Source of the DNA: Candidatus Nanopusillus sp.
GTDB taxonomy: Archaea; Nanobdellota; Nanobdellia; Nanobdellales; Nanobdellaceae
Direction of reading: 5' to 3'
Length of the DNA: 32,000 nucleotides
Assembly: GCA_049414405.1 (NCBI GenBank)
Contig: JBMSAQ010000008.1
Span: 25,505-57,504, forward strand
In this document: piece by piece, positions 1 to 32,000 of the stretch
Layout: every line of letters starts with the position of its first letter
Position numbering within the stretch: position 1 is the stretch's first letter
Translations under genes and position numbers: made by a program
The notes under the pieces: model-generated
The model's database searches: none
The model's input: only the letters and a program-made list of their open reading frames with translations
What the model was told of the DNA's origin: nothing

Positions 1-853
1 AAACTAAAAATGATGAAATAATTGGTATAACATCTTCATTAGAGAATTTTATTGGATAAACCATTCCAAGAATTCCAGTAAATATTGTAAAACTTGCAAT
101 TGCTTCTCCCGAGATTGATGCCATACTAATATTGAGATCTTTATTTTTAAACCAAGCAAAATGACCATATAATATATCGGGTAATGTGAATAAAACCAAA
201 GCCATAGCATAACCAATCAATGGTATGGATAAGTCTAATTGTTGTAAGGTGTTTGAGATATTATTTAAAATACCTCCACCAACATATATTATCGATATTG
301 CTAGAGCAATTTCCAAGGAGAAAACTATTGCTTTAAAATATTCATAAAATGAACTTTTCGTTATATATGTAGTATTTTCATTCCTTTTCCAATACTTATA
401 AAATAAAAATATTGAAATTATAATGAATATAGCGTATAAAATAGATCCAAAAAGAAAATTTATCTCTTTAAACATTAATACAATAACATGTGCTATTATT
501 GAAATCATAATTAAGGAGAGTACATTACTGTCAAGCATTCCCTTTCCAAAATTGAATGCTAATATAAATGCACCTAGGGCAATCGTATAATCTAATACTA
601 CATTATATAATAAAAAATAATACCCCAACTTTGAATTTTCAGATAATGCTAATGATAAGGCTGGTAAAAATGATTGCAAAGCAGAAGCCATTCCTGCTGT
701 ATATATTAATAAATAATGTTTTGGCAATGCAGAATAGTATTTTGAATATTTATCAACGTATTTTAATATAATATTTTCGGATAAATATATTAAAAAAGCG
801 TATATAAGTAAAGGTATGAATGTTGATATGATAATTATTGAATAAATTGTCAT
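1..853 (-). CDS. Multi-pass integral membrane protein, N-terminal part only (C-terminus lies beyond position 1)
   Basis: Absent from the ORF track because it runs off the window edge. ATG at 853..851 opens a stop-free frame down to position 2 (284 codons; MTIYSIIIISTFIPLLIYAFLIYLSEN...GAFILAFNFGKGML...IAHVIVLMFKE...). The protein is a series of ~20-aa hydrophobic segments. A TATA-like ggtttaataatc lies ~27 nt upstream. Family not recognised. Confidence 0.55.
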   Translation of the reverse strand, partial: MTIYSIIIISTFIPLLIYAFLIYLSENIILKYVDKYSKYYSALPKHYLLIYTAGMASALQSFLPALSLALSENSKLGYYFLLYNVVLDYTIALGAFILAFNFGKGMLDSNVLSLIMISIIAHVIVLMFKEINFLFGSILYAIFIIISIFLFYKYWKRNENTTYITKSSFYEYFKAIVFSLEIALAISIIYVGGGILNNISNTLQQLDLSIPLIGYAMALVLFTLPDILYGHFAWFKNKDLNISMASISGEAIASFTIFTGILGMVYPIKFSNEDVIPIISSFLV

Positions 854-889
854 AAAAGATTAATAATTATAAAGGTTTAATAATCTTTT

Positions 890-1405
890 ATGGATGATTG
901 TGTATACTGTAAAATCGCAAATAAAATATCACCATCCTACATTTTATATGAAGACAGTGATATTATATGTGTATTAGATATTTTGCCACCATCAAAAGGG
1001 TCTTTTTTAATATTTCCAAAATTACATATAGAGGATTATACAATTTTAAGTGATGAAATAAATCAAAAAATGATTACGATTGCAAAATATATATCAATAA
1101 TATTGAAAAATAAATTGAAATTTGACGGATTAAATATTTTATTATACTCTGGAGAAACTGGTCAAAGATACAAACATATTGTTGTTCAAGTAATATCTAG
1201 GTTTAAAGATGATAACATTAGAATATCTTTCAATAGATTTAGAGAAGATTCCTCTTTTTTAGAAGAATTAAAAAATTATATAACTGCAGAATTAATAAAA
1301 ATGAGTCAGAGCTATTTAAGTTCTGAAAAAAAGGAAGAAAAGAAAGAAACTAAAAAGGATATGGATTATAAATTATTAAACCAGTGGTTTGAAAAAAGAA
1401 TATAA
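890..1405 (+). CDS. HIT-fold (histidine triad family) protein with a degenerate triad and a K/E-rich C-terminal tail
   Basis: N-terminal CVYCKI...YEDSDIICVLDILPPSKGSFLIFPKLH and GETGQRYKHIVVQVISRF align with the canonical HIT pattern C.FC.I...YED...AFLDI.P...GH.LV.PK.H ... GQ.V.H.H.H..PR. The HxHxH triad reads H-I-V-V-Q here. Confidence 0.65.
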   Translation: MDDCVYCKIANKISPSYILYEDSDIICVLDILPPSKGSFLIFPKLHIEDYTILSDEINQKMITIAKYISIILKNKLKFDGLNILLYSGETGQRYKHIVVQVISRFKDDNIRISFNRFREDSSFLEELKNYITAELIKMSQSYLSSEKKEEKKETKKDMDYKLLNQWFEKRI

Positions 1406-1429
1406 ATAAATATTTCAAAAAATTATTTT

Positions 1430-3160
1430 ATGGCGGATCTTAAGGATGATATATTGAATAGTGAATATAAAGATAGAATAATTGGAATAATAGAATTTAA
1501 AGAAAAGAAAGATAATATACTGAATTTATTGAAAGAATTAATTTATTATAGTTCTATAATAGTAAGGGAAGATTTATTTGAAAAATATAAAAGAGAAATA
1601 GAAGTATATAAACATTGGGTAATAATTTTATCAGATTTTGATTTAAATTCGGAAGAAAAAATAAAATTAAAAGCATCATTTTTGGAAAAATATTTACAAA
1701 AGATAAAAAATGAAAAGTTAGATATATGGTTACATGTTTTATTGATTGAAGATATAAAAAATATTGCAATGGATTCAAGATTTGAATTATTGGATTTATT
1801 AGCAATTGGAAATGCAATATATGATAAGGGAATATTTGAAATATTTAAGTTAACAAGTATTCATAAAAAATTAATAATCGATATACTACAAAGATATGTT
1901 GTTGCATACGTTTTAGCAGGTTCTCAGGTAAAAGGAAAAAGTATCGAATCTTCCGATATAGATGTATATGTTGTAATTGATGATACTGACGTTAAACAAC
2001 ACACATTTGAAGAATTAAAAATAAAATTGATGGATTTAATAATAAGTAAAGCAATGGAAGTAAAAATATTAGTTAATTCTAATAAAGAATTGCACCCACA
2101 GGTTTATACTTTAACAGAGTTCTGGTTAGCAATGTCAGAATCAAATCCTGTAATAATTACATTCTTAAGAGATGGAATACCTTTATATGATAGAGGAATG
2201 TTTATTGCATGGAAACAACTATTATTAAAAGGAATTATAAAACCATCACAAGAAGCCGCTAATAAATACATAATTGCTGCAGAGAATACATTGAAAGAGG
2301 CTAGAAATAAATTGAAAAATATGATAAATAATTTAATAGTTGAAGATTTGGCAGTTGCAATGGTTACATCTGCCCAGGCAGTAATAATGGATTATGGTTT
2401 ACTACCAGGAGATCCAAAAGAAACTCCAGAGATGTTAAAAAAATTATTCGTAGATAGAGGAATATTAAATATGGAGTATGTGAATATATTATCTGAAGTA
2501 TGGAAAATGAGAAAAGATTTTGAATATGGTAAGGTAAGTGAATATAAATATGAAGATTTAATGAAAGTATTTGAAAAAGCTGAAAAATTTATATCCGAAA
2601 TGAAAAATATAAAGCAAATTATTGATAAAGAAAACGAAAAGAAAATAATAGATAATTATATATTGATTTATGAAGAACTAAAAGTAAAGTTTCAAGACCT
2701 ATTTGATATTGAATATAATAATTACGTGAAAGAAAAAATGCCAATAGAATATGGTGGATTAGAAAATTTGGAAAATAATATTAAAAATTATAAAGAGAAG
2801 AAGTATGATATAGTCGAATTGGAAAAATTAAAGGAATTATTATTGTATCATATTAGAAATATAAGAAATTTAATTGAGAATAAGAGAGAAGAATTATTAT
2901 TAAGGTTTAAATATTCTATAATAGATAAAGAAAAAAACAAAAGTTATGATCTATATCTGTTAAAATCTAAATTATACATAGTAACAGAAAATGGAATTGA
3001 TGTATATGATTATAACGGGAATAAGATTGGTACATTTAATGATCTAAAATATAAGGAAGAAATGATTAAAGATATTAGTAAGGAAGGTTTAAATTATATA
3101 GATAGTAATGTTATTGGTATGTTAAATAAAATATTTAAAGATTATTATATATCAAAATAG
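1430..3160 (+). CDS. Pol-beta-superfamily nucleotidyltransferase domain fused to a HEPN-like helical domain, with long N- and C-terminal helical extensions
   Basis: Minimal NTase motif AGSQVKGKSIESSDIDVYVVIDD (GS-x10-DxD, then a downstream acidic pair). It is followed by a helical region ending in MRKDFEYGKVSEYKYEDLMKVFEKAEKFI, which resembles the R..a.Y...a..f signature of non-RNase HEPN domains. The C-terminal ~170 aa are K/E/N-rich coiled coil. Confidence 0.55.
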   Translation: MADLKDDILNSEYKDRIIGIIEFKEKKDNILNLLKELIYYSSIIVREDLFEKYKREIEVYKHWVIILSDFDLNSEEKIKLKASFLEKYLQKIKNEKLDIWLHVLLIEDIKNIAMDSRFELLDLLAIGNAIYDKGIFEIFKLTSIHKKLIIDILQRYVVAYVLAGSQVKGKSIESSDIDVYVVIDDTDVKQHTFEELKIKLMDLIISKAMEVKILVNSNKELHPQVYTLTEFWLAMSESNPVIITFLRDGIPLYDRGMFIAWKQLLLKGIIKPSQEAANKYIIAAENTLKEARNKLKNMINNLIVEDLAVAMVTSAQAVIMDYGLLPGDPKETPEMLKKLFVDRGILNMEYVNILSEVWKMRKDFEYGKVSEYKYEDLMKVFEKAEKFISEMKNIKQIIDKENEKKIIDNYILIYEELKVKFQDLFDIEYNNYVKEKMPIEYGGLENLENNIKNYKEKKYDIVELEKLKELLLYHIRNIRNLIENKREELLLRFKYSIIDKEKNKSYDLYLLKSKLYIVTENGIDVYDYNGNKIGTFNDLKYKEEMIKDISKEGLNYIDSNVIGMLNKIFKDYYISK

Positions 3161-3162
3161 AG

Positions 3163-3507
3163 ATGAAGGGTATAATATTAAATTATAGGATGGGTAGGCA
3201 TCATATATATCCAAATCAAGTAATAGTAAAATTTGAAAATATAAATAATAAGTATGAGGCAAGTAAGTATATTGGAAAGCATGTGATATGGGTAAGTCCT
3301 GGAAAGAAAATTTTTATTGGAAAAATTGTTGATACACATGGAAATAAGGGTAATTTAAGGGTTAGATTTAATAAAGGAATACCAGGACAAGCTTTAGGAG
3401 ATATTGTTTTATTAATTGATAATATAAATAAAGTAAAAGAAATAAAGGAAAAAATAAAAAATGCAAAAGATATAAATCAGATAAGGAGTATTTTAATTAA
3501 TGCTTAA
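3163..3507 (+). CDS. rpl35ae: Large-subunit ribosomal protein eL33 (L35Ae)
   Basis: MKGIILNYRMGRHH..., ASKYIGKHVIWVSPGKKIFIGKIVDTHGNKGNLRVRFNKGIPGQALGDIV closely matches the archaeal L35Ae pattern (G.vl.yrR......EA..liG..V.w....GK...GKI...HG..G.vrarF.kGlPgqAlG..v). It carries a ~25-aa K-rich C-terminal extension. Confidence 0.8.
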   Translation: MKGIILNYRMGRHHIYPNQVIVKFENINNKYEASKYIGKHVIWVSPGKKIFIGKIVDTHGNKGNLRVRFNKGIPGQALGDIVLLIDNINKVKEIKEKIKNAKDINQIRSILINA

Positions 3508-4171
3508 ATTTACTAGAACTGAAGGTTTAATATTTTTTAATAAAATTTTAGTTATTTCTGATTTACATATAGGGATTGAAAAAGAATTGTATAAAAAAGG
3601 GATAAATATACCATCTCAGGTGAATTATTATATAAATAAAATAAGGAAAATATATGAAAAACATAATTTAAAATATTTGATTATTGATGGGGATTTAAAA
3701 CATAATGTACCTGAAACGAGTTTACAAGAGATTTTTGATATCCCTTATTTTATAAATGAAATTTCCCAATATTTCAAGAAAATATATATAATAAAGGGAA
3801 ATCATGATGGTGATATTGAAGATTTAATTACTGGGATAAATAATGTTAAAATTTTAAAGGCATTAAAGATAAAAAATGTTGTATTTACTCATGGACATTT
3901 AAATACAAAATTAAAGGGGAAATATTATGTTATTGGACATCATCATTTTGCAAAAATTATATCTACAAGTATTGGAGAAAGTATATATGAAAAGGTTTTT
4001 ATAATTGGATATAAAGGTAATAAAGTAATTATAATTTTACCTGCATTTTCTGATTTGGCTGGATTATGGGATGTTGGAGAATTTCAAGGTCCGATTGCAA
4101 AGGGAATAGAAAAATATGAAGTATACACATTGGATGGAATATTAATTGAGGAAAAAGAAATTAAAAATTAG
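3500..4171 (+). CDS. Calcineurin-like metallophosphoesterase (archaeal SbcD/Mre11-related small phosphoesterase type)
   Basis: Ordered metallophosphoesterase motifs: ISDLHIG, IIDGDLKH, KGNHD, FTHGH, IGHHH. It overlaps rpl35ae by 8 nt. An SD-like aaggag sits 11 nt upstream of the ATG. Confidence 0.7.
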   Translation: MLKFTRTEGLIFFNKILVISDLHIGIEKELYKKGINIPSQVNYYINKIRKIYEKHNLKYLIIDGDLKHNVPETSLQEIFDIPYFINEISQYFKKIYIIKGNHDGDIEDLITGINNVKILKALKIKNVVFTHGHLNTKLKGKYYVIGHHHFAKIISTSIGESIYEKVFIIGYKGNKVIIILPAFSDLAGLWDVGEFQGPIAKGIEKYEVYTLDGILIEEKEIKN

Positions 4172-4185
4172 GGTTTAATATTCTT

Positions 4186-4815
4186 TTATCTCCCTCTGAC
4201 AATTTTATTTTCTTCATTAATTATCTTTTCTTCTTCTTTTATATACTTTTTTAACTTATTTATCATGTTTTTTTCTTCATTAATTAATTTTTTTAATTTT
4301 TTTAAATCTCTAATTATAGCTTCATTTTTAATCTCTTTCTCTAAGTTCTCTAATAGTCGATGTTTTTCATTATAAATATGGGCAATTTCATTAAGAATTC
4401 TGTTTTCTTGGGCATGTTTTTCTGCTGCAGCTAATATTTCTGATTTTATTTTTTCAAGTTCATGTTTTTTAAATGATAAACCTTTTTGCTCGGCTCTATG
4501 TATTTCTTCATTGTAAGCGTTTAATACTTTTTCTAATGATCTTATTTCATTTGCTATATGTACACGTAAGCTATAGAGTATGTTGGCTTCCTTATCTATA
4601 TTTGCTGAAAGTTCACAAAATTTTCTACCCAATTCATTACCTAAAAGATTATGATAAGCTTGATTATGACAATAACTTCTTATATATTTTTGTCTTTCTA
4701 AATTATTTTGTAATTTTGTTAAAATTGCAAAAAGTTCTTTTCTTTCATTTCTTATTTTTTTATTTAAATTTTTTAATGTGTTCTTAGCTCTATTAAGGAA
4801 GTTCTTGAGTACCAT
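4186..4815 (-). CDS. Hypothetical all-helical coiled-coil protein (209 aa)
   Basis: Long ORF with its own TATA-like box (rc tttataat centred ~26 nt upstream of the ATG at 4815). Heptad-like K/E/L/N/I composition throughout. No recognisable catalytic motif. Confidence 0.55.
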   Translation of the reverse strand: MVLKNFLNRAKNTLKNLNKKIRNERKELFAILTKLQNNLERQKYIRSYCHNQAYHNLLGNELGRKFCELSANIDKEANILYSLRVHIANEIRSLEKVLNAYNEEIHRAEQKGLSFKKHELEKIKSEILAAAEKHAQENRILNEIAHIYNEKHRLLENLEKEIKNEAIIRDLKKLKKLINEEKNMINKLKKYIKEEEKIINEENKIVRGR

Positions 4816-4939
4816 ATTTTAGTAGGAGATCTTGGAAATTATAAATTTTTATATAGGAAGATTTTATTTACTTATCTAAACTATTTTTAAATAAGTTAAA
4901 TCACGATTTATAAAATAATAATTAGATATATACATATCT

Positions 4940-6088
4940 ATGAAGTATAATTTAAATAAAGAGATAGAAGAATTGTTCTTTGAAAGATTTAAGGATTTTA
5001 ATCCAATTCAAAAAATAGCAATTCCTGAAATATTAAATGGAAATAATACTTTAATTATTGCCCCCACAGGATCTGGAAAAACAGAAGCTGCAATATTACC
5101 TGTATTCTCAAAAATATTAGAATTAAAGGAAAAAGGAATTGAAAACCAATTATTGGGGATTTATATAACACCATTAAGGGCATTGAATAGAGATATATTG
5201 GATAGAATAAAATGGTGGTGTGATAATTTGGGTATATCTGTTGCAATTAGACACGGAGATACAGAAGAAAAAGAGAGGGTAAGATTATCTAGAAAACCTG
5301 TAGAATTTTTGATAACGACTCCAGAAACTTTTCAAGTATTATTTTTAGGAAAAAGATTAAGAGAACAGTTGAAAACGGTAAAATATGTTATTATAGATGA
5401 ATTACATGAATTATTAAATGAAAAAAGAGGAATACAATTATCTTTAGGTTTAGAAAGATTGGTAAATTATGCTGGAGAATTTCAGAGGATTGCGTTATCT
5501 GCAACAATAGGTGATTTAGATGAAGCTTCAAAATTTATTTTTGGATATAGGAATTATAAAGTTGCATATTGGTATGCGGAGAAAAAATATCATATAGAAG
5601 TATATTATCCAAAAATTAGTGAAGAAGATTTGGAATTGGCAAGGAAATATAATTGGAATCCAAAAATAGCATGGAGTTTAAGGAAAATTAAAGAAATATT
5701 AGATAAACATAGATCTGTAATAATATTTGTAAATACAAGAGAAATGGCGGAATTATTATCTTCAAGATTCAAGGTTTGGCTACCTGAATATAAAATTGAA
5801 ATACATCATAGTTCTTTATCAAGAGAAGTAAGAGAAAGAAACGAAAGATTATTTAAGGAAGGTAAAATTAAAGCAATTATTGCAACATCTTCTTTAGAAC
5901 TTGGTATAGATATTGGATATGTTGATGCTGTTATTCAATATAATTCGCCTAGACAAGTTACAAGATTGATACAAAGGATTGGAAGGGCTGGTCATAAATT
6001 ACATGAAGTATCCATTGGATATATAATTACAACAGATGTGGATGATTATGCAGAGAGTTTAGCGATTAAAAAATTTGTTTTAGAATAA
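4940..6088 (+). CDS. Lhr-like superfamily-2 DEAD/DEAH helicase, two-RecA-domain core only (382 aa)
   Basis: Motifs seen: Q (FNPIQKIAI), I (APTGSGKT), Ia (YITPLRALNRD), Ib (TTPE), II (DELHELLNEKRGIQLSLGLERL, Lhr-style), III (SAT), VI (QRIGRAGH). The ORF ends ~30 aa after motif VI. Confidence 0.75.
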   Translation: MKYNLNKEIEELFFERFKDFNPIQKIAIPEILNGNNTLIIAPTGSGKTEAAILPVFSKILELKEKGIENQLLGIYITPLRALNRDILDRIKWWCDNLGISVAIRHGDTEEKERVRLSRKPVEFLITTPETFQVLFLGKRLREQLKTVKYVIIDELHELLNEKRGIQLSLGLERLVNYAGEFQRIALSATIGDLDEASKFIFGYRNYKVAYWYAEKKYHIEVYYPKISEEDLELARKYNWNPKIAWSLRKIKEILDKHRSVIIFVNTREMAELLSSRFKVWLPEYKIEIHHSSLSREVRERNERLFKEGKIKAIIATSSLELGIDIGYVDAVIQYNSPRQVTRLIQRIGRAGHKLHEVSIGYIITTDVDDYAESLAIKKFVLE

Positions 6089-6113
6089 AGTTATATTAAA
6101 AAGGTATAAAATT

Positions 6114-7871
6114 TTAGGACCAGCGATAATGGAAGGACCATTGATGGGGGAAATTCTGCCCTTGCCTGCATTTATCGGAGATTTTCGTTTGATAATTTTC
6201 TATATATTTTTCTAATTTTTTTCTTAAGAGTGGGTATATAGGACTGCCTCTAGAATATTGACTAAAAAAAGAATTTATATCGCGCATAATTTTATTATAA
6301 ATGTCATAAAATTTCCTACAATTTTCTGGGACATTTTCATTACACTCAATATTACTAGATATATTTTCAAGATCTTTAATATCATCCTTAATTAAAGATA
6401 TGAAGTTGCTAAAGCTCTCTAATCCATCAGCGAGTTCATTATAACGCCCATAAATTTTCTGGAATTCTTCTAGAGAGGCATCTACCATACTTTTAAGTCG
6501 ATTGTATGCATCGGGCATGGAATTACGTAATTTAGAGAGTTTACTTTCAGCCTCTCGATATTTTTTGTCAAATTTTTCTTTATGATTTTTCATTTTACTC
6601 TTAATATTTTTAACCCCATCTTTTAGCTTGTTATCCATTATATCTGAAATATTTAAATTTTTAATAGTATTTTCGAAATTTTCAAGGTCTGTTTGGGCGC
6701 CTTTTATATGTCCTTTCAATTCTTTAATTATATCTTTTTCGACATTTTCTTTGAGCCACCTACTTAATATTCTTTTTAAATCTTCATTTTGTAAGTATCT
6801 ATGTGTATATACAGTATCAACTTCTCGTTTTATATTGTCTATCTTTTCTTCTGTTTCTTTTAAAATCCCCAATATCTTTGATCTTATTGGCTCATTATAC
6901 TGTCGTTCTATAAGCCTATATAAATTATTAAATTTTTCTTTGATCATATTATACTCTAAGATAAAATTCTTATAATTATCTTTAATTTCTCTTGACAGAT
7001 TAATTAGGTCTTGTACATTTCCTTTATCTAATTTCTTACTCATCTTTAAATTATTTAGTAAACTATTTATTTTATGAACCTTACTTATAATACCAAAATT
7101 TTCATCTTTTGCCACCTTTTCAAATAAATCGATTATTTTTTTGGCCTCTTCTTGAATTTCTCTAGGCACTTCTTGAATTTCTTGTGGTTTTTTTGATCCT
7201 TTTATGATATGATAAAGGCTATCAAGATCTTTTTTTATTTTGTTGATATATTGTGAGAATTCTTTATGTACTCTAATACCAAGAATAAATAATATAATAA
7301 AAAGTATAAATAAGATGATAAAATAAGCCGTTGAAGATAAAAATTCTTTAAGACTATCATTAACCAATATGACAAATAGAAAAACAATAGCAACAACAAA
7401 TCCTATAATACTTCCTGTAATACCATGAAAGAATTTATACGATCCAACAATTATTAATATAATTGTAAAAATAATGGCAAGTACAATAATTACAGAATGA
7501 AAAAATACTGTAGCAAGAAAAGCCATAATGAGATAAAGTAGAAGTAAAGGTCTACTTATTTCTATGTTAGCCCCGTTCTTCTTGGCTTCATGTGTTAAAA
7601 AGAAAAGTACTAAAAAAACAAATAGAAAAGGAATTGCATAATTTATAAAGTAATAAATAAATTTATCTATGTTTTGTTTTATTATCTCTGAAAATGATGC
7701 AGTATTTGTAGAATGGGTAGAAGAAGGTATAAGATTAGATAATTGTTGGTTGGCTTGAGAAACAATCTGACTTAAATCTACTGTAGTTTGAGCATAAACG
7801 TTTATACTTCCTAATAGGATTAAAGTTAATAAAATTAGTAAGTATCTAATATAATTGTTAATTTTCTTCAT
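6114..7871 (-). CDS. Membrane-anchored coiled-coil protein: signal peptide, ~5 TM helices, ~370-aa helical C-terminal domain
   Basis: N-terminus MKKINNYIRYLLILLTLILLGSINVYA/QTT looks like a signal peptide. Hydrophobic segments span aa ~75-200. The remainder is K/E/N/I-rich and helical. A TATA-like box lies at 7891..7904. The last ~20 codons (CRQGQNFPHQWSFHYRWS) overlap a GC-rich island and are compositionally atypical. Confidence 0.6.
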   Translation of the reverse strand: MKKINNYIRYLLILLTLILLGSINVYAQTTVDLSQIVSQANQQLSNLIPSSTHSTNTASFSEIIKQNIDKFIYYFINYAIPFLFVFLVLFFLTHEAKKNGANIEISRPLLLLYLIMAFLATVFFHSVIIVLAIIFTIILIIVGSYKFFHGITGSIIGFVVAIVFLFVILVNDSLKEFLSSTAYFIILFILFIILFILGIRVHKEFSQYINKIKKDLDSLYHIIKGSKKPQEIQEVPREIQEEAKKIIDLFEKVAKDENFGIISKVHKINSLLNNLKMSKKLDKGNVQDLINLSREIKDNYKNFILEYNMIKEKFNNLYRLIERQYNEPIRSKILGILKETEEKIDNIKREVDTVYTHRYLQNEDLKRILSRWLKENVEKDIIKELKGHIKGAQTDLENFENTIKNLNISDIMDNKLKDGVKNIKSKMKNHKEKFDKKYREAESKLSKLRNSMPDAYNRLKSMVDASLEEFQKIYGRYNELADGLESFSNFISLIKDDIKDLENISSNIECNENVPENCRKFYDIYNKIMRDINSFFSQYSRGSPIYPLLRKKLEKYIENYQTKISDKCRQGQNFPHQWSFHYRWS

Positions 7872-7890
7872 TTTACGTTTATAGTATTTT

Positions 7891-7904
7891 GGAATTTATA
7901 AAAG
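7891..7904 (-). promoter_or_regulatory. TATA-like box for the 6114..7871 gene
   Basis: The minus strand reads cttttataaattcc, centred ~27 nt upstream of the ATG at 7871. The same tttataaat-type motif recurs at the same distance before other genes in the window. Confidence 0.45.
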
Positions 7905-8147
7905 TTGTTTCTCCAGAATAGTAAATATATCCATAACGATTATTTATGAGAACTTAGCCTATATTATAACTTATATTTTTCAGCATTTTATTGTTGTTAT
8001 TATATAAAAATTACTGAAGTATCTCACAAATTAAATTGATAATATTTATATTCTAAAAATTTTTTAAAGTATGTTTTTCTCCATTAATTATCTAGAAGTG
8101 AAAATTTATCCAATGCAAAAAATTATGGTATTCTTTCTAAAATATCA

Positions 8148-8157
8148 CTTATAAATT
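8148..8157 (+). promoter_or_regulatory. TATA-like box for the 8179 gene
   Basis: cttataaatt centred ~26 nt upstream of the ATG at 8179. Confidence 0.45.
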
Positions 8158-8178
8158 ACAAAGTACTACTTAAATAAA

Positions 8179-8949
8179 ATGGTTTATAAAGTTGTTGTAG
8201 ATTTGATTAAAGCAGCAGAAAAGCATTTAGAAAATGTAGAAAGAATAGAACTTGATTTAGCTGGGAGGAGAGTACTTGGAAATCCCGAAATATCTAGAGA
8301 AATATCTAGAGAAATTGGAGAAGTCAAAAAATATGTACAATTGATAAAAAATATTGATAAAGAATTTAATGAAATAGACAAAAAATTCAAAGAGATAATG
8401 GGAGGATGTACCAATAAATATCATAAATTATTGGAAGAATTAAAAAGAAATAGATTAGAAAATACGGATTTATATAGAAGGGTTAAGAAGATTCATGATA
8501 TATGCGAATTTCTACATAAGAATGGATTAGGTTCTGATAAATTATTTTATGAAGGAGTTTCTATCATATCTAGTGAATCAACTAACATAAAAAGAGAAAT
8601 AGGGAGTATAATAACAAGTGGAAAACTTAATAGATATGTAATAAATAAGAATTTAATAGATGACATTAAGAAAATATTTGGAGAAATAAATACAGAAGTA
8701 AGTAAAAACCTTGAGATACAAGTAACAAATAAAATTGTAGAAATTGATAATAATATAAAGAATTTAATAGATAGAATCAAGAAAATATATGGTCATATAA
8801 AGAATTATGAAAATATATATAAGAATATAGCAAAAGCTGAGAAAGATTTACATGAAGAAATCGTAAAATTAGAGAAATTACATGGAGAGATTAGACCTTT
8901 AGGTGCAGCATTGGCTAATCTTGAAAAGTATATAGCTTTAAGACATTAA
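8179..8949 (+). CDS. Hypothetical coiled-coil protein (256 aa), probable paralog of 9009..9722
   Basis: Helical K/E/I/N-rich ORF with its own TATA-like box. The segments FKEIMGGCTNKYHKLLEEL and ICEFLHKNGLGSD line up with FDGIMNDFNSHYRTFVDRI and ITYITSHGIHSVD in the next ORF. Confidence 0.55.
   Translation: MVYKVVVDLIKAAEKHLENVERIELDLAGRRVLGNPEISREISREIGEVKKYVQLIKNIDKEFNEIDKKFKEIMGGCTNKYHKLLEELKRNRLENTDLYRRVKKIHDICEFLHKNGLGSDKLFYEGVSIISSESTNIKREIGSIITSGKLNRYVINKNLIDDIKKIFGEINTEVSKNLEIQVTNKIVEIDNNIKNLIDRIKKIYGHIKNYENIYKNIAKAEKDLHEEIVKLEKLHGEIRPLGAALANLEKYIALRH
8288..8311 (+). repeat. In-frame 12-nt tandem repeat (gaaatatctaga x2, plus a partial third copy)
   Basis: Direct reading: gaaatatctaga gaaatatctaga gaaatt, encoding EISR-EISR-EI inside the 8179 ORF. 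Confidence 0.85.
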
Positions 8950-8970
8950 AGTATATAGCTTTAAGACATT
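8925..8970 (+). repeat. Perfect 23-bp tandem duplication spanning the stop codon of the 8179..8949 ORF
   Basis: aaagtatatagctttaagacatt occurs at 8925..8947 and is repeated exactly at 8948..8970. The stop codon taa (8947..8949) is created at the junction. Confidence 0.9.
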
Positions 8971-8976
8971 TCTTAC

Positions 8977-8987
8977 ATTTATAAATT
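8977..8987 (+). promoter_or_regulatory. TATA-like box for the 9009 gene
   Basis: atttataaatt centred ~27 nt upstream of the ATG at 9009. Confidence 0.45.
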
Positions 8988-9008
8988 TTGAAAATTTTTA
9001 TTTAAATT

Positions 9009-9722
9009 ATGACAATTTCATCAAGTGTGGGAATGCCACCTAATTTAATATGCAAATCATTTATTAATAAGTTAAATCTACTCGGTAATACTATAAGGGA
9101 ACGTTTTGACAAAAATATAGATATTAAATATCAAAAAAATATAAAAAGGACGGTAGAGAAAATTGAAAAAATTAAAAGAGAAATAGAAGAAATTCAAAAA
9201 ATTTTCGATGGAATAATGAACGATTTTAACTCTCATTATCGTACATTTGTTGATAGAATAGTTAAAGAATTAAATAGCGCACATATAAAAAGTAATTTAC
9301 CACAATATTTAAGCGAACTTGGTAATACTATTACATATATAACAAGTCATGGTATACATTCAGTTGATGAGATTAAAAAGAAAAAAAAGGAGATAAAAGA
9401 AATAAAGAAAAAAATTAATGAAGAAATAAATTCGAAGGGCATGAATTTACATCGTCTTCTCTTGATTGCTAATGAATATGATAATATATTTCAAAATCTT
9501 ATAGGTATAAAACTAAGATCAAAAGTTCTGAGTAGAATGATGAATATAAAAAATGAATTAGATAATTTGAAAAAGGAAATTAAAAATATAAATGTTAAGA
9601 ATAAAAATAATATGAAAAAAGAAATAGAAAAGGAAATAAATGAATTAATAAAAGAACTGAAAATGTCAATTAAATTTTTAGAAGAGTTTATAAAATATAT
9701 ATCCCATATATTAAAGGTATAA
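9009..9722 (+). CDS. Hypothetical coiled-coil protein (237 aa), probable paralog of 8179..8949
   Basis: Same helical composition and shared local motifs with the preceding ORF. It has its own TATA-like box. Confidence 0.55.
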   Translation: MTISSSVGMPPNLICKSFINKLNLLGNTIRERFDKNIDIKYQKNIKRTVEKIEKIKREIEEIQKIFDGIMNDFNSHYRTFVDRIVKELNSAHIKSNLPQYLSELGNTITYITSHGIHSVDEIKKKKKEIKEIKKKINEEINSKGMNLHRLLLIANEYDNIFQNLIGIKLRSKVLSRMMNIKNELDNLKKEIKNINVKNKNNMKKEIEKEINELIKELKMSIKFLEEFIKYISHILKV

Positions 9723-9726
9723 ATAA

Positions 9727-10476
9727 TTATAGATTGCTAACCCTATATTCATGCAAGATTGTCTTTTTCATTAAATTCTTTATTTCTAATGATTTTTCCA
9801 ATGCCAGATTTAACGCATCATTTAATTCCTTACTCGAAATTTCTCCATCTAACTGTATTAAAGTAAATTTTTTCTCAGAAGGAGTTATTGCAACCGGTAT
9901 ATCTGTAGCTCTTCCTTCTCCATAATATTCTATATATTTTGATTTTTCAGAATCTTTTTTTAATTTTTCAGAATTATAATCTTCCTCTTCCTTATTTAAA
10001 TCTACAACAATTTTTTCTCCAACTTTTCCAACTGCTAGAGCTACTACCAAATCTTTCATTGGAATACCTGCTAAAGCTAATGCTAAAGATGCCGCATTTA
10101 TACTTGCAGTCCTGGTCCCAGCATCTGCATTTAATATTTCAATATATATATCTATAATGCTTCCAGGAATTTCTTCTAATAATAATGCTGGTTCTAATGC
10201 CCTCTTAATCACTTCAGATAATTCAATTTCTCTTCTACCAGGCGTAGGCTTCTTTCTTTCAGGTGTAGAAAATGTTAACATATTATATCTAACCCTTAAG
10301 AATGCTTTTTCATAATCTAAGGACATTTTTGATGGTTTCGGTCCATATACAGCAGCTAATGCAACTGTATCACCAAAAGAAAATATTGCAGATCCTTTTG
10401 CATTATCAATTACATTTAACTTTATATTTATTTTCCTTAATTGGTTATATTCTCTACCATCAAACCTTTTCACCAT
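9727..10476 (-). CDS. rrp41: Exosome complex RNase PH-domain subunit Rrp41
   Basis: DGREYNQLRKINIKLNVIDNAKGSAIFSFGDTVALAAVYGPKP and ADAGTRTASINAASLALALAGIPMKD match the RNase PH/Rrp41 signatures, including the GTRTA phosphate-binding loop. It lies directly downstream of rrp4 with a 2-nt gap. There appears to be a ~19-aa K/E/S-rich insertion before GEGRATDIPVA. Confidence 0.85.
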   Translation of the reverse strand: MVKRFDGREYNQLRKINIKLNVIDNAKGSAIFSFGDTVALAAVYGPKPSKMSLDYEKAFLRVRYNMLTFSTPERKKPTPGRREIELSEVIKRALEPALLLEEIPGSIIDIYIEILNADAGTRTASINAASLALALAGIPMKDLVVALAVGKVGEKIVVDLNKEEEDYNSEKLKKDSEKSKYIEYYGEGRATDIPVAITPSEKKFTLIQLDGEISSKELNDALNLALEKSLEIKNLMKKTILHEYRVSNL

Positions 10477-10478
10477 TT

Positions 10479-11078
10479 CTATTTATTTTCTAAAATCTCT
10501 TTAACTTTTTCAGTTAAGCCACTTTTATAAGAATTGTTTATAATAAATCTAATAATATCTACTGCTTTATATACATCATTTATATTGCCATTTAAATATA
10601 TTCTTCCATTTTTTCCAATTATTATATCAATCTTCAAATATTCTTTGATTAAATTCAGCATTGATGAATTTTTTCCAATTAATCTTGGAATTCTTACCGG
10701 ATCAACCTTTAATATTAATCCATCATTTAACTTTTCCTTTTTCTTAATCTCTAAATCTATTAATTTATTCTTTGTCATTCTCACGATTTGGCATAATATA
10801 TAATCACCATAAGTATATAAATCATTAGGGTCTACCCCAATTTCTTTTAAGGATGATTTACCTAAGTATGGGGAATTTATATCAATTAGCCACCCATTCG
10901 ATAACACATCAATCACTTTTCCAATTATAATATCATTTACTTCTGGCATATAGTATCCGAAAAGCCTTGTAGTTTTATCCTCTTTTACTAATAATATATA
11001 TTTTGAACAATAATTATTATTTCTTTCATACGAATTACTATCTTTTTTCCTTAGATTATCTCCAGGTATCAATATCAT
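10479..11078 (-). CDS. rrp4: Exosome RNA-binding cap subunit Rrp4 (S1 + KH domains)
   Basis: S1-like segment IIIGKVIDVLSNGWLIDINSPYLG, then KH-like RIPRLIGKNSSMLNLIKEYLKIDIIIGKNGRIYL (GxxG-type loop). It sits in the conserved position upstream of rrp41. At 199 aa it is shorter than typical Rrp4. Confidence 0.75.
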   Translation of the reverse strand: MILIPGDNLRKKDSNSYERNNNYCSKYILLVKEDKTTRLFGYYMPEVNDIIIGKVIDVLSNGWLIDINSPYLGKSSLKEIGVDPNDLYTYGDYILCQIVRMTKNKLIDLEIKKKEKLNDGLILKVDPVRIPRLIGKNSSMLNLIKEYLKIDIIIGKNGRIYLNGNINDVYKAVDIIRFIINNSYKSGLTEKVKEILENK

Positions 11079-11079
11079 C

Positions 11080-12186
11080 CTATAAATAATATATTATATC
11101 ATTTTTAAACATATTTTCTAACATATATCTACTTTCATTTTTATGTTTTATCTTTTCAGCTTCATTTTCTAATATTGAAAATACATCTTTTATTGTTGAA
11201 TATAGGTCATATCCATGATCATCAATTGTGAATTTACCATTATTATGTATTAATTTTGCTTTAATTTGATAGTATATTTTTTTGTTTATCTTATTTTCAT
11301 TTATCTTTTTGATATGTAATGATAATCTAATGTTTTCTCCCAAAACATTTCTGTATTTTTTATAAAATTTTTCATACATTTTTTTAATATGATTAATGTC
11401 TATTTCATCTAAAGGTATCCCATGAACAACTAGATTATATTCTTTTTCCCTTTTATGCTGTAAATAACTTATTAATATATCTTTTGCTGTTATTATACCA
11501 GTTAAATTGCCGTTGTTCAATATCGGTAATGAAAATACTTTATTTTCTATCATTAAATTAATTATTTTCTCTATATTGTCATCAATATTTGCAAATATTA
11601 ATTTACTATTCATTATTGATCTTATCTTTATATCAAAATCTTTTTCATTTGGTGTTCTTATATTATTATTATTATCAATTAGCATATATTTTAATATATC
11701 TGTTAATGAAATTATTCCAGATACTTTATTATTTTTATCCAATACTATTAATCTCGATATGCCTTTGTCTTTCATTGTACCAATTGCTTTTTTAATATTA
11801 TCATCTTCATATATTGTATAAGCTTCATTTATTATTTCATTTAAATTCATTTTCTTCAATATGTCTTTGTCATTTAATATTTCTTTTAATATATCATATA
11901 TATTAACTATCTTTATTTTTCCATTTTCTCTTACAAAAGTTACTCTAGAATTAGAATTAATTAATTTCTCTACTATATCAATTATGTTATTCGTTTTTAA
12001 TGGTTTTATCCTATTTACTACCTTTTCAATTTTTGTATCTGGTCTATATAAATATCTAATTGCTTTGGAATTTTCTAAAACACCCAAGATTTTTCCATTA
12101 TTGTCTGTTACAATTATATCTTCTCCTTTCTTTATATATTCAACAATATCTCTTATTTTTTTATCTTTAGGTATGAATATTGCCAT
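11080..12186 (-). CDS. Four-CBS-domain protein with a C-terminal RaiA/HPF (S30AE)-like domain
   Basis: Four CBS-type units, e.g. ISRLIVLDKNNKVSGIISLTDILKYML and VFSLPILNNGNLTGIITAKDILISYL. C-terminal aa ~250-350 (nt 11137..11439) read LVVHGIPLDEIDINHIKKMYEKFYKKY / IRLSLHIKK / YYQIKAKLIH / GKFTIDD / HGYDLYSTIKDVFSILENEAEKIKHK. This follows the beta-alpha-beta-beta-beta-alpha order and key positions of bacterial HPF as I recall it. Confidence 0.6.
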   Translation of the reverse strand: MAIFIPKDKKIRDIVEYIKKGEDIIVTDNNGKILGVLENSKAIRYLYRPDTKIEKVVNRIKPLKTNNIIDIVEKLINSNSRVTFVRENGKIKIVNIYDILKEILNDKDILKKMNLNEIINEAYTIYEDDNIKKAIGTMKDKGISRLIVLDKNNKVSGIISLTDILKYMLIDNNNNIRTPNEKDFDIKIRSIMNSKLIFANIDDNIEKIINLMIENKVFSLPILNNGNLTGIITAKDILISYLQHKREKEYNLVVHGIPLDEIDINHIKKMYEKFYKKYRNVLGENIRLSLHIKKINENKINKKIYYQIKAKLIHNNGKFTIDDHGYDLYSTIKDVFSILENEAEKIKHKNESRYMLENMFKNDIIYYL

Positions 12187-12216
12187 TAATTTATATAATA
12201 AAAAATTTTTAAATGA

Positions 12217-12864
12217 TTATTTTCTACTTTTCGTGAATTCTGGTAACTCATATAGAGCTTCTGCAGGTGCTATGAAGAAGTATTTCTTCTTACGTTTTTT
12301 CTTTGGAGGTTCATCCTTTTTATATACCCAATATAGAGCTGCAAGTACAAATCCTCCTATTATGAGGTATGGAAGTAAACCACTAAATATCAATGCAACC
12401 ATTATTTCTGTCATTATATTTTGAGCAGCGGTTCCAAATCCTTCAAAATCTACTGAAGATGCATATAGAAATGCAAATAAAACAGTAAGAGTTAGAAGGC
12501 CGACAATAACATTATGAGAAGATTGTTTATATTTCTGAAATTCATCATCTCCCCCATATGGTTCTGATATACCAGCCATTAATGCAATAATCATTAAAAT
12601 GAAAAATATGATAAGTATTTCAAAAAAGAAGAATGATATAAAGTATGAAGTAAATATAACATCAGATATGCTATATAGATAGTAGAATGCTATTACTATA
12701 GAAATTATTGCATACAATTTCTCTTTACTAGGATTATCTCTTCCAAACAAACCAATTTTTCTAAGAGATCCATATAATAATGAAAATACTAATAAAAATG
12801 GTGCTACAATCGTAAATATACCATATTGTGAAAATAAAGCATAAATAAATGATGACGACTCCAT
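12217..12864 (-). CDS. Uncharacterised polytopic membrane protein, tandem paralog 3 of 3
   Basis: N-terminal motif FSQYGIFTIVAPFLLVFSLLYGSL is shared with the two upstream ORFs. About 5 hydrophobic helices. Basic C-terminal tail KKDEPPKKKRKKK. Confidence 0.6.
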   Translation of the reverse strand: MESSSFIYALFSQYGIFTIVAPFLLVFSLLYGSLRKIGLFGRDNPSKEKLYAIISIVIAFYYLYSISDVIFTSYFISFFFFEILIIFFILMIIALMAGISEPYGGDDEFQKYKQSSHNVIVGLLTLTVLFAFLYASSVDFEGFGTAAQNIMTEIMVALIFSGLLPYLIIGGFVLAALYWVYKKDEPPKKKRKKKYFFIAPAEALYELPEFTKSRK

Positions 12865-12869
12865 TTTAT

Positions 12870-13469
12870 TTACTTTGATGATGCTGAGCCTCCGCTCGAT
12901 CCGCTTTTCTTATCCCCACCAACTACCCACATTATTACTAAGAATACAAGTCCAAATACAACTAATAATGCCAACATACCGGATTGCATAAGATAGTCAA
13001 GTATTTGAAGTAATAAGGATATCAATGGTAATGATGATGAAGATGACCCTGAAATACTTAAAGAATTCATGGCTAGCCATAATATTATTCCTACAACAAG
13101 AAATGCAAAAAATGCCCTTAATCCTCCTGGTATCTTTTTATTTGTAAATGCCAAAGCAATAGCCAGTAGAGAAAATCCAATTATAACTAAAGTAGCCTTA
13201 GGAATAAAAGATAATAACCATATTATCAAATCCTGATTATATATTGATAAAAGGGCAAATCCAAGAGAAAATAAAGCACTTAATTTTCTACCTACAGTAT
13301 CATCAGGACTTGCTTTTAATAAATTGGACAATTCTAATAACATGAATACCAAAGAAAATATTAATAAAAATGGTAAAACAAAATTTATAATTCCATATTG
13401 TGATAGTAACTGGTTAAAATTTCCCTGAACAAAACCTATTTGTGATGATAGTTGATTTAAGTCTGTCAT
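12870..13469 (-). CDS. Uncharacterised polytopic membrane protein, tandem paralog 2 of 3
   Basis: Motif LSQYGIINFVLPFLLIFSLVFMLL. About 5 hydrophobic helices. Ser-run loop (GSSSSSLP) and G/S/K-rich tail. Overlaps paralog 1 by 4 nt. Confidence 0.6.
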   Translation of the reverse strand: MTDLNQLSSQIGFVQGNFNQLLSQYGIINFVLPFLLIFSLVFMLLELSNLLKASPDDTVGRKLSALFSLGFALLSIYNQDLIIWLLSFIPKATLVIIGFSLLAIALAFTNKKIPGGLRAFFAFLVVGIILWLAMNSLSISGSSSSSLPLISLLLQILDYLMQSGMLALLVVFGLVFLVIMWVVGGDKKSGSSGGSASSK

Positions 13470-14041
13470 TTTGATTTTGGAGGTTCTGATTTTTGGCCTT
13501 TTTCAGGTTTCACAGCCCAATATGCTATTCCAAACATTATCGCAAGAACTGCTAAAGTTTCTATAAATGGTTGTAATGAAGAAAGTACCGGAGATGTTAG
13601 TGCAGAATTAATATAATTATACAATCCAAGTATAAATATCACCATTAATGTAAATATAATTATAGAAGATGCTAATAAAACCATCCTTGCCCTATTACCT
13701 ATTTGTACTTCTCCACTCTTTTCTTCTCTCTGTAAAAATGGAGAAATTGCTAATATAAGGAAAAATACTGTTAATAAAAATAACACTAAATATGGGATTA
13801 AGGTTTTTAATGATAATACTACATTTGCAGATCCAACTATAAAAAATCCTGTAGATGCAGATATGATTGATATTAAACTCCTTGCAACCTTTCCTTTATC
13901 CCCTTCAGCAAAAGGATCACCTAATATTTTATATTTACTTAATATACCATACATTATAGCATAAACTAGCAAAAATGGTAATATAACATTAAAGAATCCC
14001 AGGTTGTTCAATAATGTTAAGAATGTATCATAAAATGCCAT
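13466..14041 (-). CDS. Uncharacterised polytopic membrane protein, tandem paralog 1 of 3
   Basis: Motif LNNLGFFNVILPFLLVYAIMYGIL. About 5 hydrophobic helices. Charged tail KPEKGQKSEPPKSK. Starts 26 nt downstream of the ferredoxin pair. Confidence 0.6.
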   Translation of the reverse strand: MAFYDTFLTLLNNLGFFNVILPFLLVYAIMYGILSKYKILGDPFAEGDKGKVARSLISIISASTGFFIVGSANVVLSLKTLIPYLVLFLLTVFFLILAISPFLQREEKSGEVQIGNRARMVLLASSIIIFTLMVIFILGLYNYINSALTSPVLSSLQPFIETLAVLAIMFGIAYWAVKPEKGQKSEPPKSK

Positions 14042-14067
14042 ACCTGAATATAGTATCTCATAATTTA

Positions 14068-14280
14068 TTAATTTTTATCTGATATTTCCTGACAATATAT
14101 AGCGTTTGTAGGACAGGCTTTGGCAGCAATTTTTACATTTTCTATATCTTCGTCAGAAGATATTATATTATTCTTTATTATTATTCTGTTATTTTCAATT
14201 GAAAAAACATTTTTATTTATCAAATAACAAGCTAGACAATTTATACATTTACTATAATCAATATCTACTATATATTTCAT
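14068..14280 (-). CDS. Small monocluster [4Fe-4S] ferredoxin
   Basis: CINCLACY (CxxCxxC) plus a distal ACPTNAI (CP) motif, in a 70-aa protein. Its start codon overlaps the stop of the upstream ferredoxin (TAATG). Confidence 0.7.
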   Translation of the reverse strand: MKYIVDIDYSKCINCLACYLINKNVFSIENNRIIIKNNIISSDEDIENVKIAAKACPTNAIYCQEISDKN

Positions 14281-14489
14281 TAATCTTTTACTTCTTCTAC
14301 TTTAATTGAATGCGTTGGGCATGCAACTTCAGCATCTCTAACTTTTTGTATTAAATTTTGATCTTCAATAACTTCAACTTTTGCTTTTGCTTTTCCATCA
14401 GCATCGTATTCATATATTTCCGGTGTAATTGCAATACATGTTCCACAACTAATGCAGGTATTTTTATCAACCCATGTTTTTATTTTCAT
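14280..14489 (-). CDS. Small monocluster [4Fe-4S] ferredoxin (Pyrococcus/Thermotoga Fd type)
   Basis: VDKNTCISCGTCIAITPEIYEYDADGKAKAKVEVIEDQNL...AEVACPTHSI closely follows the pattern of hyperthermophile single-cluster ferredoxins (VD...CIg...C....P.vFe.dd.GKA...v.......a..ACPv.aI). Confidence 0.8.
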   Translation of the reverse strand: MKIKTWVDKNTCISCGTCIAITPEIYEYDADGKAKAKVEVIEDQNLIQKVRDAEVACPTHSIKVEEVKD

Positions 14490-14506
14490 TTAAGATATAT
14501 CGGCGT

Positions 14507-14523
14507 TATATTTTATAAATATT
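14507..14523. promoter_or_regulatory. Quasi-palindromic TATA element, possibly shared by the divergent ferredoxin and Cas4-like genes
   Basis: tatattttataaatatt sits in the 51-nt intergenic region 14490..14540. Its core ttttataaat is centred ~26 nt from both the GTG at 14541 (+) and the ATG at 14489 (-). Confidence 0.45.
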
Positions 14524-14540
14524 AAAAATATAAATAAAAC

Positions 14541-15368
14541 GTGGAATTAAATGATATTTTTGTTAGAGTAACGGATATAACAGATTATATTTTTTGCCCC
14601 AGAAAAGTTTATTTGAAAAGAGTTTTGGGATATTCAGAAGAAGATACTGAACAGAAAATATTTGGATCAATTATTCATTCTTTATTTGATAAAATAAATG
14701 AAAAAGAGAAAGAGATAATATTTAATATAAAGGAGTTTGTTGAATATGAAAAAATATTAAATTTATATAATAATTTTTTAATAAAATTATTGGAAGAATC
14801 TATAAAAGAATTTGAAGAACAGATAAAAAATTTAAATTTAGATAAAAATGATATAAAGATAAAGGCATATAGTTATGTAATAAAAGACATAGAAGACAGA
14901 GCGAAAAATGTGTTTAATTTTATGAAAGATAATGATTTATATGGAATAGAATTATGGGAATTCTTGGAACCAAAAATAAAGACAGAATTTGATGTTACAT
15001 CTTTGAAATATAATATAGTTGGTAGGATCGATAAGTTAGAAATATATAAAAAACATATAATACCTTATGAAATAAAATCCGGATTTTTTAGAAAGGAACA
15101 TATTACACAATTATACTCATACTACTTATTATTGAAGGATGAATTTCCAAATTATGATATAAGAAAAGGTATATTATTATATGCAAAGAATAATCATAAA
15201 ATAGAAATAGAGTTTAAAAATAATAGTGAAATAAAGAAAATATTAGATATAAAGGATAAGATAATTGATATGATTGATAATAAAGAAGATCCTGGAAAAA
15301 AATTTTCTGAAAAATGTAAAAAATGTGCATTTTACAATATTTGTTGGAAAAATGGAAATAAAAATTGA
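14541..15368 (+). CDS. Cas4/RecB-family (DUF83/PD-(D/E)xK) nuclease with a 4-Cys Fe-S cluster signature; not next to any CRISPR array or other cas gene in this window
   Basis: N-terminal Cys in ITDYIFCPRKVYL. Nuclease core GRIDKLEIY...IPYEIKSG (D...ExK). QxxxY motif (ITQLYSYYLLL). C-terminal CKKCAFYNIC (CxxCx5C). GTG start, with no in-frame ATG nearby. Confidence 0.8.
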   Translation: MELNDIFVRVTDITDYIFCPRKVYLKRVLGYSEEDTEQKIFGSIIHSLFDKINEKEKEIIFNIKEFVEYEKILNLYNNFLIKLLEESIKEFEEQIKNLNLDKNDIKIKAYSYVIKDIEDRAKNVFNFMKDNDLYGIELWEFLEPKIKTEFDVTSLKYNIVGRIDKLEIYKKHIIPYEIKSGFFRKEHITQLYSYYLLLKDEFPNYDIRKGILLYAKNNHKIEIEFKNNSEIKKILDIKDKIIDMIDNKEDPGKKFSEKCKKCAFYNICWKNGNKN

Positions 15369-16116
15369 TACTAAAAAAAGTATATATGAAAACATAAACG
15401 AAATATATGAAAAAATAAAAGAATTAAAAAATAAAAAACAGAAAATAGAAAATTTGATAAAAGAATTAGAAGAAAAATTAAATAACATTGAGGAAAAAAT
15501 AGTTATTGAAAAAAAGAAAGAAGAAATTAAGAGAAACAAAAAATGGTATGAAAAATTTAGATGGATGTTTACAACGAATAATTTTCTGTTAATTGCTGGA
15601 AAAGATTCTATTACAAATGAAATCATTATAAATAAATATTTAGAAAAAAATGATTTGATATTTCATGCAGATATTGTGGGATCCCCCTTTGGTATATTAA
15701 AAAATGGAAGAAATGCAAGTGAAATAGATATATATGAAGCTGCAAAATTTGTTGGATCATATTCTAGAGCATGGAAAAATAAATTATCTTCCATAGATGT
15801 ATATTATGTATACCCAGATCAGATATCAAAGAAGGTACCTTCTGGAATGTATTTAAAAAAAGGTTCTTTCATGATATACGGGGAGAAGAATTATGTAAAA
15901 GTAAATTTAGAGATTGCATTGGCATTTGAAAATTATAATGTCATACCAGGAGTACCTGAAAGTATAAAAGATAAATATAAAAGATATGTTATATTAATTC
16001 CTGGAAATAAGAAACCAATCGATATCTCAAAACAATTAGAAAATATTTTTAAAGTTGATTACAACATTATATTAGGATACCTTCCAGGTGATAGTGATAT
16101 ACTATACATCAGGTAA
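15352..16116 (+). CDS. NFACT-R (DUF814) domain protein with an N-terminal coiled coil; resembles the C-terminal half of an RqcH/NEMF/FbpA-like factor
   Basis: KWYEKFRWMFTTNNFLLIAGKDSITNEIIINKYLEKNDLIFHADIVGSPFGILKNG...AAKFVGSYSRAWK...VYYVYPDQISKK matches the DUF814 pattern (W.e.frwf.s..gf.i..Gr...qNe.l......D.wfHa...GS.vvlk...aA.lAa.yS.aw). The track ORF starts at 15274. I chose the ATG at 15352 (MEIKIDTKK) because the first 26 codons overlap the Cys-cluster end of the Cas4-like gene, but the start is uncertain. Confidence 0.7.
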   Translation: MEIKIDTKKSIYENINEIYEKIKELKNKKQKIENLIKELEEKLNNIEEKIVIEKKKEEIKRNKKWYEKFRWMFTTNNFLLIAGKDSITNEIIINKYLEKNDLIFHADIVGSPFGILKNGRNASEIDIYEAAKFVGSYSRAWKNKLSSIDVYYVYPDQISKKVPSGMYLKKGSFMIYGEKNYVKVNLEIALAFENYNVIPGVPESIKDKYKRYVILIPGNKKPIDISKQLENIFKVDYNIILGYLPGDSDILYIR

Positions 16117-16120
16117 TAAC

Positions 16121-16131
16121 ATTTATAAATT
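16121..16131 (+). promoter_or_regulatory. TATA-like box for the 16152 surface-protein gene
   Basis: atttataaatt centred ~26 nt upstream of the ATG at 16152. Confidence 0.45.
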
Positions 16132-16151
16132 TTTCCATAATAAGTTAAATT

Positions 16152-18068
16152 ATGGACAACAAAGTGGTAGTAACACTAAAAAGATTATTTAGTTTTTTAG
16201 CGGGAATAGTAGTACTAGCATCAGGAATAAATGCGCAGCAATTACTAATAGAACCACAAACGCCAACATTATTAGCAAATACATTGAATAATTTAACATT
16301 TATAGTAAAATTGTATGAAGTAGACCAAGAACCACAACAAGCATATCTGTATTTCAATATATATGCACCAAATAGACAATTAATATATCAATACTTTGAG
16401 CAAATATCAGTTTGCACAGGAATGAATATATATCAAGTATCAGTGAATCCTTTAGAATTGCAAAATTTAATAAAACAGTATAGTTCATGTACACAATCCA
16501 CATGTCCACCACGACAATATAATTTCACAGTAGAAGCAAATGTAACATTATTGTATCCATCGGGTTTACAGTATGTAACCGCAAATCAAACATATAATTT
16601 AACATTTGTACCATATAATTTAACATTATCATTAATAAGGTTACCAACAGTAATCTCGCAACAATATGCACAACAATATGGAATAAATGTACAGTCTGTA
16701 GTATACTTACAAAATGTTGGAACAAATGTACAATCTGCAACATTAACATTAACATTATATAGTTCAGATGGAAATATCATATATCAAACACAAAAAAGCG
16801 TAAATCTAAAACCTGGGGAGAATTTATTAACTATTAAAATACCAGGTTATTATCTAAAGAATGTGCAAGGAAAAATGTATGTATTAGAACAATTGACAGT
16901 TGTATTATCCAATGGACAAGTATTAATACAACAAGCAGAACAATCCTTTTATATATCAAACAATCAAAATGGACAAAATATAGAAATAATTTCAATATCG
17001 CCAAACTTTAATTTATTGAATAATCTAGCAAATTCAATATATAATGTGGGGGTATTAGTGAAGAATCCAGGTCATCAAACAGTAGATGTAACAGTTCAAA
17101 TGTTATTATATGATCAATATGGAAATTTAGTATACAATTTACGAGATTCACAGACAATATCTCCAAATTCCCAAGGAGAAGTAATATTACTATTAAATAC
17201 AATAGGATTACAACCAGGATATTATAAAGTTATACTATATGTATATCAAAATGGAGTGGGAATATATCAGTATAGTTATACAATAACAATAAATGCACAA
17301 AAAATACAGCCAGTAAATGTATTAAATGTATATACAAACACATTTAATGTAAAACCAGGACGATTTATAGAATTATATGTAAATCTGAAATCTAACTTGC
17401 CAATGGATATACAAGTACAACCAGTAGTAATGTCACAACAGTTAAATATATTCCAACAGTTATCAACAATAACATTATCACCAAATCAAGTAACACAGTT
17501 ACCAGTAGTAGTAAGAATTCCAGAAAATTTAACAGCAGGTTATTATCCAATTCAGTTTGTATTTAATTATGATGGAGTATCGCAAACATATACATACAAT
17601 TTATATGTAAACGGAACAAAGATAGAACCAAAACCAATAATTGCATCATTGGTTGGATATATACCATTAAAATATAAAGAAAATTCAACAATATACTTAA
17701 TAATAAGTTCAAATACAACAAAGGTGTATAATCTATTAATACAAGCATATGCTGTTGGAGGAAAAGTATACCCAGAACAACAAGAAATACAAATAGGAGG
17801 TACATATACCGAAAGAATACCATTAAATGTAACTGCAGAAAGTAATAATGTAACAATATACGTAAATATAATGGACCAACAAACAGGAAAAATATTATAT
17901 TCATTGGTTGAAGAGTATTCTGTACCAAAAGAAGCTTCAGTATCATTACCATTTTCAGGATTAATATTCTGGATATTAGTAATATTGGCAGTAATAATAA
18001 TAGCTGCAATATTAATAGAATCAAGAAGAGAGAATAAGAAAAAAAGAAGGGAAAAGGCTGAAGAATAA
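16152..18068 (+). CDS. Large secreted, probably N-glycosylated surface protein with repeated beta-sandwich (CARDB-like) modules and a C-terminal TM anchor
   Basis: N-terminal hydrophobic signal (LFSFLAGIVVLASGINAQQ). Q/N/Y/T/V-rich beta-type composition. At least 12 N-x-S/T sequons by my count. Recurrent module, e.g. ATLTLTLYSSDGNIIYQTQKSVNLKPGENLLTIKIP versus VDVTVQMLLYDQYGNLVYNLRDSQTISPNSQGEVILLLN. C-terminal anchor GLIFWILVILAVIIIAAILI followed by RRENKKKRREK. Confidence 0.65.
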   Translation: MDNKVVVTLKRLFSFLAGIVVLASGINAQQLLIEPQTPTLLANTLNNLTFIVKLYEVDQEPQQAYLYFNIYAPNRQLIYQYFEQISVCTGMNIYQVSVNPLELQNLIKQYSSCTQSTCPPRQYNFTVEANVTLLYPSGLQYVTANQTYNLTFVPYNLTLSLIRLPTVISQQYAQQYGINVQSVVYLQNVGTNVQSATLTLTLYSSDGNIIYQTQKSVNLKPGENLLTIKIPGYYLKNVQGKMYVLEQLTVVLSNGQVLIQQAEQSFYISNNQNGQNIEIISISPNFNLLNNLANSIYNVGVLVKNPGHQTVDVTVQMLLYDQYGNLVYNLRDSQTISPNSQGEVILLLNTIGLQPGYYKVILYVYQNGVGIYQYSYTITINAQKIQPVNVLNVYTNTFNVKPGRFIELYVNLKSNLPMDIQVQPVVMSQQLNIFQQLSTITLSPNQVTQLPVVVRIPENLTAGYYPIQFVFNYDGVSQTYTYNLYVNGTKIEPKPIIASLVGYIPLKYKENSTIYLIISSNTTKVYNLLIQAYAVGGKVYPEQQEIQIGGTYTERIPLNVTAESNNVTIYVNIMDQQTGKILYSLVEEYSVPKEASVSLPFSGLIFWILVILAVIIIAAILIESRRENKKKRREKAEE

Positions 18069-18075
18069 TTTTTTT
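18069..18075 (+). terminator. T7 run immediately after the stop codon of the 16152..18068 gene (archaeal oligo-T terminator type)
   Basis: taa followed by ttttttt at 18069..18075. Confidence 0.4.
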
Positions 18076-18076
18076 A

Positions 18077-18124
18077 TCTGTTAGCTTTAATTCATCATTT
18101 TTCAGCCTGGGACGGTTTCTTCAT
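18077..18124 (-). ncRNA. Candidate C/D box sRNA (48 nt core)
   Basis: The minus strand reads AUGAAGA (C-like, 18124..18118), then a 12-nt spacer AACCGUCCCAGG, CUGA (D', 18105..18102), AAA, AUGAUGA (C', 18098..18092), an 11-nt spacer AUUAAAGCUAA, and CAGA (D-like, 18080..18077). Box order, 12/11-nt guide lengths and the 3-nt D'-C' loop fit the archaeal C/D architecture. The terminal boxes each deviate from consensus by one nucleotide. Confidence 0.4.
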
Positions 18125-18130
18125 TTTGTA

Positions 18131-18181
18131 CCCCTACTAACTCAACCTTTTTCATCTATCTAAAGGTTACCCTGGTAGGGG
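18131..18181. other. GC-rich extended hairpin abutting the stop codon of the 18182..18709 gene
   Basis: cccctacta (18131..18139) pairs with tggtagggg (18173..18181): 9 bp including one G-U. Next comes a 4x4 internal loop, then aaccttt (18144..18150) pairs with aaaggtt (18162..18168), with an 11-nt loop. Local G+C is far above the window background. Confidence 0.5.
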
Positions 18182-18709
18182 CTATATATATTTTAGAAAA
18201 TTAATTATTATATTTTTATTTAAAACTTCTGGATGAAATAATGAAAAATATATGTTTTTATATTTATACAATACTGGAATATTTTCTACCATTCCAATTA
18301 TATAAAATTTTTCATCAATCTTCGGAATCTTTGTTATCAAAAAATATGCTTCAAAATCTTTATCAATTATCTTATCTTTATTAATTATTTTTACATAATA
18401 TTTTCCAATTAATTCTTTATCTTCAAAACCATAATTTAATAATTTTGTTAATATTTGACTTCCAGAACATATTGCAAGAGTTTTTATATTGTTTTCAATT
18501 ATAAATTCGAAATTTTTTATATAATTTAAATAATCAAAATCCATTATTGCAGTACCTGTTACTATTATTTTTTCAAAATATTCATTTACTTTATCTTTAT
18601 ACGAAAAAATTTTATAATTAATGTTTAATTTTTTTAAGATATTTACTATTGGATATAGGAACTCATATTTTGATAATCCTTCTTTATTTGTATGAATTAT
18701 TCCAATCAT
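18182..18709 (-). CDS. Class-I glutamine amidotransferase-like protein (GuaA-subunit-A-like size and layout)
   Basis: Nucleophile-elbow-like LAICSGSQIL (consensus G-x-C-x-G-x-Q) and a C-terminal FSLFHPEV (His-Glu of the triad, consensus FHPE). At 175 aa it is similar in size to stand-alone GATase subunits. Overlaps the upstream PP-loop gene by 4 nt. Confidence 0.55.
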   Translation of the reverse strand: MIGIIHTNKEGLSKYEFLYPIVNILKKLNINYKIFSYKDKVNEYFEKIIVTGTAIMDFDYLNYIKNFEFIIENNIKTLAICSGSQILTKLLNYGFEDKELIGKYYVKIINKDKIIDKDFEAYFLITKIPKIDEKFYIIGMVENIPVLYKYKNIYFSLFHPEVLNKNIIINFLKYI

Positions 18710-19371
18710 TTTAAATAAGCATCTTTTATAATATATTCTGCATAATTTTTTTCTATTTTTATTTCATAATCTTTTATTATTATCTTTTTCTTAAATAATG
18801 GTTGATATAAAACAAAGGTTTCATATTCTCCACCTTCTCCCGCAATATTTATTTTATATTTTTCTTTATATTCAATTAATTTTTTTATTATATTTTCATC
18901 AACAACTTTTCCTAAAATATTTATATCTAATGGATAGGTATACCATCCAACAATTATAAAACGAAAATTATTTTCCAATAATTCATATAAATATTCTTCT
19001 TCATCCTTTAGCCATAAAGGGTTAAAACACCATAGATTTAATCTCCTGCATATCCTTTGAAATCTAGATCCTTGATATGTAGACCTAATTGCCCCAGTAA
19101 CAATTCCATCAATATTATATTTTTCTTTTAAATATTTTAGCACTTCAAACAATGTTTCCTCTTCATTATTATTTATATTAAATCTTTCTATCGGTATATT
19201 CAGAGCTTTTGATTGTAGTTCAGTTAAATTATTATTAATATAATGATATAAATAACTTTCATTATTTTTTGGAATTATATTTAATAGTACAGATATCTCA
19301 TGATATTTTGATGCAATATATAATGAATAGTTTGAATCCTTTCCTCCAGAATATAATACTCCAAGCCTCAT
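18706..19371 (-). CDS. PP-loop ATP pyrophosphatase of the MJ0570/Dph6 (diphthine-ammonia ligase) family
   Basis: N-terminal MRLGVLYSGGKDSNYSLY (SGGKDS PP-loop), GAIRSTYQ..R, and C-terminal AGEGGEYETFVLYQPLF are the hallmarks of this family as I know it. Confidence 0.75.
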   Translation of the reverse strand: MRLGVLYSGGKDSNYSLYIASKYHEISVLLNIIPKNNESYLYHYINNNLTELQSKALNIPIERFNINNNEEETLFEVLKYLKEKYNIDGIVTGAIRSTYQGSRFQRICRRLNLWCFNPLWLKDEEEYLYELLENNFRFIIVGWYTYPLDINILGKVVDENIIKKLIEYKEKYKINIAGEGGEYETFVLYQPLFKKKIIIKDYEIKIEKNYAEYIIKDAYLK

Positions 19372-19384
19372 GTGAATAATTTGA

Positions 19385-19975
19385 TTATTTAGATATGGGA
19401 ACTACTGGAAGGACTGGAGGTCTAGAAACTATTAGTTGATATATTAGACCGTATAGGTATTCTCTGGGTAGTAATTGATAAATTATGTTACAGTTATTTT
19501 CCGAATAACAATAAACATTATTATCATATAAAAATATATCATTGTTTGCAATTATTATTGGATGGGTTATGTTTATATGATATGTCATATTAAAACATGA
19601 ATATTCAGGACATTTTACCATTGGACATATTCCTTCAGGTGTACATGATACATTACAAGGATACCAAATGAAGGGACATTTCTCTACTGTTACGCTATAA
19701 TGAACCGTCTGATTACAAAATATAAATGAAGTAGTATTAACATATTCTACTAATGGTACTATGTAATTTATGCCTGGCCCTATATTTTTTATTATGAAAT
19801 ATCCGTCTGTAACATTATACAAATAACATCCATCCCCATATAGACTTAATGAATATAATTGCAAATTTATTTTTTCTAATTTATAGTTAACAGTAGATTT
19901 ATCACTTATTGATACTATTATGATAAAGATAATCAATGAAAGTATTCCAACAATAAACTTTGTGTTTAATTTCAT
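19385..19975 (-). CDS. Secreted or membrane-anchored cysteine-rich protein (196 aa)
   Basis: N-terminal anchor/signal KFIVGILSLIIFIIIVSI. Cys-dense core (CPFIWYPCNVSCTPEGICPMVKCPEYSC). Several N-x-S/T sequons. Its own TATA-like box lies upstream. It is 13 nt upstream of the PP-loop gene on the same strand. Confidence 0.5.
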   Translation of the reverse strand: MKLNTKFIVGILSLIIFIIIVSISDKSTVNYKLEKINLQLYSLSLYGDGCYLYNVTDGYFIIKNIGPGINYIVPLVEYVNTTSFIFCNQTVHYSVTVEKCPFIWYPCNVSCTPEGICPMVKCPEYSCFNMTYHINITHPIIIANNDIFLYDNNVYCYSENNCNIIYQLLPREYLYGLIYQLIVSRPPVLPVVPISK

Positions 19976-20113
19976 AAATATATGTTTAAATAAAATTTTA
20001 AATACTTTACAATCTTTACATTATATTCAAAGTCTTTATGGTAGATATAGAATTGTTCGTAAGTATTATAATAAATGAGCTTATATTTTTAAGCATATAT
20101 ACTTAAAAAGCAT

Positions 20114-20126
20114 CTTTTAAAATATT
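20114..20126 (+). promoter_or_regulatory. TATA-like box for the EF-2 gene
   Basis: cttttaaaatatt centred ~25 nt upstream of the ATG at 20145. Confidence 0.45.
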
Positions 20127-20144
20127 ATTCTTCATTTTATTATA

Positions 20145-22349
20145 ATGGCAAGTTTAACTGAAAGAATATTGAAAGTTATGAATAATCCGAATAATATAAG
20201 GAATATAGGTATAATTGCGCATATACACCATGGAAAGACAACATTGACAGATTCTTTATTGGCAGGCGCGGGAATGTTGGCTGAGGAACTTGCAGGCGAG
20301 GCAATGTTTACGTGGTGGCATGAAACTGAAAGAGAAAGAGAAATGACAGTATACGGAGCAGCAGTTTCAATGGTTCATAATTATGAAAATCAAGATTATT
20401 TGATAAATTTAATAGATACTCCCGGACACGTAGAATTTTCCGGACAGGTTACCAGAGCTACTAGAGCTATTGATGGTGCAATTGTTGTAGTGGATTTTGT
20501 TGATGGAATAATGCCTCAAACAGAAACTGTATTGAGGACTGCATTGAAAGAATATGTAAAACCAGTATTATTTATAAATAAAACCGATAGAGCAATTACA
20601 GAGCTAAAATTATCTCCACAACAAATTATGGAAAGAATTGGAAAAATAGTTATTGAAATAAATAGATTAATCGATAAATACTCTCCTCCAGAATTTAAGG
20701 GAAAATGGAACGTAAATGTAAATGACGGATCTGTTGCATTTGGATCTGCAAAATTTCATTGGGCATTGTCAGTACCTTTTATGAAAAAATATAATGTTTC
20801 ATTTAAAGATATAATTGAAATATATAATCAATTTTTAGAAGATAAAGAAAAGTTAAAGGAAGAGATGAGAAAAAAGGCACCCGTTGCAAAAGTTGTATTA
20901 GATATGGTTATAAAGCATTTACCTTCTCCAGTTGAAGCACAAAAATACAGAATTCCTAATATATGGAGGGGAAATATAAATTTAGATGTTGGAAAAGCAA
21001 TGTTAAATTTAGATTCGAATGGACCAATAGTAATAAATGTAACAAACGTAATAATTGATAAGGTATCAAAACAAGAGATTGCAACTGCAAGGATATTTTC
21101 AGGTACTTTATCGAAAGGTGATGATGTATTTTTAATTCAAGCTGGAAGACAAATAAAAATACAACAGGTTGCTGTATGGAAGGGAATACAAAGAATAAAT
21201 GTAGATTCTGCAAAGGCTGGTAATATAATTGCTTTAGTTGGAATAAAAGGATTATATCCAGGAGAAACAATTATTGGAAAGGTTCAAGATCCAAAAAGTG
21301 TTGAAACATTTGAAGAAATGAAACATTGGTTAGATCCTGTAGTTGTAAAATCTTTTGAACCAAAGAATCCAAATGATTTACCAAAATTAATTGAAACATT
21401 AGATTTATTAACAAGAGAAGATCCAACAATGAAAGTTGAACAGAAGAGAGATACTGGGGAAATTTTAGTATCTGGTTTAGGAGATTTACATTTACAGATA
21501 ATAGAATATAGAGTACAAAATGATTTTGGAATACCTGTAAAGGTTGGAAATCCGATAGTAATTTATAGAGAATCTGTTAATGGGGTTACGCAAACATATG
21601 AAGGAAAATCTCCAAATAAACATAATAAAATATATATACAAATTGAACCTTTACCATATGAAATATATGAAAAAATGAGGGGGTATATTAGGGAAGGAAA
21701 AATCCCCGAAGGAAGAATTAAAAGGGAAGATTTATGGAAAGTATTCAATGAGATTGGATTTGATAAAGAAGAAGCAAGGAGAATTATAATGGTACAAAAT
21801 GGGAATGTATTGATTGATATGACAAGAGGTATTGTTCATTTACCAGAAGTAATAGAATATATAGTAGAAGGGTTTAAGGAAGTTATGAATCAGGGTCCAT
21901 TAGCCTGGGAACCTTGTATAATGATGAAAGTTAAATTAATTGATGCAGTATTACATGAAGACGCAATCCATAGAGGTCCTGCCCAAATAATTCCAGCAAC
22001 AAAAGATGCAATTAAAAGTGCTATTCTTGAACAACCAACATTATATGAACCATTGCAAGTTATAAGGATTGATACTCCTCCAGAAACCATCGGGGATGTA
22101 ACATCTATATTACAATCAAGAAGAGGACAGATATTAGAAATGAATATTGAAGAAGAAAGAGCAACAATTAAGGCAAAGGTGCCTGTAGCAAATATATTTG
22201 GATTTACAGATGAATTAAGATCTGCAACATCTGGAAGGGGTGTTTGGTTCTTAGAAGATCAGGTATATGAGAAAGTCCCAAAAGATTTACAACAGCAAAT
22301 AGTAGATTCTATAAGAAAAAGAAAAGGAATACCAGAAGGGGTTCACTAG
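20145..22349 (+). CDS. fusA: Archaeal translation elongation factor 2 (aEF-2)
   Basis: GTPase motifs AHIHHGKTT (G1), DTPGHVEF (G3), NKTDR (G4). Full five-domain length (734 aa). The diphthamide-site motif HEDAIHRGPAQIIPA has its target His at codon 609 (nt 21969..21971). Confidence 0.95.
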   Translation: MASLTERILKVMNNPNNIRNIGIIAHIHHGKTTLTDSLLAGAGMLAEELAGEAMFTWWHETEREREMTVYGAAVSMVHNYENQDYLINLIDTPGHVEFSGQVTRATRAIDGAIVVVDFVDGIMPQTETVLRTALKEYVKPVLFINKTDRAITELKLSPQQIMERIGKIVIEINRLIDKYSPPEFKGKWNVNVNDGSVAFGSAKFHWALSVPFMKKYNVSFKDIIEIYNQFLEDKEKLKEEMRKKAPVAKVVLDMVIKHLPSPVEAQKYRIPNIWRGNINLDVGKAMLNLDSNGPIVINVTNVIIDKVSKQEIATARIFSGTLSKGDDVFLIQAGRQIKIQQVAVWKGIQRINVDSAKAGNIIALVGIKGLYPGETIIGKVQDPKSVETFEEMKHWLDPVVVKSFEPKNPNDLPKLIETLDLLTREDPTMKVEQKRDTGEILVSGLGDLHLQIIEYRVQNDFGIPVKVGNPIVIYRESVNGVTQTYEGKSPNKHNKIYIQIEPLPYEIYEKMRGYIREGKIPEGRIKREDLWKVFNEIGFDKEEARRIIMVQNGNVLIDMTRGIVHLPEVIEYIVEGFKEVMNQGPLAWEPCIMMKVKLIDAVLHEDAIHRGPAQIIPATKDAIKSAILEQPTLYEPLQVIRIDTPPETIGDVTSILQSRRGQILEMNIEEERATIKAKVPVANIFGFTDELRSATSGRGVWFLEDQVYEKVPKDLQQQIVDSIRKRKGIPEGVH

Positions 22350-22380
22350 ATTTTTATATAATAAACACAAATTATTTTTT

Positions 22381-22551
22381 ATGGGAAATAAAATTGGTGA
22401 ATGTAAATATTGCAATAGACCAGTATATGATAATGAAAAATATAAGATAATAAATTTTAATGGGGAAAAGATGATTTTTCATATATCTTGTTTTAGAAAA
22501 TTAAAAAAAGAAGCGATTGATTTAGTGAAGAAAGGATTTGTTAATTTCTAA
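22381..22551 (+). CDS. Small (56 aa) putative zinc-binding protein, below the ORF-track length cutoff
   Basis: Reads atgggaaataaaattggtgaatgtaaatattgc...; translation MGNKIGECKYCNRPVYDNEKYKIINFNGEKMIFHISCFRKLKKEAIDLVKKGFVNF has CxxC...HxxC spacing. TATA-like tttttatataataaa lies ~24 nt upstream. Its stop overlaps the stop of the convergent 22548 gene. Confidence 0.45.
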   Translation: MGNKIGECKYCNRPVYDNEKYKIINFNGEKMIFHISCFRKLKKEAIDLVKKGFVNF

Positions 22552-23381
22552 ATCTTTGGTTGATATATGTGTATCATATATAGATATGTAATATATGAAA
22601 ATGGAATAATTACAATAAAGAAAAACAATAATGAGTTTAAAATATTTACATTTCCAGATGCAATTGAAAACAGGAATGCTAAAATTAATAATATCATTGG
22701 AAATGTTATAAAGAAAAATGCATACAAAGTTATCCACAAATTGACTTTTTCATTATATTCCTTTAGTTGTATTTCGTATTCTTCTAAATTTTGTTTTGCA
22801 TATATTCTAGCAAAATCCTTTAGAGAACCTCCAGATCTAATTACTGATATCAACCCATATAAGAATTCTTTGAATTTTTCTGAAGGTGTTTTTCGAGCCA
22901 ATTCCAATAATGCAGATAAAATATCATATCCAAAATTGTCAATTAATATTAATAAATATGAAATTTCTTTATTTATTGCTCCAAATCTTTTTTCTCTATT
23001 TAATAATTTGAATATATTTATTATATTCATTTGAGAACCTGAATATGAATAAAAGTATAATGCAAAAAATGGTAAATTATCTTCTATATCTTTTATATAA
23101 TCTGCTTTTGCTAATGTTGGATAAATATAAAAATAAATAAATGTTAGAAAACCAACAATAATTCCAAATAAAATACTTACAGAAAATAGTACTATATCAT
23201 AGAAATTTAGGTAAAAGATAAACATCAAAGATAAAGATATAAAGGATAAAACAAATGTTAGGAAGGAATATTTTAATGTTGCTTTTACGTAATCTTCAAT
23301 AGAAGTTTTAAATTGTGTATAAAATATATCATATTTTTTATCCTTAAAATATGGATATAATTTTTTTACTAAAAAGTTCAT
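22548..23381 (-). CDS. Type IV filament platform membrane protein (T2SSF/FlaJ/TadC family), single-domain 277-aa form
   Basis: One cytoplasmic T2SSF-like helical domain (LPFFALYFYSYSGSQMNIINIFKLL...GYDILSALLELARKTPSEKFKEFLYGLISVIRSGGSLKDFARIY) flanked by TM helices. Overlaps the upstream ATPase gene by 4 nt. Confidence 0.7.
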   Translation of the reverse strand: MNFLVKKLYPYFKDKKYDIFYTQFKTSIEDYVKATLKYSFLTFVLSFISLSLMFIFYLNFYDIVLFSVSILFGIIVGFLTFIYFYIYPTLAKADYIKDIEDNLPFFALYFYSYSGSQMNIINIFKLLNREKRFGAINKEISYLLILIDNFGYDILSALLELARKTPSEKFKEFLYGLISVIRSGGSLKDFARIYAKQNLEEYEIQLKEYNEKVNLWITLYAFFFITFPMILLILAFLFSIASGNVNILNSLLFFFIVIIPFSYITYLYMIHIYQPKI

Positions 23382-24925
23382 ATTTTCTTCAATAAGGAGT
23401 CTTTATCTGTATAATATAGCTTTATATATTCAGCAATTTTCTTATTTTCTCTCATATTCTTTTTTACTAAATAATCTATTACTTGTTTTTTCTCTTCTAT
23501 CGAATCTTTAAAACTTATATTTGATCCAACTCTATATTTTAATGTCTCTTCAGTATACTTCCCCAAATCTCTTTTTTCAAATGTATCATCTTCAAAATTC
23601 CATTTTATAACCGTTTCATTTTCAACCTTTCTATTCAAATATTTTCCTACTTCAACAATCTCTCTTATTCTCCTAGCGGAGGGGGAAATGTTTCTTGCCC
23701 TCATTGTAAATATTACTACATCTAATAATGCAACATGGTCTGGAGTTAAATTAATTGGTGGTGTTGTTAATCTTCTTATTAATGTTCTCCAGCTATCAGT
23801 ATGTACGGTTGATAGTGCAGAATGACCAGAAGCCATTCCTTGGAACATTACATATGTCTCTTCCCCCCTTACTTCTCCAACAATTACATAATCTGGATTT
23901 TGTCTAAAAGATTCTGATAATAGTTTATACATATCAATTTCTCCATAGTATTTATCTCCAACAAAGAAACCTTTTCTTGTTGTCGCGGGAATCCAGTTTT
24001 CATGATACAATTGTAATTCTCTTGTATCTTCAATGGATATCACCTTTGCTTCTGGTGGTATGAATTGTACAATTGAATTTAATAATGTTGTTTTTCCAGA
24101 AGATGTTGAACCAGCAATTAATATGTTCGCTCTAAATTCTACTAAGGTCCATAAATATGCGGCAGTTTCAGAATCTAACACATTTAATTTTATTAAATCT
24201 ACTAATGATAGCATTTGCTTTTTGAATTTTCTTATTGTAAATGTTGGACCATGCGTAGTAATTTCTTGCGAATATGTTGCATTTACCCTCGATCCATCAG
24301 GTAATGTTGCATCTAAAATTGGCTCCGCATATGATATATGTTTTCCAGCCTTTTGCGCTAACTTTACTATAAATCTATCCAATTCATCTCTCGATAAAAT
24401 TATGTTTGTCTTTAATATTCCAAATTTATTATGGTGTACGTATATTGGTATATCATATCCATCGCATGAAATATCTTCAATAAATATGTCATAAAATAAT
24501 GGGTGAATTTTTTCATATCCCAACATATCTCTCCATAAATAATAATAATATTTTATGAATAAATCTTTATCTATTTTTATCTTATACTTATTTACAAATT
24601 CTTCTAATTTTTTTATTAATACATATTCTTTATTCTTATTTAGAAATTCTTCAGGATTTTTATACATTTCATCTAAAATATATTGTTTTACCTTTTCTAT
24701 TAATATCATTTCTTCATCTGATATTTCTGGCTCTAATAATTCATATATAAGTTCTTCGGATACATTATCATAATAAATATGTGCATATGCTAGTTTTCCA
24801 ATTAACGGATAAATTATATCAATTTGCGATTTATCGATATCAAATTTTATGTCTGGTATAAAAGATTCTTTTTTTATTTCGTTATTAAAATATTTTAGTA
24901 TATCTTCGGCAATAATTTTTTTCAT
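23378..24925 (-). CDS. Type IV filament/secretion ATPase of the FlaI/ArlI-PilB-VirB11 family
   Basis: Walker A AGSTSSGKTTLLN, Asp box ISIEDTRELQL, Walker B/Glu PDYVIVGEVRGEE, His box GHSALSTVHT. The long N-terminal domain is typical of archaeal FlaI-like ATPases. Confidence 0.85.
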   Translation of the reverse strand: MKKIIAEDILKYFNNEIKKESFIPDIKFDIDKSQIDIIYPLIGKLAYAHIYYDNVSEELIYELLEPEISDEEMILIEKVKQYILDEMYKNPEEFLNKNKEYVLIKKLEEFVNKYKIKIDKDLFIKYYYYLWRDMLGYEKIHPLFYDIFIEDISCDGYDIPIYVHHNKFGILKTNIILSRDELDRFIVKLAQKAGKHISYAEPILDATLPDGSRVNATYSQEITTHGPTFTIRKFKKQMLSLVDLIKLNVLDSETAAYLWTLVEFRANILIAGSTSSGKTTLLNSIVQFIPPEAKVISIEDTRELQLYHENWIPATTRKGFFVGDKYYGEIDMYKLLSESFRQNPDYVIVGEVRGEETYVMFQGMASGHSALSTVHTDSWRTLIRRLTTPPINLTPDHVALLDVVIFTMRARNISPSARRIREIVEVGKYLNRKVENETVIKWNFEDDTFEKRDLGKYTEETLKYRVGSNISFKDSIEEKKQVIDYLVKKNMRENKKIAEYIKLYYTDKDSLLKKI

Positions 24926-24940
24926 ATAATTTTAACATAT

Positions 24941-25180
24941 TTATGAATTTTTAATTATTATAGTACCAACTAAATAGTGATAACCTTGATAATATAACAA
25001 ATTTGATTGGTTATTTAATTTTGCATCTTCTAATATTAAATTATATATTTGGTTTTTTATTAATGAATTTTTATAATTCAAATTATTTAGATAGTTATAA
25101 TAGAATATTAGAGAACTTGATATAAATAATAAAACTAAAAAAATAAACAATACTTGCTCTAACAATAATTGTGTTTTCAT
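24941..25180 (-). CDS. Small pilin-like protein (79 aa) with an N-terminal hydrophobic helix
   Basis: MKTQLLLEQVLFIFLVLLFISSSLIFYY has a short basic N-terminus, a Glu near the start of a ~20-aa hydrophobic helix, and a small N-rich globular part. It lies between the other pilin-like gene (4-nt overlap) and the ATPase (15-nt gap). There is no canonical [KR]-[GA] cleavage motif. Confidence 0.35.
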   Translation of the reverse strand: MKTQLLLEQVLFIFLVLLFISSSLIFYYNYLNNLNYKNSLIKNQIYNLILEDAKLNNQSNLLYYQGYHYLVGTIIIKNS

Positions 25181-25695
25181 TTTATTATTGAATAAATAAA
25201 TGTTTTATTTTTAACTATGTTTAAATTGCAGTTTCCATAGCAAACCCCTGTACAATTATTTGTCAATATTATTAATGATAAATAATTCTCAAAACACCCA
25301 TACAATGTAATATTATTTTTATTTTCTAATAAATAATATCCATTTATCTTTGGATCATACACATAATAATTTCCATACGAATATATTAGATCTCCTTGAT
25401 ATGTTAGATTATTTAATGTTGTTTTACAGAAATTGCTAGATTTAATTAATGTTAAATTATTTAAGCAATATATGTTGTATCCATCTAAATTAAAATTTAT
25501 ATTAAAATATAAACTATCTTGCAAATTACTTAATACATTTTCTATATATTTTGAATCATATTGAAATTTATTTTGATTATAGAAATTTATTGCATATATT
25601 TTATTATTATTCCACCATGTAAAAACAAAATAAAATGTGAATACTGATAATAGGATTATTAAAATATATTCAATGTAAATATGTATTGATTTCAT
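25177..25695 (-). CDS. Pilin-like secreted protein (172 aa) with an N-terminal hydrophobic helix and a Cys/Asn/Tyr-rich glycosylatable domain
   Basis: MKSIHIYIEYILIILLSVFTFYFVFTWW, then a beta-type domain with several N-x-S/T sequons and paired cysteines (NNCTGVCYGNC). It is the first gene of the filament operon. Confidence 0.4.
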   Translation of the reverse strand: MKSIHIYIEYILIILLSVFTFYFVFTWWNNNKIYAINFYNQNKFQYDSKYIENVLSNLQDSLYFNINFNLDGYNIYCLNNLTLIKSSNFCKTTLNNLTYQGDLIYSYGNYYVYDPKINGYYLLENKNNITLYGCFENYLSLIILTNNCTGVCYGNCNLNIVKNKTFIYSIIK

Positions 25696-25710
25696 AAAAA
25701 TATATTAACT

Positions 25711-27039
25711 TTATATATTAAATATTTTTCTCTGATAATCTTCTAAGAAAAATATGTCTTCTCCTAAGGTATATCCATAATCTGATACAATATTATAATA
25801 TGATGCCTTTTTATTTATATCTCCGTGATTTGGTATTATATATTCTGGATTTAGCATTTTTATTAACATTATATGATCTTGGCTTTTTGCATGACCTGAT
25901 ACATGTACATCTTTTATTATTTCTGCTTTTCTTCTTTTTAATCTTTCTTCTAATATTTTTCTATTTGCTTCATTTATTGGATGTGGGATTACATTATTTG
26001 CAAATATTACTGTTGTATTACTTAGAACAAAATTATATTCTCCTCTTGCTATTCTATCTAAAACAGAACCAGGTTCCCCCTGATGTCCGGTAACAATTAA
26101 TAAATACTCTTCTTTATTCTTTTCAACTTTTTCTAAAACTTTTTTATAATCTCTGGCGTCAAAATATACTTCCGCCTCTTGAGAAAAATTATATAAATTA
26201 ATATTTTCTGCTGCATTAATATATTTTCCCAAACTTCTTCCAAGAAATATAGGTTTTCTATTTATCTCTTTTGATAATTCAACTATTAATTTTAATCTTG
26301 CAATATGTGATGAAAATGTTGTTATAATTACTCCCTTTGTATCTATTGAAGTTAATACATCATATAACATATATCTTTCAATAATTTCTGATTGGGATTT
26401 TGAATTTTCATCTGCTCTTGTCGTTTCGGGAATTAATAATAAAACTCCTTCCTTTCCAATTTTCTTTAATTTTTCTTTATCAGGTTTTTTACCAATAACT
26501 GGAAAATTATTAAATTTAAAATCACCAGAAAATATTATATGACCCTTATTTGTTTGAATATCAATCATTAATGATTGTGGAATTGAATGAGTAATATTAA
26601 TAAAATTAATTAAAATATTCTCTGAAATTTTAATTGAAGAATTTGGGGATATTTTCTTTAAATCATTTGGTAAAACAATTCCATATTCTTTTTCTTGTTG
26701 TTTTATTAATTCAATTGTATATGGAGATGCATAAATTGGTGCATTGTATTTTGGTGCAATAAAGTTTACAGCACCTATATGATCTAAATGCCCATGCGTT
26801 AATATTATTGCCTTTACTTTGTCCCTATATTTTTCTAAAATTGAATCATCTGGTATTATATCTAAATCATATAATTCTTTTAATGGTTTATTTATTATAT
26901 CTTCTCTTTCTCCAAATTGAGATATTTTATCTACATTTATTCCAATATCTATTATAATTATTTTATCATCAATTCTTATTGCACTCATATTTTTTCCTAT
27001 ATATGAATATCCACCTATTGGAAAAATTTCAATTTCCAT
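25711..27039 (-). CDS. rnj: Archaeal RNase J (metallo-beta-lactamase / beta-CASP ribonuclease)
   Basis: N-terminal IFPIGGYSYIGKNMSAIRIDDKIIIIDIG (RNase J GG..eIGkN signature), HxHxDH motif ILTHGHLDHIGA, beta-CASP C-terminal HVSGHAKSQDH. At 442 aa it lacks the KH domains of aCPSF1. Confidence 0.75.
   Translation of the reverse strand: MEIEIFPIGGYSYIGKNMSAIRIDDKIIIIDIGINVDKISQFGEREDIINKPLKELYDLDIIPDDSILEKYRDKVKAIILTHGHLDHIGAVNFIAPKYNAPIYASPYTIELIKQQEKEYGIVLPNDLKKISPNSSIKISENILINFINITHSIPQSLMIDIQTNKGHIIFSGDFKFNNFPVIGKKPDKEKLKKIGKEGVLLLIPETTRADENSKSQSEIIERYMLYDVLTSIDTKGVIITTFSSHIARLKLIVELSKEINRKPIFLGRSLGKYINAAENINLYNFSQEAEVYFDARDYKKVLEKVEKNKEEYLLIVTGHQGEPGSVLDRIARGEYNFVLSNTTVIFANNVIPHPINEANRKILEERLKRRKAEIIKDVHVSGHAKSQDHIMLIKMLNPEYIIPNHGDINKKASYYNIVSDYGYTLGEDIFFLEDYQRKIFNI
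25712..25725 (-). promoter_or_regulatory. TATA-like box for the pilin-ATPase-platform operon, overlapping the 3' end of the RNase J gene
   Basis: The minus strand reads atatttaatataaa, centred ~24 nt upstream of the ATG at 25695. Confidence 0.4.
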
Positions 27040-27089
27040 TTTTAATAAGATTAATGTATAAGGTTTATATGTAAATGCATTTTATGATA

Positions 27090-27101
27090 AATTTTATAAG
27101 T
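27090..27101 (+). promoter_or_regulatory. TATA-like box for the 27123 surface-protein gene
   Basis: aattttataagt centred ~27 nt upstream of the ATG at 27123. Confidence 0.45.
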
Positions 27102-27122
27102 GAAAAAACATCATAATAAAAA

Positions 27123-29354
27123 ATGAAATTATTGAGGATATTGATATTTGGATTAATAATTATTTTAATATCTTTTTTGAACAATGTTTATTCTCTAAGT
27201 GGATGGTTATATTATAGACCAATTTTAATAAATAATACGCAGAATTCAAATAACCTGATAGACTATCAAATATTGGTGACTTTAGATACACGAACCCTAA
27301 TATCGCAAGGTAAAATGAGATCTGATTGTGGTGATATAAGATTTACAGATTCTGATTTTACTACATTATTAAATTATTGGATAGAACCAAATACTTGTAA
27401 TACGGCCAATACAAGAATATGGGTAAAAATTTCATTTATACCCAGGAGTTCTACTAAAACAATATATTTATGGTATGGAAATCCAAGTGCAACTAGTATA
27501 AGCAATCCTTATAATACACTTCTTTTATATGAAGATTGGTCATCTGGAAGTTTAGCTGGATGGTCTAAATATGGTTGTGCAGGATATTCTGGAAGTATAG
27601 ATTATAATGATGGTAATCCACCCCCTTCATTGATAATAAGTGGTAATGATTATAATTGTGATGTGTTTTATTATAAAGTAATAAATAAGCCTGTTGGGGT
27701 AGGATTAAGGATAATTGCAGATAATAAAGGATATCATGGGTATTACACTTTTAACCCTCCAAAAAAATATTACGTATGTAATACTTTGGGAAATTGTGAG
27801 GGGGTTGGGGTTGGAGGTCCAAATGATGTTTGGACATATAACGATCAACGTATTTTTAATTCAGCCTTTGTACAAAGTTTATCTACTGTTTGGGTTGGTT
27901 TTGGTTTAGATGATGTTTGGATTGCTGATTGGAACCAATATGCAAAATTCGATAATATAAGAGTAATGCTTTATACCCATCCAGAACCTTCTGTAATTGT
28001 TGGATCTGAACATACGGCAGTTATTATATCTTCAATTCGAATAAATCCATCAAGTTCTCCTTTAATTTGTCGGGGTACTCGAACATCAGCGACAGTAACT
28101 GCTAACTTAAATAATCCAAATAATATTTCTACAATAGTTTCTTTTTCATGTTCAGCACCTTCTGGTATTACATGTTCAGTTTCTCCTTCTTCATGTACTA
28201 CTAGTGGATCTTCTTGTTCAACAACATTGTATGTAAATTCTTCTCTAACAATACCCCCAGGTTCATATTCAGTAACAGTAACAGCTTCAATTTTAGGATC
28301 TTCAGCATCAGCAACATATACATACAATATAGGTCCTAATATTTCAATTTCTAGTCAATCAAGTTCAAACTTTCAAAGTTCTTATAATATTTATATAACT
28401 GGTTGTGCTCAAAATTATACATTATATGTAAATAATTCTCCGTATTGTTATGGTTTATATTCACAATTTCAAAATATAAATGCTTTATGTGTTGTTTCAT
28501 ATCCTGGAAGTTATTCTGTATATGCGCAGGGATGTTATGGTGGAACTTGTGTTAATTCAAATACAATTAATTTAAATATACCTGCATCAGGAATAACAGT
28601 TCCAATTATAGGTATTAATGTCTTAAATATAACAAGTCAAAACATATATGTAACAATTTCAGTAAACGGATCAAATCAAAATATACAATCAATAAATGTA
28701 TATTATAATAACAATAATGTATATTCAAATAGCAATGTAAATACAAATTATTATTCATTTAATTTGCAATTACCATATTCAAATAATGGAAACATAACAG
28801 TATGTTCTACATTAACAAATGGACAATCTGGTTGTGTAACACAAATATTTAGTGTAAATGTAGCTCAAACATATATTTATTATGGAATAATTCAATTGCA
28901 AGCAAAAGTTCAACCAATTAATATAAATACTACATATGGACCAATTGGAAATAGATTTGAATTTAGTATAGACCATCCAGGATATATTTTAACATTAAAT
29001 ATAACAAATGTAGGAAATATGACATTAAATAATATTACAATAAATTTACAACAACTAGGAAATGTACTAGAAATATTATATAACGGAATTCCAATAAGAT
29101 TATTAAATAATATAAATATAGATCAGTTACAACCAAATCAATCATATATATTACAATTTAGCGTTTTACCATTATACATGGGATCTTCTTCATTATTATT
29201 AAACTTTAATGTAAATGGGCAAAATATCGGAAATGCTCAGTATAATTTAATTGTAAAAGGACCTTCAAATAAGTCTTCATTAATTGTATCAGAAAGTATT
29301 AATTATATATTAATATTGTTAGGAATAATTGGATTAATAATATTTTTAATATAG
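27123..29354 (+). CDS. Large secreted surface glycoprotein with an N-terminal DUF2341-like domain, Ig/CARDB-like modules and a C-terminal TM anchor
   Basis: Signal peptide MKLLRILIFGLIIILISFLNNVYS. WLYYRPILINNTQ...LIDYQILVTLD...CGDIRFTD...LLNYWIE...TRIWVKISFIP...KTIYLWYGNPSA matches the DUF2341 pattern as I recall it. A possible concanavalin/LamG-like region follows. About 15 N-x-S/T sequons by my count. C-terminal anchor NYILILLGIIGLIIFLI. Confidence 0.6.
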   Translation: MKLLRILIFGLIIILISFLNNVYSLSGWLYYRPILINNTQNSNNLIDYQILVTLDTRTLISQGKMRSDCGDIRFTDSDFTTLLNYWIEPNTCNTANTRIWVKISFIPRSSTKTIYLWYGNPSATSISNPYNTLLLYEDWSSGSLAGWSKYGCAGYSGSIDYNDGNPPPSLIISGNDYNCDVFYYKVINKPVGVGLRIIADNKGYHGYYTFNPPKKYYVCNTLGNCEGVGVGGPNDVWTYNDQRIFNSAFVQSLSTVWVGFGLDDVWIADWNQYAKFDNIRVMLYTHPEPSVIVGSEHTAVIISSIRINPSSSPLICRGTRTSATVTANLNNPNNISTIVSFSCSAPSGITCSVSPSSCTTSGSSCSTTLYVNSSLTIPPGSYSVTVTASILGSSASATYTYNIGPNISISSQSSSNFQSSYNIYITGCAQNYTLYVNNSPYCYGLYSQFQNINALCVVSYPGSYSVYAQGCYGGTCVNSNTINLNIPASGITVPIIGINVLNITSQNIYVTISVNGSNQNIQSINVYYNNNNVYSNSNVNTNYYSFNLQLPYSNNGNITVCSTLTNGQSGCVTQIFSVNVAQTYIYYGIIQLQAKVQPININTTYGPIGNRFEFSIDHPGYILTLNITNVGNMTLNNITINLQQLGNVLEILYNGIPIRLLNNINIDQLQPNQSYILQFSVLPLYMGSSSLLLNFNVNGQNIGNAQYNLIVKGPSNKSSLIVSESINYILILLGIIGLIIFLI

Positions 29355-29389
29355 AAAAAATATTAAAATTTTTTAGTTATATTTTTTAG

Positions 29390-31300
29390 ATGGACTTAAA
29401 TGAAAAAATAAAATTCTTTATTAGTAAAGGATTCTTTTATGAATCTCAAAGTATATATGGAAGTAGATCTGGATTTTATGATTATGGATCTTTAGGTACA
29501 TTATTAAAGAGAAGATTTGAAAATCTATGGAGAATGTATTTTGGAAAATTATTTGATAATATATATGAAATACAACCTTCAGAAATAATGCATAAAAATA
29601 CATTTATTGCATCAAAGCATTTAGAATTATTTAATGATCCAATTGTTGAATGCAAAAATGGACATAGATTTAGGGCAGATAAATTGATTGAAGAAAAATT
29701 AAATATTAAGGCGGAGAGTTTAACAATTGAAGAAATGAATAAAATATTTAATGAAAAAGTTGTTGTTTGTCCTGAATGTGGATCAAAATTATCAAATGTT
29801 AGATTATTTAATTTAATGTTTCCAATATACGTAGGACCTGCATATAATTTATTCTTAATTTTAGAAGAATTAAAAAGAAGATATAGTTTTTTAATGAAAA
29901 ATTATAAAAAAATAAATGAAAGAGAGGTAAATTATATAATAAAAAACTATTTGAAAAATAAAAAGTTATATTCGATAAATTTAAATAATGAAAAATATAT
30001 TTTTGATGGAAATAAAGAAATAATAATAAAAATTAAAAATGAAGAATATTATGTTTATCCTGAAAATATTGAAATAAAAGAAGAAGAAGAAAATTATTTA
30101 GAAATATTAGGATATGCTGAAGAAATTGAAACTTATTATGATTTAGAAGAGTTATTATATAATTTAATAAAAAGTTATACCGAATTAAAAAACAATGAAA
30201 TGTTTTTAAGACCAGAAACTGCACAAGGTCCATATGTAAACTTCCCAGTCGAAATAATAATTAATAGATATAGGTTACCTTTAGGATTGTATGTAATTGG
30301 AAAAGCATTTAGGAATGAAATATCTCCAAGGAATGCATTATTAAGAATGAGGGAATTTACACAGGCAGAATTACAGATTTTCTTTGATTATTATAATAAT
30401 CCATTTGAAAATGAATTCGAATTTTATAAAGATAAATATATTAATGTTTTATTAGTAAAAGATAGGGATAAGAAATTACCATATATTGAAAAAAGCTTGG
30501 AAGAAATATGTAACGAAACAAATATAGATAAATTTTATTTATATTTTCTATATAAAGTATTTGAATTTTACACAAACATATTAAGAATTCCAAAAGAAAG
30601 AATAAGATTTTATCAATTATCAGATAATGAAAAGTCTTTCTATAATATGTATCATTTTGATATAGAATTATATTTAGATGAAATTGGATGGATAGAAGTT
30701 GGAGGAATTCATTTTAGAGTATTAAGATTTAATAGAGATATAATTGATAAGGTTGATGAAGAAATAAGAAAAGATGTTGAAAATTTATTTATTGGAAATG
30801 AAATATATGTTGGATACGATCTATGGAATCATTTTATATTATCGAAAGATAGGAGATTTATATTAACAAGGCCAAATGGATCAAAATTTATCCCGGTTGA
30901 ATTAGAATTATCCTTTGGAGTTGATAGAAATATATTTTCCCTATTATTAATTAATTATGATGGAAGAATATTAAGATTACCATATTATTTATCTCCAATT
31001 CAAATTGCAGTATTTCCATTATTGGAAAATAATGAAAATATGGCAAAAGTAGCAAAGGAAATATATAACAAATTGAGAAAAAGGTTTGATGTATATTATG
31101 ATGAATCTGGAAGGATTGGTGTAAGATATAAAAGACAGGATGAAATTGGAACATATTATTGTATTACTGTAGATGATCAAACATTAAAAGATAATACAGT
31201 TACAATAAGATTTAGGGATACAAAGGAACAAATAAGGGTAAATATAAATAATTTAGAAAAATTCTTTGAAGAAAGATTTGATATTTGGAAAATTTTATAA
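29390..31300 (+). CDS. glyS: Glycyl-tRNA synthetase, archaeal/eukaryal alpha2 type, with a large lineage-specific insertion
   Basis: FNLMFPIYVGP, FLRPETAQGPYVNF, IGKAFRNEISPRNALLRMREFTQAELQIF (motif 2), ELSFGVDR (motif 3 region), and a C-terminal anticodon-binding domain (QIAVFPL...GRIGVRYKRQDEIGTYYCITVD). Confidence 0.9.
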   Translation: MDLNEKIKFFISKGFFYESQSIYGSRSGFYDYGSLGTLLKRRFENLWRMYFGKLFDNIYEIQPSEIMHKNTFIASKHLELFNDPIVECKNGHRFRADKLIEEKLNIKAESLTIEEMNKIFNEKVVVCPECGSKLSNVRLFNLMFPIYVGPAYNLFLILEELKRRYSFLMKNYKKINEREVNYIIKNYLKNKKLYSINLNNEKYIFDGNKEIIIKIKNEEYYVYPENIEIKEEEENYLEILGYAEEIETYYDLEELLYNLIKSYTELKNNEMFLRPETAQGPYVNFPVEIIINRYRLPLGLYVIGKAFRNEISPRNALLRMREFTQAELQIFFDYYNNPFENEFEFYKDKYINVLLVKDRDKKLPYIEKSLEEICNETNIDKFYLYFLYKVFEFYTNILRIPKERIRFYQLSDNEKSFYNMYHFDIELYLDEIGWIEVGGIHFRVLRFNRDIIDKVDEEIRKDVENLFIGNEIYVGYDLWNHFILSKDRRFILTRPNGSKFIPVELELSFGVDRNIFSLLLINYDGRILRLPYYLSPIQIAVFPLLENNENMAKVAKEIYNKLRKRFDVYYDESGRIGVRYKRQDEIGTYYCITVDDQTLKDNTVTIRFRDTKEQIRVNINNLEKFFEERFDIWKIL

Positions 31301-31359
31301 TATTCTTCATGAAAAGGTAGTATTGAATAAATATAAAGTCCCATGAAATTATAAAGAAT

Positions 31360-32000
31360 ATGAAGAAAGTTGCCTTTATATCCCAAGAATTTGCAATTGA
31401 TAAATTACCAACATATGCTGGGGGATTGGGAATTTTAGCAGGAGATCTACTTTATTCATCAAATGATTTGAAATATCCAATATATGGTGTAACATTTGTA
31501 AATAAAAATGGATATGGAAAATATGAAATAAAAAATAAAGAAATAATATATGAAGAAGAAAGTTATGATCCATTGGAATATTTTTTAGAAATTGAAGATA
31601 AATTTCATATAAATTTGAAAGATAAAAGGATATATTTTAGAGTATGGCAATATCCATTATCCCATTCGAAATTATTCTTATTTGATACAGATTTACAGGA
31701 AAATGACCCAAGTATAAGAAAATTAACCGGAAGATTATATTATGAAGAAAATGAAGAAGAAAAATTATTAAAGGATTTATTGTTAGGATTGGGTGCATTA
31801 GAATTCTTTGAAAATTATGGAATAGAAATTGATAAATATCATTTAAACGAATCTCATGGAGGTTTTTTAGCAATAGAATTATATAAAAGATATAGGGATA
31901 TAAATAAGGTAAAAGAAAAGATTGTATTTACTACTCATTCAATTATTGCAGGTCATGATTCATTTGATTATGATCTAGTAGAAAAATATTATGATATTCC
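31360..32000 (+). CDS. glgP: Alpha-glucan (glycogen/maltodextrin) phosphorylase, GT35, N-terminal part (continues past the window end)
   Basis: Absent from the ORF track because it has no stop in the window. ATG at 31360; MKKVAFISQEFAIDKLPTYAGGLGILAGDLLYSSNDLKYPIYGVTFVNKNGY...LFDTD...HLNESHGGF matches the N-terminal signature of archaeal/bacterial alpha-glucan phosphorylases (aYFSmEf.....p.YsGGLG.LAGD..ksa.dl..P..gvg..Y..GYf). TATA-like aataaatataaag lies ~28 nt upstream. Confidence 0.8.
   Translation, partial: MKKVAFISQEFAIDKLPTYAGGLGILAGDLLYSSNDLKYPIYGVTFVNKNGYGKYEIKNKEIIYEEESYDPLEYFLEIEDKFHINLKDKRIYFRVWQYPLSHSKLFLFDTDLQENDPSIRKLTGRLYYEENEEEKLLKDLLLGLGALEFFENYGIEIDKYHLNESHGGFLAIELYKRYRDINKVKEKIVFTTHSIIAGHDSFDYDLVEKYYDI

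Follow-up and report, generated by a model that had tools for sequence, protein, structure and literature searches.

A probable HibA/AHA-type ribosome hibernation factor encoded directly upstream of exosome genes in Nanopusillus

A gene of the window analysed here—a stretch of 32,000 nucleotides from Candidatus Nanopusillus sp.—very probably (at a probability of about 0.9) encodes an orthologue of HibA/AHA, a hibernation factor of archaeal ribosomes built from two modules, and is referred to below as hibA. What the analysis shows directly is the domain layout of the protein, its fold and homology, the conservation of its motifs and the synteny of its gene; binding to ribosomes and nucleotides and co-transcription are inferred. 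The same architecture has been established by cryo-EM and genetics for HibA of P. abyssi and T. barophilus (Madru et al., Nat Commun 2026, PMC13324472) and for AHA of Hfx. volcanii (Souza et al., bioRxiv 2026, PMC12934967). About 47% of archaeal genomes are reported to carry a member of the HibA/AHA family. The first-pass annotation of this DNA had proposed a CBS-tetrad sensor joined to an HPF/RaiA hibernation fold in one protein, and the evidence from sequence, profiles and structure agrees on that point; since the architecture was published in 2025–2026, the proposal is a correct rediscovery of low novelty rather than a new system. Possibly the only part with novelty is the tight operon that hibA forms with the exosome genes rrp4 and rrp41.

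The gene and its family

The 368-residue open reading frame described in the first-pass annotation is real (Table 1); it opens with an ATG codon, and M1 is invariant in 16 homologues. In the spacer upstream, TTTAAAAA lies at −27 to −20 relative to the ATG, where it is a possible TATA box that would serve a leaderless hibA transcript; because the genome has a G+C content of about 20%, such a match is weak evidence. Scans of the window for tRNAs and Rfam families returned no matches.

Table 1. Positions of hibA, its parts and its neighbours in the window
Feature	Position	Strand	Extent	Basis or remark
hibA/AHA-family gene	11080..12186	(-)	368 aa	ORF call; stop codon at 11080-11082
Intergenic spacer 5' of hibA	12187..12216	(-)	30 nt	
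CBS module (two Bateman modules, four CBS units)	11449..12186	(-)	aa 1-246	Pfam, AF2, Foldseek
Predicted adenine-nucleotide site	11479..11718	(-)	two ribose-binding motifs and the intervening loop	motif conservation
CBS3 ribose-binding motif, 157-GIISLTD-163	11698-11718	(-)	aa 157-163	motif reading
CBS4 ribose-binding motif, 230-GIITAKD-236	11479-11499	(-)	aa 230-236	motif reading
Extended loop after CBS3, positional equivalent of the HibA 'PTC loop' and AHA 'loop 3'	11623..11679	(-)	aa 170-188	IDNNNNIRTPNEKDFDIKI
HPF/RaiA-type core of the C-terminal domain	11146..11436	(-)	aa 251-347	AF2, Foldseek, profiles, hhalign
Archaeal-type β2-β3 hairpin insertion	11272..11304	(-)	aa about 295-305	INENKINKKIY; HMMER, hhalign
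C-terminal helix extension and tail	11083..11145	(-)	aa 348-368	AF2
rrp4, exosome cap subunit	10479..11078	(-)	199 aa	NCBIfam Rrp4 E=4.1e-44; Pfam RRP4_S1 and KH_6
rrp41, exosome RNase PH subunit	9727..10476	(-)	249 aa	TIGR02065 E=5.5e-77; Pfam RNase_PH E=2.3e-35

A phmmer comparison with P. abyssi HibA (PDB 9SR9, chain 9sr9_H, 'HibA-ATP') gives a collinear match between residues 19–354 of the window protein and residues 32–380 of the chain (E=3.6e-19). The match is far stronger with a family profile built from the exhaustive-search matches to the window protein's family (E=9.3e-118, 397 bits, residues 4–382), whereas the next non-HibA chains, those of CBS-only ribosome factors, score at most 210 bits with the same profile. 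Word-indexed homologue searches extended no further than the Nanoarchaeota; the exhaustive profile search reached the wider family, in which 100 of 148 representatives share the layout of a CBS module followed by an HPF domain at the C-terminus (median length 382 aa). A second full-length HibA-like chain is present in PDB 9L96, for which an accompanying paper was not found.

The C-terminal HPF/RaiA domain

The core of the C-terminal domain (CTD) is modelled by AlphaFold2 (AF2) as β1 (residues 251–255), α1 (264–282), β2 (287–298), β3 (303–314), β4 (317–325) and α2 (328–347). When the CTD is modelled by itself, the prediction is confident (pLDDT 86.9) and has the HPF topology; the Foldseek comparison suggested in the first-pass annotation then places proteins of the HPF, RaiA, YfiA, pY, PSRP1, RafH and MPY group at every rank from 1 to 38, with TM-scores of up to 0.83 and an rmsd of about 2–3 Å. 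Profile methods reach the same fold. The CTD-only profile aligns with residues 2–95 of E. coli HPF (HMMER, E=7.6e-6 to 1.2e-5) and 24 of its 26 PDB matches are HPF, RaiA, YfiA or PSRP1; PF02482 is matched by 10 of 12 family CTDs (best E=1.4e-10), and hhalign pairs the CTD with HPF at a probability of 88.8% (E=2.5e-6). The similarity is not an effect of the K/I/N-rich composition, given that HMMER assigns it only small bias terms. An HPF-like segment had been placed at residues 250–350 (nt 11137–11439) on the strength of six listed residue correspondences, all of which are reproduced in the same register by HMMER and hhalign.

Pfam recognises the CBS units above threshold. As a single sequence, however, the protein falls short of the HPF models: it scores 18.6–18.7 bits against PF02482 (cut-off 23.7, the Pfam gathering threshold) and 18.8 against TIGR00741 (cut-off 40.9, the NCBIfam threshold). 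Judged by sequence comparison, the CTD is homologous to the curated bacterial HPF models PF02482 and TIGR00741, yet lies outside them.

Two additions to the bacterial fold are apparent. HMMER and hhalign alike leave E. coli HPF with a gap of 11 residues at the β2–β3 insertion, which aligns with residues 321–330 of P. abyssi HibA (Pa-HibA), of which E323, K324, F325, R326 and V328 contact h18 G496, h44 A1461 and uS12 (PMC13324472). Beyond the core, the full model has a helix at residues 351–367, and in the CTD-only model the helix runs on without a break; pLDDT declines there. The terminal helix of AHA is likewise longer than that of HPF (PMC12934967), and the Pa-HibA tail reaches the mRNA exit channel (PMC13324472). 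The nearly invariant Y354 of this extension pairs in the alignment with Pa-HibA Y380, a residue that contacts uS7. The CTD is basic in all 16 homologues (pI 8.0–9.5).

The CBS module and the predicted nucleotide site

The four CBS units in two Bateman modules that had been recognised in the first reading are borne out by Pfam (E=3.2e-29, with three stretches above threshold), by the AF2 model of the full protein (pLDDT 87.2, pTM 0.84), in which CBS-type units occupy residues of about 1–50, 55–105, 113–170 and 186–246, and by Foldseek, which matches that model to the CBS tetrads of MJ1225, AMPK-γ, SriA–D and Dri in the PDB (E down to 8e-16). The first 50 of these matches are all CBS tetrads and mask the HPF signal, a difficulty solved by the CTD-only model; the PDB library used is dated 8 April 2026 and is apparently older than the HibA entries. 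Searched alone against the PDB, the CBS module scores 69.9 bits with MJ1225 and 65.2 bits with Pa-HibA, which does not discriminate between them. In a HibA/AHA factor the module would be expected to fall in the HibA-CM clade, sister to CM-5/SriA-like modules; the subfamily assignment is based on the fusion of the two modules in one protein, not on phylogeny. The pI of the module varies from 5.4 to 9.3 among the 16 homologues.

Ribose-binding motifs of the form G-h-h-S/T-x-x-D are present in CBS3 and CBS4, with their G, S/T and D invariant in the 16 homologues and with G157, G230 and D236 invariant or nearly so across 122 family representatives; the nucleotide motifs of CBS1 and CBS2 are degenerate. 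At the level of motifs this pattern agrees with the published HibA/AHA nucleotide site, and the window protein may bind adenine nucleotides at the predicted site. HibA binds ATP and AMP at the CBS3/CBS4 interface, and its CBS module prefers AMP over ADP over ATP (Kd 12, 65 and 113 µM); nucleotides barely altered the conformations of HibA on the ribosome (PMC13324472). Ribosome-bound AHA carried two AMP molecules, again at the CBS3/CBS4 interface (PMC12934967). Because HibA conformations barely responded to nucleotides and AHA held AMP while on the ribosome, the gating of hibernation by nucleotides is a hypothesis even for the founding members, and the term 'ligand-gated' used in the first-pass annotation exceeds the published evidence.

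Proposed mechanism and ribosome contacts

If the window protein works as P. abyssi HibA and Hfx. volcanii AHA do in their cryo-EM structures, which its homology suggests, it would bind the ribosome and its HPF/RaiA-type domain would plug idle ribosomes. The archaeal β2–β3 hairpin of the CTD would contact h18, h44 and uS12, and the long C-terminal helix and tail would head for the mRNA exit, while the N-terminal CBS tetrad would sit in the tRNA sites of the 50S subunit. With the CTD on the 30S side and the tetrad on the 50S subunit, a single polypeptide would bridge both subunits, so that empty 70S ribosomes would be kept together, translation blocked and rRNA shielded from nucleases. The CBS3/CBS4 interface would take AMP, ADP or ATP, and its occupancy would thus probably report energy charge.

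The residues that would make these contacts are conserved in part. The loop after CBS3 is modelled with pLDDT 86–94 and aligns with Pa-HibA 189–210, but it is three residues shorter and its sequence is not conserved. Pa-HibA Tyr195, which stacks on 23S A2834 (PMC13324472), aligns with Asn173 and is without an aromatic counterpart in the window protein; with the loop shorter and different in sequence, and the tyrosine absent, insertion into the peptidyl-transferase centre may differ or be lost. In a pairwise alignment, a similar residue is found at roughly a third of 29 mapped CTD contact positions of Pa-HibA. The h44-contacting R347, R362 and R366 of Pa-HibA are matched in the window protein by D322, S337 and N341.

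Comparison with known systems

The closest characterised relative is HibA (P. abyssi Q9UYR4, and its T. barophilus counterpart; PDB 9SR9–9SRF and 9T7H). Four CBS units and a C-terminal HPF/RaiA domain are common to both, as are, with Pa-HibA, the CBS3/CBS4 nucleotide motifs, the loop after CBS3, the β2–β3 insertion, the basic CTD and the long C-terminal helix with its tail. The two proteins are about 20% identical, and the window protein is 24 residues shorter (368 versus 392 aa); it differs further in the shorter, Tyr195-less PTC loop and in several rRNA-contacting arginines that are not conserved, in the placement of its gene in an operon with rrp4–rrp41, and in its source, a DPANN archaeon that lives as an obligate ectosymbiont and has a genome of about 0.6 Mb. 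AHA (Hfx. volcanii HVO_2384), compared here by description only, and HibA are two names for one family: the CBS tetrad of AHA is related to AMPK-γ and places its CBS3 loop 3 at the PTC, its CBS3/CBS4 junction carries two AMP, and its HPF domain, which has a lengthened terminal helix, lies on the 30S subunit (PMC12934967).

Bacterial HPF, RaiA (YfiA, pY) and plastid PSRP1 (PF02482, TIGR00741) share the fold of the CTD (TM up to 0.83, profile E of about 1e-5). All of them bind the decoding-centre channel of the 30S subunit. The bacterial proteins lack a CBS module, and the long HPFs carry a C-terminal dimerisation domain that leads to 100S particles. Relative to bacterial HPF, the window protein also has the 11-residue β2–β3 insertion and the longer terminal helix, and scores under the curated cut-offs.

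A second group of relatives shares the CBS tetrad. SriA–D/ARC of M. acetivorans (PDB 9ZNF, 9ZNG and 9ZNI) and Dri of Pyrobaculum (PDB 9E6Q and 9E7F) have homologous tetrads (Foldseek E 1e-15 to 1e-12; 160–210 bits with the family profile in HMMER) and bind ribosomes in dormant cells, but lack an HPF domain; Dri consists of two tetrads, and the Sri proteins are separate proteins bound in tandem. SriA–D/Dri and HibA largely exclude each other phyletically (PMC13324472, PMC12934967). AMPK-γ and MJ1225 tetrads likewise form a disc of four CBS units and bind adenine nucleotides at the CBS3/CBS4 sites; these proteins are regulatory subunits of a kinase or have no assigned role, and they have no ribosome-binding domain.

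The exosome operon

The position of hibA one nucleotide from rrp4, remarked on in the first-pass annotation, is correct: base 11079 alone separates it from rrp4 downstream, rrp41 follows after a further 2 nt, and NCBIfam confirms the identity of both exosome genes. As the first cistron of so tightly packed an array, hibA is very probably co-transcribed with both exosome subunits. A scan of species genomes with a clade-specific pattern returned ten loci, all from Nanopusillaceae. In every Nanopusillaceae locus that covers the junctions, the hibA–rrp4 gap is −1 to +2 nt and the rrp4–rrp41 gap −8 to +3 nt. Neither exosome gene was found beside hibA in three loci from a more distant Nanoarchaeota lineage (L016–L018, of which L016 ends 535 nt past hibA). 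The linkage is real and conserved within the Nanopusillaceae; it is lineage-specific, not family-wide, and goes unmentioned in PMC13324472 and PMC12934967. A second, C-terminal fragment of rrp41 occurs in L008 and L012 and is absent from the window.

It is possible, if rather unlikely, that the incorporation of hibA into the Nanopusillaceae exosome operon reflects functional coupling, setting ribosome preservation against rRNA turnover, perhaps together with a changed mode of 50S binding, the latter being suggested by the divergent PTC loop. P. abyssi and M. thermautotrophicus have the SBDS gene within the exosome operon or superoperon. Besides HibA, SBDS is the factor that was detected on idle ribosomes (PMC13324472). 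The whole neighbourhood is collinear in the Nanopusillaceae, however, and in a compact genome the adjacency of hibA and the exosome genes could be plain inherited gene order.

Alternative readings

Less probable still is a diverged or neo-functionalised HibA, in which the fold has been kept but the role has shifted, either to a factor that binds the 30S subunit alone without plugging the PTC or to an exosome-linked control of 3' decay of rRNA or mRNA, in place of 70S preservation. The unconserved PTC loop with its missing Tyr195 and the replacement of several h44-contacting arginines would fit such a shift, as would the tight operon with rrp4–rrp41, unseen at the more distant Nanoarchaeota hibA loci, and the rate at which hibA evolves, which is much faster than that of rrp41 (40% versus 73–77% identity across the same loci). 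Yet the contact residues of bacterial and archaeal HPF domains also differ despite the same demonstrated binding site, and the collinearity noted above could account for the operon. Moreover, among homologues 40–89% identical, clear purifying selection preserves the fold and basic charge of the CTD, the β2–β3 insertion and the nucleotide motifs.

The remaining possibility, that the protein is a generic CBS regulator of metabolism or transcription (HhpR/CM-3-like) whose resemblance to HPF stems from chance or from a K/I/N-rich composition, is very improbable. It would accord with the public annotation, in which the identical protein is listed simply as 'CBS domain-containing protein' and a homologue bears the name 'predicted transcriptional regulator', and with the sub-threshold single-sequence scores against the Pfam and NCBIfam HPF models. 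Other homologues are named 'RaiA' (one of them 89% identical to the window protein) or 'ribosomal subunit interface protein', and more distant Nanoarchaeota homologues carry precomputed matches to both PF02482 and PF00571. Against it, profile, profile–profile and structure searches independently reach HPF/RaiA and nothing else, HMMER bias corrections are small, and homology is collinear over the full length with a protein that cryo-EM has located on ribosomes; the CTD profile, the CTD Foldseek search and the family-profile match to 9sr9_H effectively refute it. A HibA/AHA orthologue is the reading preferred here.

Significance

HPF-only forms are found mostly in DPANN and Nitrososphaerales (PMC13324472), and here a full two-module HibA/AHA is kept in an obligate DPANN ectosymbiont; its retention in a 0.6-Mb genome favours the idea that hibernation of ribosomes belongs to the core functions of even minimal archaea. 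PF02482 detects only 42 of 122 HibA-family representatives (E≤0.001); public annotation and this bacteria-centred model miss most members of the family, and a HibA-specific model would improve archaeal annotation. The conserved hibA–rrp4–rrp41 operon offers a concrete hypothesis, namely cross-talk of hibernation with the decay of rRNA by the exosome. If it is true, a shield for rRNA would be co-expressed with the main 3'–5' RNA-decay machine in an energy-limited symbiont.

The hibA gene and its product

The hibA gene lies in a window of about 20–30% G+C, from the densely coding genome of a Nanopusillus-type nanoarchaeon (Table). Its ATG start is supported by the invariance of M1 in 16 homologues. 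The 368-aa product matches, at 100% identity, a ‘CBS domain-containing protein’ encoded by a Candidatus Nanopusillus sp. MAG; proteins from Ca. Nanopusillus acidilobi and Ca. Nanobsidianus stetteri share 89% identity with it. The hibA match in the complete N. acidilobi genome (CP010514.1; locus L010, 6001-7077) starts at window-protein residue 10, and the ORF finder gave no intact same-frame ORF from the equivalent start; use of another initiation codon or a local difference in sequence may explain this.

Table. Features of the window
Feature	Position	Strand	Length (aa)	Remark
eL33 (L35Ae)	3163-3507
DEAD-box helicase	4940-6088
Coiled-coil-like ORF	8179-8949	+	256	Lysine/glutamate-rich
Coiled-coil-like ORF	9009-9722	+	237	Lysine/glutamate-rich
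rrp41	9727-10476	-		NCBIfam E=5.5e-77; 2 nt after rrp4
rrp4	10479-11078	-	199	NCBIfam E=4e-44; starts 1 nt after hibA stop
hibA	11080-12186	-	368	ATG start
Tandem paralogous ORF	12217-12864	-	215
Tandem paralogous ORF	12870-13469	-	199
Tandem paralogous ORF	13466-14041	-	191
Cas4-like PD-(D/E)XK nuclease ORF	14541-15368	+
NFACT-R ORF	15274-16116	+		Ribosome quality control, RNA-binding
Diphthamide synthase	18706-19371
aEF2	20145-22349
Further RNA-decay enzyme	25711-27039	-		Same window as exosome genes
Class II aaRS	29390-31300

Membership of the HibA/AHA family

The first-pass annotation had proposed a CBS sensor fused to an HPF/RaiA hibernation fold. That observation is confirmed and its interpretation supported: with a probability of about 0.9, the protein is a predicted ribosome hibernation factor of the HibA/AHA family. 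In a phmmer search of the PDB the best match to the whole protein is 9SR9 chain H (E=3.6e-19), a 392-aa chain deposited as ‘Dehydrogenase’ in the ‘HibA-ATP’ structure of Madru et al. (Nat Commun 2026; PMC13324472), with which residues 19-354 align collinearly, spanning both modules. With a limit of E<=1e-30, an exhaustive HMMER search with a Nanopusillaceae profile retrieved 163 cluster representatives, the majority 360-410 aa long and matching from about position 5 to 355; the C-terminal HPF-like domain was detectable in 100 of 148 representatives even with a narrow profile. A profile of 122 proteins carrying both the CBS module and the HPF domain matches P. abyssi HibA (Pa-HibA) at E=9.3e-118 (397 bits), and CBS-only factors score <=210 bits against it. 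At source, some homologues are called ‘ribosomal subunit interface protein’ and others ‘RaiA’, one of the latter sharing 89% identity with the window protein; precomputed PF02482 and PF00571 assignments exist for more remote Nanoarchaeota homologues (25-29% identity). The 122-protein profile also matches chain 9l96_a over its full length (E=2e-83). This 406-aa ‘CBS domain-containing protein’, found too in 9l98, 9l9c and 9l9v, is apparently, from its profile match, a second solved HibA-like factor.

HibA (PMC13324472) and AHA (Souza et al. preprint, PMC12934967) were described independently. In both studies the C-terminal domain (CTD) occupies the 30S mRNA/tRNA channel, and the CBS module lies on the 50S subunit at the peptidyl-transferase centre (PTC), uL5 or the L1 stalk; a long CBS3 loop inserts into the PTC, AMP or ATP is bound at the CBS3/CBS4 interface, and deletion of the gene depletes 70S ribosomes and impairs recovery from stationary phase (PMC13324472, PMC12934967). 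Ligand gating is an unproven hypothesis for the whole family. HibA has been reported from 47% of 4026 archaeal genomes, with all major lineages represented (PMC13324472), and N. acidilobi belongs to the genome set of that paper; AHA was counted across 17 phyla, in 2,723 species (PMC12934967).

The C-terminal domain and the CBS module

The profile searches suggested by the first-pass annotation recovered the CBS part (Pfam E=3.2e-29, three stretches above threshold) and, below threshold only, the S30AE part: against the C-terminal 120 residues as a single sequence, PF02482 reached 18.6 of the 23.7 bits required (E=0.003), and TIGR00741 was likewise sub-threshold (E=0.0017). PF02482 recognises only 42 of the 122 family proteins, which accounts for this score. 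On their own the two matches would amount to no more than a lead, which four independent tests raise to a result. An HMM of the CTD alone, built from 12 homologues and run against all PDB sequences, gave 26 matches at E<=1, 24 of them HPF, RaiA, YfiA or PSRP1; the best, at E=7.6e-6 to 1.2e-5, was to residues 2-95 of E. coli HPF, and the bias terms were small. Ten of the 12 domain sequences match PF02482 individually (best E=1.4e-10). In hhalign the same alignment pairs with E. coli HPF at 88.8% probability (E=2.5e-6, 90 columns), and every residue correspondence to HPF drawn up in the annotation reappears in the HMMER and hhalign alignments. Finally, in Foldseek searches with the AlphaFold CTD model, ranks 1-38 are all hibernation factors of the HPF/RaiA/YfiA/pY/PSRP1/RafH/MPY type, with TM on target up to 0.83 and rmsd of about 2-3 Å, below which scores collapse.

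With pI values of 8.0-9.5, the CTDs of all homologues are basic, and in the model the terminal helix is long, as reported for AHA. Relative to E. coli HPF, the beta2-beta3 hairpin carries an 11-residue insertion in both alignments, aligning with Pa-HibA 321-330, residues which contact h18 G496, h44 A1461 and uS12 (PMC13324472).

The four CBS units of the original proposal are present. From an alignment of 16 homologues AlphaFold2 models the full-length protein confidently (pLDDT 87.2, pTM 0.84), with CBS-type units at about 1-50, 55-105, 113-170 and 186-246; Foldseek matches of the model are CBS tetrads, including MJ1225, AMPK-gamma and the ribosome-bound SriA-D and Dri. In the ribose-binding motifs 157-GIISLTD (CBS3) and 230-GIITAKD (CBS4) the G, S/T and D are invariant in 16 of 16 homologues, and G157, G230 and D236 belong to the handful of columns that stay invariant or nearly so in the 122 family members; the CBS1 and CBS2 motifs are degenerate. 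At motif level the predicted nucleotide site matches the published one. The pI of the module ranges from 5.4 to 9.3 among homologues.

Of 29 CTD contact positions of Pa-HibA (Supplementary Data 1) mapped by alignment, roughly one in three retains a similar residue, among them R287, H291, E297, K299, K311, K333 and Y354. By contrast, the h44-contacting R347, R362 and R366 of Pa-HibA are paired with D322, S337 and N341. The PTC loop is shorter by 3 residues and has Asn opposite Pa-HibA Tyr195, the residue that stacks on A2834. These differences would argue against simply carrying the mechanism over one-to-one. Identity to Pa-HibA is about 20%, making the alignment register uncertain, and so PTC-loop function and exact contacts are assigned only tentatively.

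Genomic neighbourhood

NCBIfam confirmed the neighbours named in the first-pass annotation as rrp4 and rrp41, with hibA as close to rrp4 as described. Rrp4 is short and falls below the NCBIfam Rrp4 cut-off (150 vs 200 bits). The order [three hydrophobic ORFs]-hibA-rrp4-rrp41 recurs in every Nanopusillaceae locus reaching past hibA, as counted in 13 loci reaching rrp41 plus L002, which ends inside rrp4; some loci are the same contig twice, identity to the window protein is 40-89%, L008 ends upstream inside the second hydrophobic ORF, and L015 starts 58 nt before hibA, leaving its upstream ORFs outside. Gaps in Nanopusillaceae are -1 to +2 nt (hibA-rrp4) and -8 to +3 nt (rrp4-rrp41). This leaves no room for an internal promoter, arguing strongly that the three genes are co-transcribed; from their spacing they are probably also translationally coupled. 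In L008 (5230-5343) and L012 (10079-10159), from Nanopusillus/Nanobsidianus, a second, short match to the last 27-38 Rrp41 residues (74-78% identity) follows the genuine rrp41 at a distance of about 1.6 kb; the window has no such fragment.

The three ORFs directly upstream of hibA share 25-31% identity, are hydrophobic throughout and have a common N-terminal motif, G-x-F-x-x-V-x-PFLL; Pfam gave no real match, only a weak T4SS_pilin hit in the third (E=2.4e-4). They are syntenic in every Nanopusillaceae locus extending far enough upstream. The coiled-coil-like ORFs converge on the rrp41 3' end, have only spurious Pfam matches, and are replaced in relatives by different unannotated ORFs. The Cas4-like ORF overlaps the NFACT-R start by about 95 nt, and the pair adjoins in all relatives; NFACT-R itself probably starts further downstream. 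Translation-related genes are frequent in the window; ARAGORN found no tRNA genes in the 32 kb, and Rfam no family at gathering threshold.

The whole neighbourhood is collinear in Nanopusillaceae, so adjacency alone proves no functional link. Three loci from a more remote lineage of Nanoarchaeota (28% identity), one of which ends 535 nt past hibA, have neither rrp4 nor rrp41 next to the gene. Linkage to the exosome is mentioned in neither PMC13324472 nor PMC12934967. PMC13324472 describes the exosome as the chief 3' exoribonuclease of archaea and as likely to endanger ribosomes left unprotected. SBDS, the other factor on idle P. abyssi ribosomes (PMC13324472), sits in the exosome operon or superoperon of P. 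abyssi and M. thermautotrophicus (PMC2890523, PMC2695463); SBDS, rrp42 and csl4 are absent from the 32-kb window, including the positions adjoining rrp4 and rrp41. Speculatively, hibA may hold an SBDS-like operon position.

The CBS-HPF architecture is already known, having been published in 2025-2026, so the window protein adds one more, as yet uncharacterised, DPANN representative to a known family. The residual novelty is its lineage-specific operon with exosome subunits and its divergent PTC loop.

Follow-up and report, generated by a model that had tools for sequence, protein, structure and literature searches.

The 32,000-nt stretch of DNA analyzed here (the window), from a tiny symbiotic archaeon, carries two overlapping genes on its reverse strand. 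The upstream gene, dph6 (18706..19371, 221 aa), encodes a diphthine-ammonia ligase of the PP-loop ATP pyrophosphatase type, and the downstream gene, which we call gat (18182..18709, 175 aa), encodes a Dph6-associated class-I glutamine amidotransferase (GATase). The translation of dph6 contains the ATP-binding PP-loop motif SGGKDS at residues 8-13 (19333..19350) and the EGGEYET motif at residues 179-185 (18817..18837), the latter lying within GEGGEYETF (178-186). In gat, the nucleophile elbow AICSGSQ holds Cys81 (codon 18467..18469), and the remainder of the catalytic triad is found in an FHPE motif whose His159-Pro160-Glu161 codons span 18227..18235 (His159, 18235..18233; Glu161, 18229..18227), all on the reverse strand. 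The raw sequence across the junction of the two genes reads ...AAAATGATTGG..., with the ATGA at 18706..18709 common to the TGA stop of dph6 and the ATG start of gat, an overlap suggestive of translational coupling. The profile score of Dph6 and the presence of gat orthologues across the genus (67-94% identity) mark both as genuine genes and not chance frames.

A sequence-only reading of this DNA had already described both reading frames, the motifs SGGKDS, GEGGEYETF, AICSGSQ and FHPE and the 4-nt overlap, and we found all of these as stated when re-reading the translations and the raw sequence. It had also pointed to the neighboring gene of the substrate protein EF-2 (20145..22349, forward strand), in which the target His609 of the IHRG motif is encoded at 21969..21971. 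The distance held, with 774 nt between the starts of EF-2 and dph6, but the reading had omitted a 196-aa ORF inside this gap (19385..19975, reverse strand). This ORF encodes a Cys-rich protein with a hydrophobic N-terminal segment, occupies most of the gap, matched no Pfam family and is kept in the genus only (32-94% identity). Because it ends 13 nt before dph6, it is probably the first gene of a transcription unit ORF196-dph6-gat that diverges from EF-2. A tRNA scan of the window and a search against Rfam at gathering thresholds gave no matches. The vicinity of EF-2 did not survive as support for a function. The divergent arrangement is retained within the genus, but outside it EF-2 lies near the pair at one locus (L096) among 80 named archaeal loci, and it was not found at nine more distant loci within flanks of up to about 7.5 kb on each side. 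As the proximity is limited to the genus and L096, we rejected it as functional evidence.

Diphthamide is a modification of EF-2 that is universal in archaea and eukaryotes and represents the target of diphtheria toxin. The last step of its synthesis is catalogued as the reaction of an ammonia-dependent ligase (EC 6.3.1.14). The protein encoded by dph6 scored 248.8 bits against the NCBIfam equivalog TIGR03679 (Dph6_archaeal; cut-off 197.3) and 201.8 bits against PF01902 (cut-off 23.2), and it is the sole PF01902 match in the genome. As a side observation, PF28410 bears the name Diphthami_syn_2_C. Alignment of 32 Dph6 proteins that have a GATase partner showed S8, G9, G10, K11, D12 and S13 as well as E179, G180, G181, E182 and E184 to be invariant. 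The nearest solved structures are those of PF0828 (3rjz/3rk0/3rk1) and PH1257 (2d13), with E values of about 1e-76. The glutamates of EGGEYET correspond to E183, E186 and E188 of PF0828, which are conserved and located at or near a modelled EF-2 interface (PMC3541065). The genome also encodes Dph2, in two pieces, Dph5 (164.6 bits) and EF-2 with the target histidine. With these components kept and a single PF01902 gene present, dph6 is the only candidate for the last step of the pathway.

The GATase scored 21.8 bits against PF00117, just below the gathering cut-off of 22.8, and is the sole PF00117 match in the 695-kb genome (92.6% complete); in fused members of the family, the GATase domains reach 47.8-85.3 bits against the same profile. 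Its AlphaFold2 model (pLDDT 95) adopts the flavodoxin-like GATase fold and was matched by Foldseek with a probability of 1.00 and a TM of about 0.8 to 2a9v, 2d7j and 7d97. The top matches are archaeal GMP synthase A subunits, and TrpG, PabA and PdxT were matched as well. Cys81, His159 and Glu161 are invariant in an alignment of 32 orthologues from several phyla. A single-sequence homologue search reached 8 close relatives only, so that a profile was required to reach the family. Among 151 aligned sequences (150 cluster representatives and the window protein), the full triad is present in 143 and a cysteine occupies the nucleophile position in 146. In a tree that also contained 26 paralogues, 35 Dph6-linked GATases formed one branch (SH-aLRT 97), which leaves out the GuaA glutaminases, both fused and GuaA-B-adjacent, of those genomes that have a GMP synthase. 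The family further has an N-terminal signature of its own (L12, E16, F17, P20). By phylogeny, the Dph6-linked GATases are a family separate from other GATases.

The pairing of the two genes extends far beyond the genus. The 80 named archaeal loci come from Nanoarchaeota, Aenigmatarchaeota, Nitrososphaeria, Bathyarchaeota, Thermoproteaceae, Archaeoglobaceae, Methanothrix, Methanomicrobium and Thermoplasmata; in 72 of them a gat relative is preceded by dph6 on the same strand. In the examined loci of relatives, gat follows dph6. When pairs from other genomes were resolved at the ORF level, 41 of 70 had the -4 overlap and three were fused. Fusions of PF01902 and PF00117 domains, all with an intact triad, occurred in six of the 150 best representatives, and there are dozens more fusion clusters, chiefly in Methanothrix. 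A strong match to the family (at least 107 bits) was present in 21 of 61 relatives, seven further families of the class included. Ten genomes of the same class carry an AsnB-like module fused to Dph6, with or without a GAT-II domain. The class-I GATase family was not found in these ten, and none of the 61 genomes sampled combined the class-I partner with the AsnB fusion, a complementary distribution of the two forms. The AsnB architecture is common in the class.

We modelled the Dph6-GATase complex. All three runs reached an ipSAE of 0.92 (best control 0.00), a value that expresses the model's own confidence and was obtained with self-made alignments; the same mark was attained by 58 of 80 solved complexes, compared with 2 of 110 mismatched pairs. 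At least 98% of contacts were common to the runs, and the partner had a pLDDT of 94. On the GATase side, the modelled interface is the catalytic face, comprising residues 54-56 (beside G52-T53), 101-103 and 161-163. E161-V162 thus lie inside it, and the N-terminal signature residues form part of it. According to the contact lists, this face meets Dph6 next to Y99. PDB entries related in sequence to Dph6 contain Dph6 alone. Partnered and partnerless Dph6 proteins are best told apart by six positions (105, 116, 115, 117, 101 and 114), all of them in the modelled interface, where Q105, W114, C115, F116 and N117 are conserved in partnered Dph6 but variable in partnerless Dph6. One of 20000 random position sets and none of 110 shifted patterns equalled this excess of conservation; these counts are not true probabilities because the test compares related sequences. 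The model and the interface-specific conservation suggest that Dph6 and the GATase bind each other.

The partner is not a fixed companion of Dph6. Of 57 relatives with Dph6, 36 gave no match to it. One congeneric species (G004, L158) shows a clean deletion, and in two other genomes (G024 and G039) the gene is broken or truncated. In a 490,885-bp genome taken as that of Nanoarchaeum equitans, the partner is fused to Dph6 and has exchanged its catalytic Cys for Gly and His for Asn. Cys to Gly exchanges occur in five of the 150 representatives, at least one of which is still coupled to Dph6: P0109 has lost both residues (Cys to Gly, His to Gln), yet keeps the 4-nt overlap. P0030 and the copy in G019 are further catalytically dead examples. 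Judged from these sequences, the GATase partner can be dispensed with and has decayed in several Nanoarchaeota, and the reduced genomes of this group appear to display every stage of decay, from intact and coupled through dead but fused to broken and deleted. The partner looks like an optional nitrogen-donor module; in many relatives Dph6 works alone, presumably on free ammonia.

An alternative is that gat is the glutaminase (A) subunit of a two-subunit GMP synthase and lies beside dph6 by accident. GMP synthase subunit A is its nearest match in both NCBIfam and the PDB, and relatives bear public names such as 'GMP synthase-like glutamine amidotransferase'. The NCBIfam matches are, however, far below threshold (24.7 bits against NF001975 with a cut-off of 198; 22.3 bits against TIGR00888 with a cut-off of 172), and a synthetase subunit to go with such a protein was not found: in the 92.6% complete genome PF00958 (GMP_synt_C) had no match and TIGR00884 none above 15 bits, and the relatives that have both genes also lacked GMP_synt_C matches. 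Five free-living archaea in which dph6 and gat are paired have 5-8 PF00117 genes each, and four of them possess a separate GMP synthase with GMP_synt_C, while none was found in the fifth. Together with the separate tree branch, the conserved gene order and the fusions to Dph6, these data led us to reject gat as GMP synthase subunit A, an assignment we regard as extremely improbable. A different possibility is that the GATase-like protein binds Dph6 in a structural or regulatory capacity, stabilizing it or helping it to dock EF-2, and delivers no nitrogen, with free ammonia being used instead. Dph6 alone is enough in many relatives, and dead copies persist fused or coupled (the N. equitans-type fusion, P0109, P0030 and G019), indicating that some role outlasts catalysis. 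Against this stand the modelled interface, which uses the catalytic face, and the triad, which is intact in all six examined fusions as well as in most of the alignment; its invariance across phyla would hardly be expected unless catalysis were under selection. We consider a mainly structural or regulatory role unlikely.

The pair might also be an amidotransferase that uses glutamine but acts on something other than diphthine-EF-2. Members of PF01902 do not all share one function (PMC3541065), and the DUF71-B12 subgroup, thought to act in cobamide salvage, provides a precedent. As the protein scores above the Dph6 equivalog cut-off and is the only PF01902 protein in a genome where Dph2, Dph5 and the target histidine are retained, and as no B12 genes lie near the pair, we hold this to be very improbable. 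Given the identities of both proteins, their conserved coupling and fusion, the separate standing of the GATase family and the missing GMP synthase partner, we consider it likely that dph6 and gat encode a two-subunit, glutamine-hydrolysing diphthamide synthetase, for which we infer glutaminase activity and ammonia transfer. With its PP-loop (SGGKDS) and its EGGEYET motif, Dph6 would use ATP to adenylate the diphthine carboxylate on His609 of EF-2. The 175-aa glutaminase, produced in step with Dph6 by virtue of the ATGA overlap, would dock with its catalytic face onto the Dph6 surface around residues 98-123. Cys81, His159 and Glu161 would then hydrolyse glutamine, and the ammonia would be passed to the adenylated intermediate, giving rise to diphthamide, AMP, PPi and glutamate. 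Since many archaea retain the pair or have fused it, the last nitrogen of diphthamide probably comes from glutamine in these organisms.

The sequence-only reading had likewise proposed a glutamine-dependent two-subunit enzyme. The triad, the adjacency and fusions, the complex model and the identity of the PP-loop protein, which is not the GMP synthase B subunit, lend support to this proposal. None of the refuting conditions it had named was borne out: the GATase keeps its nucleophile elbow and His-Glu pair as an invariant triad, groups in a branch of its own, stays with dph6 well outside the genus and is predicted to bind it, and the PP-loop protein is Dph6 in a genome without a match to GMP_synt_C or the guaA C-terminal part. 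What was not new is the notion of glutamine-derived ammonia for Dph6, which had been proposed in 2012, only through fused class-II GATase/AsnB domains (PMC3541065). Literature searches that paired diphthine, diphthamide or Dph6 with glutamine, glutaminases or amidotransferases turned up no report of a class-I GATase partner, and PMC3541065, with its class-II/AsnB fusions, was the sole related publication. Podar et al. (2013) list, under amino-acid metabolism, 'a putative glutamine amidotransferase' of Nst1.

On balance, we favor the broader view that many archaea, from DPANN symbionts to Methanothrix and Bathyarchaeota, have an unrecognised glutamine-hydrolysing diphthamide synthetase whose glutaminase belongs to a distinct, unnamed class-I GATase family mislabelled as GMP synthase subunit A. 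If true, this would add a second, glutamine-hydrolysing form of the enzyme, defined by a dedicated glutaminase subunit. It would also correct a widespread mis-annotation, since the label 'GMP synthase subunit A' in genomes without a GMP synthase distorts metabolic reconstructions of DPANN symbionts. The system would be a compact one (221 + 175 aa, or a fused chain of ~440 aa) for the passage of ammonia to a protein-bound substrate, and the live, dead, broken and deleted copies of Nanoarchaeota would offer a natural series on the role of a glutaminase subunit after loss of catalysis.

To our knowledge, yeast Dph6 is the only characterised Dph6. Su et al. in 2012 (PNAS) reportedly found it to use ammonium in vitro, and Uthman et al. 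in 2013 are also said to have described ammonium use by the yeast enzyme. The stand-alone proteins (PF0828, PH1257 and MJ0570 of archaea and YLR143W of yeast) share the catalytic domain, the PP-loop and the EGGE motif with the Dph6 described here, and no glutaminase partner has been described for them; the yeast protein has C-terminal YjgF/RidA-like domains (PMC3541065). In AsnB(GAT-II + Asn_synthase)-DUF71/Dph6 fusions, known from Methanohalophilus mahii, Methanosalsum zhilinae and 'Ca. Nanosalinarum' (de Crecy-Lagard et al. 2012, PMC3541065), a glutamine amidotransferase is likewise the proposed ammonia source of Dph6. There, a class-II (Ntn) GATase and a second PP-loop domain are placed N-terminally, whereas in the present system the GATase is of the unrelated class I and either follows Dph6 as a separate gene or forms the C-terminal part of a fusion. 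A further parallel is the archaeal two-subunit GMP synthase (M. jannaschii 2lxn/7d40, P. horikoshii 1wl8/2d7j, T. acidophilum 2a9v), in which a small stand-alone class-I glutaminase with a Cys-His-Glu triad also works for a PP-loop enzyme whose substrate is adenylated prior to amidation. Its GuaA-A subunit is the closest match of gat in fold and sequence, but the PDB matches to GuaA-A start only at about profile position 38. In contrast to GMP synthase, the partner is Dph6 (PF01902) instead of GuaA-B, and the substrate would be a modified protein side chain instead of XMP.

The two overlapping genes under study lie on the minus strand of a very AT-rich window (GC ~24%). dph6 (18706..19371) encodes a 221-aa PP-loop protein with SGGKDS and GEGGEYETF motifs, and gat (18182..18709) encodes a 175-aa class-I glutamine amidotransferase (GATase)-like protein with AICSGSQ and FHPE motifs. 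The stop codon of dph6 (TGA) and the start codon of gat (ATG) share the sequence ATGA. Translation and the raw sequence reproduced both ORFs, their coordinates, motifs and 4-nt overlap exactly as described in the sequence-only reading. The EF-2 gene (20145..22349, plus strand) likewise carries the His codon of IHRG at 21969..21971, but the closeness of EF-2, which had been offered as a hint to function, does not stand as evidence for it. Between EF-2 and dph6 lies a Cys-rich ORF of 196 aa (19385..19975, minus strand) with an N-terminal hydrophobic segment. As only 13 nt separate its end from dph6, it probably leads the dph6-gat unit. This ORF is confined to the genus, where it changes quickly (32-94% identity vs 71-96% for Dph6), and a search for a family match found none. 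The assembly comprises 695 kb in 42 contigs with an estimated completeness of 92.6%. Names among its close relatives (Candidatus Nanopusillus, Nanobsidianus stetteri, Nanobdella aerobiophila) identify the source organism as a nanoarchaeal ectosymbiont.

The ~110 nt immediately following the 3' end of gat (18069-18181, minus strand) form a non-coding element kept across the genus (alignment A4). At its start stands a hairpin, CCCCTAC...GTAGGGG, with two compensatory pairs and an ACA after it, an arrangement that may be likened to an archaeal H/ACA guide. A C/D-box-like sRNA follows (AUGAAGA, 12 nt, CUGA, AUGAUGA, ~12 nt, CAGA/CUGA). Rfam returned sub-threshold matches only, mostly on this strand; nearly every one is to a C/D-box snoRNA/sRNA family, in many cases an archaeal one. 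Convergent with gat is the gene of a 638-aa protein (16152-18068, plus strand) that is likely a surface or S-layer-type protein; it has weak Ig-like/CBM-like domain matches, 57-90% identity within the genus and, from its translation, a hydrophobic stretch at both ends and then a basic C-terminal tail. Beyond it (14541-16116, plus strand) lie a Cas4/PD-(D/E)XK-type nuclease (275 aa) and then an NFACT-R_1 RNA-binding protein, whose true start is probably further downstream than the listed TTG, since the latter runs 95 nt into the nuclease gene. EF-2 is adjoined by an archaellum or type IV pilus assembly pair (22548-24925, minus strand), a T2SSE-type ATPase (515 aa) overlapping by 4 nt with a T2SSF-type membrane protein (277 aa).

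The assignment of the PP-loop protein to Dph6 was borne out by the curated equivalog TIGR03679 (248.8 bits vs a cut-off of 197.3); its solved relatives are PF0828 and PH1257. As the genome also encodes Dph2 (in two pieces) and Dph5, and dph6 is its only PF01902 gene, the diphthamide pathway is complete and Dph6 is the only candidate for the last step. The Dph2 pieces lie at separate sites outside the window, covering profile positions 63-270 (G000:C6:31301-31894) and 1-59 (G000:C8:11013-11192), and two congeneric species (G004, G005) have Dph2 split in this way as well. This matches the split DPH2 listed for Nst1, also a member of the genus (Podar et al., 2013, Table 1). The same table marks DPH2 as absent from N. 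equitans, despite which the 490,885-bp genome taken to be this species (G020) contains an unsplit PF01866 match of 167 bits.

The gat protein scores slightly below the cut-off of PF00117 (21.8 vs 22.8 bits), and in NCBIfam it comes closest to GMP synthase subunit A, with 24.7 bits vs a cut-off of 198. Its predicted structure (pLDDT 95, alignment of ten orthologues) matches archaeal GuaA-A, the glutaminase subunit of GMP synthase, with a TM of ~0.8, followed by TrpG, PabA and PdxT. The nucleophile elbow and His-Glu pair noticed in the sequence hold on proper alignment: no substitution of Cys81, His159 or Glu161 occurs among 32 orthologues drawn from several phyla, and 143 of 151 aligned sequences (the window's protein and 150 cluster representatives) have an intact triad. 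The exceptions are five sequences with Gly for Cys, two of them also without the His, and three fragments.

Its sub-cut-off score, the lack of a GMP_synt_C match in the assembly (92.6% complete) and a separate branch in the tree make it very unlikely that gat is GMP synthase subunit A. Nothing else in the genome matches PF00117, and searches there gave no hit to GMP_synt_C, the domain of the PP-loop subunit GuaA-B, and none above 15 bits to the guaA C-terminal model. GMP_synt_C occurs in 5 of 61 sampled relatives, none of which has the Dph6-linked GATase. Five free-living archaea with the pair possess 5-8 class-I GATases each, and four of them have a separate fused or split GuaA. One branch (SH-aLRT 97) sets off 35 Dph6-linked GATases, including six fusion domains and a degenerate N. 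equitans-type domain, from all 26 remaining PF00117 domains of these five genomes. Because the Dph6-linked group was gathered by similarity to the window's gat protein, the informative point is a narrower one: the linked copies of the five genomes group with the family and not with their own paralogues. The check for a separate guaA revealed no GuaA-B, and the tree placed gat apart from the GuaA glutaminases.

The link between Dph6 and this GATase is old and widespread. Among the 61 relatives, a profile recovered 21 genomes at 107 bits or more, with a clean gap to other GATases (69 bits at most). At the loci inspected, gat directly follows dph6, mostly with the 4-nt overlap, and this order is found across the genus as well as in six other families of the class, with two intervening genes in one genome. 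Of 80 named loci in a species-level genome collection, 72 have a co-oriented dph6 ahead of gat; for several of the remaining eight the upstream sequence is too short for a judgement. At the ORF level, 41 of 70 pairs show the -4 overlap, about ten overlap otherwise, about fourteen are separated by 0.5-2.5 kb, and in three (two Methanothrix, one Methanomicrobium) the two genes are fused into one. By record name, which for some of the metagenomes may be unreliable, the loci come from Nanoarchaeota, Aenigmatarchaeota, Nitrososphaeria, Bathyarchaeota, Thermoproteaceae, Archaeoglobaceae, Thermoplasmata and methanogens. An exhaustive profile search gave 234 clusters (50% identity) at E ≤1e-30, and 6 of the best 150 are fusions of N-terminal Dph6 to C-terminal GATase. 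A Methanothrix fusion as query retrieved dozens of further fusion clusters, with public names that include 'diphthine--ammonia ligase', 'GMP synthase subunit A', 'TIGR00289 family protein' as well as 'ABC transporter ... ATP-binding protein'. The adjacency is therefore conserved in relatives, and natural fusions exist.

Complex prediction from the alignments built here lends model-level support to binding of the GATase to Dph6 and yields a predicted interface. The model reached an ipSAE of 0.92 in three of three runs vs 0.00 for the best of three controls (calibration mark reached by 58 of 80 solved complexes and 2 of 110 mismatched pairs), with at least 98% of contacts in common and a partner pLDDT of 94. 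PDB entries sequence-related to Dph6 contain Dph6 alone, so the model is unlikely merely to recall a solved complex; GMP synthase is a distant analogue. On the Dph6 side the modelled interface comprises residues 19-24 and 98-123, with a CFNPLW stretch. On the GATase side it comprises 10-23 (family-specific L12, E16, F17, P20), 54-56 adjoining G52-T53, 99-103, 122-126 and 161-163, which contains the catalytic Glu161; the predicted contact surface is thus the glutaminase's catalytic face. In the model the GATase also touches Y99 of Dph6, whose equivalent in PF0828, Y103, was placed at the EF-2 site (PMC3541065), and misses the other residues proposed there to contact EF-2. When, as an independent check, 28 partnered, 23 partnerless and 10 AsnB-fused Dph6 proteins were compared, the six positions best separating partnered from partnerless sequences by conservation (105, 116, 115, 117, 101 and 114) all fell in the modelled interface. 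The interface's excess conservation was equalled by 0 of 110 shifted patterns and by 1 of 20000 random position sets, the latter not a true probability as the sequences are related. The partnered set is phylogenetically broader than the partnerless one, a bias that works against the result.

Within Nanoarchaeota, live, dead, broken and deleted gat copies form a series. One species of the genus (G004, locus L158, G004:C4:8500-13500) keeps the order surface protein, dph6 and 196-aa ORF and has cleanly lost gat, so that dph6 and the convergent surface-protein gene now end ~180 nt apart. The Dph6 of this species retains Q105, C115, F116 and N117, with W114 replaced by S. Other genera of the family also have Dph6 without a partner. 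Downstream of dph6, gat is broken by stop codons in one genome (L033, G024:C36) and truncated to 147 aa in another (L034, G039:C1). In G020, a single contig of 490,885 bp, Dph6 (L042:1617-2747, minus strand) has 376 aa, and its C-terminal 150 residues align to the Dph6-linked GATase family (hhalign probability 96.7, E 4e-10) with Cys replaced by Gly and His by Asn; judged by sequence, this is a fused pseudo-glutaminase. Dph2 and a Dph5-like gene are still present there. Two representatives with Gly for Cys were traced to their loci: a 4-nt overlap joins one to a complete dph6 and the other to an upstream ORF that runs off the contig end. As gat may be deleted, broken, or dead yet coupled or fused, Dph6 can work alone, presumably by using free ammonia, and the partner retains a function of some kind once catalysis is lost. 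These two points are the main support for a non-catalytic, structural role of the partner, which we consider unlikely overall, although it takes most of the weight not given to the glutaminase reading.

Ten genomes of the same class have Dph6 fused to an N-terminal Asn_synthase-type (AsnB-like) PP-loop module (among loci L036-L046), with a class-II GATase domain (~680-740 aa) or without (~475-506 aa), the latter forms having no obvious nitrogen donor. The Dph6-linked class-I family was found in none of these ten; among the 61 relatives sampled the two arrangements did not occur together.

DUF71 was identified as Dph6 by De Crecy-Lagard et al., 2012 (PMC3541065), who suggested a varying ammonia source, namely a fused AsnB/class-II GATase in a few archaea and YjgF/RidA domains in eukaryotes, and reported clustering solely with dph5 in Methanosarcina. 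In Nst1, from the genus of the window's organism, 'a putative glutamine amidotransferase' was listed under amino-acid metabolism (Podar et al., 2013). A link between a class-I GATase and Dph6 was not found in the searchable literature, which excludes most subscription journals. We regard a two-subunit, glutamine-hydrolysing diphthamide synthetase as the probable and best explanation of the pair; apart from the argument from EF-2 proximity, the glutamine-dependent enzyme first proposed from the sequence is thus supported. Dph6 and its GATase would act by the mechanism of GMP synthase and other PP-loop amidotransferases. The proposed mechanism resembles that of GMP synthase, with the difference that the substrate of the Dph6 pair would be a protein.

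Follow-up and report, generated by a model that had tools for sequence, protein, structure and literature searches.

The question of how DPANN/nanoarchaeal ectosymbionts attach to and tap their hosts extends to the proteins behind the appendages and attachment organelle that cryo-ET has revealed in Nanobdella (PMC11104419). Four adjacent minus-strand genes in a 32,000-nucleotide stretch of Candidatus Nanopusillus sp. DNA (the window) raise this question in a concrete form: do they encode a filament assembly module, and which of their products would be the subunits? Earlier work had annotated the ATPase and TadC genes and treated them as parts of T4P systems (Podar 2013; Makarova 2016; Jarett 2018). 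What is new, and unusual, is a lone half-platform gene together with two pilin-like proteins that have a degenerate cleavage site and were previously undescribed. The module also puts forward, as concrete candidate subunits, two proteins to which previous censuses had assigned neither a family nor a function (Nst1_261/262, Nps_03090/03095 and MJ1_0697/0698).

A conserved four-gene locus

The four-gene minus-strand operon described in an earlier, sequence-only reading was verified at its exact coordinates in the open reading frame listing, with products of 172, 79, 515 and 277 aa. Overlaps of 4 nt (ATGA) join p172 to p79 and the ATPase to the platform gene, and a 15-nt gap separates the p79 and ATPase genes. 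The features are:

25696..25725, minus strand: A/T-rich TATA-like element TTTAATATATAA in the short upstream region, read from the sequence
25177..25695, minus strand: p172, pilin-like protein (orthologues Nst1_262, Nps_03090 and MJ1_0697)
24941..25180, minus strand: p79, short pilin-like protein (orthologues Nst1_261, Nps_03095 and MJ1_0698)
23378..24925, minus strand: PilB/FlaI/GspE-family secretion/assembly ATPase, arCOG01817, 515 aa (orthologues Nst1_260 and Nps_03100)
22548..23381, minus strand: N-terminal-half ('A-type', TadC-like) split-T2SSF platform, 277 aa (orthologues Nst1_259 and Nps_03105)

By orthologue assignment the locus corresponds to Nst1_259-262 and Nps_03090-03105. The four genes keep their order, next to differing neighbours, in over 15 nanoarchaeal genomes and contigs, and both gene order and gene lengths are kept across lineages down to 42-57% identity. 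Comparison of the window with four Nanopusillus strains gave dN/dS values of 0.05-0.16 across all four genes (0.07-0.16 for p79 and 0.09-0.13 for p172), so that all four are under strong purifying selection. The four genes make up a conserved assembly module, type IV pilus-like, in a nanoarchaeon of the Nanopusillus/Nanobsidianus type. Conserved across Nanoarchaeota, it is expressed at least as regards its ATPase: the orthologue was detected in the N. acidilobi proteome, in which p172, p79 and the platform were not detected, small membrane proteins being hard to detect.

The TATA-like box (25712-25725) sits 17-30 nt ahead of the p172 ATG, inside the final codons and the stop of RNase J, the gene upstream. 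Its position, to which the sequence-only reading had drawn attention, fits a leaderless transcript, of which it is a possible promoter, but it carries little weight in a sequence of ~80% A+T. A 58-nt gap lies between the module and RNase J in Nanobdella, and at two further loci (L027 and L115) the upstream neighbours are other genes, so the module has no fixed association with RNase J.

The module is flanked by large variable surface proteins: in the window a DUF2341 protein (27123-29354) and, in Nanobdella, the pectin-lyase-like MJ1_0701 immediately 3' of the module. T2SS- and Bas-type TFF machines export or display surface proteins, and the neighbourhood would suit a device of this manner of operation that builds no long fibre: a short pseudopilus or bindosome-like apparatus exporting or displaying surface proteins, such as the neighbouring large glycoproteins, at the host contact. 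We consider this unlikely, however, given that the neighbours are not conserved along with the module and that none of the proteins linked to it is a substrate-binding or secreted one bearing a class III signal.

The ATPase is of Clade 2 and separate from the archaellum

The ATPase matches Pfam T2SSE (124 bits) and, as read from its sequence, retains a Walker A motif (GSTSSGKT), an Asp box (EDTRE), a Walker B motif (DYVIVGE) and a His box (GHSALSTVH), a set of intact motifs that marks it as a PilB/GspE/FlaI-family secretion ATPase of the TFF superfamily. Among solved structures it comes closest to A. fulgidus GspE2 (afGspE2, PDB 2OAP; 359 bits), ahead of FlaI (4II7; 242 bits) and CpaF (143 bits). 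Podar 2013 listed the Nst1 orthologue (Nst1_260, 93% identity) as a paralog of FlaI that does not belong to the archaellum set. The phylogenetic classification that the sequence-only reading had proposed is supplied by Table S2 and the tree of Makarova 2016, in which gi 490715424, equated with Nst1_260 through a gi-to-locus-tag mapping inferred from consistent gi offsets, falls in Clade_2 as sister to Nst1_227. This published tree of the Nst1 orthologue assigns the window ATPase by homology to Makarova Clade 2 (arCOG01817), and not to the canonical archaellum.

The module shares with the archaellar ArlI/ArlJ pair its ATPase and platform superfamilies and the ATP-driven assembly of subunits with class III signals, and the pair might simply be ArlI and ArlJ with the other arl genes scattered. 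The top NCBIfam match of the ATPase is indeed FlaI (NF058587, 350.8 bits), JGI pipelines label the genes FlaI and FlaJ, and dispersed nanoarchaeal arl genes are known. However, the FlaI/ArlI equivalog cut-off is 550 bits, which the ATPase does not reach in this NCBIfam comparison (a paralogous ATPase from the same genome scores similarly, at 365 bits), and afGspE2 scores above FlaI. N. acidilobi, moreover, encodes an archaellum elsewhere: Nps_00925/00930/00940 (ArlI beside FlaH and FlaD/E), a FlaJ of 549 aa with 10 TM segments (Nps_02340) and the archaellins Nps_01995/02010. Together with the Clade 2 placement, the sub-cut-off score and the separate ArlI and FlaJ effectively rule out archaellum identity. 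No linked ArlH, ArlF/ArlG or two-domain ArlJ of ~550 aa was found by Pfam in the window, and the module differs from archaellum loci in having none of ArlH, ArlF, ArlG, ArlC/D/E and ArlX and in its half-size platform. The view of the sequence-only reading that this is a type IV filament-like system is upheld; Pfam with a GxGD/TM screen showed no archaellum accessory gene, second T2SSF gene or GxGD-type peptidase in the window.

The platform is a lone N-terminal half

The platform protein contains a single T2SSF domain (PF00482, residues 106-234, 55.5 bits against a cut-off of 25.2 in Pfam) and four TM-like segments (36-61, 62-91, 213-249 and 250-273). In NCBIfam comparisons its alignment is confined to the N-terminal halves of UpsF (12-253 of 484) and ArlJ (4-248 of 555). 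Split platforms are of two types, A-type halves aligning to the N-half and B-type halves to the C-half of ArlJ/UpsF; the window protein scored 113 bits against an A-type HMM and did not match the B-type HMM. It is thus a true single-domain half, as had been claimed, and its orthologues are all of 277-293 aa. Polytopic and of the T2SSF family, it qualifies by its sequence as a TFF platform, with an equivalent of the N-terminal half only.

Half size in itself is less odd than the sequence-only reading had supposed, being the norm for a clade of fission-split platforms: such halves are known from Epd and Tad, and some actinobacterial Tad systems have lost one of them (Denise 2019, PMC6668835). 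The unusual feature is that the half stands alone. Relatives nearly always have the two halves adjoining, distant relatives carrying A and B in tandem, as do 36/36 informative metagenomic loci, whereas only the N-half is present at this locus in every nanoarchaeal genome sampled. In the window the platform gene ends in a 4-nt overlap with a convergent 56-aa gene, leaving no room for a second half, and the paired N-half and C-half genes of Epd-like/Tad systems are not present at the locus. The M. maripaludis Epd system (EpdJ/EpdK) and Tad/Flp systems (TadB/TadC) share with the module single-T2SSF platforms that arose by gene fission; both halves are essential in M. maripaludis Epd, whereas in the module the N-half alone is linked. 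The module ATPase also differs from the CpaF/TadA type (arCOG01819), scoring 143 bits against CpaF versus 359 against afGspE2, and the locus has neither an EppA-type peptidase nor TadZ. For the TFF field the question is whether one platform half suffices or is paired in trans.

Euryarchaeal-type Clade 2 T4P modules, with afGspE2 as the archetype of their ATPases (Makarova, Koonin & Albers 2016), have in common with the locus the arCOG01817 ATPase and the adjoining of ATPase and TadC genes, but related Clade 2 loci often carry two tadC genes where the module has one half-platform gene. A paralogous module in the same genome (Nst1_227-229 and Nps_03250-03260; 1252-4988 of L031), ~9 kb beyond the start of the window, has an ATPase of the same family (47% identity) and likewise an A-type half. 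It differs in keeping both halves, an A-type protein of 459 aa that is extended N-terminally by a coiled coil and a B-type protein of 274 aa, in having its platform genes divergent from the ATPase gene, and in having no p172- or p79-like genes nearby. N. acidilobi encodes six TadC-type (arCOG01808) genes and three such ATPases in addition to the separate archaellum; besides the module platform, five half-size TadC genes are present, among them the orphan Nps_02675 and the detached pair Nps_01915/01920. A search for a second T2SSF gene accordingly found none in the window but others elsewhere, in the paralogous pair and in these five genes, and the description of the locus as a minimal, stripped-down sole apparatus was overstated.

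Pilin-like N-termini with a relaxed cleavage site

The N-termini of p172 (MKSIHIYIEY...) and p79 (MKTQLLLEQ...) share a motif that we defined as M-[KR]-x, 4-5 uncharged residues, Glu and a run of 16 or more uncharged hydrophobic residues. Of 198 candidate starts in the window, only two carry it, those of p172 and p79; in 30 shuffled windows it never appears. The -1 residue is S in p172 and T in p79; among orthologues it is the canonical G or A ([KR]G/[KR]A) in several and S, T, N, V, F or I in others, which makes Ser/Thr a derived state. The intramembrane Glu and a +1 Gln are conserved. The class III-like character of the two N-termini, as first read from the window, is supported by the specificity of the motif and by the canonical sites of orthologues, and the departure from Gly/Ala at -1 is confirmed.

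In p79 the leader MKT is followed by QLLLEQ and a hydrophobic helix. Its orthologues in YN1, KM4331-16 and Nanobdella start M[RK]G|Q(L/I)..E, an EppA/DUF361-type pattern; known EppA substrates have a +1 Gln and a +5 acidic residue (PMC4187195, PMC2910488). An AF2 model of p79 is a single helix (2-78, pLDDT 80, the C-terminus less confident), which predicts an essentially helical protein that lacks a globular head. As a short, head-less putative pilin with a +1 Gln and an acidic +5 or +6 residue (RG|Q...E in p79 orthologues), it would be a further likeness to Epd and Tad, in which -1, unlike here, is fixed as Gly.

In p172 a 3-residue basic leader (MKS) and a conserved hydrophobic helix (IHIYIEYIL) precede a beta domain that is rich in Cys (six are invariant) and bears N-glycosylation sequons (5 in number). 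Its AF2 model (pLDDT 76) has helices at 2-30 and 41-57, followed by an all-beta domain. The family has 11 representatives among 1.84 billion proteins, and no homology to the globular domain was detected outside Nanoarchaeota. The N-terminal 24 residues resemble a canonical KG|QS..EY family of ~194 aa from DPANN split-platform loci (hhalign E 2e-4). A Cys-rich 196-aa protein encoded at 19385..19975, once suggested as a further subunit, proved unrelated to p172 (hhalign probability 0.3%, with the motif absent).

Searches for a pilin fold gave no confirmation: Foldseek returned zero matches for the p79 model and no significant pilin match for that of p172 (best E 0.14, generic Ig-like folds), PDB and Pfam sequence searches with both proteins were negative, and neither matched Pfam Class_IIIsignal or Pilin_N. 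Clade 2 modules employ PilA/Pilin_N pilins; the nanoarchaeal module has none of these, no arCOG02911 minor pilin was detected, and its candidates, unlike PilA-type pilins, belong to tiny nanoarchaeon-specific families. Three distant relatives (L014, L015 and L018) carry KG|ISPL pilins with weak Pilin_N matches.

A24 prepilin peptidases are not known to accept residues such as F, I, V, N and T at -1. No A24-type peptidase was found in the window or in ~400 kb of related sequence (GxGD and TM screen; Pfam), and the annotation tables of Nst1 and N. acidilobi contain no arCOG02298, 'prepilin' or 'A24' entry. These observations, together with the negative fold searches, would suit a reading in which the ATPase and platform assemble pilins encoded elsewhere, p172 and p79 being uncleaved membrane-anchored accessories that, like unprocessed ArlF/ArlG, anchor or prime the machine. 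ATPase/TadC modules often use trans-encoded pilins (Makarova 2016), and Nanobdella encodes other archaellin-like proteins elsewhere. Against this, every lineage has p172 and p79 in strict co-linearity with the ATPase and coupled to it in translation, and the conserved Glu and +1 Gln, with canonical G/A in several lineages, fit class III substrates; we regard such an accessory role as a serious but rather unlikely alternative.

Taken with the missing B-type half, the degenerate -1 site could also indicate a decaying, non-functional remnant of a two-half system that has lost its C-half platform and peptidase site. The purifying selection on all four genes, gene order and lengths kept to the identities given above, the intact ATPase motifs and the detected ATPase protein make this very improbable.

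A possible assembly mechanism

On balance we favour, somewhat over its alternatives combined, a self-contained, expressed TFF assembly module, one of three of Clade 2 type in Nanopusillus-like nanoarchaea and separate from the archaellum. We infer that p79 and p172 would enter the membrane through their N-terminal hydrophobic helices, from which a hexameric ATPase docked to the T2SSF platform could extract them to form a fibre at the surface or a short pseudopilus. If the short pilins of Epd and Tad are a guide, the short, head-less p79 would be the likelier bulk subunit, and p172, putatively glycosylated and disulfide-rich, the likelier minor or tip subunit contacting the host. The platform C-half would most likely be supplied in trans by a dispersed TadC-type gene, such as the orphan Nps_02675; alternatively, the N-terminal half might homo-oligomerise.

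That -1 is no longer limited to Gly/Ala suggests either a peptidase of relaxed specificity or a processing step that may be dispensable for a 3-residue leader; PibD can process leaders of 3-4 residues. For the TFF field this poses the question of whether class III subunits can be assembled outside the Gly/Ala rule, perhaps with no canonical prepilin peptidase. Cryo-ET of Nanobdella has revealed a 15-nm 'second appendage' and a 7-nm tube of the attachment organelle reaching into the host (PMC11104419). The joint proposition that the subunits are assembled with no A24 cleavage, on a platform of N-halves only, into one of these appendages seen in Nanobdella is decidedly unlikely; its cleavage-free element would draw on the free -1 position (S, T, N, V, F, I) and the peptidase-free annotation.

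Organisation and conservation of the module

The four minus-strand genes picked out by the sequence-only reading were confirmed as ORFs, with overlaps at two of the three junctions and with T2SSE and single T2SSF domains assigned in the third and fourth.

Genes of the module
25177-25695, minus strand: ORF for p172, a small protein of 172 aa
24941-25180, minus strand: ORF for p79, a small protein of 79 aa
23378-24925, minus strand: ORF for a 515-aa ATPase, T2SSE by Pfam/NCBIfam
22548-23381, minus strand: ORF for plat277, a 277-aa platform membrane protein, single T2SSF by Pfam/NCBIfam

ATGA overlaps join p172 to p79 and the ATPase gene to the platform gene, and p79 and the ATPase gene are spaced by 15 nt. 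A TATA-like element, TTTAATATATAA (25725-25712), falls within the end of the upstream RNase J gene, covering its final codons and stop, and sits 17-30 nt ahead of the p172 ATG. A leaderless transcript would fit this placement, which nevertheless carries little weight as evidence of a promoter because the DNA is ~80% A+T. No matches were returned by tRNA and Rfam scans of the whole window.

Exact-sequence look-ups identified the locus as Nst1_262/261/260/259 in Nanobsidianus stetteri Nst1 and Nps_03090/03095/03100/03105 in N. acidilobi 7A, and the orthologues in Nanobdella aerobiophila are MJ1_0697-0700. The ATPase shares 96-91% identity with its counterparts in Candidatus Nanopusillus MAGs, Nst1 and N. 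acidilobi 7A, 78% with that of Nanoarchaeota archaeon YN1 and ~71% with that of Nanobdella, which places the window in a Nanopusillaceae nanoarchaeon. Across the nanoarchaeal loci compared, p172 and p79 were always found upstream of the ATPase while the flanking genes varied, being RNase J in Nanopusillaceae, a tRNA synthetase at locus L027 and a MacB/FtsX permease at locus L115. L027 represents a divergent nanoarchaeal lineage (GC 31%) in which RNase J does not adjoin the module; an extra 125-aa protein with ~4 TM segments and without a family match is encoded there upstream of the module (4146-4523).

The ATPase/TadC pair was already known at the level of annotation. Nst1_260 was placed among 'paralogs of FlaI' outside the archaellum (Podar 2013), and three Nst1 ATPases were assigned to Clade 2 (Makarova 2016); from a consistent gi offset, we infer that gi 490715424 is Nst1_260, sister to Nst1_227. 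In N. acidilobi, Nps_03100 (arCOG01817) was found in the proteome, Nps_03105 was annotated as 'Flp pilus assembly protein TadC' (arCOG01808, 6 TM) and the two small genes were listed as 'uncharacterized, 1 TM' without an arCOG (Wurch 2016). Nanoarchaeota were described as possessing an archaellum in addition to two T4P systems, and several homologues of FlaJ/TadC (Jarett 2018). The small proteins and the architecture of the module are what is newly analysed here.

The module is distinct from the archaellum

On the NCBIfam FlaI equivalog model the window ATPase scored 351 bits against a cut-off of 550. Its closest solved relative was A. fulgidus GspE2 (2OAP, 359 bits), the archetype of Clade 2, ahead of S. 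acidocaldarius FlaI (242 bits) and CpaF (143 bits). The true archaellum genes lie elsewhere: N. acidilobi encodes a separate ArlI (Nps_00925) adjoining FlaH and FlaD/E, a 10-TM FlaJ (Nps_02340; 549 aa in Nst1) and two archaellins. Reading the ATPase and platform protein as ArlI/ArlJ is thereby effectively excluded, in keeping with the initial view that the module is not an archaellum operon.

The platform protein is one half of a split pair

In NCBIfam alignments, the match of plat277 to UpsF and ArlJ was confined to their N-terminal halves. When HMMs were built from the first (A-type) and second (B-type) genes of split T2SSF platforms, which align respectively to the N-terminal and C-terminal halves of ArlJ/UpsF, plat277 was typed as A-type only. 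In distant relatives from Aenigmatarchaeota and unclassified archaea (ATPase 43-47% identity), two T2SSF genes of ~280-295 aa lie in tandem after the ATPase gene. This A/B split matches the gene-fission scenario of Denise 2019 (PMC6668835), in which the Epd/Tad platforms arose by fission, TadC corresponds to the N-half and TadB to the C-half, and one half was lost in some actinobacterial Tad systems.

The claim of an unusual half-size platform thus held in part. The protein is indeed a single N-half, but the split halves of its relatives are also half-size, and it is the unpaired state that is exceptional, since the A-type was also present in 36/36 informative loci from a metagenomic set of 80 retrieved via the B-type. 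The lone half was fixed in every nanoarchaeal orthologue sampled (277-293 aa) and was also seen at two Aenigmatarchaeota loci, L016 and L019. There is no space for a second half downstream, because a convergent Zn-ribbon gene of 56 aa overlaps the platform stop, with EF-2 beyond it. A protein search for platform paralogues brought back orthologues alone.

A paralogous module of the same organism is located ~9 kb past window coordinate 1, at 1252-4988 of the fetched locus L031, adjoining ribosomal protein S19; its surroundings contain no genes resembling p172 or p79. In the N. acidilobi gene table, six arCOG01808 genes stand against three such ATPases.

Paralogous module and arCOG01808 genes
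L031 1252-4988 module: ATPase, divergent from the platform genes, 497 aa, 47% identical to the window ATPase
L031 1252-4988 module: A-type platform, 459 aa, with a coiled-coil N-terminal extension of ~180 aa
L031 1252-4988 module: B-type platform, 274 aa
Nps_03250/03255: arCOG01808, beside ATPase Nps_03260
Nps_01915/01920: arCOG01808, detached pair
Nps_03105: arCOG01808, within the locus studied
Nps_02675: arCOG01808, orphan

Since N. acidilobi thus has two arCOG01808 genes per ATPase, the gene count suggests that the missing C-half may be supplied in trans. A metagenome scan with the B-type alignment, aimed at the orphan TadC Nps_02675, recovered other DPANN lineages only. The N-half platform would find a C-half TadC partner in trans, or would self-associate.

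The small proteins share a class III-like N-terminus

The dN/dS values of p172 and p79 were 0.07-0.16, on a par with those of the ATPase and platform genes (the ATPase comparison with locus L011 was left out as an indel artefact of ungapped comparison). Both are real genes, and the possibility that the module is a decaying remnant is effectively excluded. They share an N-terminal pattern, M-[KR]-x followed by 4-5 uncharged residues, Glu and a long uncharged hydrophobic stretch, which occurred at 2/198 candidate starts in the window (those of p172 and p79) and at none in 30 shuffled windows.

The p79 family begins M[KR]x|Q(L/I)L(L/A)E. At x (-1), the Nanopusillus proteins have T or N, those of YN1, KM4331-16 and Nanobdella have G, and the L115 and L027 copies have S and V, respectively; the form G|Q...E(+5) is that of the EppA/DUF361-type class III signal (PMC4187195, PMC2910488). 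AlphaFold modelled p79 as a single long, head-less helix, which recalls the short Epd and Tad pilins. The p172 family begins M[KR]x|[IQMV]xxx[IVL]EY[IL]L, with S 6, T 2, G 2, A 1, N 1, F 1 and I 1 at -1 (n=14), and the remainder of p172 contains six invariant Cys and five N-glycosylation sequons. Its model (pLDDT 76) comprises helices 2-30 and 41-57 and a beta domain, a predicted layout that is pilin-like. Searched against the PDB with Foldseek, however, the p172 model reached no significant match (best E 0.14) and the p79 model had none, and PDB sequence-profile searches were negative. An exhaustive HMMER profile search of 1.84 billion representative sequences yielded just 11 members of the p172 family, all nanoarchaeal-type and of 164-172 aa.

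When remote homologues of p172 and p79 were sought in the distant split-platform loci, similarity was confined to the N-terminal helix. A conserved ~194-aa protein of DPANN split-platform loci has a canonical start, M.KG|QS..(I/V)EY, with G or A at -1 in 18/18, and the p172 profile aligned to no more than its first 24 residues (hhalign E 2e-4, probability 46%). This family, with 21 members in the fetched loci (L057, L071, L077, L093, L018 and others) and no Pfam family, is encoded ~1 kb downstream of the B-type platform gene. From these comparisons the ancestral -1 state looks canonical; in Nanoarchaeota, judged from the aligned N-termini, -1 has been released from constraint, whereas the +1 residue and Glu are still conserved. 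The non-canonical -1 residue first noticed in the two window proteins was therefore a correct observation, and one that generalises.

The best-supported reading is a Clade 2-type type IV filament assembly module with p79 and p172 as its substrates, p79 being the likely bulk subunit and p172 a likely minor or tip subunit. Like Epd and Tad systems, the module has a split platform, a short pilin candidate and, in that candidate's family, a Q(+1)/acidic signal; unlike them, it has another ATPase type, a single platform half and an unconstrained -1 residue. Of the two main rivals, one takes the small proteins to be accessory or anchor proteins that stay uncleaved, with pilins encoded elsewhere; the variable -1 residue and the negative structural searches speak for it, the conserved +1 residue and Glu against it. 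The other holds that the module builds a short pseudopilus or display device. The proposal of a stripped-down filament is thus partly supported: it stands as regards a type IV filament module with putative class III-like subunits; against it, a paralogous module is present in the same genome.

No prepilin peptidase was found in the window, as initially reported, and a peptidase motif and TM screen across all fetched DNA gave no match. The published full annotation tables of Nst1 and N. acidilobi likewise contain no arCOG02298 and no prepilin/preflagellin or 'peptidase A24' name; these occur there in the crenarchaeal hosts only (Acd1_0111, SE86_03235). Both nanoarchaea encode archaellins, and these organisms do make archaella; the absence from the tables could reflect a divergent, unannotated enzyme. 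The missing peptidase annotation, together with the relaxed -1 position, is the top lead from the analysis.

In Nanobdella, which carries MJ1_0697-0700, cryo-ET revealed a second, 15-nm appendage besides the archaella, as well as an attachment organelle that has a 7-nm tube (PMC11104419). Tying the module to any of these structures is speculation, though testable.

Other membrane and surface proteins in the window

A Cys-rich, sequon-rich protein of 196 aa (19385-19975, minus), which had been put forward as a further subunit, was rejected: its N-terminus does not carry the motif, and hhalign against p172 gave a probability of 0.3%. EF-2 lies between this protein and the module. The protein is fast-evolving (31-93% identity across genomes versus 88-98% for EF-2), and is a candidate host-interaction surface protein.

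At 4186-9722, Lys/Glu-rich predicted coiled-coil proteins are encoded at 4186-4815, 8179-8949 and 9009-9722, together with a 585-aa protein (6114-7871) that has an N-terminal signal, several TM segments and a long coiled coil; no protein of this cluster received a significant family assignment. Three tandem paralogous membrane proteins of ~190-215 aa with 5 TM segments (12217-14041, minus) are orthologues of Nps_03160-03170 ('uncharacterized membrane protein'), and the first of them (13466-14041) matched nearly the full PF18895 T4SS_pilin profile at 21.5 bits, below the cut-off of 26.6. A 743-aa DUF2341 surface protein (27123-29354, plus), is Cys/Ser/Thr-rich, bears a signal peptide as well as an anchor at the C-terminus and is highly variable between strains, with only partial matches of 77-84%; it corresponds to three ORFs (Nps_03070-03080) in N. 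acidilobi.
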